A DNA stretch of 64,000 nt from a bacterium (GTDB taxonomy: Bacteria > Auribacterota > Auribacteria > Auribacterales > Auribacteraceae), in the NCBI GenBank assembly GCA_018435605.1, contig JAHDNF010000002.1, positions 324,538 to 388,537 on the forward strand, written 5' to 3'. The translations under genes and the position numbers were made by a program. Under the pieces are notes generated by a model, which was not told the DNA's origin, did no database searches, and saw only the letters and a program-made list of their open reading frames with translations. Numbering within the stretch: position 1 is the stretch's first letter; each line of letters opens with the position of its first letter. Positions 1 to 64,000 of this stretch are shown here, piece by piece.

Positions 1-3000
1 GATTCCACATCTTTAAATGTAATGGGTGCGTTCTGATAATATACATTATCGGCCGTACCTATATCTTCTTCGTGATACCCGCGTTCCCAGTCGCGGTATT
101 CGTGTTCAAACACCGCTTGAAGAACACGTTTGGCCTTAGCCTGTTCGAACGGCTCCATTTCAGCGACATACATTAATGTACTGAGATTCATATAAAAGGT
201 GCTTCTTGTACGTCCTGCGTGAGCCAAAGCTTCACCGCTATGGAAAACCCCATCCCAATCTAGTAACATGGTAAGAGAAAAGTCTGTTAATTTGTCAATA
301 TACGCCGACGAACGAAGCACGTCTAATCCCAGAATCAACGCATTACGAATACGTTCTTTGGCGACAGGCTCGGATAATTCACGGGTTAACCGCTGTTGTG
401 CCGCATCGGGAAGTTCGTCAAAAAGCATCTGAAGGTTTTTAGCCATTTGTTGAGGCGAACCTTCGAACAGCGGATTGACAATATCCTCGGCTATAGAGCG
501 TTGAAGGTCTTTGAGCTCCAAACGTACAGCCTTGCCTGCCTCTATGTTCTGCCTGATGATCTCATTGACATTGACAACATATTTACGTTTAAGATCGGTA
601 TCCGCCTCATCAATTCCCAGATCGAAATCCAAGTCCATATCCGGTTTAGATTTGACATCGATATCTCTGCCCGCCGGCAACGGTTCGTCCATACCGAATC
701 CCAGATCGAAATCCAAGTCCACGTCCTCAGCTTGTGTCTGAATTTGCGACAGCCGGACGCTGATAGGTACAACCGGCTCATCCAGCTCGAAAAATATTGC
801 TTTATCCGCAAACCGCCCGTATACCGCCATATCATTTTCAGAATTTAAATACCGGTCAAATAATTCACCGGTAAAAATGTCGTATAGACTTATTGTATCT
901 GACCGCTTAGAAAAACTTTCGGCAAGTGTCCGTATATTGATTCCGAATGTATCGTTGCTTATCAACGCCATATAATGCAATACCAGATCAGCCTGTTGAG
1001 GATACATCTGCAATACATCCCTCAAAACAGACGTAGATTGGATCAACGAATCATGGTCGAATATCCCTTCCGGCATTAAACTCTGGGCAATGATGTTGTT
1101 CACAGCTTCGGACAAACCGGCAAACGATTTCGTATCAATTTGTGCGCTTAAACTCATCACCTCTGTAACTACAGGGCCTCTGAACATAAACGGCACACTT
1201 TGTACAACCTCAGGCAAAGAATAAGTGGTAACCGATTTGAAAAGCCGGTTGAAATCGGCCAAACTCAAGGCAATATCCTCTCCGAGTTCTATACTTATCT
1301 TTTTAGAAGTTGCGGCTGTCAATTGTTCGAGTGCGGCATATTGAGCCGCGCCATCCTTTATGGCGCTAAGGAAGTTTACTATTGCGTCAATATGATTAGC
1401 GCCGATATCAGGATCAAGCGTCCGTTCGTCAATGAAAATGCGCGCAAGACCGGATGCTATATCGCTTAGTGATTGTCTTTCGTTTTCCGACAGTAGCGAC
1501 TGGCGGTATCTATTGGCAAGAAGTTCGTATATAGGCTTGAATCCCATGGCGGCAATGTGTGGAGGCACACCTACTTTCCGGCGAAACAGTTGAGAAAATC
1601 GGTCGAAAGTCATGTTGGTCTGCGCCAATATCGCATCCATAACAGCTTCACGGGCTTCGACCCCATGGGCATTGAAGAAAAGATTTATGAGATCGCCAAA
1701 CAGGTTTAAAGCGTCAGTGGTATCGCTGGTTATCAGCTTTGCAATTTGTTTTATCTCCTGATCCAATCCATCAGGTAGCTGACTTACGACGTTATCCGAT
1801 ATCCTGTCGTTAACCCGTGCAGGATCACCCACTATATTAAGTGTGTCTAAAAGATACATAGTCCCCTGCTGGCCGGTCAAAATGTTTCCGTCGGAATCCT
1901 GAACAGATACCACAAATTGATGCTGTTGGGCTCCTACAGAGAATCCTCCGAATCTCCTTAGCAATTCAAAATCGTTACCGTCGGCATCGGCAGAGTCACC
2001 TATTTTAAGTAATCGCTGGACATCAAGTTTCAATAAATCCGCTACTGTGGTTAGAACAGCGCCCTTATTGGTAAGAGACAATTCGACTTTATTGCCGGAA
2101 TGACGTCTTACCGCTACATTGTTAGCGCTAAGATAGTTTTTAAGTTCCGGTTTTTGATCGAGAAGAGTTTTAAAGTCATCAATATTCCTATTTAAGAATA
2201 ACGAATAGCGGGCGGCAGACAATTCTTCCTGTTGAATTCCGAATTCACCCAGCAGATCGCCGGCAATTTTTTCTTTCATATTGTGCGCCAGCCTCAAATT
2301 CAACGCGCTCGTTTCGATCATTTTTTCTTTATCGGTCGACGCATAACCGTAAGCCCCGTTTTCGACAAACACGTATAAATTAGGATGTTCGATACCGCGA
2401 ATATCCGGATCGATTTGATTTTGCGTACGGCCGGTAAGGATAACTACCGGAACACCCGACTCTACAAGCCGGCTGATACGCTCTTTCATTTCCGCAGAAA
2501 GCATTTGTCCTTCACCAACCAAAGTGCCGTCAAAATCTAACACCACCGCATTGTACATAGAATCGCGCACATGCTGTTTATAACGATTTATCACTGCGTC
2601 GAACACATCTGAGCCGACTGCCGATCTGATCTGATCAAGATTATAATCCGTAGCGTCAAGCAAATTACCGCTGAGCATATTATCGATCATCAATAAGAAT
2701 GCGTTGTACGGCTGATCCTGTTCATTTTTCAACGTATAGCGTTGTGCTATATCCAGAGGTATTCCCCGCAAAAGTTTGTTTATATTACTTATATATTCCT
2801 GTTGCGCAGGCGGTATCCGGTCTGCCGAGACGCTAAATACGGCTTGTAGTTCAGCCTGAGTCATAAGCCTATTATCGACCGCTATTGACTTGATCAATTC
2901 GTCCGGTGTTTTTACAGCAGGTTCGACTCTGACAACCGCAGAATTGGCGCGTTCCTTGGCGTCACGTATAGCCAACAATTGGCTTAGATAAGCGTCAAGC

Positions 3001-6000
3001 TGGCTTGCGCCGCTATAATCCGCAAGATTGGTAGTTCTGTCGCCTTCTTCATACAACACTCTGCCTGCACGGTACAACACACGTCCATTTTCTGTTCGGA
3101 TGTACTCTTCGAGTTTACCCATTACTTCTATTTCAGTGGCGTCATCTATCCGATCCTGTTTGAACGCCCATTCTTCACCGGCGGCAAACCGCGAAGTATT
3201 ATAGAGATACGAGTATACATCGATATCAGGATGGTCTACTGCCATCATTCCCATAAACAGCAGATTCGCAAGCCCTTTATGTCCGATATCTACAAACCGT
3301 ATAGAGGATACTCCTTCATTTACTCCGGAATACTCGTATATGATCGGTGCTATCAACTCCTGCGCGGCGAGAATATTTTCTCTGATATTAGAGATCAGTT
3401 CGAGAGGCGTCACCTTTTCAGGTTGGGATGTAATAGGGTTGACTATGGTTTCGCTCCGCAAAAACGATTTTTGCGCCTGTAATTGGGCGAGCGCAGTTTC
3501 AGGGGATTGTGCTGTGGCAATGGTTTTGTACATTTCCATGAAGCGCCGTGCCATTTCTTTACCTTCAACAGCATAGTCTGCTTCCATATCCGATTCGTTC
3601 ACACCCTGTTCGCGCGCCATGGTTCGCTGGATTTCATGGTATATCATAGTTACAACTGTTCGTATTTGAGGCACGTGTTCTTCGAGAAATGTCCTTCCGG
3701 CTGGAAGCAGATAACCATCCACATCGCCGCGCAACGCACGCTGATACAAATAAAATATGTCGCCGTCGCGGGTGAGGTATACCGGAGTAACATTTTCGCC
3801 CGGGGTGTTATAAAGCATGGATTCGATAAAGTCTCCAACCCGTTTAGCAGACTGCTCATAAGAATCAAATTTTGAGAATCCTTCTTTGAAACGATCTATA
3901 AAACCGGCATGATCAGGATAGAATTGTTTTGCTTTGTCACTTCGCAATCGTACAAGCTCTTTGACTTCGGCTTCGGTAAATGTTTCTATGCCGTCCATGG
4001 AATTGAGAAGCATATCTATTTCATGACGTATTACTGCCTGATCCATAACGCGGTCTTCCGATTTCGAAACGCCGAAAACAGCGAACGCCAGCCCAGCCAA
4101 CGGAATATTTTTACCATTATTTTGTTTAGATACACGAATAGTCTCCAGATCGGCAAGCAACTGTGAACGGCTGATATCAGGCATGAAATGCTGTACCGTT
4201 TCAATAACCGCTTGAATTTGCTTTTGCGGATAACCCAGAGGAACAAGATACGCCATTATATCCTGTACTATATCAGCCTGTTGATCGGGCAAGGCGCCGA
4301 GTTCCAAACCATCTTTGAGTTGAAAAGCGTCCAACTGATCTGAAGAAACCTGTTTTTCCGGCTGTATAGCCGACGAAGATTTGTCGCCGAATACAGCCGA
4401 TACGATATCGGCATGACGTCCTCCGGCAAACTGTATGATTTCACTGTACATCTGTTGCACAACAGCCTTATCGAAAAGCGTTATTACAGTTTCGCCGTCA
4501 AGCGTATATGTACTTCCGGAATCGACAAAGTTTTTCAAGTTCTGCATAGATTCCCGCACAACTTCCGGATTCCGGTTTTCTCGAATATTTTCTATCCATA
4601 TTCCTATCTGCCTCATTATATTGAGATTGTCCTGTTGAGCCTGCTTCAAAGAATCCGGAATATACCTGTTAAGCGGTATGACACTATCATTAAGAAGTGC
4701 GGAAAGGCGTTCATTCAATAAATCGGAATAATTACGCGGGGTTTGGGCTATTTGTTCAAGTCGAGTGCCGGCGGAAACTTGTGAGTCATGAAGCAACTCG
4801 TCATGCAACAGCCCCATTTGATAAGGATGTATACGCGATTGCCCGAAAATATCTGCGACCGCAACAACGCGCGCAGTAACAATGGCATCCATTACAGCTT
4901 CTTTATATTGCGCAGTAAGATTCTCAATCCTCAGCGCCGGAAAATATTCTCTAAGAAACTGTGTCAAAATCTGCGCGTTTTCGCCGGTTATGGGAATATC
5001 TCCCTTGAGCATCTGATATATGCTGTTATCATGCCGAATTTGCGCGGCTAGTTCGGAACCGGTTAGATGTTCGGTTCGGCTGATGGCATAACGCAGGCTA
5101 CCGACTTCCCTCAGTGACAGCAATTCAGACCAGTACCGGTCAATATGTTTTCGATAAACTGCAAGAACCGCGCCGTCAGCGGCGGAAACAGCTCCGTCAA
5201 GAATGTTTGTGCCCTGCGATTTTGCAAACCCTACGGCCTGCAAATAAGCCGCCATACGCGCTACTGTATTTGAGCGTTCGGCGTCATTAAGCGCAATCCC
5301 TTTCATAACAGCGTCGATAAAATCGAGCATTTCATTGGCATGATGTTCGTTATGATATGTAAGTATATCCCTTTTGCCGGATGGGTCTGTAATTTGTTCG
5401 ATGGCAAACAATCGAACCATTTCTAAGCGGGAATTTTCAGGATACGACTTCAGCGCAATGCCGGCAGAGGTTAAATCAGAGCCGGTTCTTTGCGCAACGA
5501 TATTTTCTACTCTACGTTGTTCCTGACGCAGATAAACATCTTCCATTGCGCCTTTACCGAACACATCTTCGAGGCTTTTAGAAAAAAACACTATCGCATT
5601 ATCGAAGGATGTGTTTGTCAACATCTGTTCAAGAGATGATCTAGCAATACTACGGATTTCAGCGTCACGGTTGGTCTGAGTGATTTGAACTAACCGCCTG
5701 ACGACTCTTTCTTTTTGCTGTTCTGTCAATGCGGATGCATAGCGTGAACTGAGTTGACCTAGCAGAAAAACATCCGTCCGGTTCAGTTCAATTTCCGGCG
5801 ACATCAAGTAATCAAAGCGCCGTGAAATTTTGTTTTTCGGACTATCCATTATATGTTTTGCGACCATGGTATCCCAGAAAGACAATTCTATAGGTTTGAA
5901 AGATTCTATAACCTTCTGAGACGCAACGAACGGCTCGGCGGCTGTAGCTACAGCCAGTTTTTTATTGACCTCTCCATTGTTAAGTATTTGGTGTAATTTA

Positions 6001-9000
6001 ACACTACTTTTTGCAACGTCAGCGGCGCTGTCGGCACGTCCCTGAATAACAGAAATATCCCGCGCTCTAAATTGCGGTTCAATGGTAGAGAAGTCGAGTT
6101 CGATCATACCTGTGCTGACTACAGGACGGGAAGTAACCATTACAGCCGGTTTGCCGTCTTTTTCAGTCAAGCGGTCTCGAAACTGTTCATACTGTTCGGA
6201 GTTGACTTTCATGATAGGGCCGTGTATGAAAAATCGCGCGGCGTATTCCGGTTCGAGTCCCAAGGAAATTTCAAGAGGTTGCGCTCCTTCGACGGGAATG
6301 ACTATTGTTTCCCTATCCCTGATGGCTTTTACCGATATGGCTGTCCGTGGGGGCGCGCGTGGGTTGACGGATGTCAAAATAACGTCGCCGGTAACTTCGT
6401 CTCTGCTGATAACAAAATCTATTACATCTTCGCCGGCCACAAAGGAAATATCCAGAGCGCCTTCCGCATCTGGGCTTGAGGGTAGTTTGCTACGATCGAT
6501 TTTAACGGAATCCTGTTGCAATTCATAGGGAACGTGGATATCCGGATATTTCACCAGATACACTCCGTCAGCCCGTTCAACCGCAACAGCGGAATTGCCG
6601 GCGGTTTCTTGAACGAACCCATCTTGCTCGCGTAACCGGTCATACTCGGATTGAGACATCATGCGAAAACCGGGCGCTTTACTGCGCAACATAGCAACAT
6701 CGGCATCGGATAACCGCAACGCACGGTCGCCCATATCGTTAAAAAACCGTTCCACAGCGGCTTGAAGTCCTGCGATATTTTCTGTTTCTGATATGATACG
6801 CAAAGACTCGTCAATCAGCTTATCTCCTATCGCCATACCCCATTCAAAATTGGTTGCGCCGACATTGTTTCCGTCAAACCGGTAAATAGTGAGTTTTTTT
6901 GTTTTAGAATTCCACTCTGCCTTTGCGTATTCGTCGCCGCCTACGCGGAATGTGCGCAAGACATCTTCGTCAGGCTGTGTTTGCAAGATATAATTTACCA
7001 GCCGTTTGAAATTTTCGTTGCCCTCGAAAATATATTCTGCCTGAATATTCGGTGACTCATACCGCACAAAGGTCTCGACAATTCGATCATTGAGCTCCGC
7101 CAGTAGCCACGGTTTCTGTGCTTTTTCAATGGCGTCCAGATAATTGTCGGTCAGGCTTTCTATGCTGGTATAGCTTGTATACCGAGGCGCAATGGGAAGA
7201 TGAAATATCTGGTATTCGTTTTTAAGTCCGATATTGAGGTTTTCCAGTATTTGGCTTTCTGCTTTTTCAGAATAGGTCATGATACCGCTACGCATTACTT
7301 TGCCGGCATCCTGTACTACCTGTTTGAACATATCTACCAGATCGCGGTCGGTAAGTTTGTCTTTACCGGACAAGGCCAGAGCGCGAGTTGTCTCGTATAA
7401 AGAGCTGAATTGCATCTGCTGATGTTTGGCAAGTATGAACGCCTGATTATACAGCTGATCGGTAGACTCGGCCGCTCTATGTATACGCGCTTCGTCTACG
7501 ATACCTTTTTCGCCTCGCAGTACATCGGTGATTCCTCCATACATATGTATATTGGCAGGCAAAAATCCTTCGTTCATTGCGGAAGCTATAGCGCCGTAGC
7601 GTTCATTGCCGAGCAAATCATGCAAGGCGTTTTTAGATTCATCAACTACCCGTTCTTTAAACGACGAATCCGGACTTTCTATAGCAGAGCGCAAGAACCC
7701 CGACACATCGACGTTGCCCACATTAGTAAACGTAACAAAATATTCCGCTCCCGCGTTTCCTATATCTACTGTAATTCCGTAAGGCGAAAGCATTTCATTT
7801 AAACTCTGACGCAAGACATTGCTTATCACCTCAATTCCTACATCGCCGAGCATATGACCTACCCCGAGTTCGGAACCGAATGTATTGAAAACCCCTTTAA
7901 AATTTTGAACTTTAAGATAAGCCAGCTGGACATCTCTGCCCTCGGATATTTTTTTGATGGTATCTTCTTTATGAGCACGAACATTCTGGGCGTATTTCGA
8001 TGTTCTAGAACCGTTGACAACATTACTGACAAACGAGAACCGCCACAATTGGTCGCTTCGAATCATATCGGAATTGACGGCCGCTCTGGGTAACGCCTGC
8101 ATTTCCTGCTGTAACTCCACGGGATATGTAGACTTGCCTTCGAATTCACCGCGATTTGCTATTAGATCAATAAGAGAGCTTCGTATATACCCCGCGTCGC
8201 GTATATCGTTTTGTATAACATAATTTAAAATGGTAGCAAGGTTCGTGTACCCATCACCGAGTTGAGTAATGACATTCAGAGCCGCCGCCTGACGGTTTTT
8301 GCCTGCCTGCGGGTCAGGATTTTTTGCCCATATATCGATAAATGACTGAACTTGATTTTCCAATATAAACAGTTCCTGAACCGCCGGATTGATAGGAGTA
8401 ATTTTAGGATTGATGCTTATGCCTCGCAAACGCTGGCGGAGCATGCCCTGCTCGACTTCGATGCGCAGTACGTCGTCGTTTAGCATACCTTCCGTAAACA
8501 GGTTAATATCGACCACTACGGTATTGGGCTGGGCGGTCACTTTGTGGCGCATCTGCACACCGTCTACAAATTCAAAAAAAGCATTTTTGTATTCCTGCTC
8601 CGTAACCTTGTGAACCTGCTCGAGTTCCTGAGATATACGCTGAAGCCGCGAACGTATATCGTCCCTGCGGTCAAAATCGTAACCGTATTCTGCGCTGAAA
8701 ACTATATTGCCGGAAATCCGTCCCCGGCCTACTATAGGTCTGCCGAGAATAGGAATGACCATATTCATTCGCGCGTTGATCGCTTCTTTGAAATCGGAGT
8801 CTGTAAAAATCGTGGACACAACGTTGCGAACAATTTCGCGTATATCCGGATTAACGGTTTTGTTATATGCAAGAGCAAGCAAATATACGCCTTTACTCTT
8901 TTGTTCTGCCGACAGCAGATGAGGGTAGGAAGTCAATATTTCACCGAGCATATATATATCGGTTGTATTGAGTAAATCGTCTTGCGCCAGCAACAGCGCC

Positions 9001-12000
9001 GCACGCCGTGCCATTTTGTCCTGATAGCTTTCAAGAATATAATCGGCGATCATAGAATCCCACGAAGAGAACTCTATATCCTGAAATGACACCATTCCCT
9101 GTGCTGAAGCGACAAAAGGACTACCGGCATGCAAATACGCCAGTTGCGCGTTAACTTGTCCGTCGTTCAATATTTGATAGTGTTTGACAGCTTCTTTCGC
9201 ATGATCAGCCGCTGTGTCGGCGCGCCCCTGTATTACAGATATGTCTTTATTGCGAAACTGATCGTCAACTCCTGATAAATCCAGATCTATATACCCTGTG
9301 CTGACAACAGGACGCGATGTAACCATCACCGCCTGTTTGCCGTCTTTCTCGGTTAGGCGGTCGCGAAGGCGGTCGAACTCCTGTTCGTTGACAGTCATAA
9401 TATCACCGTGAATAAAGAAACGTGTAGCATACTCATGTTCAAGGGTAAGGGAGATGGTGATAGGTGTTTTTCCTTCGACAGGAATGGTAATAGTTGCTCC
9501 TTGTCGAATCTGTTCTCCGGTTATGCCGGTTGCAGGAGGAGCTCTAGGATTTTTGGATGTTAAAATAACACCGCCGGTCGCATCGTCACGGATTATGACA
9601 AAATCGACCGCCTCGTCGCCTGCCCTGAGAGTTACCGGCATGGCAGACGCATCTTCCGAGTCAAGGGGTAACGTACTGCTGTCAACCTTGACTTGATCCT
9701 TCTGTATAACGTACGGAACATGGATATCCGGATACTTCACCAGATCGAAATTCAAGCCCCGTTCAACCACAACAACACTGTTATTGGCAGTATCGCTGAC
9801 AAAAGTACCCGCTTTTACCAAGGCGCGATATTCGGATTCGTTCATCAAACGGAAATTGGGAGCTTTGCGTTGTAGTGTCTGCATTTCCTCTTCGGTAAGT
9901 GTTAACGCCCGGTCGCCCATATTGTTGAAAAAGTCTGTTACCGCAGACTGGAGTTTGCTGACATCTTTTATTTCGGAAATGATACGCAAAGATTCATCTA
10001 TGAGTTTGTCACCTATTCGCATACCCCATTCGAAGTTCGTTGCGCCGACATTGTTGCCGTCAAAACGATAAATAGACATCTTTTGAGTCGCCGCAGACCA
10101 TACAACTTTGCTGTACTCATCGCCTCCTACCCTGAATGTGCGGTCAATATCAAAAGCGGGCGATTCCCTCAGAATATAATTTATTACACGCTTGAAATTT
10201 TCATTGCCCTCATAGATAACGTCGGAAACGAGATTGGGCGAATCGTATCTTAGCATAGTTTCCAATACACGGTCGTTGAGTTCCCGCAGTGTCAGCTCAT
10301 TCGCGCCTTGGTCTACTGCGTCGCGGTAATTCTTTACCAGCTGGTCAATGCTGGTGTAACTGTGAAAACGAGGGGCGATGGGTAGTTGGAATATTTGATA
10401 TTCGTTGGACAACCCGAGTTTCAGGTTTTCCTGTATATCCTGATATGTTTTCAAAGAATACACAGTCAAGCCACTTTTCAGGACTTTAGCGGAATCCTGA
10501 ACCACGGTCTTAAAAAGGTTAACCAGTTCATTTTCGCTGACAACGTCTCTTTGCATTTTCGCTTGATCGCGGACAGTCGCGTATAGATCGCTAAACTGCA
10601 TCTGTTGATGTTTGGCTAAAGCGAACGACTGGCTGTATAACTCATCGGTAAGCTCTGCCGCACGCCGAGTCCAATCCGCGGTACTAACCCCGGTAAAACC
10701 GGTTTTACCGGGTAACACTGCGGTAAGACCGCCGTACATGTTTACCCGTTCAGCCATAAATTTAGAGTCAATATCCTGTTCGATACCGGCGTATTGTTCG
10801 GCTCCGATAATACTTTTGAGAGCGTCTTTGGTTTCCTGAACGACCATTCGCTTGAATTCCGATTGAGGGTCTTCGAGTATATTGCGAAGTACCGACTCAA
10901 TATCGGTTACGCCGACATTGGAAAACGTGAGAAAATATTCAGCTCCTGCATTGCCGATATCAACGGTAACGCCATAAGAAGCCAATTGTTTTTCCAGTTC
11001 TTTTTTCAATACTTTGCTGACAACAAAAATGCCTGCGTCGCCTAATGTATGTCCAACGCCAAGCTGTGCTCCCAGAGTATTGAAAACATCTTTGAAATTC
11101 TGTATTTTCAGATATGCCATCTGCACGTCGCGACCATCTAATATACGATCGATAGTGGTTTCCTTATGAGCCCGCACATTCAAAGCATATTTGGATGTTC
11201 TAGAGCGACTTACAAAATCGCCGATTTGAGTGTACTGAAGGAGATTGGCAAGACGCTGAGTCTCCTGAGGAATAATATCCAGAGCTGTCGAATAACCGTA
11301 ATACGACAAATGTTTGCGAACAAGTTCGGGGTATGTTGTATTTTCCTGTAATTTCGGAGACACTATCCGGTCTATTAAGGTATCCCTGATTGAAGAGGCA
11401 GATGAAATTTCGTTATCAAGAACACTGCGCAATAAAGCAGGAAGACCCTCATATATACCGCCTAATTTTTCCAGCGAAGCAATAACATCTTTCTGTTTAG
11501 CGGCTCCAACGGAAGAATCGGCATGAATATTGGCGATATCAATAAACGATTGCACATATCGTTCTAAGATAAACATCTCGCGCAATCCGTGGTCGATATC
11601 GGCTACTTCAGGTTGCATGGACAACTTATCCAATTGCATGCGTATAAGACCCGATTCAATTTCCATCATCAGGAGTTCTTGATTAAAAACCGAGTCTTCA
11701 AACAAATTTATATCGAGTACCAGCGAATTGGTAGCGGATTGAACACGCTGAGCAATCGTCGGGTTTTTCACCAATTCGAATTGAACCGAGTTATAGACAG
11801 ATTCGGTGGTTTTATTTCTCAGTTCGAGTTGTTCACCAATCTTTAAGAGCATTTCTCGGATACGATAGCTTTCTTGTGAGTTTATGTTACTTTCCGCATT
11901 AAAGAATAGTCCTATTCCGGCTGACCCACGCGCAACAACCGGATTGCCTATAATCCTTGTCAACTGAGACGGACGTGTGGATACTAGAGCGGCAAACTCA

Positions 12001-15000
12001 GGATGTTCTACGATATCGGTCAACGCGCGGCTGATGAGCTGGCGGGTTTGATAACTCACGTCCGGCACCCATGCGTCCATGAGGCGGTTAATTACTGCCA
12101 GTTTGGTTTCATCATCCATTCGGCTATGAAAATTTAAGGAATATTCGCGTAGCATTGAAATGTCCGTAGGATTCAAAGGAATATCAGGATTAAGCAGATA
12201 ATTGAGGCGGTATTTGAATTTCTCAGACGGATTTTCAAGCAGAAATTGCGCTATCATGGTATCCCACGATGAGAAAACAGTTTCTTTGAAAGACACAAGT
12301 TCTTCAGCCGTGCCTATAAACAAATCCGCGGCATGACGAACGGCAAGGGCTGTATTTACCTGTCCATCGTAGAGTATTTGAAATGTCTTCACCGATTCTT
12401 TGGCTATATCCGCGGCTGAATCGGCTCGTCCCTGTATAGAGGCTATATCTCTATTAAGATACTGCGGAGCGATTTTAGATACATCTATCTCTATATATCC
12501 CGTGCTTACCACCGGACGGGAAGTTACCATTAAAGCGGGTTTGCCGTCTTTTTCGATCAGGTTGTCGCGGCGTACTTCGTAAGCCTGCTCGTTGATGAGC
12601 ATGATATCGCCGTATAAGATAAATTTAGGGCCGTATTCCTGCTCCATGTTGATCGTAATGGAAAGCGGCTTGCGTCCCTGAATAGGTATGAATATTTCAG
12701 CGCCGTTTTGTATTTGTTCCAGAGAAATGACGGTTGACGGAGGAGCCCTAGGGTTGACGGAGGTCAGAATAACCCCACCTGTAACTTCGTCGCGCACCAT
12801 CGTAAAATCGACTACATCGTCCTCAGCGCGCAGGGTAATCTGCATAGCGCCTTCAGCGTCCGGCGATAAAGGCAATTTACTGCTGTCAAAATGCAGGTTA
12901 TCTTTTTGCAGAATGTAAGGCACGTGAATATCTGGGAACTTAACAAGATAAAACCCGTCTTCTTTTTCTACCGCTACAGCCGATTTATCGGCAACGAGTT
13001 GAGAATAAGCGTCCGTGCCTCTTATCATTTGATAATCGATCTGTGAAATTATATGAAAATTGGGCGCTTTGCGTTGTAGCATTACCAGATCTTCATCGCT
13101 CAGCTTCAAAGCACGGCTACCCATATCATTGAAAAAACTCGCTATATTGTCTTGAAGTTTGGCTATGTCTTCCGTTTCCGATATGATACGCAGAGATTCG
13201 TCAATCAGCTTATCGCCGATAGCCATACCCCATTCAAAGTTAGTAGCGCCAACATTGTTGCCGTCAAAACGGTATATGTTCAGTTTTTTTGTTACGGCGT
13301 TCCATGTCACTTTGCTGTATTCGTCGCCACCGACGCGAAAAGTAAGATTCACATCATTTTCGGGCTGGGTCTTTAGAATATAATTAATTACCCGTTTGAA
13401 ATGTTCGTTGCCTTCCCAAATATCTTCGGTAGTTATATTAGGGGATTGATACCTAAGCATAGTTTCAAGCAGACGGCCGCGCAATTCCTGTGTATGCCCG
13501 TACAGATACCCTTTTTCAATCGCATAAAGGTACTGTTCGGATAAAGCGTTGATAGACCTATGGTGCTCATATCCCGGAGCAATTGGCAGATGAAATATCT
13601 GGTATTCGTTTTTCATTCCCAGTTGACTGTTTTCATTAATTTCCTGCATAGCCTTGTTAGAATAGGGCAAGATAGCGCTTTCCATTACCTTAGCCGCATC
13701 CTGTACAACCGGTTTGAACATATCCGCCAGTTGCACCTCAGTGGCATTAGAAACGGCCATACGCAAACGCGCCCTCACAGATTCATACTGTTGAGAGAAT
13801 TTCAATTGCTGATGTTTTGCAAGCTGGAACGCCTGACTGTAAAGCATGTCGGTTTTCTGCGCCGCGCTTTCTATCAATTCGGTCTCTGTCAGCGCGGATT
13901 CAGACGTCACGCCGCGCACAATTTCGGTCAGGCTTCCGTACATATGTATATTAGCCGGCAAAAACCCCGTGTTTAGAGCGCTTTCTATTGCCGAGTACGC
14001 CTGTGGGGACATCATCTCGCGCAGAGCCTGTTTGGTTTCTCTGACAACTTCTTTGCGGAAATCGGAAGATGGATTTACAATCATATCGTTGAGGACAGAG
14101 GTTATATCCACGGTTCCAACATTTGAGAAAGTGACAAAATATTCCGCGCCGGCGTTTCCTATTTCCACCTCTATGCCGTATGGGGACAAACGTTGTTCAA
14201 GAGCTTCTTTAAGTACTTTGCTTATAACCATAATACCCACATCGCCCAGCAAATGCCCGATACCCAATTCCGACCCGAAAGTATTGAATACTCCTTTAAA
14301 GTTCTGTACCTTCAAATATGCCAACCGCACATCTTTACCATCAAGTATGCGGCTGATGGTCTGCTCTTTATGGGCTCTGACGTTACTTGCGTATTTGGAA
14401 GTTCGGGACTGGCCGACCATATTCCTAAGCAAATTAAAATCCATCAGATTTTTCATATGCTCAAGATTATATTGAACATCCATGGGAGTCATAGATGCCA
14501 GCTCATTTTGAACTTCTACGGAATAATTGGATAAACCTGAGAATTGACCTTGATTAGTTATCATCTCGATCAACAAAGGCTGTACGGCGGTTTCGTACTG
14601 GATATTGTTATCGATAACATGGCGCAGTATCTTAGCGATAGCGGTATATTGGTCGCCCAAAGTCTTTTCCATAAGATCAACTACAGCCTGCTGGCGTGTT
14701 CTGCCTTCTTCAATTGAGGCGGAATGAGAAACTATGTCGATAAACGACCTTACATACTGCGTTAACGAGAACAATTCTATAGCCGCTGGGGACAACGGCA
14801 TCATTGTATCGGTAGCGCTCAACTGTTTTAAAGTCGACCTAACGACAGCCTGTTCAACCTCAAGGTCAAGCAAATCGGGATTGGCTTCCTTGAATAATGA
14901 AAAATCCAACAACACCGATCCGGCTTCCATAGACGACTTCTGAAAATTCGTCGGACGATCAGCAAGAGAAAACTTCAGGGCGCGGTACTGTTGTTCCGAT

Positions 15001-18000
15001 ACCTTCTGAAGCGATTCAAGACGTTCTCCGACAGAAAGAAGGGTATCGCGAATGGCAGTGCGCTGACGCAAAGTGGTATTGCTGTCGTTGCTGAAAATAA
15101 GTCCGGAATCCACTGTACCACGGGCAAAAATAAATCCTTTGAATATCTTTACGTCTTTTTGTGTCTGGGTATCATTGAGTTTTTCCCATTTTTCCATATC
15201 GGCGAAAGGAGCGTAATTTTCGTCTTTGGATAGTTTAGCAGTCAGACTGCTCAATGCGCGGGTTATTTCTTTGCCGCGCTGTACCTTGTCAGGAAACCGC
15301 TCTGTAATAAAGTCGATATACTTCTGCTTGAACTCTTCAGTTATCCACAGGTAAGGCAACCTCAGGCCGGTTTTATCACTCCGATCTTCAATAATCCGGT
15401 AGACTTCCTGAGTCAACACGCTAAAATCCGATGTCACATGATCTTTTTCCATTTGACGGATTTTATCGACTACAGCATCTACCGTTTCAGGCGAAACAAG
15501 TTCGAGAATCAAAAGAATCATAGGCAACTGATATCGAATTTTCGGATTATTCGGCGTGTAATACTTGAACAACTGATTTTTTACCCACATATGCTGTATA
15601 ACATCTATTCCGAAAAGTGTGTCGATATTTTTATAAAGAGTTTCACGCTCTGCTTCGGTAAGTGTAGTTTCCGATTCCAACCGAGCTACTATAGCCATCA
15701 GCGGGGCATAAACTGCATACGCTTCCGCGGAGTTAACATTCTGGTTAACAGGGCTATCGTACTGATCATCGAGGAAATGACCTAGTTCGTGTTTTTTATG
15801 CAACTGCTCCATCAATGCCGCAAGGTCTTTATCAGACACATCAGCGATGTGTTTTTCTATAACTGCTACGATTTCGTTGGTGGCACGATTTTTCTCCAAG
15901 GTTTTCTTGATACTGTCGATACTTCGTTCCAAAGATTCGCCGGTTTCCATATAAATAATATGAGCGCCGTTGGGATATCCGGGTATGGGGTACACCTCGC
16001 CGCGCAGTATATACTGAGCAGGCGCAATGGGCGCAAATGGATCTTTTACCCTGTCGCCTCGGAATATCAGTACGGTTTCTTTACGTCCTTCTATATCGAC
16101 CACATGTTCTTCCACAGCGTCATTGTAAAAATCGACAATACCTATTCCGTTAAATACGAATCCTGTATGGAAAAACAAATCGGCGTTGATGCGGGTACGA
16201 AAATTTTTGAGTAGTAAAGCGCCTTCAAGTCGGTCATCCAGATTCTCGCTGGAGGACAAAGTTTTAATCTGTTCCACATTTAGGGCATATTCACGTAAAT
16301 GTCCGGCGGCATTGGCAAACCCCCGTGACTCTATCAGACGTGCAAAGCGTTCCAACTGATCACGCATATCTTGAGTTACTTCTTCTGTAGTATTTATGGA
16401 ATTGATCAGTTTTGCCAGATCAAAAGCGAATTGCACCCGTTCTTCTGAAGAAAACACGTCGATTACCGGCAATTCTCCTTCCTGTTGCAGATGCAATCCT
16501 GAAGTATATTCGTTTAACACGCCCTGCAAATCCGATAATTGTCTTAGCGTGACGCCGGACTCTAAAAACACCGGTTCAGCGGTTTTCTTTCTTATTTGCG
16601 TGATAACGCTCTTATCTATAATTGCCCATTCCACAGTAGTGCCGAGAATGTTTTTACCTCTGACAATTCCATACCCCTGAGCGAGCAGTTCATTTATGCG
16701 CTGTTCGGATAAACGTTCGACCTCGCCGTTGCGCTCGGCCTCATATATTTTCACTTGCGGATTTATTACCACTTCGTAAATCGTCGGCGTACCTTCAGCC
16801 ATGTTGGCATATCGTTGAGCCTTGTCGAGATTTTCCTGTCCGAGTGTATAAAAACCGCCGTAATTTCTGCCTTTTTTACCCTGTTTGGTTTGACCTTCTC
16901 TGCCTAATACTTGCACATCAGTCATCTGCATGTTGGGGTTAGGCGAACCGTGAAGCAATACCAGTCCGTCCTGCCGTTGTTTTGCCGATTCCTCGCTTAC
17001 TATCTTGTTGATTTGTTGCTGGGCGATTTGAATGAAATCGAGACCGGCGACCGGATCGGCCTTCAATATGCCCGCAAGCAAGATATCAAATGAATATGCA
17101 TCGCTATAAACTGCCCGAGCCTTCTCATCCATATACGAAGGTATGTTTTTCTCGAACATCTGGTGCATAAACATAATCATTTCCAACGGCGTCTCAAGAC
17201 GGGAGGTTACCCCCATGTCGGCTATTGTTGCCGAGTAAGTTCCGTCTTCTTTTTGTGTGATAAAAAAGTTTTCCGGTTTGGAGTCAGACATATACCACTG
17301 AAAACCAACGTTTTGCGCCTGTTCGAACAATGTTTTTACGACCGACTGCACCACAGCGCGTATACGTTCTTTATAGGCCTGTTCGGATTCGCCTTCGCGC
17401 ATAAACAGTAACCCGCCGGATGCTTTGCCGTATTCCAGTTGCAATAACTGCGTACCTTCAAGCAGTTGTTCGGTATAGTAATGATATCCGCCGCGGCCTT
17501 GATCGTACAACGCCCCTACCGCAGGAACAACCCCTTCACTTCCGGTCACAGGCGAGGAAAGAATAATTTTCGCGACCTCTTCGTCAAACCGAGTATGAGG
17601 CATTTTTGGTTCTTTAAGAACAAAGGAATATGGTTTTTCGTGACTATCAATTGTAACGGTAATTTTATGTACATTCTTAAAATGACCGCTACCGACATAC
17701 CTGATGTCAATACCGGTTATATCCGCCGCGTTAATACCGGTCAAACCATGAAGAACGAAAAGCATTTCAAAGATAACATTCGTGTCTTGCAGAAACTTTT
17801 TCATCTCGCGTACTTTTGCAGGACCGTGATTTTCGCCCATATCGTAAAATGGGCCGTACTGGTCGGTATATTCGGCTCCTGAGGTAATCTTCCAATTCAT
17901 CTGAGCGGATTTATCTACAGTTCCGGCTACAAAAGCATCAAGCCTTTTAGTAAGGGATTCAAGATGAACTCGTGCTCGTTCGCGCAATACATCGTTTTCC

Positions 18001-21000
18001 GAATTGACAGCCCACCACAGCAGTTCCTTTCTGATTGCGCGAAAATCATCGGCGTCATTGAAACGAGCCTCTGCAAGCGCATCCATGAGCGATTGTGTAT
18101 TTTCTATGGAAATTCCGGTTAAAGGTTTATCTTTTAGAAGATCGAGAGTAGATACAAGCGATATAATTTGAATTTTGGCTAAGCCGAGTAGCTGTTCAAG
18201 CCGTTCTTGAGCGAGGGGCACAGCCGAAATTTTATCGATAAAAAGCTCCAACCTCTTGTCAACAGGAGCTTCCATATTGGCGATATGATGATATTCCTGC
18301 TCCAGCTGTATAGCTTCCTGCTGATTAGCACGCATGTACTCGCGAAGCGATTCAACCACTCTGGCACGGGTTAATCCCAAACCGCTTACAGGCACATCAG
18401 TCCATCGGGCGGTTGACGGCAATCCTGCCAACTCCATAGCTTTTTTCTGCCACAACATCATTTCGAGGGCTTCATGGCGCGCCATGTTTGCATCGTAGGC
18501 GTATTCGGCAATGTAAATTGCGTTACGGCGTAGTCCGGCATGGGCTTTCTGTGATCCGTACAGGCTGGCTAGCCCTTTAACCACGTATACTTCTATTGTC
18601 TGCCCGTGTACCAAAATATCGTCTTTGCGCTCGAGACGCTCATCAAATATTGCTTCACGGATGACGGCATTGACTGCGGCATGTGTCGCGGCGTCAGTGC
18701 CGATATCGGCGATATTTATATCGTTTAAGTATGCTTTAAGGGTTTCATAAACGGACACAAGGTCGGCAACAGTCCATTGCAAGGAACCTATGGATATCGC
18801 GGTTGCTGAATCAGGCCGTCCGCTGAGGAAATTAAGATATGTTTCGAGCGAACGGAAAGCATCCTGAATAAAGGCGACAGTTTGCGGTGAGGCTACTCCT
18901 AAAATAGCAGAGATAAGTTTATCGAAAGATACTGTACTGTCGAATGAATCCAACGATTCCTGATCGTGGGCGATTCGATTTCTAATTCCGTCCACAAGCA
19001 AAGCTTGTAAAACCAGTAACGCCTCGAACGGCTGTCCGAGCGTTTGAGGTAAAGAAAGCGTGTCTACGTATGCGCGGAAAGAATCGTCGTTAACGACTGA
19101 TTTAATTATATCAGCGTAATCGGCCTGTACAGAAGCAAGGTCAAACCGGTTGCGTTCCAGTTGGTCGATCAGGGTCATTGCCGCTCTAACAACGGTTTCT
19201 CCCATGCGTTTAGCATACGCAGTAGACGACTCAACAGCGGATTTTGTCAATAGTTGTACAGAGGCGGCCGCGGAACCAGACTGACCGGCAAGATATATGT
19301 CAATTCGCTCTAACGCGGTCTGAACCTGCCGGCGGCTCCATTGCCCGCTAGTTAATTCCGTTCCGATCAATATGGCGTCAGGGTTGGTATTGCCCTGTTC
19401 CAATACGTTTTTCAATTCACTGCGAACCGACTCTATAAACTGTAACGCGCCTTGCGGGTCGGCCTTCGCAATTCCGCTCAACAAAACGTCTACGGAATAT
19501 GTTTCATTGAAAATAGTGTTCATCTGTTCTGAAGAAGCTACCTGATGAGTCGCCAGTCTTCTAAAAAAAGTGTCCAGAAACAGCAGGATATCGGTTTTGC
19601 GCGTGAGCGTTCGCGACTGTCCGAAATCGACAATTGTCGCCTCGTATGAACCGTCCTGATTTCTATGCAAAAAGATATTATCCGGATTGGTGTCGTTATA
19701 GATATTTGAAAAACCGGAATTGGCGGCTTGTTTGTATATAGCTTGTGATACTGCGGATATCATATTTTCAAGTCTGCTACGGTATTGAGTAGCTGATTCT
19801 CCTTCCCGCATGAAAATCTCGCCTTCTTTTTCAAACGTATGGCGTGATGCAACTTTACTGCCGGGCACCAGCGATTCAGTATAATACCTGTCGCTGGCAT
19901 ACAAATCATCCGCCGGCGTGCTGACTCCGGGAGTTCCGGGAGGGTAGAGGTTTCCGAAAACAGGAACAACTCCGCCGGTTCCGTCAAGATTGGAAACCAG
20001 CATTATATCGCGAGCTTCCCGTTCGAACATCGCATAAGATTTTTTTGACTCGTTGAGGGCAAACCGGTACGGACTGTTGTGGCCTTTTATATTGATTGTA
20101 ATGCTGTGTACATATTTGAAATTGCCCGTACCGAGATAGCCGATTTCGATCGAGGTAATATCCGCCGGATTGATATCGGTCAATCCGTGAATGACAAACA
20201 ACATTTCTTTAACAACATCGCTCTGTTGCAGAAATCGTGATATTTCGCGAATTTTTTCGGGTCCGTGGTTTTGTCCCATATCGTAAAACGGGCCGTATTG
20301 ATCGTAGTATTCATTTGAGGCTTTTATTACCCAATTGGCACGCGCTTGAGCGTCTGACGGGTCGGATAAAGATTTCCTAAGGACATTTTGCAGGTCTGCC
20401 ATATATAGTTCTGCCTGCGAACGAACGGGAGAATCGTCTTTGGCGTACACGCTCCACCAAACCATTTCACGGCGGATAGCCCTGAATTCTTCAGCATTGG
20501 CATACTGCTGGTTGCGTAATTGCCCCAGCAGATCTAGTACCTGCCGAATACCCTGATCGTCAAGCCCGGTTTGCTTCATAAGATTAAGTTGATCGAGAAT
20601 TGAAGCGATCGCAGGACTAAGAGTAAAAGCCTGCCGGCCTTCTGCCGCCTGCTGTACCGACTGTACCCTGTTATCGTTTACAAGTTCACTTGTAGCGGTA
20701 ACCTGCCCTACAAGAAGCGCCTGTTCGTGAAACTCCTGCTCCATTTGCCGCGCCAGATCGGGATTGTCTTTGATCCATGCGCGAAGCTGGTTGGCAATAC
20801 TGCCGCGTTGACCACCGAATATACCGCCTGACAAGGAATTCCAATCCATGCCTGAAGACAGCCCGGCAATCACAAGCGCCTGCTGTTGCCACAATCTAAG
20901 TTCAACGGCCTCATGCATTACAAGCTGTTCGCTGTATGCCCCTTCGGCAATATAAATCGCATTATTGCGTATTCCGGCATGCGCTTTTTGGTCGCCGTAC

Positions 21001-24000
21001 AACACGTCAACGCCTTTGATTACGTATACAGATATTTGCTGTCCGTCTACGGTAACATCAGGTTTACGCTCGACTGCATTATTGCGGTATGCGTCTCGAA
21101 TTGCCGCGTTGACAGCCGCGTGGGAAGCGGCATTTACTCCGATATCCGCTATATTCACATCGTCAAAAGCTTTTTCCAGCTTCGACTTGAAATCGCGCAA
21201 CTGTCCCATGGATATTCCGGTTTCACCTATTAAAACTCCGAGGTCACTGTCAGGTTTGGCGCTATTTTGATCGAGAAAAACCGTCAAATCAGTCAACGCC
21301 TGGCGTACAAAATCTATGCCGTTGCGTGAAGCGTTAGATATGAGTAGCTGAAGGAATGCATCGAGGGTCACCTCATTTCCTGCAAGGTCAAACGAAGTTT
21401 TATCGCCCTGTATCATATTACTCAGCGCTGTTTGTATACTGATAAACGACAGAAGAATATCGAAAGCTCTACCGGTACGTACAGCACCGCCTATATCTTC
21501 TATCAAGGCTCTAAACGAATCGCGGCCTGATACCTCCAAAAAGACGTCTATTAAATTTAGCGACCCGATCATATATTGAAAATTGTTAGATTCGGCAAAT
21601 GAGAAAACGGCATTTACAAGCGCTGTTGTCATTGCCTGTACACGGCTAAGATACTGATCTTCGGTTTCTTCAGCGTCTTTGATAAACGGAGACCGTTGTA
21701 TAATTCCCACTTGAGGCACGACTTCTTGGGTTAATGCATGATATCCTTTGTCGAGAACGTATTTCTCGGCGTACATCTGAAAACCGCCGGTAAGCGCGGA
21801 ATCCATTGAATATGCGTTAACAAACTGGGCCACAGGTGATACCGCCGTAACGCCCGTTGCAAGGCGCATACGCGCCTGTTGCCCGATGCTCGTTTGAGGA
21901 TTTTCTACTCCTTTGATAACAAAACTGTATTCTTTACCTGCAACGACAGCCGTTACTTTATACGCCATCCGGCCTGTCGGCGCAAAAAGCTGTTCGACCG
22001 TAAAACCAGATACGGATTCTGGTTCGATATTTCTCAGTCCGTGTAATACGAACAATGCATCCGATAAAACGCTCGTTTTTTCGAGCATATTCCGTACAAT
22101 AGACTGCCGGTTAGCATCAATATTTCCTATGAATTCTATCTTGCCAGATACGTCCGGCATAGACAGCGAACCGGATGTCAGAGATTTATTCAACAAATCC
22201 ATCAGGCTGGTAGCCAAATTTGCCAATTCGGTGTTACGCGACGCCACAGCCCAATATGCCAATTCACTGCGTATCGCGATAAAATCAGAGGCTGTACGGT
22301 AATCTTGAGAAAGCAATGCATTGAGATGTCCTTTAAGCGCGTCAATCTCCGAGCCTGCGAGTTCTTTTCCTTTATATGAAGCCAAGACATTGAGCGCAGT
22401 TTGTATCTGTTCTGCGGAAGAAACCGTAGGTTGAGACTGCCGAGGTTGAGCAGGTGTATAGGCAGGCACTGCGTCCTGTCCTGCAACCATAATAATGCCG
22501 TTGAATTCTATTGTACCGTTTTGATGAATACGCGACACACTGCCGTCCGAGTGAACCGCAACCAATACCTGAGGGCTTTCGAACCGGACAGTAGCAATAT
22601 CGACCAGTCCTATGAGCTCTCGATCGAGTTGCTTGCTGAATACGGTGACACGAGTGCCGTCATGTTTATGTATGAAGAAAAAATCATTTTCCTCAACACG
22701 GTTACCGTCGCGCATATCAATTATGTCCTGCGTACGCGAAACGCTCGGCGCGGAAGGTTCGTTAAATTCGGTATATCCTGAAGCGGCGTCGAGTATTTGC
22801 TCTTTTTGAGCCTGTTCGCGCAACTGGCGTAACTGTTCGGCGACCTGTATTTGTTTTTCAAGCAGTTCCGGTGTTGCTTCGAGAAGCGATACTGCAAGAG
22901 TAGTTCCTTTTCCCAGTACATTGAACAAATCCAGCGAATACGCCTGCATATCAACGATAACCGGTTTGGTCAAATCTGCAGGCGGATTTAGGAAAAATGA
23001 AAACCAGAATTGCTGTGGCACTCCGTTTTCTATGGTTATAGTAGTTATCCCGTTGCGATCTATAAAATTGCGCACTGCCGCGGGCAATATGCTACGGTCT
23101 TGGGCAACCTGCCATTCATAACGCGACTGAGATGTTTGCTCATGCAACCGGGCGATCAAACGTGCCGGCGGAGCGATTTCAAACCGTTGGTTATCGGACA
23201 TAGTAACAAGTCCAAAAGTAATCATACGGTTGACCAACGACCCGGGATTCAAAGAAGCCAAATCGTTGACAGATATATTCAGTCCGGCCAGCCGGTCGAG
23301 TATTTGTTGTTCGGATGCGAGCAGTTGTGCTCGAGGTTGCTGTAACCGTTTAATAATCCCTGCAACGGTTGCCTCGTCAATGGAATCGAAATTGCCAAAC
23401 AGCGGCATAAGAGAAGCGATGACATTATCGGTTCTGGCTCGCAATGCAAACATCTTTGCCTGATAGGCCTCGCCATCGACTATATCGATCGGCTTGCCGT
23501 TGATTGTGGCTGTAAGAAGCGGATTTAGATCATCCATTTCTTCCTTGGCGATTTCAAAAAATACAAACGGGGTATCGCCGATCACAAGCGACACATCGAG
23601 ACCTCCGTCGGGAGACTGGGTAATATTGATTCTCGTAAGTTCGTCGAACGAGCCTTTCGCCCATCCTTTGAGAAAAAAATTGTTAACGATATCGGTGAAA
23701 CTTTTTATGGCTTCTTCCGACGAAACTATCTGTCCGTCCATTTTAGCGAATTTCCCGACAGCGTATGCCACCAGCAGGCTTTTCATCTCCACCTTAAAAC
23801 TTTCCGCGCCCTTCTGGTCGATCAAAGGAGGGTTGCCCAAGCGTGACGCTACGGCCAGTGTGCTGGTTTTTTCGAGGATGTTTTCAAGGCGCTTGGCAAA
23901 CGGCGATTTCTGGTTCATCATCATGGAAATATAGGCGCTCTTGTCATCGCTACTGTGAATTACCGGAGCGACAACGTAATAGGAAATACCCTGCGCTTTA

Positions 24001-25391
24001 AGTTCTTTGGCTATGCCTTCGCTGTGAAAGCCTCCGGTGATCATAATGGCTTTGTTGTTTCCTTCCAACTCCATTTCTGCGAGCATATTGTCAAGCAGAA
24101 GGGTATCGCGTTTTTTCGACAGGGTATAAAACTCTTCGAGCAAAGGCAAGCTGTTGTCGATCAAGGATGTATTGGAATCGATAAAATACATGAATTGGAA
24201 TTGGTTGGCATAATGCTCAATGAAATCTATGATACTGGATGTTTGAAACTGTTTTTTGTTATCTATATAATATTTGAGGTCGTCGGATGAAAGTTTGAGT
24301 TCGAAGAAATTTTCAAGTATTGTCACAGTACGGTAATATGCGTCGAGTTCCTGTTGGCCTTCCGAAACATATAATTTATTTTTTATTTCATTCAATATTT
24401 CTTCGGACTCTCGAAACAGCTCCTGCATATCGATTTTCTCATATTGATCAAGATACATCACGTAGTTCTGCAAAGCCGGATAAGTATCAAGGGACACTCC
24501 GCACTCCTGTGCTTTGCGTGTGAGGATATGATGGTAATCGATGGGCTTCATATACTCCAGCTTATAAGCCAAATTATGCTTTAGAAGTTCACTGCTTTCT
24601 TCGCCGGACAGCTTTTCGACCAAAACATCCACAAGCGTTCTTCTTTGATGGCTTATAGCATCCAGATCGAGTTTCTTTTCCAGATTATGAGCTTCAAGCA
24701 TAGAGTTATAATTTTCGTAAAGCCATAAATCGATCTCGTATTTTTCGATGAATTTGTTCAAATAGGAGCTGAACTGATAAAAATTGATACTTTTATCGCG
24801 ATAATTCTCGGCTATCCGGTCGATATCCGCAAGGTCGCCGGTAAACAACTGCTCTTTGATGCGGGTGAGCACATCTTTAAGGCTGGTGCAATATTTCTTT
24901 GCGTTATGGCGTACTTCCAGCGACCGCATGAGAGCCTGATAATTCTTCAGGTAAAGATTCTTATCCTCAATTCCGACAAGACGCGAATTGCCATCGAACT
25001 CGTTCAGAATAAAAAACTCAGCGCCTGAAATAACGCCTTCTTTCATAAAATATGTAGTAACATCATACAAGGCTTCCTTATCCGGAAACGAGGTTATGTC
25101 CGGAGCGGTAATAAGACCTTGCGCGCCTTCCAGTCCTATCAGGGAAAACCCCTGAAGTGAAAGTTCTTTGATGATGTTGTATGTGTTTGCTTGAGCATCA
25201 TAATTGCAGTGAGCGTCTTTGATATGCACTACGACTCGCTCGTCCACGCCGGTGAATTTTTCAAGCACCCTACCTGAAAATCTGGATATTTTCAGGTCGT
25301 CCGCCGATACGATCGAGGTTGACAGCAACGATTCCAGCGCTATCAACGCGATGATACGCATGACAAATCTGTTCTTTAGTTTAAAAAACAT
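1..25391 (-). CDS. Giant secreted multidomain repeat protein (N-terminal >=8,460 aa; C-terminus lies beyond window start)
   Basis: ATG at 25389-25391 (minus) preceded by AAAGGAG 8 nt upstream. N-terminus is MFFKLKNRFVMRIIALIALESLLSTSIVSA|DD (n-region K/R, hydrophobic core, VSA cleavage-like site). I translated about 2 kb continuously from the start without a stop. Spot translations at ~20,100, ~18,570, ~16,000, ~9,300-9,600, ~2,400-2,560 and ~660-780 are open in one frame. The track lists no minus-strand ORF >100 aa anywhere in 1-25,400, although any frame containing a stop would have been listed. That is consistent with one unterminated frame running off the window. The many + strand ORFs in this span are antisense shadows. 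Confidence 0.75.
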   Translation of the reverse strand, partial: MFFKLKNRFVMRIIALIALESLLSTSIVSADDLKISRFSGRVLEKFTGVDERVVVHIKDAHCNYDAQANTYNIIKELSLQGFSLIGLEGAQGLITAPDITSFPDKEALYDVTTYFMKEGVISGAEFFILNEFDGNSRLVGIEDKNLYLKNYQALMRSLEVRHNAKKYCTSLKDVLTRIKEQLFTGDLADIDRIAENYRDKSINFYQFSSYLNKFIEKYEIDLWLYENYNSMLEAHNLEKKLDLDAISHQRRTLVDVLVEKLSGEESSELLKHNLAYKLEYMKPIDYHHILTRKAQECGVSLDTYPALQNYVMYLDQYEKIDMQELFRESEEILNEIKNKLYVSEGQQELDAYYRTVTILENFFELKLSSDDLKYYIDNKKQFQTSSIIDFIEHYANQFQFMYFIDSNTSLIDNSLPLLEEFYTLSKKRDTLLLDNMLAEMELEGNNKAIMITGGFHSEGIAKELKAQGISYYVVAPVIHSSDDKSAYISMMMNQKSPFAKRLENILEKTSTLAVASRLGNPPLIDQKGAESFKVEMKSLLVAYAVGKFAKMDGQIVSSEEAIKSFTDIVNNFFLKGWAKGSFDELTRINITQSPDGGLDVSLVIGDTPFVFFEIAKEEMDDLNPLLTATINGKPIDIVDGEAYQAKMFALRARTDNVIASLMPLFGNFDSIDEATVAGIIKRLQQPRAQLLASEQQILDRLAGLNISVNDLASLNPGSLVNRMITFGLVTMSDNQRFEIAPPARLIARLHEQTSQSRYEWQVAQDRSILPAAVRNFIDRNGITTITIENGVPQQFWFSFFLNPPADLTKPVIVDMQAYSLDLFNVLGKGTTLAVSLLEATPELLEKQIQVAEQLRQLREQAQKEQILDAASGYTEFNEPSAPSVSRTQDIIDMRDGNRVEENDFFFIHKHDGTRVTVFSKQLDRELIGLVDIATVRFESPQVLVAVHSDGSVSRIHQNGTIEFNGIIMVAGQDAVPAYTPAQPRQSQPTVSSAEQIQTALNVLASYKGKELAGSEIDALKGHLNALLSQDYRTASDFIAIRSELAYWAVASRNTELANLATSLMDLLNKSLTSGSLSMPDVSGKIEFIGNIDANRQSIVRNMLEKTSVLSDALFVLHGLRNIEPESVSGFTVEQLFAPTGRMAYKVTAVVAGKEYSFVIKGVENPQTSIGQQARMRLATGVTAVSPVAQFVNAYSMDSALTGGFQMYAEKYVLDKGYHALTQEVVPQVGIIQRSPFIKDAEETEDQYLSRVQAMTTALVNAVFSFAESNNFQYMIGSLNLIDVFLEVSGRDSFRALIEDIGGAVRTGRAFDILLSFISIQTALSNMIQGDKTSFDLAGNEVTLDAFLQLLISNASRNGIDFVRQALTDLTVFLDQNSAKPDSDLGVLIGETGISMGQLRDFKSKLEKAFDDVNIADIGVNAASHAAVNAAIRDAYRNNAVERKPDVTVDGQQISVYVIKGVDVLYGDQKAHAGIRNNAIYIAEGAYSEQLVMHEAVELRLWQQQALVIAGLSSGMDWNSLSGGIFGGQRGSIANQLRAWIKDNPDLARQMEQEFHEQALLVGQVTATSELVNDNRVQSVQQAAEGRQAFTLSPAIASILDQLNLMKQTGLDDQGIRQVLDLLGQLRNQQYANAEEFRAIRREMVWWSVYAKDDSPVRSQAELYMADLQNVLRKSLSDPSDAQARANWVIKASNEYYDQYGPFYDMGQNHGPEKIREISRFLQQSDVVKEMLFVIHGLTDINPADITSIEIGYLGTGNFKYVHSITINIKGHNSPYRFALNESKKSYAMFEREARDIMLVSNLDGTGGVVPVFGNLYPPGTPGVSTPADDLYASDRYYTESLVPGSKVASRHTFEKEGEIFMREGESATQYRSRLENMISAVSQAIYKQAANSGFSNIYNDTNPDNIFLHRNQDGSYEATIVDFGQSRTLTRKTDILLFLDTFFRRLATHQVASSEQMNTIFNETYSVDVLLSGIAKADPQGALQFIESVRSELKNVLEQGNTNPDAILIGTELTSGQWSRRQVQTALERIDIYLAGQSGSAAASVQLLTKSAVESSTAYAKRMGETVVRAAMTLIDQLERNRFDLASVQADYADIIKSVVNDDSFRAYVDTLSLPQTLGQPFEALLVLQALLVDGIRNRIAHDQESLDSFDSTVSFDKLISAILGVASPQTVAFIQDAFRSLETYLNFLSGRPDSATAISIGSLQWTVADLVSVYETLKAYLNDINIADIGTDAATHAAVNAVIREAIFDERLERKDDILVHGQTIEVYVVKGLASLYGSQKAHAGLRRNAIYIAEYAYDANMARHEALEMMLWQKKAMELAGLPSTARWTDVPVSGLGLTRARVVESLREYMRANQQEAIQLEQEYHHIANMEAPVDKRLELFIDKISAVPLAQERLEQLLGLAKIQIISLVSTLDLLKDKPLTGISIENTQSLMDALAEARFNDADDFRAIRKELLWWAVNSENDVLRERARVHLESLTKRLDAFVAGTVDKSAQMNWKITSGAEYTDQYGPFYDMGENHGPAKVREMKKFLQDTNVIFEMLFVLHGLTGINAADITGIDIRYVGSGHFKNVHKITVTIDSHEKPYSFVLKEPKMPHTRFDEEVAKIILSSPVTGSEGVVPAVGALYDQGRGGYHYYTEQLLEGTQLLQLEYGKASGGLLFMREGESEQAYKERIRAVVQSVVKTLFEQAQNVGFQWYMSDSKPENFFITQKEDGTYSATIADMGVTSRLETPLEMIMFMHQMFEKNIPSYMDEKARAVYSDAYSFDILLAGILKADPVAGLDFIQIAQQQINKIVSEESAKQRQDGLVLLHGSPNPNMQMTDVQVLGREGQTKQGKKGRNYGGFYTLGQENLDKAQRYANMAEGTPTIYEVVINPQVKIYEAERNGEVERLSEQRINELLAQGYGIVRGKNILGTTVEWAIIDKSVITQIRKKTAEPVFLESGVTLRQLSDLQGVLNEYTSGLHLQQEGELPVIDVFSSEERVQFAFDLAKLINSINTTEEVTQDMRDQLERFARLIESRGFANAAGHLREYALNVEQIKTLSSSENLDDRLEGALLLKNFRTRINADLFFHTGFVFNGIGIVDFYNDAVEEHVVDIEGRKETVLIFRGDRVKDPFAPIAPAQYILRGEVYPIPGYPNGAHIIYMETGESLERSIDSIKKTLEKNRATNEIVAVIEKHIADVSDKDLAALMEQLHKKHELGHFLDDQYDSPVNQNVNSAEAYAVYAPLMAIVARLESETTLTEAERETLYKNIDTLFGIDVIQHMWVKNQLFKYYTPNNPKIRYQLPMILLILELVSPETVDAVVDKIRQMEKDHVTSDFSVLTQEVYRIIEDRSDKTGLRLPYLWITEEFKQKYIDFITERFPDKVQRGKEITRALSSLTAKLSKDENYAPFADMEKWEKLNDTQTQKDVKIFKGFIFARGTVDSGLIFSNDSNTTLRQRTAIRDTLLSVGERLESLQKVSEQQYRALKFSLADRPTNFQKSSMEAGSVLLDFSLFKEANPDLLDLEVEQAVVRSTLKQLSATDTMMPLSPAAIELFSLTQYVRSFIDIVSHSASIEEGRTRQQAVVDLMEKTLGDQYTAIAKILRHVIDNNIQYETAVQPLLIEMITNQGQFSGLSNYSVEVQNELASMTPMDVQYNLEHMKNLMDFNLLRNMVGQSRTSKYASNVRAHKEQTISRILDGKDVRLAYLKVQNFKGVFNTFGSELGIGHLLGDVGIMVISKVLKEALEQRLSPYGIEVEIGNAGAEYFVTFSNVGTVDITSVLNDMIVNPSSDFRKEVVRETKQALREMMSPQAYSAIESALNTGFLPANIHMYGSLTEIVRGVTSESALTETELIESAAQKTDMLYSQAFQLAKHQQLKFSQQYESVRARLRMAVSNATEVQLADMFKPVVQDAAKVMESAILPYSNKAMQEINENSQLGMKNEYQIFHLPIAPGYEHHRSINALSEQYLYAIEKGYLYGHTQELRGRLLETMLRYQSPNITTEDIWEGNEHFKRVINYILKTQPENDVNLTFRVGGDEYSKVTWNAVTKKLNIYRFDGNNVGATNFEWGMAIGDKLIDESLRIISETEDIAKLQDNIASFFNDMGSRALKLSDEDLVMLQRKAPNFHIISQIDYQMIRGTDAYSQLVADKSAVAVEKEDGFYLVKFPDIHVPYILQKDNLHFDSSKLPLSPDAEGAMQITLRAEDDVVDFTMVRDEVTGGVILTSVNPRAPPSTVISLEQIQNGAEIFIPIQGRKPLSITINMEQEYGPKFILYGDIMLINEQAYEVRRDNLIEKDGKPALMVTSRPVVSTGYIEIDVSKIAPQYLNRDIASIQGRADSAADIAKESVKTFQILYDGQVNTALAVRHAADLFIGTAEELVSFKETVFSSWDTMIAQFLLENPSEKFKYRLNYLLNPDIPLNPTDISMLREYSLNFHSRMDDETKLAVINRLMDAWVPDVSYQTRQLISRALTDIVEHPEFAALVSTRPSQLTRIIGNPVVARGSAGIGLFFNAESNINSQESYRIREMLLKIGEQLELRNKTTESVYNSVQFELVKNPTIAQRVQSATNSLVLDINLFEDSVFNQELLMMEIESGLIRMQLDKLSMQPEVADIDHGLREMFILERYVQSFIDIANIHADSSVGAAKQKDVIASLEKLGGIYEGLPALLRSVLDNEISSASSIRDTLIDRIVSPKLQENTTYPELVRKHLSYYGYSTALDIIPQETQRLANLLQYTQIGDFVSRSRTSKYALNVRAHKETTIDRILDGRDVQMAYLKIQNFKDVFNTLGAQLGVGHTLGDAGIFVVSKVLKKELEKQLASYGVTVDIGNAGAEYFLTFSNVGVTDIESVLRNILEDPQSEFKRMVVQETKDALKSIIGAEQYAGIEQDIDSKFMAERVNMYGGLTAVLPGKTGFTGVSTADWTRRAAELTDELYSQSFALAKHQQMQFSDLYATVRDQAKMQRDVVSENELVNLFKTVVQDSAKVLKSGLTVYSLKTYQDIQENLKLGLSNEYQIFQLPIAPRFHSYTSIDQLVKNYRDAVDQGANELTLRELNDRVLETMLRYDSPNLVSDVIYEGNENFKRVINYILRESPAFDIDRTFRVGGDEYSKVVWSAATQKMSIYRFDGNNVGATNFEWGMRIGDKLIDESLRIISEIKDVSKLQSAVTDFFNNMGDRALTLTEEEMQTLQRKAPNFRLMNESEYRALVKAGTFVSDTANNSVVVVERGLNFDLVKYPDIHVPYVIQKDQVKVDSSTLPLDSEDASAMPVTLRAGDEAVDFVIIRDDATGGVILTSKNPRAPPATGITGEQIRQGATITIPVEGKTPITISLTLEHEYATRFFIHGDIMTVNEQEFDRLRDRLTEKDGKQAVMVTSRPVVSTGYIDLDLSGVDDQFRNKDISVIQGRADTAADHAKEAVKHYQILNDGQVNAQLAYLHAGSPFVASAQGMVSFQDIEFSSWDSMIADYILESYQDKMARRAALLLAQDDLLNTTDIYMLGEILTSYPHLLSAEQKSKGVYLLALAYNKTVNPDIREIVRNVVSTIFTDSDFKEAINARMNMVIPILGRPIVGRGRISGNIVFSAEYGYDFDRRDDIRSRLQRISQELEQVHKVTEQEYKNAFFEFVDGVQMRHKVTAQPNTVVVDINLFTEGMLNDDVLRIEVEQGMLRQRLRGISINPKITPINPAVQELFILENQVQSFIDIWAKNPDPQAGKNRQAAALNVITQLGDGYTNLATILNYVIQNDIRDAGYIRSSLIDLIANRGEFEGKSTYPVELQQEMQALPRAAVNSDMIRSDQLWRFSFVSNVVNGSRTSKYAQNVRAHKEDTIKKISEGRDVQLAYLKVQNFKGVFNTFGSELGVGHMLGDVGIEVISNVLRQSLNEMLSPYGITVDIGNAGAEYFVTFTNVGNVDVSGFLRSAIESPDSSFKERVVDESKNALHDLLGNERYGAIASAMNEGFLPANIHMYGGITDVLRGEKGIVDEARIHRAAESTDQLYNQAFILAKHQQMQFSSLYETTRALALSGKDKLTDRDLVDMFKQVVQDAGKVMRSGIMTYSEKAESQILENLNIGLKNEYQIFHLPIAPRYTSYTSIESLTDNYLDAIEKAQKPWLLAELNDRIVETFVRYESPNIQAEYIFEGNENFKRLVNYILQTQPDEDVLRTFRVGGDEYAKAEWNSKTKKLTIYRFDGNNVGATNFEWGMAIGDKLIDESLRIISETENIAGLQAAVERFFNDMGDRALRLSDADVAMLRSKAPGFRMMSQSEYDRLREQDGFVQETAGNSAVAVERADGVYLVKYPDIHVPYELQQDSVKIDRSKLPSSPDAEGALDISFVAGEDVIDFVISRDEVTGDVILTSVNPRAPPRTAISVKAIRDRETIVIPVEGAQPLEISLGLEPEYAARFFIHGPIMKVNSEQYEQFRDRLTEKDGKPAVMVTSRPVVSTGMIELDFSTIEPQFRARDISVIQGRADSAADVAKSSVKLHQILNNGEVNKKLAVATAAEPFVASQKVIESFKPIELSFWDTMVAKHIMDSPKNKISRRFDYLMSPEIELNRTDVFLLGQLSSRYASALTEQQKERVVRRLVQITQTNRDAEIRSIARSSLEQMLTNTSFDNAIVFFSKSLEDVFGKGAMEDVYLRQEQRRVENIVAQRTGSDLTSAGIALKSYPENSRLEMVRLFAIEQITDPSGKRDILTYHNEHHANEMLDFIDAVMKGIALNDAERSNTVARMAAYLQAVGFAKSQGTNILDGAVSAADGAVLAVYRKHIDRYWSELLSLREVGSLRYAISRTEHLTGSELAAQIRHDNSIYQMLKGDIPITGENAQILTQFLREYFPALRIENLTAQYKEAVMDAIVTARVVAVADIFGQSRIHPYQMGLLHDELLHDSQVSAGTRLEQIAQTPRNYSDLLNERLSALLNDSVIPLNRYIPDSLKQAQQDNLNIMRQIGIWIENIRENRNPEVVRESMQNLKNFVDSGSTYTLDGETVITLFDKAVVQQMYSEIIQFAGGRHADIVSAVFGDKSSSAIQPEKQVSSDQLDAFQLKDGLELGALPDQQADIVQDIMAYLVPLGYPQKQIQAVIETVQHFMPDISRSQLLADLETIRVSKQNNGKNIPLAGLAFAVFGVSKSEDRVMDQAVIRHEIDMLLNSMDGIETFTEAEVKELVRLRSDKAKQFYPDHAGFIDRFKEGFSKFDSYEQSAKRVGDFIESMLYNTPGENVTPVYLTRDGDIFYLYQRALRGDVDGYLLPAGRTFLEEHVPQIRTVVTMIYHEIQRTMAREQGVNESDMEADYAVEGKEMARRFMEMYKTIATAQSPETALAQLQAQKSFLRSETIVNPITSQPEKVTPLELISNIRENILAAQELIAPIIYEYSGVNEGVSSIRFVDIGHKGLANLLFMGMMAVDHPDIDVYSYLYNTSRFAAGEEWAFKQDRIDDATEIEVMGKLEEYIRTENGRVLYRAGRVLYEEGDRTTNLADYSGASQLDAYLSQLLAIRDAKERANSAVVRVEPAVKTPDELIKSIAVDNRLMTQAELQAVFSVSADRIPPAQQEYISNINKLLRGIPLDIAQRYTLKNEQDQPYNAFLLMIDNMLSGNLLDATDYNLDQIRSAVGSDVFDAVINRYKQHVRDSMYNAVVLDFDGTLVGEGQMLSAEMKERISRLVESGVPVVILTGRTQNQIDPDIRGIEHPNLYVFVENGAYGYASTDKEKMIETSALNLRLAHNMKEKIAGDLLGEFGIQQEELSAARYSLFLNRNIDDFKTLLDQKPELKNYLSANNVAVRRHSGNKVELSLTNKGAVLTTVADLLKLDVQRLLKIGDSADADGNDFELLRRFGGFSVGAQQHQFVVSVQDSDGNILTGQQGTMYLLDTLNIVGDPARVNDRISDNVVSQLPDGLDQEIKQIAKLITSDTTDALNLFGDLINLFFNAHGVEAREAVMDAILAQTNMTFDRFSQLFRRKVGVPPHIAAMGFKPIYELLANRYRQSLLSENERQSLSDIASGLARIFIDERTLDPDIGANHIDAIVNFLSAIKDGAAQYAALEQLTAATSKKISIELGEDIALSLADFNRLFKSVTTYSLPEVVQSVPFMFRGPVVTEVMSLSAQIDTKSFAGLSEAVNNIIAQSLMPEGIFDHDSLIQSTSVLRDVLQMYPQQADLVLHYMALISNDTFGINIRTLAESFSKRSDTISLYDIFTGELFDRYLNSENDMAVYGRFADKAIFFELDEPVVPISVRLSQIQTQAEDVDLDFDLGFGMDEPLPAGRDIDVKSKPDMDLDFDLGIDEADTDLKRKYVVNVNEIIRQNIEAGKAVRLELKDLQRSIAEDIVNPLFEGSPQQMAKNLQMLFDELPDAAQQRLTRELSEPVAKERIRNALILGLDVLRSSAYIDKLTDFSLTMLLDWDGVFHSGEALAHAGRTRSTFYMNLSTLMYVAEMEPFEQAKAKRVLQAVFEHEYRDWERGYHEEDIGTADNVYYQNAPITFKDVE
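590..735 (-). repeat. Duplicated acidic motif D-[VM]-DLDFDLG-[FI] in giant protein
   Basis: Two near-identical ~40-nt blocks (cccagatcgaaatccaagtcca) about 100 nt apart. Minus-strand translation gives ...EDVDLDFDLGFGMDEPLPAGRD... and ...DMDLDFDLGIDE... Confidence 0.6.
2400..2560 (-). other. HAD-superfamily (IIB/Cof-like) phosphatase motif region embedded in giant protein
   Basis: Verified minus-strand translation: SMYNAVVLDFDGTLVGEGQMLSAEMKERISRLVESGVPVVILTGRTQNQIDPDI. This carries motif I DxDGT(L) and motif II (I)LTGR, typical of HAD-IIB hydrolases. Confidence 0.55.
5950..15650 (-). repeat. Three tandem ~3.19-kb coding repeat units (A family) inside the giant gene, ~1,060 aa each
   Basis: Matching nucleotide blocks recur at ~6,110 / 9,290 / 12,480 (encoding DGKPA[VL]MVTSRPVVSTG in all three copies). 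Further matches at 7,200 / 10,386 / 13,590, at 7,415 / 10,600 / 13,805, at 8,010 / 11,200 / 14,400 and at ~5,960 / 9,100 / 12,300. Antisense ORFs in the track repeat accordingly (6082..6528 ~ 9454..9696 ~ 12688..12918; 7200..7400 ~ 10386..10586 ~ 13560..13976). Copies are diverged, roughly 65-75% nt identity by eye. Confidence 0.8.
16900..22100 (-). repeat. Second coding repeat family (B family, ~2.45-kb period): two clear units plus a diverged partial third
   Basis: 17,640-17,900 matches 20,090-20,340. 18,420-18,730 matches 20,860-21,180. 16,960-17,120 matches 19,400-19,560. Offsets are ~2,430-2,450 nt. Conserved peptide EMLFV[IL]HGLT[DG]IN is verified at ~17,720 and ~20,160; a weaker DALFVLHGLRNIEP lies at ~22,030. 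Confidence 0.65.
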
Positions 25392-25893
25392 GGCGTACAG
25401 CTCCTTTGTATATATTTGTATATTCTTTATTTCTATAATTTCCGAAAAACATAATATCCTTTCTGCCAGCAATATAGCATGTGCCGGAGCTTATCATTTT
25501 CATTCAAACGCAAAAAACTTCATATTAAAATAAAACTATTTTAATATAACAAAGTCTTTAAGAATCAACCGAAAAACCTTATGCAAAACGAAAGTATCAG
25601 GCGATAGGACACACAATTACTCCAACCAATCTAAGCTCGTATCTCTGTAAGATTGGTTCGCCTATACATTCTCACCGGCATTTCTCGATTTTTCAGAAAG
25701 CCTTATAAAAATATTTCAAAATCAACTATTAGATTCAATTTGCATAAAAAAGCTATAAATTTTTATCTATTCCATATAATATATTGTATCATTTTTTTTT
25801 GAAGAATACAATGTAAGCGGTACGTTTGCATACATAATTATAACAATTCAACCATAATATAATTACTAAAATCACTTAAAAAAGAATACAGCC

Positions 25894-26838
25894 ATGCACA
25901 AGTTGAAAAAGAAATTTAAACATCTCCGCCGGACTATTCAGTACGGTTGTTTGTATTATCTGTTGCGAATCTTACAGAAATTAGCGAATTACATGCCTGA
26001 ATCGTTAGTTTTTTTCGCCTGCGAACTTCTTGCCTTGACCTGCTTTTATCTGTTTGCCCGCGAACGCCGCAAGACAATCAATAATCTGAACAAAGCGTTT
26101 TCCAGTGAGAAAAAACCTGAAGAGATTTTTGCGATTGCACGGGGAACGTTCGTCAATCTAGGGCGCAACTTTGCGGAACTTCTTCGCTGGGATTCGTTAA
26201 CGGATGACGAATTAAAAAAGCGGATTACCTGTTCAAATATAGAATATGCTTGGGATATATTGAAACAAAATAAAGGTGCGGTTGTCCTAACCTGCCACTC
26301 CGGTAATTTCGAGTTGATTCCTCCTTACTTCGCCGCAAGGGGACATTGCGGGGCAATAATTGCACGGGCGTTTCATGACAGCCGAATCAACGATTTACTG
26401 GTCGAGTTACGTAAATCAAAAGGGTGTAAAGTAATAGACCGTGACGATTCGCCTCGGAGCATTTTTGCAAGCCTGCGGGAAAACCGACTGCTTGGTATTC
26501 TCGCCGATCAGGACATAAGAAAACTTGACGGTGTTTTTGTAGATTTTTTCGGACACAGCGCATATACGCCGATAGCTCCTGTAATTATCGCTCAGACTGC
26601 GGGTTGCCCGTTACTGCCTATGATAATAACACGCGATCCTTTATGTAAATACCGTCATCATATAAAGGTATATCCGCCTATCGAACTGGTCGGTTCGAAG
26701 AAAGACCGCAACGCGCTTGTCATCAATACACAAAAATGGTCTAAACTGGTTGAGGATCATATCCGCGCCTATCCCGACCAGTGGGTGTGGATGCATAACC
26801 GGTGGAAAACAACGCCTGAAAAACTAAAAAGGGATTAA
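25894..26838 (+). CDS. Lysophospholipid/lipid A biosynthesis acyltransferase family protein (LpxL/HtrB-like)
   Basis: 314 aa with an N-terminal membrane anchor. The HSGNFE...ILADQD arrangement and ~310 aa length are typical of Kdo2-lipid IVA acyltransferases. Transcribed divergently from the giant gene. Confidence 0.55.
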   Translation: MHKLKKKFKHLRRTIQYGCLYYLLRILQKLANYMPESLVFFACELLALTCFYLFARERRKTINNLNKAFSSEKKPEEIFAIARGTFVNLGRNFAELLRWDSLTDDELKKRITCSNIEYAWDILKQNKGAVVLTCHSGNFELIPPYFAARGHCGAIIARAFHDSRINDLLVELRKSKGCKVIDRDDSPRSIFASLRENRLLGILADQDIRKLDGVFVDFFGHSAYTPIAPVIIAQTAGCPLLPMIITRDPLCKYRHHIKVYPPIELVGSKKDRNALVINTQKWSKLVEDHIRAYPDQWVWMHNRWKTTPEKLKRD

Positions 26839-26840
26839 TT

Positions 26841-27389
26841 ATGAAACAGATAGTAGCGCTGACAGCATTGGGGCTTGACAGGCCTGGAATCGTCGCCGCG
26901 GTAACCAAGGTACTGTACGAATCGGGGTGCAACCTTGAAGAATCAAGTATGACTTTACTGCACAACGATTTTGCAATGATTGTACTCATAAGTATGCCCG
27001 ACACGACGACGCTGGAAAAACTAAAAAATGCAATACAGCCGGTAGCGCATGAAATGGGTTTGAGCGTCAATTTCAGAACATTGTCCGAGCGTGAGATTTC
27101 AGATCATAATCAAGAATCTTTGCCAAACTACTCGCTTTCTATATACGGCACAGACAAACCGGGAATTGTATACCGCATCACATCTTTGCTGGCAAAACAC
27201 AAAATCAATATCATCGATCTTGAAACTCAGTGTACCCGCTCGCGACAGCCGCTATACTCCATGGTTCTCGACATAACCGTTCCGGAATCGCTCGGTGAAG
27301 AATTTTTAAGCAGGATGCTTGCAGAGTTATGCAACGAGATAAAAGTCGATTTTTCTCTGGAACCGATCACATTCTGTGAAGAGATGTAA
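26841..27389 (+). CDS. Tandem ACT-domain protein (GcvR-like regulatory protein)
   Basis: 182 aa with two ACT-like halves (LGLDRPGIVAAVTKVL... and GTDKPGIVYRITSLLA...). Starts 3 nt after the upstream gene stop. Confidence 0.55.
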   Translation: MKQIVALTALGLDRPGIVAAVTKVLYESGCNLEESSMTLLHNDFAMIVLISMPDTTTLEKLKNAIQPVAHEMGLSVNFRTLSEREISDHNQESLPNYSLSIYGTDKPGIVYRITSLLAKHKINIIDLETQCTRSRQPLYSMVLDITVPESLGEEFLSRMLAELCNEIKVDFSLEPITFCEEM

Positions 27390-27391
27390 AT

Positions 27392-27910
27392 ATGGCTATA
27401 CAAACTATTTTAACATATCCGGACAGGCGTTTGAAACAAATCTCTTTGCCAGTGGAAACAATGACCGAACAGATACGCTCATTGATAACCGACCTGACCG
27501 ATACGTTTACCGCCGCGCCGGGGTGTGTGGGAATAGCCGCTCCGCAGATTGGCGTTTTACAACGGGTAATTATAGTTGACGTTACCCGTTCGGCATCAAA
27601 AAAAGCGAAGAAGGACAGTTCCATTCACGGTAACCTTATTTGTATCAATCCGCAGATAGTCGAAAGCCAAGGGTCCATAATGTTCCGCGAGGGATGCCTG
27701 AGCGTTCCGGATTTCACCGGAAATGTCGTACGGTCTCAATCCGTGACGGTTAGTTTCCGAGACGAAAAGTTTGAGGAGCGTACAATATCGGCAGACGGTT
27801 TCGAGGCAATCGTCTTACAGCACGAAATCGATCATCTCAACGGCGTTTTGTTTCTCGATAACGTAAGGTCATTCAAACGAGATGTGTTTCGCAGAGTAAA
27901 ATACCAGTAA
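27392..27910 (+). CDS. def: Peptide deformylase
   Basis: Motifs GVGIAAPQIG, EGCLSVP and QHEIDHLNG. 172 aa. Confidence 0.9.
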   Translation: MAIQTILTYPDRRLKQISLPVETMTEQIRSLITDLTDTFTAAPGCVGIAAPQIGVLQRVIIVDVTRSASKKAKKDSSIHGNLICINPQIVESQGSIMFREGCLSVPDFTGNVVRSQSVTVSFRDEKFEERTISADGFEAIVLQHEIDHLNGVLFLDNVRSFKRDVFRRVKYQ

Positions 27911-27914
27911 GGTA

Positions 27915-28970
27915 TTACGGATACTGTGCCGGCAAGTTCAATCCTTGCGTTTCAGGAACATCGAACATTACGTTCATGGCCTGAATAGCTGAGCCGGCCT
28001 GTCCTTTCATCAGGTTGTCTATATGAGATACGACAAGCAGTGACGAGCATGACTCATCAACCTTGATAGTAAGGTAACAGAAATTCGTGCCGCGTATGGA
28101 TGAGGTCATAACTGTATCGTTCGATGAGAAAAGCCGTATAAACGGTTCATCCTGATAAAAGTTGGAATAAGCGTCCATGACCGTTTCAGCGGTAATACCC
28201 TGTTTGACAGTAGCATAAAGTGTAGACAAAATACCTCGGCACATAGGCACAACCTGCGGCGTAAAAACTATGTTCACATCGGTCTCACCCACAATGGACA
28301 GTTCCCTTTTGATCTCGAAAACATGCTGATGCCCTGTTAATTTATAGGCATTCATGCTGTCATAGCGCGCAGGGTAATGGAATCCCGGCGACGGCTTTTT
28401 GCCTGCGCCGGAAACACCTGTTTTGCAATCGCATATAATAGTCGGACTGTCGATAAGCCTGTGTTTGAGCGCCGGAGCCATGCCAAGAATACAGCTTGTT
28501 GCAAAACAACCGGGATTGCCTACTAGGCTGGTTGTTTTTAGTTCCTGCCGATGCAATTCCGCAAGCCCATACACAGCTGAATCGAGCAGATGGCGTGATG
28601 CGTGACTGCCGTCTCTGCCGATACGTGACGCATATCCGGCGTAATCCGCAGGGTTGTTGAAGCGGAAATCGCCGCTGAAATCGATAAATTTAATTCCTTT
28701 ATCCAGAAATTTTTGTGCAAGTGTCATTCCGACTCCGTCGGGTGTGGCGCAAAAAACAACATCCACATCCGTAAAATTGGATGGATCGTCTGGAGCGCAG
28801 ATAGGCAACGTATAATAATCCTTCAAATGCGGCAACAAGGTTCCTATAGGTTTTCCCACATCGGCTATATCGATCACACCGGTAACCTGCGCCTGCGGAT
28901 GACGCAGTAGCAGTTCAAGCAAACCGCATCCGCCGTACCCGCCCGCTCCGATAATTTTCACTTTAATCAT
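27915..28970 (-). CDS. argC: N-acetyl-gamma-glutamyl-phosphate reductase
   Basis: N-terminal Rossmann IIGAGGYGG. Catalytic-Cys context VGNPGCFATSCILGMAPAL. 351 aa. Confidence 0.8.
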   Translation of the reverse strand: MIKVKIIGAGGYGGCGLLELLLRHPQAQVTGVIDIADVGKPIGTLLPHLKDYYTLPICAPDDPSNFTDVDVVFCATPDGVGMTLAQKFLDKGIKFIDFSGDFRFNNPADYAGYASRIGRDGSHASRHLLDSAVYGLAELHRQELKTTSLVGNPGCFATSCILGMAPALKHRLIDSPTIICDCKTGVSGAGKKPSPGFHYPARYDSMNAYKLTGHQHVFEIKRELSIVGETDVNIVFTPQVVPMCRGILSTLYATVKQGITAETVMDAYSNFYQDEPFIRLFSSNDTVMTSSIRGTNFCYLTIKVDESCSSLLVVSHIDNLMKGQAGSAIQAMNVMFDVPETQGLNLPAQYP

Positions 28971-29299
28971 TGGTATTCCTCCTTCTTAAATTGCGTCTAT
29001 ATGATACAAATCGTATTCCCTTTAGGTAAAACGTGATTGTAAAATATGTCTCTGTTTAAATTCAATCAAAAATTATTTTTTTTCGGACATTATCTTGCCC
29101 GTTATTCAAGTTTTACAGGTTTATACCGAAAATTATGGATGGATGAATGTATACACGATCGATCGGGAGTGACCGATTTTAAACTCAAAATTATATAAAA
29201 GGAATCTCTGAAAATCAAAAGATGTCATTGCGAAAAGAGTAACGCCGAAGCAATCTTGATTAATGTTTCAGAGATTTTAAAACTATCATAGGAGGTTAT
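28971..29299. promoter_or_regulatory. Divergent argC/pel promoter region with extended imperfect inverted repeat in the pelA leader
   Basis: AT-rich 329-bp intergenic region. AATCTCTGAAA (29,202-29,212) pairs with TTTCAGAGATT (29,265-29,275) and extends through ATCAAAAGAT/ATCTTGATT. AGGAGG lies 8 nt upstream of the pelA ATG at 29,300. Confidence 0.3.
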
Positions 29300-30166
29300 A
29301 TGATATGCCGGCTTACTTTGTTCATAATGGGGCTTACATTTATAGCTTTAGGATGCGCAACCATGTATAACCCGATGATAACCCAGCCTGAATCATGGAT
29401 CTGTTACTACGGTAAAATCCCTCGGGGGGCATCGCTCAAATCCATTGATTTGGCGATTCTCGATCCGGATAACGTGCCTAATGTTCATAAATACACAAGA
29501 GAAGGGACTATGTGTGTAGGCTATGTGAGTATCGGGGAAGCTGAGGATTACCGCTTTTACTGGAAAAAAATAAAAAATGAAGGCTTCATCATAGCTGAAA
29601 ATGCCGACTGGAAAGGAAACTATTACATCGACCCGCGCAACGAACGATGGAAATCTGTGATTATAGACGAGGTCATCCCAAGGGTACTAAACTGCGGATA
29701 CCATGGTATTTTCATGGATACTCTGGATACAGCGGAATACCTTGAGTGGCTGGATCCGGACAAATACGAAGGTTCTATAGACGCAATGGTAGAACTGGTT
29801 CGAGACATACGGCGGCGATACCCGACAATCATTATGATATCAAATAACGGATACCCGCTTCTATCGCGAATTGCACAGTACATAGACGCCGCGCTGGTCG
29901 AAGACTTGTATACCGCATACGATTTCGCAACAGGCGTTTATGGGTTGCAAGATACAAACATCACCAAAGAAAACCGTCAGATTCTGCACGATATTTCCGC
30001 CCGTTACCGTGTACCTATACTTACACTCGACTATGTACATCCAGACGACAGCACCACAAAGCTATCCATAGAACGTAAAAGCAAGGATAACGGTTTTTTT
30101 CCATACATAGCCGATATAAATTTGGAAGTTTTACCGAGGCAAGTTAAACAGGAAGGTAATAGATGA
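29300..30166 (+). CDS. pelA: PelA hydrolase module: secreted GH114-family glycoside hydrolase
   Basis: N-terminal signal peptide. The VGYVSIGE block and TIM-barrel-like composition are typical of GH114 / the PelA hydrolase domain. Sits at the head of the pel locus. The stop overlaps the next start (ATGA). Confidence 0.7.
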   Translation: MICRLTLFIMGLTFIALGCATMYNPMITQPESWICYYGKIPRGASLKSIDLAILDPDNVPNVHKYTREGTMCVGYVSIGEAEDYRFYWKKIKNEGFIIAENADWKGNYYIDPRNERWKSVIIDEVIPRVLNCGYHGIFMDTLDTAEYLEWLDPDKYEGSIDAMVELVRDIRRRYPTIIMISNNGYPLLSRIAQYIDAALVEDLYTAYDFATGVYGLQDTNITKENRQILHDISARYRVPILTLDYVHPDDSTTKLSIERKSKDNGFFPYIADINLEVLPRQVKQEGNR

Positions 30167-32337
30167 AGAAATTTCTGCATATATACATACTCTTATACAT
30201 ATTTTACGCCTTACAAATTAGCATCTGTACTGCGCAACCGGAGCAATTCGAACGGCGTATTATTGCGCTCTACGACAGCGACGAAGATTCCTCAGCGGAA
30301 AAAACCTTGATTCATGAGCATTGCGAGGTAATTTTGAATCATTTGGGACTTATAGTCGATTACCATGACATTGCATCAGGATTGCCGGACAGCGCAATGA
30401 TGCAAAACTGCCGAGGTATAATCAGTTGGTTTCAGGACGACAATATACCGAATGCATCCGAGTACTTAATTTGGCTCAAAAAACAAATAACCGCGGGTAT
30501 CAAAGTGGTAATATTAGGAAACTTGGGGGCATATTCCGACAGAAACGGGGCTAACATAGAGCTTACAGAACTAAACGAGCTGTTCGATTTGTTCGGCATA
30601 AGCATGTCATATAATGAAACAAAAAATCCTTTTCTCATAGAAGTTGCGTATAAAGATTCTTCAATGATTGAATTTGAAAGATCAATCGACATGGAACTTA
30701 CCTATTACTCGCATTTTACCAAAAAAGACGATTCCATACGCCCATATCTTATCCTGCGGCGGACTGATATCCCAGACAGTGAATCGCCGATGGTTTTTAC
30801 TTGCAAAACGGGAGGTATCGCCACAAGCCCTTATGTATATTATCTTCATCCCAGCACATATCGGACTCAATGGCGAATCGATCCGTTCCGTTTTTTCAAG
30901 GAAAGTTTTGATATAGAGACAGCGCCGGTACCGGACATCACTACTTATTACGGAAGTCGTATGGCATTCAGCCATATCGATGGAGACGCATTTATCAGCT
31001 TATCCATGACTACTCCAAATAAACTGTGCGGACATGTGGTCATAGACGAAATACTCTCAAAATACCCGTTTCCGGTTTCCGTATCTATTGTCGTAGGCGA
31101 AATAATTATTGCCGATAAAAAACCATGGATCAAAGATGTTCAAACAGAATTGATAGAACCTATAAGAAAGATGTTCGAATTACCGAACATTGAGGCGGCG
31201 GCACATGGATATACCCATCCACTGCATTGGGTAAATCAGTTGACTGCCATAGTTGTAGAGGGTTACTCCGAACCAATATCTGCGGATAATATGGACGCCA
31301 TTGAAGATACTGTTTACGAAAGTTTAAGTATGGATATGGCTGTAATAAATGTCTCAAAAGAAGAAATGTTGGATAAGGAAATACTAGGTTCGATCGATTA
31401 TATCAATGCCAATCTAATCACTGAGAATGCCGCACCTGCCGGCACAATGTTTTGGACAGGCGATTGTCTTCCTCCCCATGAAGCGTTAGAGTTGTGCGAG
31501 AATAATAATATTTCATCTATCAACGGCGGAGACCCTTTGTTTGACGAGGAATACAATTCGTATACCAATTTATGCGCCATAAAAAGAGCGTCCAAAGCCG
31601 GATGGCAGTTTTATACCGCCGCATGCAACGAGAATATTTATACAAACCTTTGGCAAGGACCTTATTACGGATTTAAAGACGTAATTGAAACATTCAAACG
31701 AACCGAATCGCCCGTTCGCATCAAACCGGCTAATATCTATTACCATTTTTATTCCGGAGAACGCCACGCATCTGTTGATGCGCTAAAAACCGTGTACGAT
31801 TATGTTATAGAGCAGGATTTTCACCCTATATTCACTTCCAAGTATCTTAAGATCGCCCGCGATTGGTTTGCCACAAAAATTACTATACTTGAGGCGAACA
31901 AAGGATTTCTAATAAGCAACAACGGCGACTGTAGAACAATACGCATCGACAACTGTTTAATTCACCCTGATTTTACCAGAAGTAAGGGTGTAATCGGCTA
32001 CCGACATTATCAGGGTTCGCTATACGCTCATCTGGACGAATCCCCAATCGCCGAACTATGGTTGACCGGCCAATCGTCGGACGATCATCCGTACCTCGTA
32101 TCCTCTACTGGCGAATTGACTGAATTCAATTGCTCAAAAGATTCTATTTCCTTTACCATGAATGGATTCGGCAAAATCAAAATTGAGTTCGCAAAGATGT
32201 ATCCAAATACCGAATATACTGTTGTCATAGATTCCTACACAAATAAAATTTCGTCGGACGATCAGGGCGCATTAAAAGTTGCGTTTCCGTCATATCCTAG
32301 AATAACCAACGCACATGTAAGGATTTCGTCCCGCTAA
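30163..32337 (+). CDS. pelA: PelA deacetylase module: secreted CE4-like polysaccharide deacetylase with extra domains
   Basis: Own signal peptide MKKFLHIYILLYIFYALQISICTA. CE4 motifs HIDGDAF and HGYTHPLH. 724 aa, so it carries additional N- and C-terminal domains as in PelA. Confidence 0.7.
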   Translation: MKKFLHIYILLYIFYALQISICTAQPEQFERRIIALYDSDEDSSAEKTLIHEHCEVILNHLGLIVDYHDIASGLPDSAMMQNCRGIISWFQDDNIPNASEYLIWLKKQITAGIKVVILGNLGAYSDRNGANIELTELNELFDLFGISMSYNETKNPFLIEVAYKDSSMIEFERSIDMELTYYSHFTKKDDSIRPYLILRRTDIPDSESPMVFTCKTGGIATSPYVYYLHPSTYRTQWRIDPFRFFKESFDIETAPVPDITTYYGSRMAFSHIDGDAFISLSMTTPNKLCGHVVIDEILSKYPFPVSVSIVVGEIIIADKKPWIKDVQTELIEPIRKMFELPNIEAAAHGYTHPLHWVNQLTAIVVEGYSEPISADNMDAIEDTVYESLSMDMAVINVSKEEMLDKEILGSIDYINANLITENAAPAGTMFWTGDCLPPHEALELCENNNISSINGGDPLFDEEYNSYTNLCAIKRASKAGWQFYTAACNENIYTNLWQGPYYGFKDVIETFKRTESPVRIKPANIYYHFYSGERHASVDALKTVYDYVIEQDFHPIFTSKYLKIARDWFATKITILEANKGFLISNNGDCRTIRIDNCLIHPDFTRSKGVIGYRHYQGSLYAHLDESPIAELWLTGQSSDDHPYLVSSTGELTEFNCSKDSISFTMNGFGKIKIEFAKMYPNTEYTVVIDSYTNKISSDDQGALKVAFPSYPRITNAHVRISSR

Positions 32338-35300
32338 TGAAAATAGAACTTTGGAAGGTACTTCTCTTTTTCGGACTTATACTTGCGTTAGCTTGCAAGA
32401 TATACCCTAACCATCTTGAGATGGCGGCGTTGTTCGAAAAAAGCAGTATGTATTATATGGCAATTGATGAAGTAGAGCGGGCGCTCAGCCGTCAAGTTGA
32501 TCTGCCTGTCCTTAATCAGGCGGCAAAGTTATATGAAGTGGTGGGTAAAGCGGAAAAATCGATTTATTATTATGACGAGATAATCGCCCGCAACCCTAAA
32601 GACCTTGATGCGCATATCAATCTTGTTCGATTATACCAGTGGAACCGCAAACCAGATTCACTGGTAAAAGAATATGAACGTTTCGTGAGCCGCTTTGTGT
32701 CAACCTCAGAAATTTCGCCTACAGAACTGCCGTACCGAAATGAGGCTTTGACTAATCTGCATAATTTATATTCTGCTCGCGGAAATTGGCCCAAGCTGAT
32801 AGATTTGCTGGAGTTAATATGTGAACTCGGATTAGAAACGGAACAAACCTATATCGACCTGATGGATCTATATGTACGCAAACGCAAAGCGGATATGGCA
32901 ATTTCCACATGCCGAAAAGCACGAGATAAATATCCGGACAGTAAAAGAATACTCGAAAAATCCGCATGGACTACTTATCTGGCCGGCGATCTTGAAACCG
33001 CTACAAGCTCATATTACAAACTCGTCTTTCTCTATTACGACTACAGGGAATCTTGGTTGAATATGATATCGTTTTTGAAAACCACAAAACAAACCGCACG
33101 ACTGGCGGAAATATACGATGATATGCTTCACATATTTTCCCATGATCAAGATACATGTGAATGGCTGGCACATTCGTTTTTTGCAATCGGAGTTTACGAC
33201 AAGGCAATAGAACTTTATACGGGACTGCTCGCAGACAATCCGGATAACCGCAGGCTCAAGCTGGCTTTAGCCGATGCATACGAACAAAGCGAACGCTACG
33301 ACAAAGCTCTTGAGATTTTTATTGCACTGCAAAATAATGTTCATTTCGACCGTCAAATAGAAGAGAATATTATTACATTGCTTTTTCATTTAAAAGATTA
33401 CGATCAGGCACAACAACGGGCAGACGCGCTGATAGCAAGCGATCTCAACGATCACCGTCTTATTTTGAGAATGGCGGATTTATATGAATGGAACAGCCTG
33501 CCAAGTCAAGCCGCTGAATCACTGGAAAAAGCGCTTAAACACAGACCGGACGACTTGGATATCGTCAAACGAACAGCGCGTTTATATCAATGGGCAAACA
33601 ATCAGCACAAGGCTATAGAATATTTCAGCAAGCTCACAACAGCATATCCGGATCAAATAGAATACGGCAAATCTCTGATTTCAGCATATCAATCTTTAAG
33701 CGAAACCGATAAAGCGCGAGACATCGGAATTGCACTTCTCGAACTCCATCCGGATGATACCGAACTTTTACGAATAATGTCATATTTTTATATGGATTCC
33801 AACGACACGGCAAAAGCATACGAAATGCTACTGCGGTACAAAGAATTTCAAGAACCGGACGTCGAAATTGTTCGAAATCTGGCGTGGTTATCTCAAGCAA
33901 CTGGGAATAAACACGAATCAATCGGCTATTACGAAAAACTGATAACCGAGACTGAGCCAAACATAGCTTGGGTGCGGGAACTTGGCAGGTTATACTTAGA
34001 AACGAAACAGACGGATAAGGCTCAGATGCTGATAGAGCAATACAGCCTCCTGCCGGATGAAGATATGCAGTTACAACTGCTCCTTGCGGACATTTATGCA
34101 GACACAAAACAATATGACCGCGCGGTAGATGTCATAGAACCGATTATTGGGAAAACAGATGCGCAAACGCGAGTCACGCTTATTCGCCAGCTTGCCTATC
34201 TGTACATAATGCAGGAAGAATACCGCAAAGCGATCGACTACCTTACGGAAATTCACAGAGAAAATCAAACGGATATGGGCATTGTAGAACAGCTTGCATA
34301 CGCTTACAACAACCTCGGACAACCTGCGCAGGCATTGCATTATTTTAACACTTTCTTGGAGTCTGATCCGGACAACATTCAGGCGCACTACAGCGCAGGA
34401 TACATCAACCTCCAGCTAAAAAAAGACCGGCAGGCGAGAACTCATTTTGTCAAAGCGATAATAGCTTTGAACAGACAACCGCAATCAACCGAAAATTACG
34501 CTATGTACGCACGGCTTTATCATCAGCTCAGACAATACGACCACGCGATCTACTGGTATACATTGGCGATACGCAACGCTCCGGATGATGCTAACCTGTA
34601 TTCGGAATACCTCGGCATGTTACTGGAACTGGAGCTGTATGACCATATCATAACTATGTTCTCAAAAGCGCCTGAGGAAATCAGAGAAACCACATCGGCG
34701 CGGTATTATTTGGCCTTGGCATACGCCGGCACGAAACAGTATGACTCTGCCGTGGAGTTGATGGAGCAGATTATAGCGCAAAACCCCGACAACGGCGATT
34801 ACAATGCTGATTTGGCTTTCATTTTTCAGAAAAAAGGCAGGTGGGATAAATCTATCCAGCTATACGACGATCTTTTGAAACGCCAGCCTCCGTCATGGTC
34901 AAGATATGGAGAAATAGAAAACGAACGTAAATCGATCAAAAAACAATACGCTCCCAAACTTACGGCCGGATTTTTGTTGATCGATGAAATCAAAAAAGAT
35001 ACGCAGGTATACTACTCCAATTTCCAGATGTATCTTTTACACAACCTCCTGCTAAGAACCGGCGTATCGCGGTACTATTTCCACGATGCATCACTCTCTA
35101 ACATACCCAATGTAGATGACCGCCTGACGGAGTACAGCATGGAACTCGAATACTTTTTCGACCGGCACTGGTCTTTAGCTGTAGGCCCGCTGGTTATAAA
35201 CAACAGCACAAAAGATGTGTACTCATTCTCTATGGGACTGCTTTACAATAATTTCGAAAATTTATCCATGTCCGTCAGGTATTCGTTCAGGGACAAGATA

Positions 35301-35867
35301 ATCGACCCGCGCGTAGCCGTACCGCTTGGCGGGACATCCGATCACGTAGACCTAAAGCTAGAGTGGCAGGCGGCTCCGTATATCAGGTTTATGGCTGAAG
35401 GAGTCCACGGGGAATACAATTTCTCATCCGCTGTGCGCCGTATGGGGTTATCTACTAGTCCGGGCTATTATAACCGCATGGTCGCAGGCGCAGACCTGAC
35501 GTTGCTGTACGATCCGCGCATATCTCTGACATACAGATATTACTGGTCTGATTCTCACATGGACCGCGACTACAACCCGCTATTCAATATATCTACAAAA
35601 AATCGTTCTCACCAGTTCGGAATAAGGTGCGAGCAACAGATATCCAACAATATTTTCGTATATGGCACGGGATTTGTTGCTAACGACGACGAACGGGATA
35701 TGTTTCTGTCACGCATGGGACAGTACGGCATTGAGTTCGGTTTGAGGTACGATGTAACTGACAGTATCGAATTAGGCGGCAGTTACACATTTTTCTCCGA
35801 AAAAGGTATTGATTCACAGCCGGGGCGAGCGTCGTACGTCAATATCTTCAGTTCAATTGCCTTTTAA
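32337..35867 (+). CDS. pelB: PelB-like outer-membrane export protein (TPR array plus C-terminal beta-barrel porin)
   Basis: 1176 aa with an N-terminal signal/anchor and ~20 TPR-like repeats. The C-terminal ~300 aa show alternating beta-strand composition and end in a terminal F (...NIFSSIAF). Its start shares 1 nt with the upstream stop. Confidence 0.8.
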   Translation: MKIELWKVLLFFGLILALACKIYPNHLEMAALFEKSSMYYMAIDEVERALSRQVDLPVLNQAAKLYEVVGKAEKSIYYYDEIIARNPKDLDAHINLVRLYQWNRKPDSLVKEYERFVSRFVSTSEISPTELPYRNEALTNLHNLYSARGNWPKLIDLLELICELGLETEQTYIDLMDLYVRKRKADMAISTCRKARDKYPDSKRILEKSAWTTYLAGDLETATSSYYKLVFLYYDYRESWLNMISFLKTTKQTARLAEIYDDMLHIFSHDQDTCEWLAHSFFAIGVYDKAIELYTGLLADNPDNRRLKLALADAYEQSERYDKALEIFIALQNNVHFDRQIEENIITLLFHLKDYDQAQQRADALIASDLNDHRLILRMADLYEWNSLPSQAAESLEKALKHRPDDLDIVKRTARLYQWANNQHKAIEYFSKLTTAYPDQIEYGKSLISAYQSLSETDKARDIGIALLELHPDDTELLRIMSYFYMDSNDTAKAYEMLLRYKEFQEPDVEIVRNLAWLSQATGNKHESIGYYEKLITETEPNIAWVRELGRLYLETKQTDKAQMLIEQYSLLPDEDMQLQLLLADIYADTKQYDRAVDVIEPIIGKTDAQTRVTLIRQLAYLYIMQEEYRKAIDYLTEIHRENQTDMGIVEQLAYAYNNLGQPAQALHYFNTFLESDPDNIQAHYSAGYINLQLKKDRQARTHFVKAIIALNRQPQSTENYAMYARLYHQLRQYDHAIYWYTLAIRNAPDDANLYSEYLGMLLELELYDHIITMFSKAPEEIRETTSARYYLALAYAGTKQYDSAVELMEQIIAQNPDNGDYNADLAFIFQKKGRWDKSIQLYDDLLKRQPPSWSRYGEIENERKSIKKQYAPKLTAGFLLIDEIKKDTQVYYSNFQMYLLHNLLLRTGVSRYYFHDASLSNIPNVDDRLTEYSMELEYFFDRHWSLAVGPLVINNSTKDVYSFSMGLLYNNFENLSMSVRYSFRDKIIDPRVAVPLGGTSDHVDLKLEWQAAPYIRFMAEGVHGEYNFSSAVRRMGLSTSPGYYNRMVAGADLTLLYDPRISLTYRYYWSDSHMDRDYNPLFNISTKNRSHQFGIRCEQQISNNIFVYGTGFVANDDERDMFLSRMGQYGIEFGLRYDVTDSIELGGSYTFFSEKGIDSQPGRASYVNIFSSIAF

Positions 35868-35907
35868 CAAACCGTTGCTATAGAGATTATTTTAAAAGGA
35901 GGCCTGT

Positions 35908-36465
35908 ATGCGTCCGAAAATCGCGGTCTATTTGCTGATTGTCTTATTTTTATACAACGGATGTAACTATTCTCGTCAATTTTCCAAACCGCACATATAC
36001 AGTACGCAACTGGGAACCATGGCCGTATTGCCATTTGACAACAGAACATCACATCCTCAGGCAGGCGCAATCGCCACCGATCTGTTCACTACCGAATTGT
36101 TGAGCAAAAACTGTTTCAATGTAATTACTCCTATTCAGGTTTACGATACGCTCTCGTTGAACCGCATTCTGGACGCTACGGATATTTTGTCGGCACACAG
36201 CATGCAGGAATTGGGAACGCTTTTTGAAGCCGATACGATACTTATAGGGTCGGTCACGGAGTATTACTACAAGAAAGGAATACGCGAAACACCTGTTGTC
36301 GGGCTTGACATAAAGATAGTCGTGACAGTCACCGGCGAAACTATTTGGGCTGAAAGCATAACACGCGAGGAAATAGCTTTTCTTTTTTACCAAGGATCTT
36401 TAAACGAGACTACGCAAAAGCTATGCAGACAACTGATAAACAACCTTAAGAACAATCTGAGATGA
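35908..36465 (+). CDS. pelC: PelC-like small lipoprotein
   Basis: 185 aa. Signal peptide ending LFLYNGC (Cys as lipidation candidate). Size and position match PelC. Confidence 0.6.
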   Translation: MRPKIAVYLLIVLFLYNGCNYSRQFSKPHIYSTQLGTMAVLPFDNRTSHPQAGAIATDLFTTELLSKNCFNVITPIQVYDTLSLNRILDATDILSAHSMQELGTLFEADTILIGSVTEYYYKKGIRETPVVGLDIKIVVTVTGETIWAESITREEIAFLFYQGSLNETTQKLCRQLINNLKNNLR

Positions 36466-36475
36466 AAGGGTCTAT

Positions 36476-36829
36476 GTGAACCGGGCTGTATTACTTGTCG
36501 ATACCGATACATCTTTCGTAAAAATGATTTCAGCATTGCTCGAATTCAACGATTTTTCAGTTATCCGACTGGATGAAAGCGAAAATCTGGCAAATGTATT
36601 GGACAACCAGCCTGTTTCTGTTGTGCTAGCCGATATCATGGCTGGTATGTCTATAGAGGAATTGATGGAAAGTATCGCCGATAAAAGAGAAATTTCCATG
36701 ATCTTGACCGGTATACGCGACTTGAGCAATACGGAACGAAAAAAATTGCTGTCACGTTCCATACCTTTCATAAAAAAACCATGTATGCCTAGTTTGGTAT
36801 GCGATAAGATCAAGAAAATCGTACGATGA
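36476..36829 (+). CDS. Stand-alone CheY-like receiver-domain protein (GTG start) inserted between pelC and pelD
   Basis: REC-fold landmarks present: LLVDTD (D12 kept, D13 to T), VVLAD (phospho-acceptor Asp position), ILTG (Thr), FIKKP (Lys-Pro). AAAGGG lies 8 nt upstream of the GTG. Its stop overlaps the pelD start. Confidence 0.5.
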   Translation: MNRAVLLVDTDTSFVKMISALLEFNDFSVIRLDESENLANVLDNQPVSVVLADIMAGMSIEELMESIADKREISMILTGIRDLSNTERKKLLSRSIPFIKKPCMPSLVCDKIKKIVR

Positions 36830-38214
36830 AGAAAAGCGCTTTTACAATCATAAGCGAAACATGTTTTACTTTTGCCGGATTGGCTGTAGCGAATTATCTT
36901 GGATGGCGTGAATCGCCGGCTTTTTACGGCATAAACCCTCATCCATATTTTGCCGTTATAATCCTTATCGCAACCAGATACGGAACATTAAGCGGTCTGT
37001 TTTCTGCCGGTGTAGCTAGTGTTTCTCTGTGCGCAATTCTTCGTTATTACGCCGGGCAGTCGCCGTCATCAGACCCTATTGTTTTTAAGTTAGTAACATT
37101 ATTTTTCATCACAGGATGGATTGTAGGCGAAATCCGGCAGATGTACATCAACCGTACAAACAGGCTTTGCCGCGAACTGGAACATGAAAAAAACAATGTT
37201 CAAAAACTCACGGAAAAGAACGCACTGCTCGCCAAAGTCAATAAAGAAATGGAACGGCGTATTCTTGACGAAGTATCGACATTTTCCAGCTTGTACGAAA
37301 CCAGCAAACAGCTACAGTCATTCGATATTGAAAAAATATACAGCGCAATTCTTTCCATCCTTGTGCAGTATCTTGAAGCAGACCATTGTTCAGTGTACGT
37401 TTTCGAATCTAACAAACTAATGCTGAAAGAATCTATCGGCGATAGGAAACGTCAGGAAGTCATAACGCTTGATGACGAATCAAATATGATTGCAAGATGC
37501 ATTGTTCGCCGGAAAGTGTACAGCATTCGCGATTTTCTCGAAAACAAAATCACCCCGAATAGTGATCAAGACTACCCCGTTATGACCGCTCCTCTGATAA
37601 AAACCGATGGAACCGTTTTAGGCGCGCTCGTCATAGAGCGGATGCCGTTTTTCAACATTACCGGTTCGTCGTTGAAAATTTTTTCACTCCTTGCAGACTG
37701 GGTCAGCGGAGACCTTGAAAACGCTTTGTATTTTCAAGAGGTACAAAACAAAAACATTCTTGATGAAGTGTTAAATGTATACACGCACCATTACATGCAT
37801 ACCCGTCTGAAACAGGAATTTTACCGCTCAAAACGCTACGGATTACCGCTTTCGATTATACTTATAAAAATACCTGTACTTGAAAAAGCCCCTGTAGATT
37901 GGCAGTTGAACATGTTGAAATTTTTTGCCACAACGCTCAACACATCGCTTCGTCTGACAGATATTGTCACCAGTTACAAAGAATCTATTCAATTTGCCAT
38001 GATCTTGACGATGACAAGTAACGAACAAGCCGGTTTGGCCGTAGAACGTTTGACAAAGATATTTAAAAATCTAGGAATAGACACGATGGACCACGGCAAG
38101 CCGTTAGAGGTTTATTTCGGAATCGGCGGGTTTACGTCGACCATAGAGACTATGGAAGAACTCATCGCGCAAGCAGAGGAAAATATTATACAATGCGTAC
38201 GGCAGGACACATAA
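36826..38214 (+). CDS. pelD: PelD-like c-di-GMP receptor (N-terminal TM segments, GAF, degenerate GGDEF)
   Basis: 462 aa. Hydrophobic N-terminal ~110 aa. The degenerate GGDEF-domain signature RYGLPLSIILIKI sits where RYGGEEF would be. Position and size match PelD. Confidence 0.7.
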   Translation: MKKSAFTIISETCFTFAGLAVANYLGWRESPAFYGINPHPYFAVIILIATRYGTLSGLFSAGVASVSLCAILRYYAGQSPSSDPIVFKLVTLFFITGWIVGEIRQMYINRTNRLCRELEHEKNNVQKLTEKNALLAKVNKEMERRILDEVSTFSSLYETSKQLQSFDIEKIYSAILSILVQYLEADHCSVYVFESNKLMLKESIGDRKRQEVITLDDESNMIARCIVRRKVYSIRDFLENKITPNSDQDYPVMTAPLIKTDGTVLGALVIERMPFFNITGSSLKIFSLLADWVSGDLENALYFQEVQNKNILDEVLNVYTHHYMHTRLKQEFYRSKRYGLPLSIILIKIPVLEKAPVDWQLNMLKFFATTLNTSLRLTDIVTSYKESIQFAMILTMTSNEQAGLAVERLTKIFKNLGIDTMDHGKPLEVYFGIGGFTSTIETMEELIAQAEENIIQCVRQDT

Positions 38215-39218
38215 TCGTAACTACATTAGGATTGACAATCGGTATAGCTTTGCAGGCGGTTATGGTATGCGCACTGCTTAACTTATTGCCGTCAAAAATA
38301 CCCATAATCATACCGGCACTTTGCCATATTGCAGGCAGTTTTTTCGCGGCTACTGTTTATTTTCAGCTAAAAACAGTGTCGCGATACGTCTTTTTCTATT
38401 TATCATTCATCTCCGGATTGATAATGCCGACTGCCGGTATTTTATTTACCGGCGCAATATTTGTATACCGTACAATATGCAACACACAACGTCAGAGCGC
38501 GCAGGATTGGGATGTCGCCCTTGAAGAAAACGAGGTTACGGATACACTACTTACAAAAAATGGTGACGAAAAAGATTTTTTGCTTTCCACCCTTGATCTG
38601 GAATCATTCGCCGATATTCTAAACGGAACTGATCTGAACCTGAAACGAAGCGTAATCGAAAAACTATCGGAAGATGACAAGAAAGACAATATACGGCTTC
38701 TGAGAAAAGCATTGAAAGATCAAGACCCAGAAATACGGTTTTACGCATCAGCCGGCCTGAAAAAAATTGAAGAAAATTTTCAAAAATATCTTATGGCTAT
38801 ACAAAAGAAACTTCAATCCAACCCCGATTCATTCGAAAACAACCTACTGCTCGGCAATGAATATTTTCGATTCGCCCGGTCTGGAATGTTAGACCGCACA
38901 ACAACAAATTTCTATTATGAGCAATCAAGAAAATCACTGGAAAAAGCTGTCTGTCTTGAACGTGACAACGAACAGTCGCTTCTATCGCTTGGCAAAGTCT
39001 ATCTGCAACTGGAAGATTACGACGCGGCGTTGGATTGCCTTGACAAAGCGCATACCTGCAATCCCGAAAACTGGCAGATACTTATCTGGCGATGCGAAGT
39101 ACATTACAGCGCTCGTAAATATGAACGAATTAAAAATGATTGCGCCCAGATATCCAACCTGAATACTCCGTGGGATTCGGTGCGCGATATAACTCAATAT
39201 TGGACAGCTCATGCGTAA
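38193..39218 (+). CDS. pelE: PelE-like inner-membrane TPR protein
   Basis: 341 aa. Two N-terminal TM helices followed by TPR-like repeats. Overlaps pelD by 22 nt. Confidence 0.6.
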   Translation: MRTAGHIIVTTLGLTIGIALQAVMVCALLNLLPSKIPIIIPALCHIAGSFFAATVYFQLKTVSRYVFFYLSFISGLIMPTAGILFTGAIFVYRTICNTQRQSAQDWDVALEENEVTDTLLTKNGDEKDFLLSTLDLESFADILNGTDLNLKRSVIEKLSEDDKKDNIRLLRKALKDQDPEIRFYASAGLKKIEENFQKYLMAIQKKLQSNPDSFENNLLLGNEYFRFARSGMLDRTTTNFYYEQSRKSLEKAVCLERDNEQSLLSLGKVYLQLEDYDAALDCLDKAHTCNPENWQILIWRCEVHYSARKYERIKNDCAQISNLNTPWDSVRDITQYWTAHA

Positions 39219-41175
39219 CGACGAACTTAACAAACTCAAATCTATGATAAACAGCCCCAGTGAAAAACTGCGCGACGAAGGTTTTTCAATTATATCTGTG
39301 TCATGTTCATCTACGGACAAAGAATATCTGTCGTTGATCCGTAGCGAAAACGAAATCGTAAAAATCCGGTTCTTAAAGTTTATCTCCATAAACAATAATT
39401 CACGCGCAGGTTTACAGATAGCCCGGCAATTTCTCGACGATGACAACCCCGAAGTACGCGAACAGGCATTATCCGCATGCGCTGAAATAGAATGTATCGG
39501 AAAAAAAGATTTTATTATCGATCTGCTACAAGGATCAAATGAACATGTCATGGATTATGCCATCCGTGAAGCCGGTAAACGGCGCATGATCGGCGCAATA
39601 GACATTCTTTTCGGAATTTACCGGCGTTCCGATATAAAACGTAAAATATATATTTTAAAAGAACTCCGAAATATTAGAGGAACCTCGTGCATCCCGTGGT
39701 TAATCAAAGAAATGGAAGTAAACGACACCCACTTATTGTATGAGGTATTGCTAACGGTCGGGCTGTTTCATAAATATCTTTCTTGGAACAAATTTATTGT
39801 ATTTTCCGATCATCCCGACCCCGCAATACGCAAAGCGGCTATATGGGCGCTTGGCAACTACCGCATCAAAACCATTCGCAACCGTCTGCTGGATCAATAT
39901 TTTTCCGAATCCGACACAACAGTGCAAAACGAGATAATCACCATACTTGCCCGATACCGCGATAAAAAAATCATGCTGTATTTGCTCGATACTGCCGCCC
40001 ACGGAAAAGAATTCACTATGAGGCTTCTGGCGGAATCGGCTCTGGACAGGTTCCCTAAAAAAATGATCTACGCTTTGGTAAGAAAATACCGTCGGCACAA
40101 AGATGACAGAATACGCGCGGTAATTATGGAAAAAGCAGGCTCTGTGTGCAGTTTCAATTCCACTGCCAAATGGCTTGTAGACGCACTGCGCAACGATCCT
40201 GCAGAACCGGTGCGCGCCATTGCCGCCGAATCGCTGGGCATGGTTTTTGATCATTCCGTAATACCGCATCTGGAACACTCATTTCTATTCGACCAGTCGC
40301 AAACAGTGCGATATACGGCTTTGCTTGCCCTGACCGCTCTATGGCGTGCCGGCGACTGGGAAACTATTCTCAGCATTCTCGAGTTTCCAGAGGATATGTA
40401 CAGCCAGTCTCAGCAGATAATCTTACGCTTTTTACAGAAACGTATATTGCGTGACCATTGGGAATTACCGGAAAAACTTCGCGCACGCATAATGTTCAAT
40501 TTGTATTCCGTAGTTGTAAACATCCGGTATTTGAGCATAGAAATCATCAAAATTATTAATGAGAAAAAGGCAATCGTTCCTCTGATAGATATTTATATGA
40601 AAACCGAAATCGAAGACGAGCGCCTGCTTGTTATCGAGACTATTCAGAAAATCGCATATTCCGACCCTGAATTTCTTTTTTCGTTCATGTTGCAGTCACG
40701 GCATAACGAGCATGTCTTCATAGCGGTCATGGAACTATTTGAAAAAATCCGATTTGCGCCTGAACATTCCTATGAAATGATCTTGCAGTTTTCCGCTTTA
40801 TTCATCAGCGAACGAAAGAAAGATATGAAAAAACGCCTCGCAGTAACCGTAATGAATATTTTCGGGCGTGAATACGAAAACATACCTGAACTGATCGAAC
40901 AAGAAAACTGGAACTGGATTAAAATTATTATGGAATGCGCAAAATATACAGGTCAAAACGAGCTTAAAGTATTCGGGTCGGAGATTTTTCTCAAAAATCT
41001 GAACAATCCTAACGATCAGATGCGGGAAATTGCGGTAATAATGGTTGGCGCTCTGTCGGAAAAAAGGGCTATAGAAACTTTGACCAAACTGGCTATAACA
41101 AACAAATCCATGAAACTGCGCGAACTGGCTAAAATATCTTTGCATCAAATTCTTAACGAGGATACCGCCGCATGA
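39211..41175 (+). CDS. PBS-lyase/HEAT-like repeat protein embedded in the pel operon
   Basis: 654 aa of repeated DPxVRxxAxxALG-type HEAT repeats (DPEVREQALSAC, DPAIRKAAIWALGN, EPVRAIAAESLG, QMREIAVIMVGAL). Its start overlaps pelE by 8 nt and its stop overlaps the pelF start by 4 nt. Confidence 0.6.
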   Translation: MRNDELNKLKSMINSPSEKLRDEGFSIISVSCSSTDKEYLSLIRSENEIVKIRFLKFISINNNSRAGLQIARQFLDDDNPEVREQALSACAEIECIGKKDFIIDLLQGSNEHVMDYAIREAGKRRMIGAIDILFGIYRRSDIKRKIYILKELRNIRGTSCIPWLIKEMEVNDTHLLYEVLLTVGLFHKYLSWNKFIVFSDHPDPAIRKAAIWALGNYRIKTIRNRLLDQYFSESDTTVQNEIITILARYRDKKIMLYLLDTAAHGKEFTMRLLAESALDRFPKKMIYALVRKYRRHKDDRIRAVIMEKAGSVCSFNSTAKWLVDALRNDPAEPVRAIAAESLGMVFDHSVIPHLEHSFLFDQSQTVRYTALLALTALWRAGDWETILSILEFPEDMYSQSQQIILRFLQKRILRDHWELPEKLRARIMFNLYSVVVNIRYLSIEIIKIINEKKAIVPLIDIYMKTEIEDERLLVIETIQKIAYSDPEFLFSFMLQSRHNEHVFIAVMELFEKIRFAPEHSYEMILQFSALFISERKKDMKKRLAVTVMNIFGREYENIPELIEQENWNWIKIIMECAKYTGQNELKVFGSEIFLKNLNNPNDQMREIAVIMVGALSEKRAIETLTKLAITNKSMKLRELAKISLHQILNEDTAA

Positions 41176-42662
41176 GCAGAAGAAGCGATGTCTGTTTGGT
41201 GTTAGAAGGCACATACCCGTACATATCGGGCGGCGTATCGTCGTGGGTACATCAACTTATCTGTGCGCTTAAAGATATCCGGTTTTCGCTGTTGATTCTA
41301 CTGCCAAATCGCGAACATATCCGGGAAATGAAATACAAACTGCCTTCTAATGTGGTCGATATACGTCAGGTATTCATACACGAACACGATCTAGGTAAAC
41401 AGTCGGCAAATTCGTCGCGTGCAAAACAAAAGTTATTCGACGAACTGGAGGAATACGCAAAAGAGCTTATTGCCGGCAATACCACGGTATTCGAAAAAAT
41501 ACAAACCCTGTTCGATACCGACAGGCCGGCGCATCTGACCATACACGACCTGTTGTTTTCACTGCCCAGCTGGGATATGCTTCGCAACATGTACAAACAT
41601 TACAATCTGAACATATCTTTTCTGGATTTTTTCTGGACATTCAGATTCAGCATACTGCCGGTTATTCCTTTGTTCCAAACTGACATACCGGACGCTGAAA
41701 TCTACCATACCGTATCTACAGGCTACGCAGGACTGATAGGGGCAGTCGCCAAAATAAAAAATAATGCCGTTTTGCTTCTGACAGAACACGGTATATACGC
41801 CAAAGAGCGCAAAATGGAAATTGCTCAAGCCTCATGGATTTACGATGAAAAGCAGGCGGACAGCAGGCCTCAGAAAAATATGAGCTTTTTTAAAGAATGG
41901 TGGATTACCATGTTCAACCGCATGGCGCGCTTGTGCTATGAGCATTCGCGTCAGGTTGTTACCTTATACGAGGATAACCGGAAACTCCAGATAGCCGCCG
42001 GAGCGGCGCCCGATTCGTCGATCATAATTCCCAACGGTATTGATGTCAGCAAATTTTCACCTATCGAAAGAACGATCGAATACGGACAGACCCGGTTCAC
42101 CATCGGTTTTGTCGGACGTGTTGTGCCTATAAAAGACGTAAAAACATTTATCAAAGCATGCAAAATAATTGTGGAAAAATTTCCGGAATCAAAAATCCTT
42201 ATTCTCGGTCCGACCGATGAGGAAGAACAATATTACGAAGAATGCGTCAGGCTTTGCGCAATGTTAGATCTGAACGACAACATAACATTTACCGGTATCG
42301 TCCCTGTAAAAGAGTATTACCCGTTAATCGACCTTGTAGTGCTCACCAGTGAAAGCGAAGCGCAACCGCTGGTGATTCTGGAAGCAAACGCCATGGGGAT
42401 ACCCATAGTGTCGTCGGATGTCGGGGCGTGCGACGAGATGCTCAACGGCAGGACTAGCGAAGATAAATCGCTTGGCGCGTCAGGGCTTATAACAGGTGTG
42501 GCAAACCCTCGTGAAACGGCGCAGAGTGTGATAAAAATACTTAGCGACCCGCCCATGTATCATGCAATGAGCAAAGCGGGAATCCAGCGGGTTTATCGGT
42601 TTTACAATCAGGACGACTTGTTCGCCAATTATCTGAATCTATACGAAAAATATTTATATTAA
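41172..42662 (+). CDS. pelF: PelF-like cytoplasmic GT4 glycosyltransferase
   Basis: 496 aa. N-terminus LVLEGTYPYISGGVSSW is typical of PelF. C-terminal GT4 core EAQPLVILEANAMGIPIVSSDVG. Confidence 0.85.
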   Translation: MSRRSDVCLVLEGTYPYISGGVSSWVHQLICALKDIRFSLLILLPNREHIREMKYKLPSNVVDIRQVFIHEHDLGKQSANSSRAKQKLFDELEEYAKELIAGNTTVFEKIQTLFDTDRPAHLTIHDLLFSLPSWDMLRNMYKHYNLNISFLDFFWTFRFSILPVIPLFQTDIPDAEIYHTVSTGYAGLIGAVAKIKNNAVLLLTEHGIYAKERKMEIAQASWIYDEKQADSRPQKNMSFFKEWWITMFNRMARLCYEHSRQVVTLYEDNRKLQIAAGAAPDSSIIIPNGIDVSKFSPIERTIEYGQTRFTIGFVGRVVPIKDVKTFIKACKIIVEKFPESKILILGPTDEEEQYYEECVRLCAMLDLNDNITFTGIVPVKEYYPLIDLVVLTSESEAQPLVILEANAMGIPIVSSDVGACDEMLNGRTSEDKSLGASGLITGVANPRETAQSVIKILSDPPMYHAMSKAGIQRVYRFYNQDDLFANYLNLYEKYLY

Positions 42663-42674
42663 CGGAGTTCATAT

Positions 42675-44057
42675 ATGGCAGGAATAGGGTTTCGCTTACA
42701 GAAATTGCTCAAGGAAGACAGTTACACCGGTCTCTTGAAAGGTTATCTTTTCTCCGCGATAATTTCATCCGGACCGATGCTCACGTCGATAATCTGTATC
42801 GCACTGCTGGGCATTGTCAGTTTGCCTGTACTTTCGTCGGACGATTACCTTCTGTTCCGTTCGACAATAGTACATATATTCGCGTTATCGCTTATTTTCA
42901 CAGGTATGTTTCAGATGATTGTCACGCGCTACCTTGCAGACCGCCTATTTCTAAAAGAACCCGGCAGTCTGATTCCGTGTTACGTGGGATTGCTTGTCAT
43001 TACGGTTATCGGACAATCCGTCTTGGGAAGTATTTTCTTTTACCACGTCGTCCCACAATGGCGATACGTTCTCGTAGCAACCTCGCTGTATGTGACCATA
43101 AGCTGTTTGTGGAATACAATGATTTTTATCAGCGCGACAAAGAATTATATGATCATCGTATGGGGATTTATAATCGGATCGCTGGTCAGTTTTTTCGCTG
43201 GGTATTATCTTGGCGAGCGGTTCGGACTGATAGGGTATCTTCTGGGATTTGAGATCGGGCAGTTCACAATTTTTCAGTTTCTGCTGGCCAGCCTGCTTCG
43301 CGAGTTCGATTTTTTCAAACCGATGGATTTCAATTTTTTACATTATTTCAAAAAATATCCGGAACTGTGCGCCCTCGGATGCGCGATCAATCTGGGTGTA
43401 TGGATTGACAAATTCCTGTTTTGGTTTTCGCCGTACGGCACTCAGATAAAGGGATTTTTTCATAATTGTCCGCTATACGATACCGCGTTTTTTCTGGCGT
43501 ACCTTTCGATTGTGCCCGCATTGTCCATATTCCTCGTGCAGGTGGAAACCAGCTTTTATCATAGATATAGAGATTTCTACGCGCTGATAATTCGCAAAGC
43601 GTCGCTTGAACGTATCGAACAGGCAAAAGAATCTATAATCATCGATCTTAAAGCGAGTATGATGGCTCTTATCAAAGTACAAGGGTTCATCAGCATATTG
43701 ATGTTGATCGGCGCGGTCAACGTGATAACTATAGTAAAACTACAATGGGCGCAACTGTTTATTTTCAAGATCGGACTGCTGTCGGCGTTCCTGCTTATAT
43801 TTTTTCAGTTACTGATAATCATCATGCTGTACTTCGAATTCAGAAAAGAGGCGTTATGGCTGACAGTACTGTTTATGGCTGTAAATATAGCCGCCACGCT
43901 CGCATCCATACACCTCGGGTTCAGATCGTTCGGGTATGGTTTTTTTGCGGCATGTTTTGTTTGTCTGCTCGTAGGATATCTGATTTTCAACCGGAAACTC
44001 GACAATCTCGAGTTTCTCACCTTCGCTTCTCAACCCATCCGAAAAGTGGAAATTTAA
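42675..44057 (+). CDS. pelG: PelG-like polytopic membrane protein
   Basis: 460 aa with ~12 hydrophobic segments. Last gene of the pel block. Confidence 0.7.
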   Translation: MAGIGFRLQKLLKEDSYTGLLKGYLFSAIISSGPMLTSIICIALLGIVSLPVLSSDDYLLFRSTIVHIFALSLIFTGMFQMIVTRYLADRLFLKEPGSLIPCYVGLLVITVIGQSVLGSIFFYHVVPQWRYVLVATSLYVTISCLWNTMIFISATKNYMIIVWGFIIGSLVSFFAGYYLGERFGLIGYLLGFEIGQFTIFQFLLASLLREFDFFKPMDFNFLHYFKKYPELCALGCAINLGVWIDKFLFWFSPYGTQIKGFFHNCPLYDTAFFLAYLSIVPALSIFLVQVETSFYHRYRDFYALIIRKASLERIEQAKESIIIDLKASMMALIKVQGFISILMLIGAVNVITIVKLQWAQLFIFKIGLLSAFLLIFFQLLIIIMLYFEFRKEALWLTVLFMAVNIAATLASIHLGFRSFGYGFFAACFVCLLVGYLIFNRKLDNLEFLTFASQPIRKVEI

Positions 44058-44120
44058 TACCGTATAGCGAAGCGTCTTAAGATATTGTCAAATTTTGCCG
44101 ATCAAGAAGGGATTATATTG

Positions 44121-44441
44121 TTAAAACGTAACAACCTTGTCGCTGTCTTTTACAATGTCGTACATATCTTTCATGGTTGATATAGGGCACATTTCAGAAC
44201 TTTCCTGTTCTCTAGACTTAATACAACTGCCGCAAGCGTAAATCTTACCGCCGGCCTGCATAAGTTTTTCCGCCTGTTCGACGGTATTGAACTTATCGGT
44301 ACTAATCTTTTGATATTCAACGCCTTTACCCATAAAGAAAACTTTGACTTGATCTTTTTGACCGATAGCGAAATTACCGTACCGCAAAGCATTCCAGCAT
44401 GTTTCGGCGTCGTTGCTAGCGATAATAATTCCTATTTTCAT
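44121..44441 (-). CDS. DsrE/DsrF-like family small protein
   Basis: 106 aa. The fold pattern MKIGIII...ACGSC is typical of DsrE/DsrF-like sulfur-relay-fold proteins. Weak call. Confidence 0.4.
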   Translation of the reverse strand: MKIGIIIASNDAETCWNALRYGNFAIGQKDQVKVFFMGKGVEYQKISTDKFNTVEQAEKLMQAGGKIYACGSCIKSREQESSEMCPISTMKDMYDIVKDSDKVVTF

Positions 44442-44566
44442 TATGCGGTCTCCTTAAAATTTTGCAGAACTTTAATTTTCCGTTGAACGAGTAACCTTTT
44501 TTATTCCTCTTGTGTCAGATTTCATCAAAACTATTTCATTTAATATTGGGTAGCCAAATTAAAAAA

Positions 44567-45337
44567 CTAACCCTCATTTTTTTCAGAAACAACCAACATT
44601 TCAAAATCATCAGTGGTCAGCTTATCATTTCTCGAGTAAGCACCAAGTTTTGCTCCAAAGATATCTATCTTCTTATAACCAAGCATCTTTAAGAGCCATG
44701 TTATCTCGCTGGGAACATAGTAACGTTCGTTGCATTTGAGCTCTTTTTTATTACCTGAATCGTCCTCAATAACAACATTATTGTGATCACGAAAAGTCAT
44801 CAGATCAAATTTGCAATCCCGACATTCAGAACCGCCTTCTTTAGCGACCGAAGCATAAAAATCGTTGACTGAATGAAACAGCGGGAATAAACCATTCAAT
44901 GTGGTAAAGATCAGCTTTCCATTGTCTTTCAAAGCTTCGGTTGCGTTTTTGAGAATTTCGAAATTCATCTCATCAGTTTCCATGAGAGAGAACCCGCCTT
45001 CGCAGAGCATGATCGCCAGATCAAACTTGCCTTTAAACGGAAGATTCCTCGCGTCATGTTTCTGAAAGTCGATCTCCACACCAACTTCTTGTGCTTTTTC
45101 CCTAGCTCTTTTAAGCTGTGATTCTGATAGATCGATACCAACAATCTGATATCCCCTTCTTGCCAACTCGATAGAATGACGGCCTGTGCCACAGCCGATA
45201 TCGATGATTTTTAAGGATTTATCGTAATTAATCTCCTGTTCGATAAAATTACATTCACCCACTGTTCCGTGGACAAAACTTTCCTCGTCGTATTTGCGGG
45301 CGTAATTCTCAAACAATGATTCGTACCATTGCTTCAT
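44567..45337 (-). CDS. Class I SAM-dependent methyltransferase
   Basis: Motif I IIDIGCGTGRHSIELARRG. 256 aa. Confidence 0.7.
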   Translation of the reverse strand: MKQWYESLFENYARKYDEESFVHGTVGECNFIEQEINYDKSLKIIDIGCGTGRHSIELARRGYQIVGIDLSESQLKRAREKAQEVGVEIDFQKHDARNLPFKGKFDLAIMLCEGGFSLMETDEMNFEILKNATEALKDNGKLIFTTLNGLFPLFHSVNDFYASVAKEGGSECRDCKFDLMTFRDHNNVVIEDDSGNKKELKCNERYYVPSEITWLLKMLGYKKIDIFGAKLGAYSRNDKLTTDDFEMLVVSEKNEG

Positions 45338-45429
45338 CGCATACTCCTATCATCTCTCAGTGTTCACGTACAGAATTTGCGGGTCGATTTTCTATTCCAT
45401 CATAGCCGAGGGTTCATCAAAAAAGAATA

Positions 45430-45519
45430 ACGGAGAGGGTGGGATTCGAACCCACGGAACACTTTTGATGTTCACACGATTTCCAGTCGTGCACCTTCGG
45501 CCAGCTCAGTCACCTCTCC
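45430..45519 (-). tRNA. tRNA-Ser (anticodon GGA), type II with long variable arm; CCA not encoded
   Basis: Reverse complement reads GGAGAGG...CACGACTGGAAATCGTG...GGGTTCGAATCCCACCCTCTCC-G. The 7-bp acceptor stem pairs. Anticodon loop is CTGGAAA. Long variable arm. GTTCGAATC T-loop. Discriminator G. Confidence 0.85.
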
Positions 45520-45598
45520 GATTAATATCAGATTATAGTTTCGGTATAATACCGCATATAGGTTAGTTTAGTCAATACATATCAGACCGCGCGAAACA

Positions 45599-46648
45599 TT
45601 ACTCTTTGAACGCGCGCCAATTTTCCAGCACGGTATAAGCCTTGCCCGAAGCGACTATATCCCGCGCCAGATCGAATCCGGATACAACATCAGGCGATTT
45701 ACCTCCTATATATAGCCCCGCGGCGGCGTTCATACATATCATTTCACACATCGGGCCGGTATTTTTGCCCTGCAACACATCGAGTATTCGAACGGAGTTA
45801 TATTCGGCGGTATCGCCTTGTATATCTTTCAGTGCAAAAGCAGACAATTTAAAATCATCAGGCGCAATTTCGTATTCTTCTATCGACCCGTTATCGGTTA
45901 TTTCAGCGCAAGCGGTTTTGCCGAAAGGCGATATTTCATCCATATACGAATCCGCCTGCCGTACGTAACCGCAATACACCAACGCCCTCTTTGCACCTAG
46001 TTTCAAAACCACCTCAGCCATCGGACGCACCAGCTCAGGCCGGCACACACCGAGTATCAGCCTCGATGCTCTCGCAGGGTTAGTTAACGGACCCAGCACA
46101 TTAAATACCGTTCTAAAAGGCAGGTTTTTCCGCACCGGCATAATATGTTTCATAGAAGGATGATACAGCGGCGCAAACATATACCCTATATTGCATTTTT
46201 CAATACACTTTTGTACTGACTGAGGCGGATAATCTATTTTTATTCCTAATGCCGTTAGCACATCAGCGCTACCCGACTTAGAGGTAATACCGCGGTTTCC
46301 GTGTTTGGCTATAGGGATACCCGCGCCTGCAAGCACGAACATGGTCGCAGTGGATATGTTGATCGTGTTCATCCTGTCGCCGCCTGTTCCGACAGTATCC
46401 ATGCACGGTTCTTCGGTCTTAGGATTGATGATTACCGCGTGGTCAAGCATTGCCCGTGCAAACCCATAAATTTCTTCCGACGTTTCACCCTTGACATGAA
46501 GCAGGGTAAGCAAAGCCGCCGCCTGCGAGGCGTCTATCTCTCCGGATACCATAGCGTTGTAAGCCTCAATGACATCTTGAGACGTCAGATTAGTCATGGT
46601 GTCTAGTTTTTTCAACTGAGGAAATAACGACCGCGGCTGTTCGTCCAT
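45599..46648 (-). CDS. trpD: Anthranilate phosphoribosyltransferase
   Basis: GTGGD, KHGNR and NISTATMFVLAGAG motifs. 349 aa. Confidence 0.9.
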   Translation of the reverse strand: MDEQPRSLFPQLKKLDTMTNLTSQDVIEAYNAMVSGEIDASQAAALLTLLHVKGETSEEIYGFARAMLDHAVIINPKTEEPCMDTVGTGGDRMNTINISTATMFVLAGAGIPIAKHGNRGITSKSGSADVLTALGIKIDYPPQSVQKCIEKCNIGYMFAPLYHPSMKHIMPVRKNLPFRTVFNVLGPLTNPARASRLILGVCRPELVRPMAEVVLKLGAKRALVYCGYVRQADSYMDEISPFGKTACAEITDNGSIEEYEIAPDDFKLSAFALKDIQGDTAEYNSVRILDVLQGKNTGPMCEMICMNAAAGLYIGGKSPDVVSGFDLARDIVASGKAYTVLENWRAFKE

Positions 46649-46683
46649 ATAAAACCCTTTCGATTATTCGCCTGTAAATAATG

Positions 46684-47109
46684 TTATTGCTCGTTCAGAC
46701 CGCTTGCGCCGTCTTCGACCAGATTCTGTAAAAAATCGGGTATGCGCTGTATATGCCCTTGTGTATCCACACATGCCAAGGTTGTCTGCGCCTGCGCATG
46801 CAGTACGGTGTTCGTTTCGTTCCAAATCTCGTAAGCATGTTCTATTTTAGCAGGACTGATACCGGTAACCTGTGTTTTGATGTGTATGACCTCGTCATAT
46901 CGTATCGGATATTTGTATTTACAAAATACCTTCGCCACTACCAGATAAAGACCGAGTTGCTCGAACTCGCGGTACGTGTACCCCGATTCCCTGAGATATT
47001 CCGTACGGGCAATCTCAAAATATGCAAGATAACGGGAATGGTGCACAAATCCCATCTGATCCACCTCGGCGTAACGAACGCGCAGTGTTGTAGTATGTTC
47101 CTGAGTCAT
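46684..47109 (-). CDS. Acyl-CoA thioesterase (YbgC/4HBT hotdog fold)
   Basis: 141 aa. RVRYAEVDQMGFVHHSRYLAYFE is typical of the YbgC/FadM family. Confidence 0.7.
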   Translation of the reverse strand: MTQEHTTTLRVRYAEVDQMGFVHHSRYLAYFEIARTEYLRESGYTYREFEQLGLYLVVAKVFCKYKYPIRYDEVIHIKTQVTGISPAKIEHAYEIWNETNTVLHAQAQTTLACVDTQGHIQRIPDFLQNLVEDGASGLNEQ

Positions 47110-47130
47110 TTAGTGTCTCCGAATACAGTT

Positions 47131-49464
47131 TTATTTGATTTGATCTAGTAAATCCAGCACATCCTGCCTTTCGGGGAATGGGTCTTCACCGGCAAGCTGT
47201 AGCGCTTTTTCAAGGTAATTTTTAGCTTCATCCGGTTTGTTCATATCCATATACATTCTACCGATATGATATTGGATAGACGCGACATTGGGCGCTTTTT
47301 CCCCTGCTTCTTTGACCAGTTCGAAAGCCTGTTTGAAGTTACTGCCCTTTAGATAGATAATCCATCCGAGAGTATCCATTATCGGGCCGTTGCCGGGCAT
47401 AAGTTCGTTGGCTTTGCCGGCATAAGACATGGCTTCTTCGTAATTTTTTTCATGGGATGCGACAAGCCACGCAAGGTTGTTGAGCATAAACGGATGCGTA
47501 TCATTGACTGCTACTCCTTTACGGTACACTTCAATAGCTTTGCCCTCATCGCCGTTTTGCTCGTACATCATACCTAATCTAAAATACGGTTCAGGGGAAG
47601 TGGTGTCTATTTCTATCACCTTAGATAAATACTCGATAGCTTTATCATTATTGCCCTGAGCCATATAAAACGAGCTGAGCGTAAACAATACGTTTGCGTT
47701 TTGCGGTGCTATGTCGTAGGCTTGGATATAAAGATTTTCTGCTTCCTGTTTCTGACCGTCGTTTTCAAGAAAATTCGCGAGCAAAATTATGAAATCGATA
47801 TTTTCAGGATATTGCACCCGTTTGGCTCTTAACAGCTCAAATGCTTTATCTTTATCGCCTTTCAATATAGATATGGATGCCAGCCGTGATATTGAATCTA
47901 TATGACCGGGTCGTAAATCGATGACCTTTTGGAACTGCTCCGCGGCGCTGTCGTATTCTTTCAGATACAACATTGTTATACCCAACCCGTAAATATAGTT
48001 GGGTTCTTCAGGATATTTCTCCGCTCCATTTTCATAGATTTTTTTAGCTTCGTCAAAATTTTTCAAAGCGAGCTGAATATTCGCCAGCGAAAGCGGAATA
48101 ATCGGCGAATCTGGAAACCGCTCATAACCTTCTTTAAGAAGAATCTCGGCTTCTACCAGTTCGTTTTTCATGCGGTGCACAGCGGCCAGTTTGTAATATG
48201 CGTCATGCTCTATGACGCCTCCCTGACGCAACGCCACGATTTCTTTATAATTTTCTTTCGCGCTGTCTAATTTGCCTTGTTCGTTATAAAGATCTGCTAG
48301 ATTGATAAGCGCCTGTAGATTATGCGGATCTCTATCTATAACATTTTTAAGTGTTCTCTCCGCTTCGCTGAATTTCTTCAATTTTCGCAGATTGAACGCA
48401 ATCATTATCTCATTCTGAACGACAAACCCGTTACTTTTACGAATCATTTCACATATCTGAATGCATTTTTCCGGTTCGTTAAGCATTTGATAAGTCATTG
48501 CGATTCTGGATTTTATTTCAGTATTGGTTTTATCGCGTTGTTCGGCTTCGCGAAACTCGTACAATGCTTTATCAAATTGCTCGCTTTCAAGATAATATTC
48601 ACCGAGAATAAAAAAAGAAAGCGCGTTTTCCGGTTCAATCAATTTCGCTTTATTTAGAATCTTCGCCAGTTCGTCTTTTTTGCCGACACTATTGTAAGCC
48701 TGACTCAAAGCGATATACAAGGTATAATCTTTCGGGAATTGATTTAAAGTGCCTTCGAGAATCTCTATGGCTTTTTCTGTTTTCCCGCTCAAAAGATAAG
48801 CCTGCGCCATCACATTACGAGCTTCTTTGGAGTTAGGATTGGAACTAAGCACAATTTCACATTTATCTATGGCGCGCTGATATTCTTTTCGATCAAGGTA
48901 ATAGGAGGCGATGACAATTCGTTCATCTATATTTTGCGTATTGATAATACTTTTTTTGATATGCTCGATAGCGGCTTGTTCGTCGTTCTCGTCAAGATAT
49001 ATATATGTAAGAATCTTATGCGAATCCATATCGGTCGAATTCAGTTCAATAGATTTGTACAGATATTTTTTTGCTTTTTCAGTATCTTTGAGCATGAGGT
49101 AATATATGCGTCCAAGGCGTGCGTATGCCCTGGATTCAGTAGGATCGCGCTTTATTGCCAGTTCAAAGGCTTCTATAGCTTGATCCGCTTGTCCAAGCCC
49201 TTCATAAGCTAAACCTTCCAAAATAGCTACAACCGCGTATTCAGGAAATTCCACACCTAATTGTTTGGCGATAGACAGCACTTTGTAAAAATCTCCTTGA
49301 TTTATAAGCATAATTGCCTGACTGATCCGCTGGTCGAGTTGCCCCTGATCACTTTTTTCTGACATAGCCCGAGGCACGTCCATATGCATAGAAACCGCGA
49401 AAACAGTGGTTGCCAATAAAATCATTAATATAGCGGATACAGTACATCTCATAACTTTGTTCAT
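47131..49464 (-). CDS. Secreted tetratricopeptide-repeat protein
   Basis: 777 aa. N-terminal signal peptide MNKVMRCTVSAILMILLATTVFA, followed by ~18 TPR units. Confidence 0.7.
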   Translation of the reverse strand: MNKVMRCTVSAILMILLATTVFAVSMHMDVPRAMSEKSDQGQLDQRISQAIMLINQGDFYKVLSIAKQLGVEFPEYAVVAILEGLAYEGLGQADQAIEAFELAIKRDPTESRAYARLGRIYYLMLKDTEKAKKYLYKSIELNSTDMDSHKILTYIYLDENDEQAAIEHIKKSIINTQNIDERIVIASYYLDRKEYQRAIDKCEIVLSSNPNSKEARNVMAQAYLLSGKTEKAIEILEGTLNQFPKDYTLYIALSQAYNSVGKKDELAKILNKAKLIEPENALSFFILGEYYLESEQFDKALYEFREAEQRDKTNTEIKSRIAMTYQMLNEPEKCIQICEMIRKSNGFVVQNEIMIAFNLRKLKKFSEAERTLKNVIDRDPHNLQALINLADLYNEQGKLDSAKENYKEIVALRQGGVIEHDAYYKLAAVHRMKNELVEAEILLKEGYERFPDSPIIPLSLANIQLALKNFDEAKKIYENGAEKYPEEPNYIYGLGITMLYLKEYDSAAEQFQKVIDLRPGHIDSISRLASISILKGDKDKAFELLRAKRVQYPENIDFIILLANFLENDGQKQEAENLYIQAYDIAPQNANVLFTLSSFYMAQGNNDKAIEYLSKVIEIDTTSPEPYFRLGMMYEQNGDEGKAIEVYRKGVAVNDTHPFMLNNLAWLVASHEKNYEEAMSYAGKANELMPGNGPIMDTLGWIIYLKGSNFKQAFELVKEAGEKAPNVASIQYHIGRMYMDMNKPDEAKNYLEKALQLAGEDPFPERQDVLDLLDQIK

Positions 49465-49780
49465 AGAAAATTCTCCTTTTAGTTAAGGGGCTTCTGAAAA
49501 TCAGGCTCAAAGAGTTCCGTCATTTCAATCAGATTATGCCCTGCAAGGTAATCTATCCATGACAGTCGGCCAGACATTTTTTACTTTTCAGAATTTCCTT
49601 AAGGATAATGGGTTGCGTATATAATAGTCTTTTATATATCGTCTAAATGCTTAGATTCATGAGTTGACGGTCTGTAAATCCGTTTAAGCAAAGTTACATC
49701 TAAAATAAAAAATCGTATTCTGTCAACATATTTAAACACCGTTCGGAGCATAATACAAGGATATTTCCTCATAACTTATT

Positions 49781-50494
49781 TCATTGCGAATCGTTCTCGC
49801 CGATCATCATACGAAGTCCGTCAACAAGCACAAATCTTCCTAAAGGGATAACCTGAACCGAATCAAAACTCCGCAGAAAAAGCGGATTGTCGCATAATCC
49901 GCCGGAAATATACAATACATCCGGCTTCTTAGCGAACGCATGAACGTTGTCAGCAAGACCTTTCATGAACCGTGCGAACGCATAATCGGGATCGCAGTCG
50001 TCGGCGATCAGGTCGAACATGCGCGTCATACCCAAGATACCGCAAGTTAGAGACAACGGTCGGTCTGCGGGTTGTATACTATTCGGGTTGCACTGAAAAT
50101 GGCGTTGAAGCAGTTCGACTATCTGCCCGCAAAACGCCCCGCATTCGGCGTTCCAATCCATGGTCGCAACGCCTTGAGATACACTAATATATTTTATATC
50201 CCGCGAACCGCAATCGACGACAGTGTAAGTATCCTCGTCTTTGATATACGATTCCGCTCCTTTTGCCAACGCTATAAGTTCATTTACAACATAACCGCTC
50301 AAACGGTTCGCGTTATGCCCTGTGGCCGCCGCTACCGAATAATCAGCGGTTAACTCTTTAATGCGATTCGACGGTATAACTTCATAAGCGCGTGAACTTA
50401 AATGATAGACTTTACTGTATGATGTCCCGCTGTCAATAATTATCTGCGGTTTTATTTGCTTAGCCATAGTTACAATTTCTTTCCGTGAATCCAA
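49781..50494 (-). CDS. ASKHA-superfamily ATPase (BadF/BadG/BcrA/BcrD activase-like or CoaX-like)
   Basis: 237 aa. N-terminal IIIDSGTSYSKVY, central VVDCGSRD, C-terminal VLYISGGLCDNP. Family assignment is ambiguous from sequence alone. Confidence 0.4.
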   Translation of the reverse strand: MDSRKEIVTMAKQIKPQIIIDSGTSYSKVYHLSSRAYEVIPSNRIKELTADYSVAAATGHNANRLSGYVVNELIALAKGAESYIKDEDTYTVVDCGSRDIKYISVSQGVATMDWNAECGAFCGQIVELLQRHFQCNPNSIQPADRPLSLTCGILGMTRMFDLIADDCDPDYAFARFMKGLADNVHAFAKKPDVLYISGGLCDNPLFLRSFDSVQVIPLGRFVLVDGLRMMIGENDSQ

Positions 50495-51327
50495 AGAAAC
50501 GCCTCGATTTTTGCTTTTATCGAATGATCAACCCGTGAATCCACCTCGACATATAAACCGTTATACTGCGATGCAAGCCGGTATGCCAGTATATTTTTCG
50601 GGCAAAAAGCCTGCGCGAAAAATATTGTGGGGATAGCCGGATCAACCAGTTCTTCCAGTTCAGTATCGGATGGAGTCCTGTTTTCCATGCACCGCGCCCA
50701 TCCGAATATATGCGTGTTATCGGGAAAAAGTTCAAGCACGGAAAAATCGTTGGGCGGCACTCCCCAAAATCCGAATGCAGGATCGGTTTTCTTTATATCG
50801 CCGGATAGTGTATCTGATATAAGTCCATTGACAATACGCTCCATTTTTTCAAGTAGCGGCAGTCCGCTTTCGCAAATGGGATTTCCCCGCCGTTCAAGAG
50901 AACGGTTTTCCGTAAGTAGCACGGGGATAGACAATACCTTTTGCAATTGCATACCCAGAAACCTGCCTCCGTCGCATTTATCGTAACCGGCGCTGAGTAT
51001 TATCCAGTCCAAATCCTTATACAATAAGGCGTTTGACGCAATAGTTCGAAGTGTTGCACAACTTATTTTAGGAATAATAGTTTCTGCCACAGAAATATCA
51101 TGGCCGGCAGGCATATCGAGGTCGACAACCTTGCTACTGACAGCGATTGCTTCACGTAAAATAGGTTCAGGCGGAACTCCGGTAAACCCCAAAGTCAGGG
51201 GCTTTTTAAGTGCCCGCATACGGTTGATAACAGGATTTAGTTCATCTAGCGACGTAATCAATCGCATCCTGTTTTTCTCCTTCCATAAAAAAACAAATCC
51301 TAACAAGATCGCCGCAATCCACGTCAT
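50470..51327 (-). CDS. Hypothetical protein, possibly acyl-CoA dehydratase subunit-like partner of the upstream ATPase
   Basis: 285 aa. Overlaps its neighbours. No motif I can name confidently. The true start may be the internal MRLITSLDEL. Confidence 0.3.
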   Translation of the reverse strand: MTWIAAILLGFVFLWKEKNRMRLITSLDELNPVINRMRALKKPLTLGFTGVPPEPILREAIAVSSKVVDLDMPAGHDISVAETIIPKISCATLRTIASNALLYKDLDWIILSAGYDKCDGGRFLGMQLQKVLSIPVLLTENRSLERRGNPICESGLPLLEKMERIVNGLISDTLSGDIKKTDPAFGFWGVPPNDFSVLELFPDNTHIFGWARCMENRTPSDTELEELVDPAIPTIFFAQAFCPKNILAYRLASQYNGLYVEVDSRVDHSIKAKIEAFLWIHGKKL

Positions 51328-53797
51328 CTCCGAATACCGCTAAGATAACGTCCTGCGCTCTTGCTGTATTATGCAGAGCCATCTTTACGGCACTCTCATC
51401 AACTTTCATGGCAAGTATAAACGGACGCAGATCAACGCTTTTTATTTTTCCGGTGTTAAGTGTGCGGGTATAGATCAAAGACGAATCGGCCATCACTTGT
51501 AACACACGTTCTCCCATAAGATCAATTTTTTCCTGTGATAAGTTGTGCGGCATCTTATATACCGCATAAGCGCATTCCGCTTCCATTTTTTCGATCCTGT
51601 CAGTAACGCAGGCAATGTCAAAAATTGCCAGCTCCTCGGGTAACTGACGGCTTATGCGCTGTTGGAGTTCTGCGGGCGGTATATTTTCCACCAACTCAAA
51701 ACGTATAGGTTCTCGAAGCCCTGCCATACCTGTAGACAATGCAGGGCCGAAAGAAAATTTCGGGTGCGGATTGAACCCGCAACTATGGTTGATCCGAATA
51801 CCCTCACGGCGGAACGAGCGAATAAGAGTATTTATTACTTCGCGATGCGACAGAAACTTATAAATACCGTTTTTTCGAAAAAATCCATGATATGAATAAA
51901 CCTTGCCGTCAGCCGGCACGGGGTTTTCCGGCACTTTAACCGCGGATAACGAACCTTGCTTCGACGAAAAATATTCAGGGATGCAAACACCGCACTGATG
52001 ACACTGCTGCTGTCCGCACGGAGATGTCAATTCCCCGCGCATACTTTTTTCAAGCTCGCTGATCAAATACGACTCTCGAACTCCAGTATCTATATGAGAC
52101 CACGGAAGTAAAACGCCCGAACGGTATGGACGGTACACATATTTTTCAGGGTCTATCCCGCAAACCTCAAACGCTTTTTGCCATATACTTATATCGAATT
52201 CATCCGTCCATGCGTCAAACAGCGCTCCCCTTCGGTAAGCCTCTTCTATCACCTCGCCTATGCGTCTGTCTCCGCGCGATATCACCGCTTCAAGGAAACT
52301 TGCGTCGGCGTCATGCCATTTCAGCTTTATTTTTCGTTTGCGTCTGATCATATCCAGAAGTCGTTGCTGTTTCTCAAAAACAGAGTCGCGGCGTTCCATA
52401 GCGTGCCATTGAAACGGCGTATGAGGTTTAGGCACAAAAGTCGATACGCTGACATTGATATTACCGCCTCGCGCAGAAATGGAATGCCCAATGCGCGACA
52501 GGGAATCGGCAAGAGCGACAATATCAGCGATATCAGAATCGGTTTCTGTCGGAAGACCGATCATAAAATACAATTTCAAAAGTTGCCAGCCTTGGGAAAA
52601 TGCGAATCGGGCGGCAGATGTTATTTCTTCCATACTGACATTTTTATTTATGACGTCGCGCAACCGTTGCGAACCCGCTTCCGGAGCAAGGGTAAACCCT
52701 GTTTTGCGGACAGATTGTATCTGCTCGGCGATATGTTCTGATACAGCGCCGGTTCGCATGGACGGCAGTGAAAGCGCTATGGTTTTTTCGCGGAAAATTT
52801 GCATCAGATGCCCTACAAGTCCTTCCAAACAAGGGTAACTGCTTACGTCAAGCGAAGTAAGAGACACCTCATCCAGTCCGGTATTGCGAAGGTTGTCGCA
52901 AATCGTTTTTACTATATCGTCAGGCCGTCGCGAGCGGTTAGGACGATAAATGACTCCTGCCTGACAAAATCTGCACCCTGCATTGCATCCGCGTGAAATT
53001 TCCACGTTAATGCGGTCGTGAACCATTTCACAAAACGGTACGGGAAACGAATCCGGATAAATTGTCTGATTTAGGTCAAATTCTATACGCCTGACAACCG
53101 GATAAGGGGCAGACCCTGAATCGGGTTTTACAACGACCAACCCTGTTTCCACTTCGGTCTGCGTTTCATACAAAGAAGGCACATAAACACCGGATATACA
53201 AGTGAGCGATTGGAGTATCTCTTTGCGGGACAATCTGTTTAGCCGTCCTTCACGAACACAATGACACACCTGCACAGCGGCGGTTTCACCGTCGCCTATC
53301 AAAAATGCATCTATAAACAAGGCCATCGGTTCGGGATTATATACACACGGTCCTCCGGAAATTACGATCGGATCAGCCTCGTTCCGGTCTGCAGAGCGTA
53401 AAGGGATATTCGACGCATCCAGCATATTTAATACATTAGTGTATCCCAGTTCGTACTGAAAAGAAAAACCGACTATATCCATTTTCCCGAGAGGCGTTTG
53501 AGTTTCAAGGGTACACAACGGCAGAGACGAAGCCTTGAGCGCCTCGACATAGTCGCGTGCCGGCGCATAAACCCTCTGAGCCACTATACTTGGATCTTTA
53601 TTGAGCAGTGTATAAAGGATACGAATTCCAAGATGCGACATACCGATTTCGTACATATCGGGAAAGGCGAGCACAATATGCACCGCATCGTCAGACGCTT
53701 TTTTTACGATGCTGTTCCACTCATGTCCGATATAGCGTGATGGTTTTTGTATCTGAGAGAGCAAGCGTTCATAGCGCTTGTTTTTATTATTGATCAT
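51242..53797 (-). CDS. B12-binding-domain radical SAM protein fused to a DUF2344-like C-terminal domain
   Basis: 851 aa. Radical SAM cluster CNAGCRFC. N-terminal B12-binding-like VLAFPDMYEIGMSHLGIRILY. The architecture matches the widespread uncharacterised rSAM family that is usually fused or paired with DUF2344. Confidence 0.65.
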   Translation of the reverse strand: MINNKNKRYERLLSQIQKPSRYIGHEWNSIVKKASDDAVHIVLAFPDMYEIGMSHLGIRILYTLLNKDPSIVAQRVYAPARDYVEALKASSLPLCTLETQTPLGKMDIVGFSFQYELGYTNVLNMLDASNIPLRSADRNEADPIVISGGPCVYNPEPMALFIDAFLIGDGETAAVQVCHCVREGRLNRLSRKEILQSLTCISGVYVPSLYETQTEVETGLVVVKPDSGSAPYPVVRRIEFDLNQTIYPDSFPVPFCEMVHDRINVEISRGCNAGCRFCQAGVIYRPNRSRRPDDIVKTICDNLRNTGLDEVSLTSLDVSSYPCLEGLVGHLMQIFREKTIALSLPSMRTGAVSEHIAEQIQSVRKTGFTLAPEAGSQRLRDVINKNVSMEEITSAARFAFSQGWQLLKLYFMIGLPTETDSDIADIVALADSLSRIGHSISARGGNINVSVSTFVPKPHTPFQWHAMERRDSVFEKQQRLLDMIRRKRKIKLKWHDADASFLEAVISRGDRRIGEVIEEAYRRGALFDAWTDEFDISIWQKAFEVCGIDPEKYVYRPYRSGVLLPWSHIDTGVRESYLISELEKSMRGELTSPCGQQQCHQCGVCIPEYFSSKQGSLSAVKVPENPVPADGKVYSYHGFFRKNGIYKFLSHREVINTLIRSFRREGIRINHSCGFNPHPKFSFGPALSTGMAGLREPIRFELVENIPPAELQQRISRQLPEELAIFDIACVTDRIEKMEAECAYAVYKMPHNLSQEKIDLMGERVLQVMADSSLIYTRTLNTGKIKSVDLRPFILAMKVDESAVKMALHNTARAQDVILAVFGDDVDCGDLVRICFFMEGEKQDAIDYVAR

Positions 53798-54579
53798 GTG
53801 TAAACTTCGACTGGTAACGAAGGAATTTCTTTTAAAATTTTATTTTTGATCTGCTCCAGCCGTGCGGGCAATACTTTTTTTAAACGCATATCAGCAGGTT
53901 CGCGATCCAGAGAATAAATTTGCACGCTCTGAGGCCGAATTATCTTGTAACATATTATCAGGCTTTCCACAGCTTTATCTGTACAATTAGATACAGCTCC
54001 ATCAATGAACAAAGTCTGAATGATAAGCCGGTCAAGCGACCGCAATAAGGCGATCACTCTATCGAATTGAATACCCGGATGAGGTTGATTGATTTTAGCG
54101 AACAAGTCGGAATCACCGGCATCCAGTTTAAAAATTTTCATGTCGAACTTGCGGACAGCTTCAAGCACCGGCTGTTCATGGAGTTGTGAACACGATGAAT
54201 TGGATAACAAAGCCAATCCGGCAGACGGCATATGTGTGTTTCGTAGCGCTATCGCTTCATCGACCAATTGTGCAAAAAATGGATACAGGGTGGGTTCCCC
54301 GTTTCCTGCAAAAGTGATGTAATCAAATTTTTGTCCGCACTCGACAGAATGAAGAAGTGTGGAATTCAGTTCGTCCACTATCATTTTTTTATCCGGGAAC
54401 GATGTTGCCGCAGATGGATCGATCACCTGCTCTTTTGTAAAGCCATACTGGCAATAAACACAGTTAAAAGAACAAACCTTATGATCGGTGGGCAACAGGT
54501 TGACACCCAGAGAGACGCCGAGTCTCCTTGAATGTATAGGCCCGTATACGAAAGACTTCTGTAACTCTATTTTTTTCAT
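53794..54579 (-). CDS. Small radical SAM domain protein
   Basis: 261 aa with CSFNCVYCQYG (CxxxCxxC) near the N-terminus. Its start overlaps the upstream gene by 4 nt. Confidence 0.6.
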   Translation of the reverse strand: MKKIELQKSFVYGPIHSRRLGVSLGVNLLPTDHKVCSFNCVYCQYGFTKEQVIDPSAATSFPDKKMIVDELNSTLLHSVECGQKFDYITFAGNGEPTLYPFFAQLVDEAIALRNTHMPSAGLALLSNSSCSQLHEQPVLEAVRKFDMKIFKLDAGDSDLFAKINQPHPGIQFDRVIALLRSLDRLIIQTLFIDGAVSNCTDKAVESLIICYKIIRPQSVQIYSLDREPADMRLKKVLPARLEQIKNKILKEIPSLPVEVYT

Positions 54580-54699
54580 CTATACAATTTCCTTAAAATG
54601 TCCGCCGTTACAACAGCGTCAAAACTCCATGCATTATCCTTAAAAAAACGACTTTAAAATATGAATCGTCCTTCGGCTTAATCAAAACAATCCCCGCCG

Positions 54700-56217
54700 C
54701 TACTTATCCCAGTTGCGCAATACTTCGCAAATTATCCTTACACCGGCTCCGGTCGCTCCTTTGGAAAAATATCCTTTTTCGTTGTTATCCATCCATGCGG
54801 TGGACGCTATATCAAGATGCACCCAAGGAATATTTTTACCTACGAATTTTTTCAAAAAAATGCCGCCTATTATAGTGCCTGCCCCCGGGCCTCCGACATT
54901 TTTAATATCCGCGGTTTCGCTTTTAATCAATTCATCGTAGTCTTCCCACAATGGCAGTTCCCAAACCCGCTCGCCCGAACCTTCGTCATTTTGAATGAAC
55001 CGTCTAATCAAACCCTTGTTGTTGCCCATTATAGCCATAGCCTTATTTCCGAGCGCAACCATGCAGGCTCCGGTAAGAGTGGCAAGGTCTATCAATGCTT
55101 GAGGTTTGCAGGTATCGCTTGCATAGTGCAAAGCGTCAGCCAAAAGCAGTCGCCCTTCCGCATCGGTCGATATGACCTCTACGGTAGTGCCCGACGCCAT
55201 GGCTATTACATCACCGGGTTTATAAGCGGTTGCCGCAGGCATATTTTCCGCAGTCGGAATAAGTCCTATAATGTGATGAGGAAAATTCAGTTCCGCGGCA
55301 ATTTTAATTATACCCAGCACCGCCCCTGCGCCAGCCATATCGTACTTCATTTTTTCCATACCGTTCCATGGTTTAATGGAAATGCCGCCGCTGTCAAAAG
55401 TTACTCCTTTACCGACGATAACTATGGGTTTTCCTTTGTTCTCACCGGCATAATCTATAATCACGAACCGAGGCGGATTAGCGCTCCCTTTGCCCACAGA
55501 TAGAATACCGTTCATACCGTGTTCACGCATGGCATTTTCATCCATGACTGTGCATGTCAAACGCGAATTGCCTTCGCATAGCTTGATTGAACGGTCGGCT
55601 ATGGATTCAGGTGTCAGTTCATTGGACGGTGTGTTTATCAGATTTCTAACCATATTGACGTTCGCCGCTATTATTGCCCCGTCATGCAATCCGTTTTGAA
55701 AAGCGCCTTTAGGCGCGCCGAACAACCTTACGTTCAGCTCCTTTTTGTTTTTTTCCTTTTTACTTTTGAAACAATCGAATTCGTACCGCGACAGACTAAT
55801 GGATTCAGCAGTAGCTTTTCCGGCGCTGTAATTATTGACAGGAAACGGAAGCAACGGCTGAACAAATATTGTATATGCCCGTATATTGAACGATTGTGCT
55901 ACGCTGTCGATGCCGGCAACCAGCCTGCGAAGTTTCTCGCAGGTAAAATCACGCCGTTTACCTGCTCCGACGAGAAGAACGCGCTCGAACGGTTTTTCTT
56001 CGCAATAAAAACTTAATGACGAACCCGCTTTACCTTTCATATCGCCGCTGTCTAAAACCTTTTTCACCGATTGATACAGATTCCGGTCAATCGGTTCCAG
56101 CCAATCGACATTTTTTTGGTCGTTTTCGAATACCGGTATTATTGCCAGTTCTTTGTAACACATGGAAACCGCGTGGATGCTTTTTATCAGCATGCTATAA
56201 CTCCTCTTTTCAAGCAT
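54700..56217 (-). CDS. pepA: Leucyl aminopeptidase (M17)
   Basis: NTDAEGRL signature (VISTDAEGRLLLADALHYA). 505 aa. Confidence 0.9.
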   Translation of the reverse strand: MLEKRSYSMLIKSIHAVSMCYKELAIIPVFENDQKNVDWLEPIDRNLYQSVKKVLDSGDMKGKAGSSLSFYCEEKPFERVLLVGAGKRRDFTCEKLRRLVAGIDSVAQSFNIRAYTIFVQPLLPFPVNNYSAGKATAESISLSRYEFDCFKSKKEKNKKELNVRLFGAPKGAFQNGLHDGAIIAANVNMVRNLINTPSNELTPESIADRSIKLCEGNSRLTCTVMDENAMREHGMNGILSVGKGSANPPRFVIIDYAGENKGKPIVIVGKGVTFDSGGISIKPWNGMEKMKYDMAGAGAVLGIIKIAAELNFPHHIIGLIPTAENMPAATAYKPGDVIAMASGTTVEVISTDAEGRLLLADALHYASDTCKPQALIDLATLTGACMVALGNKAMAIMGNNKGLIRRFIQNDEGSGERVWELPLWEDYDELIKSETADIKNVGGPGAGTIIGGIFLKKFVGKNIPWVHLDIASTAWMDNNEKGYFSKGATGAGVRIICEVLRNWDK

Positions 56218-56274
56218 ATATTATCAATGTCATTGTAATACTTATAATATTCGGTGTAACTGTTTATTTGAAAA

Positions 56275-59250
56275 TTACCGCGAAATTTTTTCTTTAAGCA
56301 GAATAATCTTCTGCTGAGCCATTTGGCTGTATTTTTCCTCACCTTTCCATTTTTCCAAAAATACGGAATAATTTTCGATGGCCTTATCGTATACCTCTGT
56401 ATATTCGTAAATTTTTGCCATCTCAAAATAAAGGAAAATAAAATCGGGGTTGAGACGAAGCGCTCTTTCATAACTTTCGAGTGCTTCCCTGTAATTGCCG
56501 GTTTTATGGTACGCTACACCCATATTGAAATGAGACTCCGGCTTATTGGGTTCAAGTTCAACGATATATTTAAAAGTTTCGAGCGCTTTTTGATTTTGAT
56601 CGGATTCCATATATATTTTACCCAGTATAGTATACAAAGCCGACGAACGCGGATACAATGCGATACCGCGTTCTATGAAAGCTGTCGCCTTGTCTATATA
56701 ATCCGCCGATTTGGTCTGCTGATACAATTGAATATACAGGTCGCCAATTCGCTGATATATACTGCGCAAATCGCTGTTTATACTTATCATCATCTCATAC
56801 TGATTTATTGCGTCCTGAATTTTGCCTTGTTTGAGATAAATATCAGCCAAATTGTTATATGCAGGCAGATACGCGCTGTTGACAGTAATCGCTTTTTTGA
56901 AGTGAACTATCGCTTCGTCTACCCTGCCCATATTCTTTAGTGCAGTACCTTTGTTATTGTGCGGATCGGGTAGCCGCGAATTCAGGTTGATACAAGTATC
57001 GAAATAGCCTATTGCCTGTTCATTCTGTCCTTTTTTCAGCATGGCAAGCCCTATATTGTTGTATACATCCGACAACGACGGATTGAACTCTATAGCCTTT
57101 TTGTAATACTCGATTGCCTCGTCGATTCTATCTTCAGCCAAACAAATATTAGCCAGATTGTTATACGCCTTTTCGTAATTAGGATCGATTTCAATAGCTT
57201 TGAGGTATTGCTTGCGAGCGGCCTCGTTATCACCCTTTTCTTTGTATCCGATACCGAGATTGTTATACGCTTCAGCAAAATCAGGAAAAAGATCCAGAGC
57301 ATGAAGATACATTTCTATCGCCTCGTCGATACGGTGTACGCCGCGTAGCGCATTGCCAAGATTGTTCATGCAGTTTATATAGTTCGGATGCAGTTCAAGA
57401 GCACGCTTGTTAACATCAACGGATTCATAATACTGCTGAAGTTCGTTCAAAGACCTCCCAAGCAACGAATATATCCTGAAATTATACGGATTAAGTTTCA
57501 CAGCGGTACGCAGGGGACGAAGGCTTTGTTCGAACATTTCGGATTTGTTAAGACGTTTGCCTTCGAGGAAAAAATAATCCGCCTTGCATAACCGATAACC
57601 CCATACAGTAGTAAACAAAAACCATAATACCGCCGCAAAAAGTGCGCAGGTTACCCATAAAGGTATCTTCTTAAAAACCTTTGCTTGCCGGTTTTCCTGA
57701 TGTACATACCCGAAAACAATCATGGATGAGACTATTGCGAGAAAAAAAGGAGGCAACCCTTCCTGCATAGGAAAACAGAATAGAGCGTCCATCATAATGG
57801 CAATGATAGCGGTAATCCCCGTAATGCCTATAAACGACCACTCGGCGTCATCCCTTTTGAACACCAGTATCCATGCCGTATGCAACATGCTACCCAAAAA
57901 CCACAGGAAAAGACCTAGCCCTACAATACCAAGTTCAGCGGCAAACTGCAGGTAATCATTATGAACACGTTTGGCTTGTCTTTCCTCGTTAAAATCGGTA
58001 TCGATTTTTCCTTTGCGCGCATATAGCGGATAATTGAACTGCCAGTTGTTCAGTCCTACGCCGAAAAAAGGATTGTGAGCAATCATGAGCAGTGTGTTTC
58101 GCCATGCAGTCAACCTCCAGTTAGCAGACCCTTTTTCCGTTTCCGCGATGGATTTCAACTCCTCGCGAAAATCAAGTTTCATAGGCTTGATCTTCGCTCC
58201 GGACTGTCCAAACCGAGGTAATATATAAACACTACACATCAACACGGTAAAACAAATCAAACCCGGCAAAACGAATCGTTTGAATTTTTCTATAATCACT
58301 GACCGGCTTATATCATGTAGCAAAGAAGGCCTGCACCGCATATACGACGATAATAATATCGAACCGGCTAACAACGCCGTAGTACTCGCCACCCATGCGC
58401 CGCGCTTGCGGGTAACAATCAGAAAAAATATCAGCAGAAAAAATACTGCCGCGCAAAGCGGGCCGGCTAGATTCTTGCGATAAACATAAGCGGTATAAGC
58501 GGCGAAAGGAACTGCTCCCACAACAAACTGAGCGGCAAAATTTTTGTTTCCGAAAAACGAACCCGGAACGGAAGCCTGATAAATAACGTCAAAATTCAGC
58601 CCGAAAAACTGAGCTATGCCCATTGCAGAGACACAAAAAGCGGCTACGGTAATTAATACGGATAAAATCCGAATATTTTTTATACCGCTGTACATCTGAA
58701 TCGGGACAATGCAGAATAACAACGCGCTAATCCATATAGTCAGATTTAAAGTAGCGGCATACGTATTTACAGCCCACAATAACGACATGCCCATCCATCC
58801 GACTAACAGAAACAAAGGCATTAACGGAAACTTAAAACATTGATAAAAAGCGATAGTTCGCGCGCGGATGGTTTCCAAGAGAAATAAGGCGGTCATAAGC
58901 GGAGCCAAGACAGCCAGCAACACCATCTTCGGCAGACTGTACATATCGTAAAGACCTGGCAGAAAAAAAAGAGGATTTAGAAGAATAGCCGTGCCGAGAC
59001 ATATAAAAAAAGCGCTCCTGAAAAAACTGATATTACGACTATCATTCACAGTCGACGGCAGTTTTCCGGCAGGAGTCTTTCCGGTCAAGACGCATTGCTG
59101 TCCTCCGTCACTGCGTACAGCAACGCCTATTTTTTTGAGAACACGCTCTACTTGTACAGGCGGCAACCCTGTATCGGCAGACAATTCCTTAACCGATTTA
59201 GATGCGGCAAATTTTTTAATATAGTTCAGTTTTTTGTTTGAAATGCCCAT
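56275..59250 (-). CDS. O-antigen ligase/Wzy-like polytopic membrane protein fused to a C-terminal TPR array, with short N-terminal HTH-like segment
   Basis: 991 aa. Central region has ~10 TM segments of O-antigen-ligase type. C-terminal ~400 aa are TPR repeats. The start ATG shares 1 nt with the flavodoxin stop (TAATG). Confidence 0.55.
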   Translation of the reverse strand: MGISNKKLNYIKKFAASKSVKELSADTGLPPVQVERVLKKIGVAVRSDGGQQCVLTGKTPAGKLPSTVNDSRNISFFRSAFFICLGTAILLNPLFFLPGLYDMYSLPKMVLLAVLAPLMTALFLLETIRARTIAFYQCFKFPLMPLFLLVGWMGMSLLWAVNTYAATLNLTIWISALLFCIVPIQMYSGIKNIRILSVLITVAAFCVSAMGIAQFFGLNFDVIYQASVPGSFFGNKNFAAQFVVGAVPFAAYTAYVYRKNLAGPLCAAVFFLLIFFLIVTRKRGAWVASTTALLAGSILLSSYMRCRPSLLHDISRSVIIEKFKRFVLPGLICFTVLMCSVYILPRFGQSGAKIKPMKLDFREELKSIAETEKGSANWRLTAWRNTLLMIAHNPFFGVGLNNWQFNYPLYARKGKIDTDFNEERQAKRVHNDYLQFAAELGIVGLGLFLWFLGSMLHTAWILVFKRDDAEWSFIGITGITAIIAIMMDALFCFPMQEGLPPFFLAIVSSMIVFGYVHQENRQAKVFKKIPLWVTCALFAAVLWFLFTTVWGYRLCKADYFFLEGKRLNKSEMFEQSLRPLRTAVKLNPYNFRIYSLLGRSLNELQQYYESVDVNKRALELHPNYINCMNNLGNALRGVHRIDEAIEMYLHALDLFPDFAEAYNNLGIGYKEKGDNEAARKQYLKAIEIDPNYEKAYNNLANICLAEDRIDEAIEYYKKAIEFNPSLSDVYNNIGLAMLKKGQNEQAIGYFDTCINLNSRLPDPHNNKGTALKNMGRVDEAIVHFKKAITVNSAYLPAYNNLADIYLKQGKIQDAINQYEMMISINSDLRSIYQRIGDLYIQLYQQTKSADYIDKATAFIERGIALYPRSSALYTILGKIYMESDQNQKALETFKYIVELEPNKPESHFNMGVAYHKTGNYREALESYERALRLNPDFIFLYFEMAKIYEYTEVYDKAIENYSVFLEKWKGEEKYSQMAQQKIILLKEKISR

Positions 59251-59726
59251 TATGGGTACAGCGTTTTAACGAGGTTTCCGAGTTTTGCCCCGTACTCGGT
59301 ACAAATTTGTTTGCAACGGGTATCGGGAGAATTTATCGCAACCGGTCCGTAATGGTCGCCGGTCGCAAGTCCTGTTACTATCATTCCATGAACAAGAAAT
59401 GCGTTGATCAATGCAAGGATAGTGGTTTCATTGCCGCCGGCGATATTTGCCGACGAAGCAAACGCGCCCCCCACCTTGCCGGCCAGCCGGCCGTGATACA
59501 CAACACTCTCGTCGAGAAATTGTTTTACCTGATATGCCGGGGCTCCGTAATAAGTCGGAGATCCTATAACAATTCCCTCGTAATCAAGCATCTTTTCCGC
59601 AGACGTCTCGCAAATATCCTTAACAACAGCCTCTACGCCTGCCTGTTGTATTCCGGACGCGATCATATCAGCCATTTTCTTAGTATTTTTTGATCTGGTG
59701 TAATACAAAACGAGTACCCGTGCCAC
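59250..59726 (-). CDS. Flavodoxin-like fold NAD(P)H-dependent FMN reductase family protein
   Basis: MARVLVLYYTRSKNTKKMADMIASG is a typical FMN-binding N-terminus. 158 aa. Confidence 0.6.
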   Translation of the reverse strand: MARVLVLYYTRSKNTKKMADMIASGIQQAGVEAVVKDICETSAEKMLDYEGIVIGSPTYYGAPAYQVKQFLDESVVYHGRLAGKVGGAFASSANIAGGNETTILALINAFLVHGMIVTGLATGDHYGPVAINSPDTRCKQICTEYGAKLGNLVKTLYP

Positions 59727-59760
59727 AGTTCACTCCATATTGCCGCATGCACGCACGTAC

Positions 59761-60039
59761 TTATTTTCGGACGACCTCTTTCATATGTTTTCCCTGTTTG
59801 AAAACAACTACCTTTTTTGCAGGGATATCGATCTTCTGCGTCGGCTGGTTGGGGTTGATTCCTGTGCGTGCATGTCGTTTCGTAACCTTGAAAACGCCAA
59901 AATTACGTAATTCAACCGCATCACCATTTTGCAACGCATCGATGATTAAATCAAAACTTTTTTGTATAATGGCATATACATTTTGTTGTGTCAACCCTGT
60001 TTCGTTTGCGATACGTACAACTAAATCACGTTTGGTCAT
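59761..60039 (-). CDS. HU/IHF family nucleoid-associated DNA-binding protein
   Basis: MTKRDLVVRIANETGL...RNFGVFKVTKRHARTGINPNQ...KKVVVFKQGK. Likely start is the internal ATG at 60039, not the track start at 60057. Confidence 0.85.
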   Translation of the reverse strand: MTKRDLVVRIANETGLTQQNVYAIIQKSFDLIIDALQNGDAVELRNFGVFKVTKRHARTGINPNQPTQKIDIPAKKVVVFKQGKHMKEVVRK

Positions 60040-60225
60040 AACTCCCCTCCTTAGCATTTAGTTTGATCCCCAGTGTAATCGTTTTTATTAGAATTTAAAC
60101 AATACTTCAATGAGGTAGACTATACAAAAACGTTAGTTATAATATAATTTTATCAAAATAAACAAAATAAATATTTTACTAATAATATTCAGGCGCTAAA
60201 AACAATTACGTTAACCGTTTTATTA

Positions 60226-61419
60226 TCAGATAGATTCAAAATCCTGTTTTTTTTTATTTTTTTTATTTTTAACTACACTTGCGCCCAAAGTTATAGACTT
60301 TTCCCCGAATCTACTGCGAATTTTATCCAGTGAAAAATAAAGTTTTTGAGTATTTATTAAGTCCGTTTCAAAGAGTTCCAACTGCCGTGAGACTTCGGAA
60401 AGATTGGATGCGGTAATTCCTATCAGACGCACCTTTTTATGAAGAGGAACCGCATCAAGAAGCTCACGGGCATAAGAATAGAGTATATGATCCTGATTCA
60501 CCGGAGTTTGGAATGAAATACTTCTAGTAATCGTTTCAAACGAATCGAAGCGTATTTTTAAAGTAACGCGCGAAGCGTACATAGAATTCCTCCGCAATCT
60601 AATTCCGACATCTTCGGACAATTGCGCAAGAACGGCTTGCAGGTACTCTGCGTCCTGCAGGTACTCTTGAAATGTCGTTTCTTTGCCTATGGATTTGGGC
60701 GGAGCTTCGTCGCATACTTCGCTGGAATCCTGCCCGCGTGAATAAAAATACAGCGAATCGCCGAGCGAACCGAACATTGCAACGAGTTGATCGCGTTCGT
60801 ATTTCTGCAACTGACCGACGGTTGTGATACCGCGGTCGTGTATAAACTGCACGGTTTTTTTACCGACTCCGAACAATTTTTCTACAGTAAGCGGTTTTAG
60901 AAAAACCAGTTCTTCTCCTGCAGGCACAACGGTAAGACCGTCCGGTTTTTGAGTATCCGAAGCGATTTTCGCCAAAAATTTATTGGGAGCAATACCTACA
61001 GATGCGGTAAGTAAAACTGCATCGTATATTGCCTTTTTGACAGCAACACCCGCATTATGTAATCCATCTCGAACGACCGGGCATCCTGTTATATCAAGGT
61101 AGGCTTCATCGATTGAGGCTATTTCAACAAGCGGGCTGAATGCTTGAAGCGTTGAAAATATTTTTGAAGAAACTTCCCTGTAAGTCTTACCGTCTACCGG
61201 CAAAAAAATACCTTTCGGACATAATGAGTAAGCTGTACTGATCGGCATGGCGGAATGCACGCCGTACTTTCTAGCTTCGTAACTGGCCGCCGACACAACG
61301 CCTCTACGCCCGGGCAAAGCTCCGACAATGACAGGTTTGCCGCGGTACTGGGGATATCGCAACTGCTCTACGGACGCGAAAAACGCATCCATATCCACAT
61401 GCATAATAATCCGTTTCAC
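60226..61419 (-). CDS. dinB: DNA polymerase IV (Y-family)
   Basis: N-terminal HVDMDAFFASVEQ. 397 aa. Confidence 0.9.
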   Translation of the reverse strand: MKRIIMHVDMDAFFASVEQLRYPQYRGKPVIVGALPGRRGVVSAASYEARKYGVHSAMPISTAYSLCPKGIFLPVDGKTYREVSSKIFSTLQAFSPLVEIASIDEAYLDITGCPVVRDGLHNAGVAVKKAIYDAVLLTASVGIAPNKFLAKIASDTQKPDGLTVVPAGEELVFLKPLTVEKLFGVGKKTVQFIHDRGITTVGQLQKYERDQLVAMFGSLGDSLYFYSRGQDSSEVCDEAPPKSIGKETTFQEYLQDAEYLQAVLAQLSEDVGIRLRRNSMYASRVTLKIRFDSFETITRSISFQTPVNQDHILYSYARELLDAVPLHKKVRLIGITASNLSEVSRQLELFETDLINTQKLYFSLDKIRSRFGEKSITLGASVVKNKKNKKKQDFESI

Positions 61420-61499
61420 AAGGACATGCCCTTTCGTCGGATGGCGGTTAGCCTTATATCATCTACCAGCGGCACATCGTAAAAACATCTCTCGCCGGA

Positions 61500-62387
61500 T
61501 CAAGTTACTTTGTGATGTTGCCACGTACAATAGGTGACAATCTTATAGGCAAGTCGGGCGGCATAAAATGAGGATGTATGATCATGGTCCTGCGGAGCCA
61601 GTTCCACTAAATCCGCCGCGATGACTTTTTTTCCGGATACAGCCAGTTTCTTGAGAAATGTTATTATTTCATGCCAAAGCAGTCCGCCCGGTTCGGGGGT
61701 ACCGGTAGCGCGAACCTCGCTTATATCTACCGCGTCGATATCAAATGTAATATACACTACATCGGACAGGCGGTTCAGCACCTCGTCCATCCATCCGCAG
61801 TCCGATCTGATATTGTGTGCATAAAAAATATTGAGGTCATGTTTATTGATCAAGTCGTATTCTTCTTTCGAGAAACTGCGTATACCGACCGAGCAGAATG
61901 GCACGCCCATTTCGAACACCCGCCGCATCACGCTGGCATGAGAACAAGTCAAACCTTCATAAGAATCGCGAAGGTCTGCGTGTGCGTCGAAATGTAGTAC
62001 AGATAATTGCGGTATCTGCGCGAATATTCCCTCGACGATTGGAGCTGTAATAGAATGTTCACCGCCAAGAAACAGGGCGAATTTATCGGCTTTGACAAGA
62101 TCTACAGCTTTTTGGCGCAATAGCCTGGCGACTGTGTCAAATCCGCCGCTGACGTCAATGGGGTCTTCGGTGAAAATGCCCATATTACACGGCTCGCAAG
62201 CCAGTTGCTCGTCGAAAAACTCGACCTGATGCGATGCTTCGATGATCGCATCAGGTCCATATTTCGTTCCACCGCCATAACTGGTGGTAGCTTCAAACGG
62301 TACAGGGACTACGACAACCCGCGAAGACTGAAAACGGGTAAGTTCGTCAGGTAACCCTAGAAATCCTGATAGTTCCTGTTCAATCAT
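61500..62387 (-). CDS. speB: Agmatinase (arginase/ureohydrolase family)
   Basis: HFDAHADLRD and DIDAVD metal-binding motifs. 295 aa. Confidence 0.8.
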   Translation of the reverse strand: MIEQELSGFLGLPDELTRFQSSRVVVVPVPFEATTSYGGGTKYGPDAIIEASHQVEFFDEQLACEPCNMGIFTEDPIDVSGGFDTVARLLRQKAVDLVKADKFALFLGGEHSITAPIVEGIFAQIPQLSVLHFDAHADLRDSYEGLTCSHASVMRRVFEMGVPFCSVGIRSFSKEEYDLINKHDLNIFYAHNIRSDCGWMDEVLNRLSDVVYITFDIDAVDISEVRATGTPEPGGLLWHEIITFLKKLAVSGKKVIAADLVELAPQDHDHTSSFYAARLAYKIVTYCTWQHHKVT

Positions 62388-62418
62388 AAAAATATCATTC
62401 CTTCACGCATATAAATCA

Positions 62419-63003
62419 TTACAGTATAAAAATAGCGGCGGCCATAACGGTTGTCCACAACCCGTCTTTGTGACCGCGTGCGGTTTGCGCTATATGTGTC
62501 GTTTGAATGATTTTACCGCTTGATATATATAGTTTTTTCCGTTCGTCCCATGCTTCGTTCGGATCGAAATCCACGCCCAGCGTTGAGGCAAGCATAGCGG
62601 CGGCAAGGTCTTCGGCATAGTCGCCGGTTACCTGATCGTTTTCTCCGAACGCATGATGTTCGGAAAGATAACCGTACTGTTTTTTATCTTTCGGGACAGC
62701 AAGACCGATTGATGCCGAGGTAAGGCGGTCGGGTTCGTTGGTGTCATTGCGTGCCATAACACAGAAAACGATTTCACCCGGTTTAAGCATTTTTAATCCT
62801 TCTTCGCGCTCAATTATCTCACACTGTGGCGGATAAATACTCGATACCGTCACTAGATTGCATTTTTCTATACCGGCTTCACGCAACGCTAGCTCAAAGC
62901 TACTAAGTTTTTCACGATGACAGCCAACTCCCTTGGTCAAAAACATATACTTTGGAACCATGCTAACCCTCCTATTCTGCTCAGGCGCTTTTTCTTTCTT
63001 CAT
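62419..63003 (-). CDS. pdaD: Pyruvoyl-dependent arginine decarboxylase
   Basis: FLTKGVG...VSSIYPP...AVPKDK blocks match the PdaD family. ~190 aa. The true start could be the internal MVPKYMF. Confidence 0.75.
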
Positions 63004-63157
63004 TTTCGTTTGTGTCCTCCTGTTCTACAATACTTTTGTTTTTCACAAAAAACGAATAGATACCATACTAAATTTTATCTTCCATGAAAACTGAAAAATT
63101 AATATAATTGAAAAATATACTAGATATTTATGCATTATATGTTAAGATTTTCGTTTC

Positions 63158-63946
63158 ATGTATGAAAACATTCGTCCGATGGAGGCTGTTATGAAAATTA
63201 TCATAGAAGATTTTAAAGCAATATTCCAACGCGACCCTGCCGCCCGCGGTTTTTGGGGAGTTTTGGAGGTATTATTAAGCTATTCAGGGTTTCACGCTAT
63301 CATAAGTCACAGGATATGCCATTTTCTGCACGCTAAATTGCATATTCCGTTGATACCTAGGTTGCTTTCTCAAATCGCCCGTTTTATTACCGGAATAGAA
63401 ATTCATCCCGGCGCGCAGATCGGAAGAGGATTTTTTATCGATCACGGCATGGGAGTAGTTATCGGGGAAACAACGATTATAGGCGATTACGTTACTCTTT
63501 ATCAGGGTGTTACACTTGGCGGAACAGGCAAGGAAACAGGAAAACGACATCCTACGCTTAAAAATCATATAGTGGTTGGAGCAGGCGCTAAAGTGCTTGG
63601 GAATATAGAGCTGGGCAACAACGTAAGGATAGGCGCCGGTTCGGTTGTAGTTAAATCCGTACCGGACAACTGCACTGTAGTCGGTGTGCCCGGTGTAATT
63701 GTACGGCGCGAGGGAGAGAAAGTACCGGAGCTCAGCCTCGACCATGCAAATCTGCCGAACCCCATAGCTATTCGGCTTGCCAATATACAGGCTGAGATTG
63801 AGTGTATCGAAGACCACTTGAAATGTTTCAATCAGGAATGTGAACTTCGAAAACTCAACAGTACTAAAATCAATGAGGCATTCGAAGAGACGCTCCGGCC
63901 TAAGCCTGAAAAACAGCGCATAGATACGTCAGACAAACAGGAATAG
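63158..63946 (+). CDS. cysE: Serine O-acetyltransferase
   Basis: N-terminal SAT domain ([18 protein letters not shown]). Hexapeptide-repeat C-terminal half ([26 protein letters not shown]). Confidence 0.85.
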
Positions 63947-64000
63947 CGACTCATGCCCGAGAAACCTTATGAACAACACGATTCAGTCGGGTTGGTAAAA

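Follow-up and report, generated by a model that had tools for sequence, protein, structure and literature searches.

The locus considered here raises the question of whether an enzyme domain lying deep inside a giant, apparently secreted bacterial protein is a real catalyst, and of what such a domain might do there. The host organism is an uncultured member of Auribacterota, and its nearest genome is a Candidatus Auribacterota MAG (CAXXKF010000011.1). In the window, i.e., the whole stretch of 64,000 nucleotides that was analysed, the reverse-complement translation of positions 2400-2560 contains MYNAVVLDFDGTLVGEGQMLSAEMKERISRLVESGVPVVILTGRT, in which the original prediction recognised motifs I and II of a Cof-like HAD-IIB phosphatase. 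The answer that we favour, at a probability of roughly 0.6, is a genuine and most likely catalytically competent HAD-IIB module in an exported multi-enzyme giant protein.

Identity and catalytic motifs of the HAD-IIB domain

The domain belongs to HAD subclass IIB and is apparently intact. It occupies positions 1812..2603 (264 residues, aa 7597-7860), as supported by Pfam, NCBIfam, AlphaFold2, Foldseek and a PDB profile, and the 2400-2560 span covers motifs I and II alone; like all features of the giant gene given below, it lies on the minus strand. Pfam model PF08282 (Hydrolase_3) matches with E=5e-15 and 56.3 bits against a cut-off of 20.9, while NCBIfam model TIGR01484 (HAD-SF-IIB) scores 49.3 bits against 41.8 with the isolated segment, spanning profile positions 2-215 of 221. 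When the subfamily profile was compared with PDB sequences, E. coli YidA was matched at 1.2e-25, together with 68 more sequences, nearly all from the HAD superfamily and mostly of subclass IIB. The HAD-IIB signal is far beyond chance. The equivalog level was not reached, as Cof (TIGR00099) scored 57.1 against a cut-off of 137, PRK01158 (phosphoglycolate phosphatase) 49.4 against 198, and the YidA, YigL, MPGP and SPP models all stayed far under their cut-offs. On these scores, the domain cannot be placed in a specific substrate family.

The predicted fold agrees with this assignment. An AlphaFold2 model of the domain, built from a 30-sequence alignment, reached a pLDDT of 91.3 and a pTM of 0.87, superseding a single-sequence run that was unusable (pLDDT 47). 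Foldseek returned 129 PDB matches at E<=0.001, the best 50 of which are all HAD enzymes; those with E values of 1e-11 to 1e-9 comprise the IMP nucleotidase 6rme, the BT HAD-IIB structures 4dwo/3niw, phosphomannomutases, T6PP and 3pgv. Model and matches together reveal a Rossmannoid alpha/beta core. Between motifs II and III, the secondary structure of the model delimits a cap insert (aa ~7695-7773; 2073..2309). Model residues 100-178 are predicted to hold this cap, of alpha/beta type and consistent with a C2B cap, with elements H104-119, E129-131, E135-138, H142-161, E165-169 and E173-177. The position of the alpha/beta C2 cap and both family scores above cut-off are those of subclass IIB.

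All four motifs of the HAD superfamily are present: DxDx(T/V) in motif I, Ser/Thr in motif II, Lys in motif III and an acidic pair in motif IV. Motif I is DFDGT (aa 7619-7623; 2523..2537), in which D7619 is the predicted nucleophile and D7621 the predicted general acid/base, followed by T7623, and alignment places motif II at TGR (T7653; 2427..2435). The Cof-like domain with these two motifs is confirmed by Pfam, NCBIfam, AlphaFold2 and Foldseek, and the downstream motifs that the original prediction proposed to look for were both located by alignment, motif III as K7776 within TNKG (2064..2066) and motif IV as GDSADADGND (D7799, D7807; 1971..2000). In alignments to YidA and 3pgv, motif IV is longer than the canonical GDxxND by an insert of 4 residues. 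A subfamily-specific C-terminal extension, GGFSVG...D..G..L.G..G...LL (1812..1958), is common to P0001, P0002 and other members. The domain represents an uncharacterised HAD-IIB subfamily, marked by the extended motif IV, GDxxxxxGNDxxLL, and by the GGFSVG extension. The same subfamily also occurs fused to PRTase or SIS domains, and nothing useful on a PRTase/HAD/SIS/PfkB system was found in the literature.

Conservation of the catalytic residues is high. Among 100 subfamily members, D7619 is Asp in 98, D7621 is Asp in 99 and T7623 is Thr in all; the motif II position is T or S in every member, the motif III lysine is kept in 99, and the acidic pair of motif IV in 98 (D204) and 100 (D212). The 30-sequence alignment gives the same picture, with DFDGT invariant and all four motifs invariant or near-invariant. 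Three of four giant relatives have intact motifs, namely P0003/L043, P0004 (Ca. Auribacter fodinae) and P0007. In the fourth, the L044 orthologue, motif I reads NLEGT, the nucleophile being replaced by Asn and Asp+2 by Glu, and the other motifs are retained. The original prediction regarded loss of the nucleophile in an orthologue as the mark of a degenerate pseudo-enzyme; the nucleophile is intact in most orthologues, and that mark is found in part, as L044 has lost both catalytic aspartates. Its domain is still 65-71% identical to that of L043, compared with 71% on average for the whole protein. The domain is as conserved as the rest despite the missing catalytic Asp, and catalysis is therefore dispensable in at least one lineage.

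Two alternative explanations concern the activity itself. The L044 substitutions in a fold region that is still conserved could mean that the HAD-IIB fold binds a phosphorylated ligand, or serves as a scaffold of its cassette, with no role in turnover; other rare motif I variants in the subfamily (NFDGT, DFNNT) and the lack of a recognisable enzyme elsewhere in the cassette point the same way. However, catalytic residues that are all intact here, in three of the four giant relatives and in 98-100% of the 100 subfamily members form a pattern typical of active enzymes, and a pseudo-enzyme is considered improbable. Still less probable is a phosphomutase or phosphotransferase, resembling the eukaryotic-type phosphomannomutases (PMM), in place of a hydrolase. 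In its favour, the best fold and profile matches include phosphomannomutases and an atypical alpha-phosphoglucomutase, and the extended motif IV of PMM, GDKTxxGGND, may be comparable. Nevertheless, Pfam PMM gave no match at E<=0.01, and Cof-type phosphatases ranked higher in the profile search, where PMM reached 5.6e-16 against the YidA value given above. A phmmer search of PDB with the C-terminal 85 aa (motifs III-IV), directed at a PMM/ISN1-like motif IV spacing, produced noise only.

Comparison with named enzymes leads to a similar view. The Cof-type HAD-IIB phosphatases YidA (1rkq), Bacteroides BT4131 (1ymq) and KPN_04322 (3pgv) share the four motifs, the Rossmannoid core and an alpha/beta cap between motifs II and III, and they are the best profile matches. 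They differ in that identity is ~17-24%, the domain scores under the Cof subfamily cut-off, it has the motif IV insert and the GGFSVG extension, and it is embedded in a giant protein, whereas those enzymes are free-standing proteins of ~270 aa. ISN1 from P. falciparum (6rme) and eukaryotic-type phosphomannomutases (2fue, 7o58, 3f9r) are the top Foldseek matches and belong to the same HAD subclass, but identity to them is 14-18%, TM-scores are 0.5-0.6, and neither Pfam ISN1 nor Pfam PMM matches.

The giant host protein and its relatives

The host ORF extends over 3..25391 and encodes at least 8,463 aa, within a stop-free frame of 3..25490 and with an ATG at 25391. This length is a lower bound, since the C-terminus and the genes downstream lie beyond the left end of the window. 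The HAD domain is part of a cassette of ~1,150 aa (aa 7025-8180; 852..4319) that is conserved among relatives, its order being preserved in P0003/L043, L044 and P0004. Elsewhere in the protein, there are three tandem copies of a ~1,065-aa module (aa 3401-6600; 5592..15191) with 40-60% mutual identity. There are also three diverged copies of a 650-800-aa module (aa 970-2990; 16422..22484), two of which carry kinase-like motifs, D..P.N...D[FM]G. Finally, a module of ~200 aa (aa 8260-8463; 3..614) recurs 2-4 times in relatives.

HAD-IIB is the sole part of the giant protein that matches Pfam, NCBIfam or PDB sequences. Pfam was searched at E<=1 with ten segments that together span most of the remaining sequence, and nothing meaningful matched. 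The 650-800-aa modules returned nothing significant in Pfam or PDB searches, and PDB sequences contained no credible match to profiles built from the 1,065-aa repeats (three copies) or from the three kinase-like modules. Because these profile searches were empty, a GGDEF-like reading (RVGGDEY) and a kinase-like reading of the 650-800-aa modules are both without profile support; for the latter, support is positional, through P0006. Ig-like, cadherin, RTX or similar adhesin repeats were likewise absent from the Pfam/NCBIfam results, even at E<=1. The giant protein is composed of large shuffled modules and is not an adhesin.

Its relatives indicate what kind of protein this may be. A syntenic orthologue in a Ca. 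Auribacterota MAG (L001) shows 63% identity across 2,553 aa; that locus contains only its N-terminal 2,559 aa, which stop short of the HAD region. Further relatives are P0003-P0006, L043 and L044. An exhaustive HMMER search found giant relatives, while a word-indexed search with the HAD segment gave two free-standing relatives only; L043 and L044 came from an alignment-based metagenome scan, a single-sequence scan having returned nothing. P0006 contains a Pkinase domain (E=6e-16) and a weak GT2 match, and P0004 is labelled GT2-like in UniRef. With identities of 23-31%, the first 620 aa align to hypothetical proteins from Omnitrophota MAGs, most of which are partial sequences, and an Omnitrophota protein of 2,841 aa (P0059) carries a HAD domain of the same subfamily.

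The presence of a phosphatase domain in a giant protein had been described as unexpected, a view that does not hold. Relatives of 2,841 and 4,003 aa are already named 'HAD-IIB family hydrolase' at NCBI. In giant proteins of Omnitrophota, a neighbouring phylum, HAD hydrolases are listed as common domains, and the HAD-bearing giants carry signal peptides or TM helices (10.1101/2023.11.21.568195; 10.64898/2026.06.07.730766). Giant exported proteins with enzyme domains, HAD among them, are already documented, and expectations are not overturned. The Omnitrophota giants ('Archaeovorins', West-Roberts et al. 2023; 2026 complete-genome preprint) resemble the present protein and its relatives in part, in their very long ORFs, in an N-terminal signal peptide or TM segment (here a signal-like one), in N-terminal regions that are mostly unannotated, and in having HAD hydrolases, kinases and glycosyltransferases among their domains. 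In contrast, this host belongs to Auribacterota, and its protein is not as long, with at least 8.5 kaa falling inside the window. It also shows a single hydrophobic segment, its database matches are limited to the HAD domain, and the Pfam family is Hydrolase_3, whereas the 2023 preprint names HAD_2.

Possible export and the Pel neighbourhood

Export is suggested by two features. A Kyte-Doolittle scan, read heuristically, shows a signal-like N-terminus, MFFKLKNRFVMRIIALIALESLLSTSIVSA followed by D (25299..25391), in which aa 10-28 form the only strong hydrophobic segment of the giant protein; it is kept in L001, L043, L044 and P0122. Moreover, the 8,463 aa include just 3 Cys (0.035%), compared with 1.62% in 26 neighbouring ORFs (P ~4e-55), and the relatives are similarly poor in Cys. 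Extreme Cys depletion is characteristic of proteins secreted unfolded. On these heuristics, export is plausible. The earlier description of a giant secreted repeat protein is therefore tenable as regards secretion; it needs revision as regards the repeats, which are modules of 650-1,065 aa and not of adhesin type, in a family whose members include Pkinase and GT2-like domains. Because of the signal-like N-terminus, the near absence of Cys and the kinase- and GT2-like relatives, the protein is best read as a probably exported multi-enzyme giant of the Omnitrophota kind.

The main competing view is that the protein is not exported but is a membrane-tethered or soluble cytoplasmic multi-enzyme, with HAD acting on cytoplasmic metabolites. 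Mg2+-dependent phosphatases acting on metabolites are more usual in the cytoplasm, and kinase, GT2 and HAD chemistry normally draws on cytoplasmic nucleotide and sugar-phosphate pools. The signal-like segment also contains a conserved Glu, atypical of a Sec signal, and the 2026 preprint makes the case for a cytoplasm-facing orientation of many Omnitrophota giants whose modules include HAD (10.64898/2026.06.07.730766). Set against this, the topology expected from a positive N-terminus with one hydrophobic segment after it would place most of the chain outside, and the Cys depletion is extreme, gene-specific and common to all relatives. A cytoplasmic location is regarded as unlikely. A role of the HAD domain on phosphorylated sugars or polymers tied to the adjacent Pel polysaccharide system, as originally proposed, deserves very little credence. 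The pel operon does lie less than 4 kb from the start of the giant gene, both in the window and in L001. However, window annotation places pelA-G (29300-44057) on the opposite strand, with four housekeeping genes (lpxL, an ACT-domain gene, def and asd) intervening; the giant gene is neither within nor co-transcribed with pelA-G, and the HAD domain is ~23 kb from the gene's start. In the more distant L043 and L044, lpxL-ACT-def(-asd) synteny is seen and pel is not visible in the fetched DNA. To our knowledge, no phosphorylated extracellular Pel intermediate has been described.

Predicted mechanism and significance

For an exported, catalytically competent HAD-IIB module, a mechanism may be proposed from established HAD chemistry. 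D7619 would attack the phosphorus of a phosphomonoester, forming an aspartyl-phosphate intermediate, and D7621 would act as the general acid/base. The phosphoryl group would be held by T7653 and K7776, while D7799 and D7807 would bind Mg2+. The complete alpha/beta cap is expected to close over the active site, an arrangement that in subclass IIB limits substrates to small molecules, such as sugar phosphates or nucleotides, and proteins or polymers would not be expected as substrates. The non-canonical spacing of motif IV counts against this explanation. Catalytic activity, this substrate class and export are probable as far as sequence can indicate.

A more speculative and rather doubtful extension is that the protein is a Sec-exported modular multi-effector, delivering kinase-like and HAD-IIB enzymes (with GT2 in relatives) into or onto another cell. 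There, the HAD domain might deplete or remodel a sugar-phosphate or nucleotide pool of the target, and the ~200-aa module at aa 8260-8463 might lie between cargo cassettes as a spacer or a processing unit. Such a strategy would be similar to that of MARTX multi-effector toxins and would have evolved independently in Omnitrophota/Auribacterota. The likeness is a functional analogy only, in that MARTX toxins are also giant, Cys-poor and modular, with enzyme cassettes shuffled among relatives; the giant protein, in contrast, shows no sequence similarity to them and lacks RTX repeats, and a processing protease domain was not identified in it. That its enzymes reach another cell is purely conjectural.

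As the only part of at least 8,463 aa that domain libraries recognise, HAD-IIB offers one experimentally tractable handle on giant Auribacterota/Omnitrophota proteins that otherwise match nothing known. A phosphatase assay on the 264-aa fragment could yield the first biochemical fact on these giant proteins.

Identity and fold of the HAD-IIB domain

The HAD-IIB domain lies on the minus strand at window positions 1812-2603, corresponding to amino acids 7597-7860 of the giant protein. Bases 2400-2560, which span just its first fifth, translate on that strand as MYNAVVLDFDGTLVGEG...VPVVILTGRT, as initially reported. The motifs that were still to be located lie downstream, namely motif III, with K7776 in TNKG (2064-2066), and motif IV, GDSADADGND (1971-2000). 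In phmmer alignments, the latter carries a four-residue insert (GDS-ADAD-GND versus GDxxND).

The domain matches Pfam Hydrolase_3 (PF08282; E=5e-15, 56.3 bits against a cut-off of 20.9) and NCBIfam TIGR01484 (HAD-SF-IIB; 49.3 against 41.8, profile positions 2-215 of 221). None of the NCBIfam equivalog or Cof-subfamily cut-offs is attained, and the domain is therefore not assignable to a specific substrate family. Both of its halves align to Cof-type phosphatases when PDB sequences are searched with phmmer.

AlphaFold2 gave a pLDDT of 47 for the single sequence; the model used was built with a 30-sequence alignment and reached a pLDDT of 91.3 and a pTM of 0.87. It consists of a Rossmannoid core, with an alpha/beta cap located between motifs II and III. 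Foldseek found 129 PDB matches at E<=0.001, the best 50 of which are all HAD enzymes, including Bacteroides HAD-IIB phosphatases, phosphomannomutases, trehalose-6-phosphate phosphatase and 3pgv; the top fold match is the IMP nucleotidase of P. falciparum. The profile of the same alignment matches E. coli YidA at 1.2e-25 and 68 more PDB sequences, nearly all from the HAD superfamily and mostly of subclass IIB. By motifs, fold and conservation, the domain is a HAD-IIB domain, in agreement with the original prediction.

A subfamily with conserved catalytic positions

An exhaustive HMMER search with amino acids 7300-8463 retrieved 120 proteins at E<=0.001, which fall into three groups. The first comprises giant relatives whose alignments cover the HAD domain together with its flanks, namely P0003 (5,394 aa), P0004 (6,562 aa; Candidatus Auribacter fodinae RJP59437.1) and the fragment P0007. 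The second contains further large proteins in which the N-terminus is signal-like (P0012, P0013, P0017, P0036, P0059 and P0085), P0013 having two HAD copies, and the third consists of many proteins of ~290 aa or ~800 aa. All share the signature ENGAYG, GDxxxxxGNDxxLL and GGFSVG...G..G...LL, which sets them apart as a distinct HAD-IIB subfamily. Among 100 members, the motif I Thr and the second Asp of motif IV are invariant, Asp+2 and the motif III Lys are each kept in 99, and the nucleophile Asp and the first Asp of motif IV in 98 each. Such conservation is the pattern expected of an active enzyme family.

One orthologue departs from this pattern. In the metagenome locus L044 (contig Ga0067045_1027531), which has the same lpxL-ACT-def neighbourhood, motif I reads NLEGT (AAC CTT GAA GGA ACT; L044 10958-10972). 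Neither catalytic Asp survives, the nucleophile having become Asn and Asp+2 having become Glu; the other motifs are retained. The HAD domain is nevertheless 65-71% identical to that of the orthologue in locus L043, with 71% for the whole protein, and in the L044 lineage it looks like a retained pseudo-enzyme. Loss of the nucleophile, proposed earlier as the mark of a degenerate enzyme, occurs in this orthologue; nearly all subfamily members keep the residue, and the window's own copy is intact.

A modular giant protein

The minus-strand frame is free of stops from position 25490 down to 3. The giant ORF (3..25391, minus strand) begins with an ATG at 25391, 5' of which lies a GGAG-containing stretch; it encodes at least 8,463 aa and stays open past the left window end. 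Its sole strong hydrophobic segment (aa 10-28), kept in orthologues, follows a positively charged n-region and precedes VSA|DD. A conserved Glu within this segment (LIALESLL, LLLIETMI) is unusual for a Sec signal. Only three of its 8,463 residues are Cys (0.035%), each of them within the first 500, against an average of 1.62% in the 26 other window ORFs (binomial P ~4e-55), and the relatives P0003-P0012 and P0036 are also nearly Cys-free (0-0.09%). Proteins that are secreted unfolded typically show such Cys depletion, which makes export of the giant protein plausible.

The N-terminal domain of ~600 aa (23532-25391, minus strand) carries the motif V(V/I)HI(K/Q)DAHCNYDAQ immediately after the signal-like segment, and the first 620 aa match hypothetical proteins of Omnitrophota MAGs. 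Self-comparison revealed three diverged modules of 650-800 aa (16422-22484, minus strand; aa 970-2990) and three tandem modules of ~1,065 aa, 40-60% identical (5592-15191, minus strand; aa 3401-6600). Two of the three diverged modules contain motifs resembling a kinase catalytic loop and DFG (aa 1922, 2725), and a conserved block, NIADIG...QKAHAGxRxNAIYIAE...HExxE..W, is likewise found in two of the three; in P0006, a genuine Pkinase domain sits at the equivalent position, upstream of the NIADIG...HExxE..W block. The tandem copies share the invariant strings SRTSKYAxNVRAHKE, FRVGGDEY, YRFDGNNVGATNFEWGM and TSRPVVSTG. Some of their motifs look GGDEF-like by eye, a resemblance with no Pfam or PDB sequence match.

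Both the first 1,000 aa and the conserved cassette at aa 7025-8180 with the HAD domain are retained in P0003 and the L043 and L044 orthologues, where the 1,065-aa repeats are absent and the module at aa 8260-8463 occurs three to four times. This last ~200-aa module of the window (3-614, minus strand) recurs two to four times, ~600-1,000 aa apart, in P0003, P0004, P0005, P0006, P0008, L043 and L044, and could act between cassettes as a spacer or a processing unit.

Outside the HAD domain, Pfam and NCBIfam searches matched nothing, ten segments giving no match even at E<=1, and repeat profiles found nothing among PDB sequences. The idea of an adhesin as host finds no support; the Pfam and NCBIfam searches revealed no adhesin-type repeats. 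Among the relatives, a bona fide protein kinase domain (E=6e-16) occurs in P0006 together with a weak GT2 match, and P0004 bears the UniRef name 'Glycosyltransferase 2-like domain-containing'. Taken together, the family consists of modular multi-enzyme giants, not adhesins.

HAD domains are already documented in giant Omnitrophota proteins, whose commonest domains include HAD_2, GGDEF, NUDIX and kinase, and among which sugar-phosphate enzymes with a predicted extracellular location are noted (West-Roberts et al. preprint, 10.1101/2023.11.21.568195). Among 916 long Omnitrophota proteins, a recurrent Pfam module includes 'HAD hydrolases', and 94% have a signal peptide or TM helices (2026 preprint, 10.64898/2026.06.07.730766). 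Two members of the same subfamily as the window domain, one an Omnitrophota protein of 2,841 aa and the other a partial protein of 4,003 aa, already bear the NCBI name 'HAD-IIB family hydrolase'. This kind of protein is therefore already known, and calling the domain unexpected in such a host was an overstatement. The novelty lies in the phylum, in a HAD-IIB subfamily whose motif IV is extended, and in a host without other database matches.

Genomic setting and candidate functions

The gene order pel, asd, def, ACT, lpxL, giant gene is the same in the Candidatus Auribacterota MAG locus L001, whose Asd is 87% identical to that of the window and whose giant-gene orthologue shows 63% identity across its first 2,553 aa. 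The more distant L043 and L044 retain this order as lpxL-ACT-def beside the giant gene, with asd detected only in L001 and L043. The shared order indicates that the giant gene holds a stable chromosomal position, with internal modules gained and lost. The proposed link to the Pel system has no support. The pelA-G genes (29300-44057, plus strand) are separated from the divergently oriented giant gene by four housekeeping genes (lpxL, the ACT-domain gene, def and asd; 25894-28970), the HAD domain lies ~23 kb into that gene, and pel is not visible within the DNA fetched for L043 and L044. With no evidence tying the domain to Pel found in the window or related loci, such a role is very improbable. 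The pel operon itself is atypical, with a GH114 protein of only 288 aa followed by a 724-aa ORF without a Pfam match, and a 654-aa HEAT-repeat protein between pelE and pelF.

The most likely reading, with a probability of roughly 0.6, is that the domain would be an active Mg2+-dependent phosphomonoesterase whose substrate is a small phosphorylated metabolite, and that it would serve as a module in a giant protein that is exported; its activity, the class of substrate and the location are inferred. That the domain is instead a retained pseudo-enzyme or binding module, a reading that L044 supports, is unlikely given the intact window copy, and a PMM-like mutase is more doubtful still. A cytoplasmic rather than exported giant protein, a question independent of the enzyme's identity, is somewhat unlikely.

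As for the putative phosphomonoesterase's substrate, the free-standing relative P0002 is encoded in locus L041 (3438-8737), where its neighbours are a 751-aa PfkB+SIS protein and a PRTase-CE protein; a PycTM gene lies close by. In the ~800-aa relatives HAD is fused to PRTase, and P0058 is a fusion of the SIS-HAD type. Such neighbours and fusions, along with the IMP-nucleotidase fold match, give a loose hint of sugar-phosphate or nucleotide chemistry; the giant's copy is only ~27% identical to P0002 and to the PRTase- and SIS-fusion relatives. For the subfamily, the association with PfkB, SIS and PRTase points to an uncharacterised pathway for sugar phosphates or nucleotides, or to a conflict system.

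What the first reader, a model, noticed from the sequence alone, without database searches (positions are those of the whole stretch)
5950..15650. Three tandem ~1,060-aa modules (A family) inside the giant protein
Nucleotide-level homology with a ~3,185-nt period is visible at five or more anchor points per copy. Each copy conserves peptides such as DGKPA[VL]MVTSRPVVSTG and ...FFIHGDIMTVNEQEFDRLRDRLTEKDGK... Copies are diverged, not identical, which argues for real biology over assembly duplication. Module function is unknown. A tandem array of very large globular modules is unusual.
Basis: seen in the sequence. Interest (0 to 1): 0.6.

Follow-up and report, generated by a model that had tools for sequence, protein, structure and literature searches.

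The report
Triplicated GGDEF-like module in giant protein
A giant bacterial gene (more than 8,400 codons) really does contain three old, diverged copies of a ~1,065-residue module; the module's conserved core is a pair of distant relatives of the GGDEF nucleotide-cyclase domain, which makes it a rare unannotated variant of a known enzyme fold rather than a new kind of system.

Summary
A stop-free minus-strand reading frame (window 3-25490; ATG at 25391; its 3' end lies beyond the window) contains exactly three head-to-tail units: 11988-15179, 8784-11987 and 5592-8783. Offsets are 3186-3204 nt. The copies share 47-51% amino-acid and about 55% nucleotide identity.

It is not an assembly artefact. 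An independent Candidatus Auribacterota genome carries a collinear orthologue with the same three units. Units group by position (69-72% between orthologues), so the triplication predates that split. More distant relatives have a single unit.

The module family is rare: 42 clusters among 1.84 billion representatives, with no Pfam hit for the window's copies. Its core (AlphaFold pLDDT 92) holds two GGDEF-like domains:
- The first is degenerate and has lost its metal-binding residues.
- The second keeps an invariant GGDE hairpin and an invariant Asp, but the order of its elements is swapped.

Homologues carry cNMP-binding, HD and Macro domains next to the module. I infer nucleotide cyclase/transferase-like modules; activity is untested.

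The protein has an N-terminal signal-like segment and 3 cysteines in 8,463 residues, which suggests export. Repeated domains are common in giant proteins of the related phylum Omnitrophota, so the array itself is not exceptional.

The parts
3..25391 (-). Giant ORF. It has 8,463 codons from ATG 25389-25391 to the window edge and is still open at its 3' end. An AGGAG Shine-Dalgarno sequence lies 9 nt upstream of the ATG.
   Evidence: Stop-free frame 3-25490. Start codon and ribosome-binding site. The collinear orthologue in L003 stays open about 400 codons beyond the point matching the window edge, so the protein is longer than about 8,900 aa.
25302..25391 (-). N-terminal signal-peptide-like segment, MFFKLKNRFVMRIIALIALESLLSTSIVSA|DD.
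   Evidence: It is the strongest of three segments that pass the hydropathy threshold in the protein, and the only N-terminal one. The N-termini of L004 and L005 are of the same type. No signal-peptide predictor was available.
11988..15179 (-). Unit 1 (aa 3438-4501 of the stop-free frame; 1,064 aa).
   Evidence: It is 70% identical to unit 1 of L003.
8784..11987 (-). Unit 2 (aa 4502-5569; 1,068 aa).
   Evidence: It is 68.7% identical to unit 2 of L003. AlphaFold model of the whole unit: pLDDT 72, pTM 0.65.
5592..8783 (-). Unit 3 (aa 5570-6633; 1,064 aa).
   Evidence: It is 72.5% identical to unit 3 of L003.
13782..14402 (-). Unit 1, first palm domain: GGDEF-like but degenerate (LKVQNFK in place of DxDxFK; GAEYF in place of GGDEF).
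10578..11198 (-). Unit 2, first palm domain: GGDEF-like but degenerate.
   Evidence: The family profile matches GGDEF chains in the PDB at E 0.003-0.012. hhalign against a GGDEF consensus gives P 2.1e-8. Secondary-structure order is beta-alpha-alpha-beta-beta-alpha-beta-alpha.
7392..8003 (-). Unit 3, first palm domain: GGDEF-like but degenerate.
13122..13454 (-). Unit 1, second palm-like domain, with FRVGGDEY (13317-13340) followed by YRFDGNNVGATNFEWGM (13224-13274).
9918..10250 (-). Unit 2, second palm-like domain, with FRVGGDEY (10113-10136) followed by YRFDGNNVGATNFEWGM (10020-10070).
   Evidence: D and E of GGDE and D of RFD are invariant in 23 family members. hhalign gives P 2.2e-8 after the two segments are re-ordered, against 7e-5 in native order.
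6732..7064 (-). Unit 3, second palm-like domain, with FRVGGDEY (6927-6950) followed by YRFDGNNVGATNFEWGM (6834-6884).
9018..9392 (-). Unit 2, second family-wide conserved stretch (MVTSRPVVSTG ... IQGRADxAAxxAK). The equivalents are 12222-12596 in unit 1 and 5832-6206 in unit 3.
   Evidence: It appears as a second matched stretch in most homologues. No significant similarity to GGDEF. Role unknown.

Best explanation
The region encodes three paralogous copies of a ~1,065-residue multi-domain module. They sit in one giant protein (more than 8,900 aa) of a bacterium related to Candidatus Auribacterota and Omnitrophota.

Shown:
- The triplication is old. It predates the split from a second Auribacterota genome and postdates the split from relatives that have one unit.
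- All three copies are kept under purifying selection.
- The family-wide conserved core (about 450 aa) consists of two GGDEF-superfamily palm-like domains joined by a helical linker.
- The first domain aligns with GGDEF end to end but has lost both metal-binding positions (DxD has become KxQ, and GGDEF has become GAEYF).
- The second domain keeps an invariant GGDE hairpin, an invariant Asp, and the Asn and Asp positions that contact the base in diguanylate cyclases. However, its hairpin comes before the strand-helix element instead of after it.

Inferred:
- Each unit works as an intramolecular pseudo-dimer with one catalytic and one degenerate nucleotide-binding half-site. This is the logic of Cas10 and of heterodimeric cyclases.
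- Each unit makes or transfers a nucleotide-derived product.
- The three copies provide three parallel catalytic centres, and their divergent N- and C-terminal flanks may give them different regulation or partners.
- The signal-like N-terminus and near-total lack of cysteine suggest the protein is exported. In that case the NTP substrate would have to come from a target cell, or the modules bind rather than make nucleotides.
For: Repeat and its boundaries.

Independent collinear orthologue with three units (L003, 62% identity over 7,356 aa in one frame).

Units cluster by position, with orthologues at 69-72% and paralogues at 47-51%. The single-unit relatives L004, L005 and P0003 are at 40-45%.

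Purifying selection, shown by identity per codon position of 0.73-0.80 / 0.86 / 0.46 between orthologous units.

Rarity and the conserved core: 42 representative clusters, with the core at profile positions 270-700 and one copy per protein in the other full-length homologues (P0001 is a fragment of the three-unit orthologue).

Core model: pLDDT 92.1, pTM 0.89.

Link to GGDEF:
- 8 of 23 family members hit Pfam GGDEF, best E 4.6e-7.
- The family profile hits GGDEF chains 3icl and 6zxm in the PDB at E 0.003-0.012.
- hhalign of the first domain against a GGDEF consensus gives P 2.1e-8. The consensus was recalled from memory and then validated by Pfam at E 7e-74.
- The second domain gives P 7e-5 in native order and P 2.2e-8 after re-ordering. 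A reversed-consensus control gives P about 0.2.
- A re-ordered composite of P0013 scores 27.3 bits against Pfam GGDEF, above the gathering score of 23.8.

Invariant D, E and D residues in the second domain.

Nucleotide-signalling domains beside the module in homologues: cNMP-binding, HD, Macro, histidine-kinase ATPase, and a weak PDEase hit.

The most conserved blocks among the three window copies are these same motifs.
Against: - The window's own units give no Pfam GGDEF hit at E below 0.1.
- Foldseek on both models finds nothing at E below 0.001 in the PDB or BFVD. GGDEF, adenylyl cyclase, Cas10 and polymerase hits are only weak, and they are mixed with M16 peptidase hits.
- The swapped order in the second domain means the geometry of its active site cannot be assumed. 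I could not inspect the model coordinates.
- No enzymatic data exist.
- An exported location would leave a cyclase without NTPs unless it acts inside another cell.
- There is no conserved gene neighbourhood that points to a pathway.
Confidence: 0.55

Rival explanations
1. The modules are non-catalytic. They would be pseudoenzyme or scaffold units that only bind a nucleotide or another ligand, or that simply lengthen an exported surface protein. Triplication would then adjust reach or valency rather than chemistry.
For: The first palm domain has clearly lost its metal ligands. The protein looks exported and has almost no cysteine, like large secreted adhesins (the comparison with adhesins is from general knowledge). 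There is no significant structural match to an active cyclase. Degenerate GGDEF domains acting as receptors are well known; PelD, encoded in this same window, is an example (the PelD role is from general knowledge).
Against: D and E of GGDE and D of RFD are invariant across 23 members that are only 17-57% identical to unit 2 overall. The positions matching the base-contacting Asn and Asp are also largely kept. That pattern is typical of an active site. Each unit is a complex, helix-rich, multi-domain module and not a rod-like repeat.
Confidence: 0.3
2. The units are ordinary diguanylate cyclases that make c-di-GMP in the cytoplasm, for example to drive the neighbouring Pel polysaccharide operon through PelD.
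For: A pelA-G operon with a GAF plus GGDEF PelD-like receptor starts about 4 kb from the start of the giant gene. GGDEF domains and downstream PilZ genes have been reported for Omnitrophota giant genes (bioRxiv 10.1101/2023.11.21.568195).
Against: The units fail Pfam GGDEF. One half-site is dead and the other is re-ordered, so symmetric formation of c-di-GMP by a homodimer is not expected. No RxxD inhibitory site is conserved upstream of GGDE (the alignment shows variable residues there). Relatives are not next to pel genes. The signal-like N-terminus and cysteine avoidance argue against a cytoplasmic location.
Confidence: 0.08
3. The three copies are an assembly artefact (a wrongly expanded or collapsed repeat), or they are three separate genes fused by sequencing error.
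For: Read depth could not be examined. One related contig (L001) is broken by frameshifts.
Against: The copies are only about 55% identical at the nucleotide level, so assemblers cannot confuse them. There are 8,496 codons without a stop. An independent genome has the same three units, in the same order, in a single frame. The frameshifts in L001 sit in a contig that is otherwise collinear, which fits long-read sequencing errors.
Confidence: 0.01
4. The module is a Cas10/CRISPR-polymerase-like or other defence-signalling cyclase that has been recruited into a giant protein.
For: It has two palm domains in one chain, one degenerate and one bearing a GGD-type hairpin. The whole-unit model gives weak Foldseek hits to Csm1/Cas10 (E 0.08-0.7).
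Against: No PADLOC defence model matches beyond one weak, unrelated methyltransferase hit at E 0.003. None of the nine window or homologue sequences scanned in full matched a Cas10 Pfam model, and none is among the families listed for the 23 core sequences. There is no HD nuclease, CARF or CRISPR context in the window or in the relatives. The Foldseek hits are not significant.
Confidence: 0.05

Closest known systems
GGDEF diguanylate cyclase domain (Pfam PF00990; e.g. PleD, WspR)
   Same: The first domain aligns from the N-terminal NR helix through FKxxN, GHxxGD, the hairpin and the final AKxxQ helix. The second domain has an RxGGDE[YF] hairpin, an Asp at the position of the metal-binding Asp of DxD, and Asn and Asp at the base-contact positions.
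   Different: The window copies score below Pfam thresholds. The first domain lacks both metal ligands. In the second domain the hairpin comes before, not after, the strand-helix element. The two domains are fused in one chain by a helical linker of about 110 residues. No RxxD inhibitory site is present. The pair is embedded in a ~1,065-aa module with four further regions of unknown function.
Cas10 (Csm1/Cmr2) two-palm architecture, and heterodimeric class III cyclases (C1/C2)
   Same: One polypeptide, or one obligate pair, carries one degenerate and one catalytically equipped palm domain. This implies a single asymmetric active site.
   Different: There is no significant sequence or fold match. 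There is no HD domain, zinc finger or CRISPR context. The motif is GGDE rather than GGDD. This is an analogy of logic, not evidence of membership.
Giant multi-domain proteins of Omnitrophota (West-Roberts et al. 2023, bioRxiv 10.1101/2023.11.21.568195; bioRxiv 10.64898/2026.06.07.730766)
   Same: The protein is very long, has an N-terminal signal or anchor, mixes enzyme-like domains (here HAD-IIB), and repeats domains internally after nucleotide-level decay. Its relatives are in Auribacterota and Omnitrophota.
   Different: At more than 8,900 aa it is modest for that class. It belongs to the largely Pfam-negative fraction. The repeated unit is a ~1,065-aa composite module rather than a single Pfam domain. 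No secretion-system or glycoside-hydrolase flank is seen on the one side of the gene that is visible.
Cysteine-poor exported giant proteins of Gram-negative bacteria (RTX adhesins such as LapA and SiiE, autotransporter passengers); comparison from general knowledge
   Same: Cysteine is almost completely avoided in a very long protein (3 in 8,463 aa, against 1.59% in the neighbouring proteins).
   Different: Those proteins are built from short Ig-like or beta-helical repeats and use C-terminal or type V secretion signals. Here the repeats are large, helix-rich, enzyme-like modules, the signal is at the N-terminus, and the C-terminus has not been seen.

Membership tests
GGDEF domain family (PF00990) | Sequence match to the family model above the curated threshold | tested here: not met
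   The three window units give no PF00990 hit at E up to 0.1. Eight of 23 homologous cores hit weakly, best E 4.6e-7. Only an artificially re-ordered composite of a homologue exceeds the gathering score, at 27.3 against 23.8 bits. This amounts to superfamily-level homology, not membership of the Pfam family.
GGDEF domain family (PF00990) | GG[DE]EF hairpin with acidic residues, plus a metal-binding Asp on strand beta-1 | tested here: inconclusive
   First domain: not met (KxQ and GAEYF). Second domain: GGDE and an Asp at the position matching the first D of DxD are both present and invariant.
GGDEF domain family (PF00990) | Canonical order: beta-1/alpha-1 (DxDxFKxxNDxxGHxxGD), then the GGDEF hairpin | tested here: inconclusive
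   Met in the first domain. Not met in the second, where the hairpin comes first. Scores rise only when the two segments are swapped: hhalign 29.7 to 47.6, and Pfam gains 4-7 bits.
GGDEF domain family (PF00990) | Palm (beta-alpha-alpha-beta-beta-alpha-beta) fold | tested here: inconclusive
GGDEF domain family (PF00990) | Diguanylate cyclase activity | not testable with these tools
   This needs an enzyme assay.
Cas10 / CRISPR polymerase | Sequence or fold match to the Cas10 palm domains, and CRISPR-Cas type III context | tested here: not met
   No Cas10 family matched any of the nine sequences scanned in full, and none is among the families listed for the 23 cores. No relevant PADLOC hit. Foldseek hits to Csm1 are at E 0.08-0.7 only. 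No cas genes are present in the window.
Giant proteins of the Omnitrophota type | Very long single ORF, N-terminal signal or TM segment, mosaic of enzyme-like domains with internal repeats, found in Omnitrophota and allied phyla | tested here: met
   More than 8,463 codons. Signal-like N-terminus. HAD-IIB domain. Two internal repeat families. Relatives in Auribacterota and Omnitrophica genomes. The class is described in the papers read.
Genuine tandem duplication (as opposed to an assembly artefact) | Copies diverged, and the same copy number and order in an independent genome | tested here: met

The most novel reading that the evidence does not exclude
The module defines a previously undescribed branch of the GGDEF/cyclase superfamily. 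In it, a circularly re-ordered but catalytically equipped palm domain is fused to a dead partner to form a single-chain asymmetric cyclase. This enzyme is deployed, here in triplicate, on an exported and almost cysteine-free giant protein. It would therefore act as an extracellular or injected nucleotide-signal-producing effector, comparable in logic to the secreted cyclase toxins, in a lineage suspected of a host-dependent or predatory lifestyle.
Probability: 0.15. Interest if true: 0.75.

Novelty: new variant of a known kind. Interest (0 to 1): 0.45.

Why it matters
If the inference holds, it gives a first functional handle on part of the Pfam-negative fraction of bacterial giant proteins. 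It defines a domain family that could be modelled for annotation: about 42 clusters, nearly all in proteins or protein fragments of 1,000-7,700 aa. It offers an example of a re-ordered GGDEF-type active site paired with a degenerate partner in one chain. The near-absence of cysteine across the family is a simple marker, not noted in the papers I read, that bears on where these giants function. The three-copy array has been kept for a long time, with conserved cores and divergent flanks, so it is a natural experiment in subfunctionalisation of a large enzyme-like module. If the modules prove inert, the finding reduces to an ordinary case of internal duplication in a giant protein.

Tried and rejected
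- Pfam, NCBIfam and PADLOC scans of the units gave nothing usable.
- A profile of five full units against PDB sequences gave nothing.
- Foldseek on the whole-unit model against the PDB, and on the core model against the PDB and BFVD, gave no hit at E below 0.001.
- I tested whether the second conserved stretch (MVTSRPVVSTG...IQGRAD) completes the second palm domain across the beta-rich insert. hhalign alone gave P 0.05-0.15, and adding the stretch to the composite did not raise the score (45.9 against 44.3). The idea is not supported.
- hhalign between the first and second domains is weak (P 0.025), so recent internal duplication of one palm domain is not shown.
- I looked for a conserved gene neighbourhood in three relatives. 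Their flanks are unrelated housekeeping genes: mgtE, enolase, a response regulator, MatE, PHP, CBM9, STAS and DUF4921.
- A fourth or partial copy of the unit is absent.
- A word-indexed search of 5.8 billion proteins found only two relatives. The exhaustive HMM search was needed to find the rest.
- The antisense ORF at 13846-14475 (+ strand, 209 aa) lies wholly inside unit 1. I treated it as spurious and did not test it further.


Full report
**The observation**

The window holds one stop-free frame of 8,496 codons on the minus strand (3-25490). A likely ATG lies at 25389-25391, preceded by an AGGAG ribosome-binding site. The frame runs off the left edge of the window, so the C-terminus is missing.

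A self-comparison of the translated frame in 250-residue chunks gives strong matches at offsets of 1062-1068 and 2130-2133 residues, with E-values down to 1e-88. A profile built from the units finds exactly three full-length copies and no partial fourth: aa 3438-4500, 4502-5569 and 5571-6630. In window coordinates the units are 11988-15179, 8784-11987 and 5592-8783.

Pairwise identity is 47-51% for protein. For DNA it is about 55% over the codon alignment, and BLASTN finds 64-68% identity over 0.3-1.9 kb stretches at offsets 3186, 3195, 3204 and 6390. Identity by codon position is 0.59 / 0.69-0.72 / 0.35-0.39, which is the signature of old copies held by selection on the protein. Two corrections apply: the repeat is on the minus strand, and the true span is 5592-15179 rather than 5950-15650.

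**The repeat is not an artefact, and it is old**

A scan of one genome per species found five loci with the module. One of them, L003, comes from a 958-kb contig of a Candidatus Auribacterota genome. It aligns with the window's protein in a single frame over 7,356 residues at 62% identity, and it carries three units in the same order. A metagenome contig, L001, is a second collinear relative, interrupted by frameshifts that look like long-read errors.

In a distance tree the units group by position rather than by genome. Orthologous units are 69-72% identical, paralogous units 47-51%. Relatives L004, L005 and P0003 are proteins of about 3,980 aa with the same N-terminal domain and only one unit, which is 40-45% identical to each window unit. 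The triplication therefore arose after that split and before the split between the window's organism and L003.

All three units are equally constrained between orthologues, with identity by codon position of 0.73-0.80 / 0.86 / 0.46.

**What a unit is**

The units have no hit in Pfam, NCBIfam or PADLOC, and none among PDB sequences. A word-indexed search of 5.8 billion proteins found two relatives. An exhaustive HMM search of 1.84 billion cluster representatives found 42. Most full-length hits are proteins of 1,000-7,700 aa. Apart from P0001, a fragment of the three-unit orthologue, every hit carries one copy.

The part shared by all of them lies at profile positions 270-700, with a second stretch at about 850-990. 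An AlphaFold model of a whole unit is moderate (pLDDT 72). A model of the core built from 23 homologues is confident (pLDDT 92.1, pTM 0.89).

**The core is a pair of GGDEF-like domains**

- **First domain.** Eight of the 23 cores hit Pfam GGDEF weakly, best E 4.6e-7. The family profile hits GGDEF chains in the PDB (3icl, 6zxm) at E 0.003-0.012. That alignment runs from the N-terminal NR helix through FKxxN and GHxxGD to the hairpin. hhalign against a GGDEF consensus gives P 2.1e-8. I wrote that consensus from memory, and Pfam then validated it at E 7e-74. In this domain the DxD of strand 1 is KxQ and GGDEF is GAEYF, so both metal ligands are gone.
- **Second domain.** It carries FRVGGDEY followed 14 residues later by YRFDGNNVGATNFEWGMxIGDKLID. 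D and E of GGDE and D of RFD are invariant across the 23 sequences. In three homologues (P0017, P0018, P0022) the weak Pfam GGDEF hit falls on the RFD segment, at profile positions 27-73. hhalign aligns the RFD strand and its helix with DxDxFKxxNDxxGHxxGD, which places Asp, Asn and Gly-Asp at the metal-binding and base-contact positions.
- **Order of elements in the second domain.** In native order only one of the two segments aligns at a time (P 2e-5 to 7e-5). If the two segments are swapped on paper, both align (P 2.2e-8). A reversed-consensus control gives P about 0.2. Pfam shows the same behaviour on 65-residue composites: re-ordered against native gives 3.7e-6 against 6.9e-4 for P0013, 6e-4 against 0.011 for P0012, and 0.037 against no hit for unit 2. 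With the three window units alone the values are weaker but point the same way.

I conclude that the second domain is a GGDEF relative with a re-ordered, permutation-like arrangement. I could not check this in three dimensions.

**Limits of the structural evidence**

**Context**

In homologues the module sits next to several nucleotide-signalling domains: a cyclic-nucleotide-binding domain (P0012), an HD domain (P0011), a Macro domain (P0025), a histidine-kinase ATPase (P0013) and, weakly, a cyclic-nucleotide phosphodiesterase (P0022). This fits a role in nucleotide signalling.

Elsewhere in the window's protein the only recognised domain is a HAD-IIB phosphatase. The neighbouring genes are housekeeping genes and a pelA-G operon. 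The flanks of relatives are unrelated, so the gene stands alone.

**Location**

The N-terminus looks like a Sec signal peptide: a K/R-rich start, a hydrophobic core, then VSA|DD. This type of N-terminus is shared by L004 and L005.

From the start codon the protein has 3 cysteines in 8,463 residues, and none after stop-free frame position 330. The 24 neighbouring ORFs average 1.59%. Most homologues are similarly poor in cysteine, and several have none. From general knowledge, this pattern is typical of exported proteins. Papers on Omnitrophota giant proteins report that 94% carry a signal peptide or TM helices and that repeated domains are the rule. They do not mention cysteine.

**Interpretation**

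The evolutionary and architectural statements are well supported. The functional statement is an inference from conserved residues and domain context: each unit would be a single-chain asymmetric nucleotide cyclase/transferase-like centre. It conflicts with the likely export of the protein unless the enzyme acts inside another cell. A non-catalytic role in nucleotide binding or as a scaffold is the main rival. A role as an ordinary c-di-GMP synthase for Pel, a Cas10-like defence role and an assembly artefact are all unlikely, for the reasons given under rival explanations.

**Verdict**

The finding is real. The array as such is ordinary for this class of protein. The module is a rare, unannotated variant of the GGDEF superfamily with an unusual two-domain, re-ordered core.

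Noticed in passing
window 3-25391 (-), whole giant ORF: Cysteine is almost completely avoided: 3 Cys in 8,463 residues (stop-free frame positions 95, 201 and 330) and none in the last 8,166 residues. The 24 neighbouring ORFs have 174 Cys in 10,966 residues (1.59%). Most homologous giant proteins are similarly poor (0-0.4%; for example 0/6,336, 0/6,562 and 0/5,164), although a few distant ones reach 0.5-0.9%. The two giant-protein papers I read do not mention this.
   Followed up: partly
window ~17241-22475 (-), aa 1006-2750: A second, weaker internal repeat family lies upstream of the three units. Offsets are about 617, 813 and 1413 aa, identity is 23-56%, and E-values go down to 6e-51. No Pfam hit. 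It is also present in L003 and L001.
   Followed up: no
window 1923-2546 (-), aa 7649-7856: A HAD-IIB (Cof-type) phosphatase domain is the only confidently recognised domain in the giant protein: Pfam Hydrolase_3 at E 3e-13 and TIGR01484 above its cutoff.
   Followed up: no
window ~25200-25215 (-), aa 92-97: The N-terminal region has a motif, HI[KQ]DAHCxY[DE]AQ, conserved in the ~3,980-aa relatives L004 and L005. It contains one of the protein's three cysteines and could be a catalytic or metal-binding site of an unannotated N-terminal domain. This N-terminal domain is 25-30% identical across relatives.
   Followed up: no
window 29300-44057 (+): A complete pel-like exopolysaccharide operon: GH114 PelA, TPR PelB, a PelC-like lipoprotein, a GAF plus degenerate GGDEF PelD-like c-di-GMP receptor at 36826-38214, a TPR/HEAT protein, GT4 PelF and PelG. 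It begins about 4 kb from the giant gene's start, on the opposite strand. This adjacency is not seen in relatives.
   Followed up: partly
window 10689-10712: A perfect 24-nt palindrome, CCCGGTAAAACCGGTTTTACCGGG, encodes PGKTGFTG in a variable, low-confidence loop of unit 2. It is the only perfect palindrome of 18 nt or more in the window, and about 0.004 would be expected by chance (my estimate). It is absent from all related loci.
   Followed up: partly
L001 (ENA contig_62, 11.3 kb): The orthologous giant gene is split into six called genes by frame changes (frames 2, 3, 1, 2, 3, 1), although it is collinear with the window's protein. This is probably long-read indel error, and it shows how such genes get fragmented in protein databases.
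   Followed up: partly
P0002 / L002 / L004, C-terminal part of the single-unit relatives: Downstream of the single unit, the ~3,980-aa relatives carry a region that ends in a P-loop-like motif (FIVGISGRPDCDKIS, uridine-kinase-like by eye). BLAST found no counterpart in the window's protein.
   Followed up: no
window 13846-14475 (+): A 209-aa ATG ORF lies antisense and entirely inside unit 1 of the giant gene. It is presumably spurious.
   Followed up: no

Follow-up and report, generated by a model that had tools for sequence, protein, structure and literature searches.

The pel locus and the reading frame between pelE and pelF

The DNA analyzed here, a 64,000-nucleotide stretch of an Auribacterota contig (the window), carries on its forward strand a pel locus made up of the following genes.

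29300..30166, + strand: putative PelA hydrolase part as a gene of its own, 288 aa; GH114 domain (PF03537, E=8.7e-21)
30163..32337, + strand: putative PelA C-terminal part as a gene of its own, 724 aa; DUF2194 detected in the L001 orthologue only
32337..35867, + strand: pelB-like gene, 1176 aa, TPR-rich, with strong TPR matches
35908..36465, + strand: pelC-like small lipoprotein gene between pelB and the receiver gene, 185 aa; weak CsgG/GNA1162-like/LpoB matches
36476..36829, + strand: CheY-like receiver gene, 117 aa, GTG start; sub-threshold match to PF00072 (25.9 bits)
36826..38214, + strand: pelD; TM region, GAF domain (GAF_3), and degenerate GGDEF domain with an RxxD I-site (RLTD)
38193..39218, + strand: pelE-like gene, 341 aa; two or three N-terminal TM helices, a HEAT-like repeat pair, and TPR
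39211..41175, + strand: HEAT-repeat gene, 654 aa, ATG start; assigned from a HEAT_2 match, an AF2 model, its family, and its locus context
41172..42662, + strand: pelF, a GT4 glycosyltransferase; DUF3492 (E=4.5e-85) and Glycos_transf_1 (GT1)
42675..44057, + strand: pelG, a polytopic membrane protein; full-length match to PF16933 (E=1.2e-134), nine hydrophobic segments

The locus has the same core genes, pelD, pelE, pelF, and pelG, in the same order as the canonical Pseudomonas aeruginosa system, and the likeness extends to the domains of their products. PelF scores 514.9 bits against the NCBIfam PelF equivalog model (cutoff, 100), PelG belongs to PF16933, and PelD couples a GAF domain to a degenerate GGDEF domain with an RxxD motif; in the window, this motif reads RLTD, sits upstream of the position where GGDEF has degenerated, and is kept in relatives. 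PelE follows the common plan of N-terminal TM helices and helical repeats, with two or three hydrophobic segments in residues 14 to 84 and a TPR_1 match at residues 263 to 293, and in both systems the soluble PelF must reach the membrane complex. The pelC-like gene is kept in loci L001 to L010. The window differs from the P. aeruginosa locus in that PelA is probably split into two genes, a gene for a 654-aa HEAT-repeat protein separates pelE from pelF, and a single-domain receiver gene precedes pelD, whereas in P. aeruginosa pelE directly abuts pelF and neither extra gene is found. A preliminary description of this DNA had offered replacement of a missing accessory as one role for the HEAT protein; because a putative PelA (in its two parts), PelB-like and PelC-like proteins, PelD, PelE, PelF, and PelG are all present at normal sizes, that suggestion is unsupported.

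The HEAT gene is interlocked with both of its neighbors. The 654-aa frame first reported there could be matched in the sequence together with its two overlaps: from its start codon (ATG, 39211 to 39213) to the pelE stop codon (TAA, 39216 to 39218) it shares 8 nt with pelE (ATGCGTAA), and its own stop codon (TGA, 41173 to 41175) shares 4 nt (ATGA) with the pelF start codon region (ATG, 41172 to 41174). Of 31 loci, at least 23 show an overlap of 4 or 8 nt between the end of the HEAT frame and the beginning of pelF, and the end of pelE usually runs into the HEAT start as well. The conservation of these overlaps across phyla upholds the earlier proposal of cotranslation, by which the overlapping pelE, HEAT, and pelF frames are predicted to be translated as a set. 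Scans for promoters (37 matches against 39 expected from shuffles) and terminators (18 matches against 16 expected) were uninformative.

It is exceedingly improbable that positions 39211 to 41175 represent a chance open reading frame or an annotation artifact. Antisense frames of 138 to 189 aa do overlap the HEAT gene, and long frames can, as a general caution, arise by chance; but this one keeps its full length in over 30 loci, spread over several phyla, down to ~20% identity. Comparison of the window with its closest relative yielded pN values of 0.16 for the HEAT protein, 0.14 for PelD, 0.21 for PelE, and 0.09 for PelF, which can be used only relative to one another, since synonymous sites are saturated in this dN/dS comparison (pS, 0.72 to 0.80), and which place the divergence of the HEAT protein between those of PelD and PelE. 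Such full-length conservation under constrained nonsynonymous divergence argues against a chance origin, as do the conserved overlaps and the confident predicted fold described below.

Fold and sequence features of the HEAT protein

Pfam matches of the 654-aa protein are confined to HEAT/Arm-type families, among them HEAT_2 (PF13646; E=1.3e-32, 112.3 bits where the cutoff is 27.7, in five stretches) and HEAT (E=9e-19). Its AF2 model is all-alpha, with ~41 helices and zero strands at a pLDDT of 84.9, and searches for TM or hydrophobic segments and for a signal peptide in the protein returned none. With confidence in this model, we predict that it is a soluble, cytoplasmic alpha-solenoid of ~20 HEAT-like repeats. 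The top Foldseek matches are all HEAT scaffolds, namely, SF3B1, karyopherin-beta, PP2A-A, and CAND1. In such eukaryotic scaffolds, partner proteins are held on the surface of an extended superhelix. The window protein shares the paired-helix superhelix with the PP2A A subunit, importin-beta/karyopherin-beta2, SF3B1, and CAND1 as a common fold class, although at TM-scores of 0.25 to 0.4 and 10 to 13% identity the likeness is one of fold class and not of family membership. Its C-terminal ~200 residues are weakly conserved and modeled at lower confidence (pLDDT 54 to 69 at residues 560 to 620); thus, any conserved interface is expected in the N-terminal ~450 residues.

The preliminary description had further labeled this a PBS-lyase repeat protein, and that label does not hold: the match to PF03130 reaches 19.8 bits, short of the 20.9 cutoff, and the match to the NCBIfam NblB model reaches 42.6 against 300. 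What the protein has in common with the cyanobacterial PBS-lyase HEAT-like proteins CpcE/CpcF and NblB (PF03130) is the short prokaryotic repeat type (HEAT_2/HEAT_PBS), whereas it is about three times longer, neighbors only pel genes in place of a phycobilisome context, and comes from a member of the Auribacterota (PVC group) rather than a cyanobacterium. The initially reported similarity, together with polar residues conserved family-wide (R207, Y368, Q402, N437, R439, and Y440) of a kind able to bind sugars or nucleotides, might be taken to favor an enzyme or a small-molecule or polymer binder that acts on Pel from the cytoplasmic side, by modifying or guiding it; a HEAT enzyme resembling PBS lyase or a hydroxylase would be an example, as would a protein that binds UDP-sugar or the nascent chain. 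We regard all of these variants as very unlikely: besides the sub-threshold scores, no His, Cys, or acidic set for metal binding or catalysis is conserved across the family alignment, the PDB sequence matches are artificial consensus alphaRep proteins only, and the fold matches are all nonenzymatic scaffolds. The missed thresholds and the lack of conserved catalytic-type residues led us to reject a PBS-lyase or other enzyme identity.

PelE contains a HEAT-like repeat pair of its own at residues 130 to 197 (hhalign probability 92.8%, 68 columns, 12% identity). Birth of the HEAT gene by duplication of PelE was considered, and this single generic repeat-pair match is too little to claim it.

Distribution of the HEAT gene and the accompanying receiver

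A first homolog search, which returned five clusters, suggested a tiny family restricted to Auribacterota, a picture that was overturned by an exhaustive profile search and a PelF-anchored survey. Among the best 150 representatives in the exhaustive search were 56 proteins of 600 to 700 aa, mostly with one collinear match, and every one of these joins the family HMM with >50% coverage. The window protein aligns collinearly with the family profile over its full length, and a leave-out HMM recovered even the most divergent, Bdellovibrionota-type slot proteins, again collinearly (E = 6e-16 to 2e-44). Members are typically ~650 aa, with length kept at 638 to 675 aa across phyla. A profile search with a 19-sequence diverse alignment was dominated by generic HEAT words and added zero members, and a metagenome scan with a tighter subfamily alignment found three loci only.

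Where genomic context was readable, the slot between pelE and pelF holds the HEAT gene on the same strand in 13 of 13 independent family-anchored loci and in 18 PelF-anchored loci. In the PelF-anchored survey, the gene was found in 18 of 53 species genomes, all within one PelF clade. Its carriers, many of them uncultured bacteria, include Auribacterota, Omnitrophota, Spirochaetales, Bdellovibrionota-type, and Deltaproteobacteria MAGs. Absence from orthologous pel loci, the refuting condition set in the preliminary description, has a mixed outcome: the insertion occurs throughout one large PelF clade, and canonical loci beyond that clade lack it, as would be expected of a subunit specific to a lineage. 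Neither Pfam nor NCBIfam holds a model describing the family, our literature search found nothing linking HEAT repeats to pel, and a large survey of pel operons mentions neither HEAT repeats nor a response regulator (PMC7112194). It is well supported that the HEAT proteins form a previously undescribed and unnamed Pel accessory family, pel-specific in the loci examined. The original suggestion of an accessory component outside the PelA-to-PelG set is borne out by the slot position in every examined locus, the conserved overlaps, and a natural PelE-HEAT fusion (see below).

The receiver gene upstream of pelD is a second noncanonical gene of the locus, one that the first reading of this DNA had missed. 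Receiver and HEAT genes occur together in 24 loci, the HEAT gene alone, with no receiver visible, in two (L013 and L026), and the receiver alone in zero; L018 has both genes, and a nested subclade (L014, L016, and L019 to L021) lost both jointly. At the orthologous position in other clades, the receivers score 58 to 80 bits on PF00072 and retain a full pocket (DD-D-T/S-K), with all five CheY signature residues kept in the Deltaproteobacteria, Bdellovibrionota, and Spirochaetales-type versions. The window receiver, in contrast, falls below the PF00072 cutoff of 30.2 bits, and in its clade Thr replaces D13 and Gly replaces T87, with D12, D57, and K109 kept. Since the equivalents of D13 and T87 are missing, control through phosphorylation may be inoperative in this bacterium.

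This co-occurrence bears on a tentative, less likely alternative, namely, that the HEAT protein is mainly a signal adaptor rather than a structural bridge and serves as the target of the co-encoded receiver. The bound receiver, phosphorylated or, in Auribacterota, constitutively "locked," might reshape the solenoid and so switch PelF activity or Pel export, and a two-component input would possibly be layered on c-di-GMP. Joint gain and loss of the two genes and the intact signature residues outside the window clade are consistent with such a role, as is the nature of HEAT solenoids as flexible, ligand-wrapping scaffolds; moreover, a receiver without an output domain must act by binding a partner. 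However, no kinase gene lies beside the pel locus within the window, the acidic pocket is degenerate in the window clade, and no receiver is visible in two of the loci with a HEAT gene. Further, the receiver gene adjoins pelD and not the HEAT gene, so PelD is an equally possible target. The adaptor role overlaps with the explanation that we prefer, and the two are compatible.

A predicted scaffold subunit of a variant Pel synthase

In P. aeruginosa, the soluble PelF is recruited to the membrane by PelD, PelE, and PelG (reviewed in PMC8461298), the PelDEFG complex being that of Whitfield et al. (2020, J Bacteriol), as summarized in PMC8461298 and PMC8892547. For the HEAT protein, PelE is the only partner link with direct support because the two are naturally fused in one lineage (L066). 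The fusion protein P0110 (1029 aa) comprises PelE (residues 9 to 332) followed by the HEAT region (residues 379 to 1019), fills the combined pelE and HEAT slot of a complete pel locus, and occurs on four contigs. P0155 (1046 aa) was examined as a second such fusion and rejected: it is absent from L032 and proved to be a membrane protein of the BlaR1/M56 type whose HEAT repeats are generic.

We lean, at somewhat better than even confidence, toward the HEAT protein being a dedicated extra scaffold of a variant Pel synthase, attached to PelE and responsible for placing PelF or gating it. The solenoid would attach by its N-terminal end to the soluble domain of helical repeats in PelE, a membrane protein; the long repeat surface of the solenoid could then serve as a platform that holds or positions soluble PelF at the PelD/PelE/PelG membrane complex. 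As a putatively phosphorylatable single-domain receiver accompanies the HEAT protein in most lineages, the solenoid would also be the most plausible docking site for adding a two-component signal to the c-di-GMP signal read by PelD. The bridge between PelD, PelE, or PelG and PelF envisaged in the preliminary description has direct support in its PelE part, from the fusion, and is conjecture in the remainder: the protein may contact PelF, as hinted solely by the adjacency and overlap of their genes, and may likewise contact the receiver and affect Pel output. A review places the TPR module of PelE in the periplasm (PMC8892547); were it periplasmic here, the PelE docking model would fail. Published models differ on this point, and the natural PelE-HEAT fusion provides independent evidence on the membrane side of the PelE repeat domain.

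Canonical Pel works without the HEAT protein, which is therefore not mechanistically indispensable for Pel synthesis in general. Taken with the tight translational coupling to both neighbors and a rate of evolution faster than those of PelF (catalysis) and PelG (transport), this dispensability could also fit an assembly or stability chaperone for nascent PelE and/or PelF that stays outside the working machine. We consider that unlikely, because the covalent PelE-HEAT fusion, stable in one lineage, argues for permanent rather than transient association and because a size equal to that of the largest cytoplasmic component, with length strictly kept across phyla, suggests a defined architectural role.

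Functionally, the favored scaffold role has an analogy in E. coli-type cellulose synthase, which has a cytosolic accessory "vestibule" of BcsE, BcsQ, and BcsR (PMC8892547). These too are lineage-specific soluble cytoplasmic subunits on an exopolysaccharide synthase, thought to stabilize and regulate it, and the degenerate receiver domain of BcsE parallels the atypical receiver found here. A kinship in sequence or fold is not expected. BcsE is a REC*-GGDEF* protein and BcsQ a SIMIBI ATPase, there is no HEAT solenoid among the three, and the Bcs signal is c-di-GMP and ATP rather than a separate CheY-like protein. Within pel loci, the Gram-positive variant pelDEA(DA)FG (PMC7112168) and the add-on epimerase gene pelX (bioRxiv 10.1101/2020.05.26.111013) provide precedents for lineage-specific gain, loss, and splitting of genes and for adjacent extras that are true Pel factors. 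In these cases, outer-membrane parts were lost or a precursor enzyme was added; a repeat scaffold in the cytoplasm or a receiver is part of neither addition.

Pel is among the most widespread bacterial biofilm polysaccharides. The assembly and switching-on of its four-protein inner-membrane synthase are unsolved (PMC8461298). The loci described here define a large, phylogenetically broad Pel variant with two extra cytoplasmic parts absent from the literature and from curated models, and they show that operon surveys limited to the seven P. aeruginosa genes overlook conserved components. The HEAT solenoid is a concrete candidate for holding soluble PelF at the membrane, and the receiver suggests that an exopolysaccharide synthase complex can take direct input from phosphorylation signaling as well as from c-di-GMP. 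More speculatively, and with a likelihood well short of even, the solenoid and receiver may together constitute a new control module, in which a PelE-anchored solenoid would hold PelF and the receiver, phosphorylated by a distant kinase, would gate polymerization. If this is true, the PelE-HEAT fusion would settle the disputed topology of the PelE soluble domain as cytoplasmic, and Pel output would combine two-component and c-di-GMP signals at the enzyme complex rather than at transcription.

The pel cluster and the gene between pelE and pelF

The plus strand of the window, which derives from a MAG of "Candidatus Auribacterota", a phylum of the PVC group, carries from 29300 to 44057 a complete-looking pel cluster that, judged on PelD to PelG, is a Pel system on every core criterion tested.

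Features of the pel cluster and of the region downstream of it
29300-30166, +, GH114 hydrolase (288 aa)
30163-32337, +, 724-aa protein (DUF2194 in the closest orthologue)
32337-35867, +, PelB-like TPR protein (1176 aa)
35908-36465, +, small PelC-like protein
36476-36829, +, receiver-like protein (117 aa, GTG start)
36826-38214, +, PelD (GAF + GGDEF)
38193-39218, +, PelE-like protein (TM helices + TPR)
39211-41175, +, HEAT protein
41172-42662, +, PelF (NCBIfam equivalog, 515 bits; cutoff, 100)
42675-44057, +, PelG (PF16933, 1.2e-134)
45430-45520, tRNA-Ser(GGA)
47131-49464, -, all-TPR protein (777 aa), downstream of the pel cluster
51242-53797, -, radical-SAM/DUF2344 protein (851 aa), downstream of the pel cluster

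The ORF listing confirmed the HEAT gene of the preliminary description as a 654-aa plus-strand frame (39211..41175) with an ATG start, and the sequence bears out the overlap of both its ends with the flanking pel genes. Its ATG (39211-13) lies within the final codons of the pelE-like gene, whose TAA is at 39216-18, giving an overlap of 8 nt (ATGCGTAA), and its TGA (41173-75) has three bases in common with the pelF ATG (41172-74) in an ATGA junction. Three minus-strand ORFs overlapping the pelE and HEAT genes (38982-39551, 189 aa; 39751-40278, 175 aa; 40798-41214, 138 aa) probably exist as side effects of conservation in the sense frame. In Pfam searches, the product matched HEAT_2 over five stretches (112 bits against a cutoff of 27.7), as well as HEAT and HEAT_EZ. 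The "PBS-lyase" label given to it earlier finds no support, as PF03130 reached 19.8 bits (cutoff, 20.9) and the NCBI model for NblB 42.6 (cutoff, 300). Neither Pfam nor NCBIfam has a family-specific model. Replacement of a missing accessory by this protein is not borne out: no Pel component appears to be absent or cut short, and the HEAT protein is therefore taken as an addition. Because PelD keeps its RxxD I-site motif, c-di-GMP input to the system appears to be retained.

PelA is split in the window into two overlapping plus-strand genes (29300-32337), coding for the 288-aa GH114 and the 724-aa DUF2194-type proteins; the same split, as opposed to one multidomain protein, occurs in the comparison locus L001 and in Deltaproteobacteria-type loci. 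Between the pelC-like gene and pelD lies the receiver gene, absent from the preliminary description. Both it and the HEAT gene are absent from the Pseudomonas aeruginosa pel set and from the Gram-positive variant (PMC7112168), and the pelX add-on includes neither. A large survey of pel operons (PMC7112194) nowhere mentions HEAT or a response regulator, and full-text literature searches found no paper tying pel to HEAT repeats or to such a receiver. Elsewhere in the window, a stop-free minus-strand frame (3-25490; 8,496 codons or more) runs off the window start; its likely start near 25400 resembles a signal peptide, and Pfam searches over ~8,400 of its residues returned nothing but a HAD-like Hydrolase_3 stretch. 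It is a giant, essentially unannotatable protein.

Extent and genomic context of the HEAT family

A word-indexed search with the HEAT protein retrieved only four other clusters (73, 70, 64, and 44% identity), leaving an impression of a small family that was overturned once 1.84 billion representatives were searched exhaustively with a profile. Among the best 150 profile matches, 56 were 600 to 700 aa long, most of them aligning in a single collinear stretch from about residue 5; generic giant HEAT proteins were also present. An iterated HMM takes in all 56, together with every ORF in the pelE-pelF slot of the collected loci, each covering more than 50% of the family profile. A profile built without the most divergent slot proteins, those of Bdellovibrionota type, still recovered them with collinear alignments (E = 6e-16 to 2e-44).

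The window PelF, searched against a set with a single genome for each GTDB species, yielded 53 loci, annotated by script, 18 of which code for a family member of 638 to 675 aa between pelE and pelF; these are labelled Auribacterota, Omnitrophota, Spirochaetales, Bacteriovoracales/Bdellovibrio, or unclassified. The same insertion, a survey of which had been proposed as a check, recurs in other pel loci, with all carriers in one clade of a neighbour-joining PelF tree. With no gene in between, pelE adjoins pelF in loci from Aquificota, Arcobacter, Caldatribacterium, Caldithrix, and Acidobacteria, and in Myxococcota loci a ~340-aa ORF, taken as pelE, does so. A single branch nested in the carrier clade (L014, L016, and L019 to L021; Caldithrix, a Deltaproteobacteria MAG, and Myxococcota) has neither the HEAT gene nor the receiver gene, which, in a tree without support values, suggests their joint secondary loss.

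We also anchored a survey on the HEAT family, picking members without reference to pel: four close relatives, three loci retrieved by scanning metagenomes with the alignment of a distant subfamily, five more of that subfamily, and three members of other subfamilies. With one duplicate contig dropped, there were 13 independent loci; in all 13 the gene sits within a pel cluster, between pelE and pelF, and no member was found outside this slot. This position supports the proposal of a Pel accessory beyond PelA-G, and we regard the HEAT protein as very probably dedicated to that system.

In at least 23 of 31 loci, the end of the HEAT gene and the beginning of pelF share 4 or 8 nt, and overlap of the pelE stop with the HEAT start is usual. 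In comparison with the closest relative, divergence at synonymous sites has reached saturation (pS ~0.75), and nonsynonymous divergence is 0.16 for HEAT, 0.14 for PelD, 0.21 for PelE, 0.09 for PelF, and 0.07 for PelG, a ranking unchanged out to 20% identity. The HEAT gene is under constraint like that of the scaffold-type Pel proteins.

Two further observations concern individual loci. In L005 (ENA contig_65), pelE, HEAT, pelF, and pelG are each broken into several short ORFs, most likely by assembly indel errors rather than pseudogenisation. In L053 to L056 (Kryptonia/Bacteroidota-type), two adjoining ORFs both match PelF (e.g., L054 6001-7212 and 7213-8763) and may be a PelF-like pair that arose by splitting or tandem duplication; GH114 is found immediately upstream, and PelD, PelE, and PelG were not detected.

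The accompanying receiver gene

In nearly all carriers, the ORF directly upstream of pelD (115 to 134 aa) is a PF00072 receiver. Among the loci showing both junctions, 24 carry the two genes together, two have HEAT only (L013 and L026), and none has the receiver only; later look-ups added four loci with both. Receivers of Deltaproteobacteria, Bdellovibrionota, and Spirochaetales-type loci keep all five CheY signature residues. Those of the window clade retain D57 (Glu in L009) and K109, with T, S, N, or L at the D13 equivalent and Gly at that of T87. The window receiver itself (25.9 bits on PF00072, below the Pfam cutoff of 30.2) has Thr and Gly at these positions and a degenerate acidic pocket. 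No kinase gene adjoins the window pel locus, and no histidine kinase is near.

Fold, PelE fusion, and a candidate scaffold

AlphaFold2, run on a four-sequence alignment, gave a confident all-alpha model of the HEAT protein (mean pLDDT 84.9, pTM 0.62, ~41 helices), with confidence dropping at residues ~560 to 620. Foldseek searches of the PDB retrieved only HEAT scaffolds (SF3B1, karyopherin-beta2, importin-beta, PP2A-A, and CAND1) at TM 0.25 to 0.4 and 10 to 13% identity, a likeness of fold class only, and a profile search of all PDB chains matched only artificial consensus alphaRep proteins. The family-wide conserved residues sit in the N-terminal ~450 residues (R207, Y368, Q402, and N437-x-R439-Y440, plus leucines) and include no conserved His, Cys, or acidic set, which argues against an enzymatic role. 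By a 19-residue hydropathy scan, the HEAT protein, PelF, and the receiver lack membrane segments, PelE has two to three at its N terminus, and PelG has nine. As it has no membrane segment and its N terminus is not signal-peptide-like, the HEAT protein is expected to be cytoplasmic.

The representative protein P0110, present on four contigs, fills the combined pelE and HEAT slot of locus L066 (PelB - 311 aa - receiver - PelD - fusion - PelF - PelG):

L066 7001-10090, PelE-HEAT fusion P0110 (1029 aa)

Its residues 9 to 332 are collinear with the window PelE (E = 2e-26), and residues 379 to 1019 align with the HEAT family profile over its full length (iE = 3.7e-90). In L066, in other respects a standard pel locus of the variant type, PelD (529 aa) and PelF (556 aa) exceed the usual length. 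Such a Rosetta-stone fusion speaks for joint action of PelE and the HEAT protein on one side of the membrane, and because the HEAT protein, where it stands alone, lacks an export signal, the side shared with the PelE repeat domain should be the cytoplasm. PelE itself has one HEAT-like repeat pair (residues 130 to 197; hhalign 92.8%; Pfam HEAT_2 22.6 bits, sub-threshold), matching both generic HEAT proteins and repeats 124 to 191 of the HEAT protein. PelE orthologues in Deltaproteobacteria-type loci show weak HEAT_2 matches in place of TPR matches.

The P. aeruginosa proteins PelD, PelE, and PelG assemble into a membrane complex to which soluble PelF is recruited (PMC8461298). Read most economically, the solenoid would be an extra cytoplasmic scaffold of this machine, docking on PelE, as the fusion supports, and offering a long surface to PelF, as the conserved ATGA coupling may indicate. 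The co-inherited receiver would most plausibly work via the solenoid or via PelD. The specific scaffold mechanism has moderate support, at even odds or slightly better. The nearest functional analogy is the BcsE/Q/R cytosolic vestibule of cellulose synthase (PMC8892547), expected to be unrelated to the Pel extras in sequence and fold. One review draws the PelE TPR in the periplasm (PMC8892547), and the fusion thus bears on the topology of PelE, over which published models differ.
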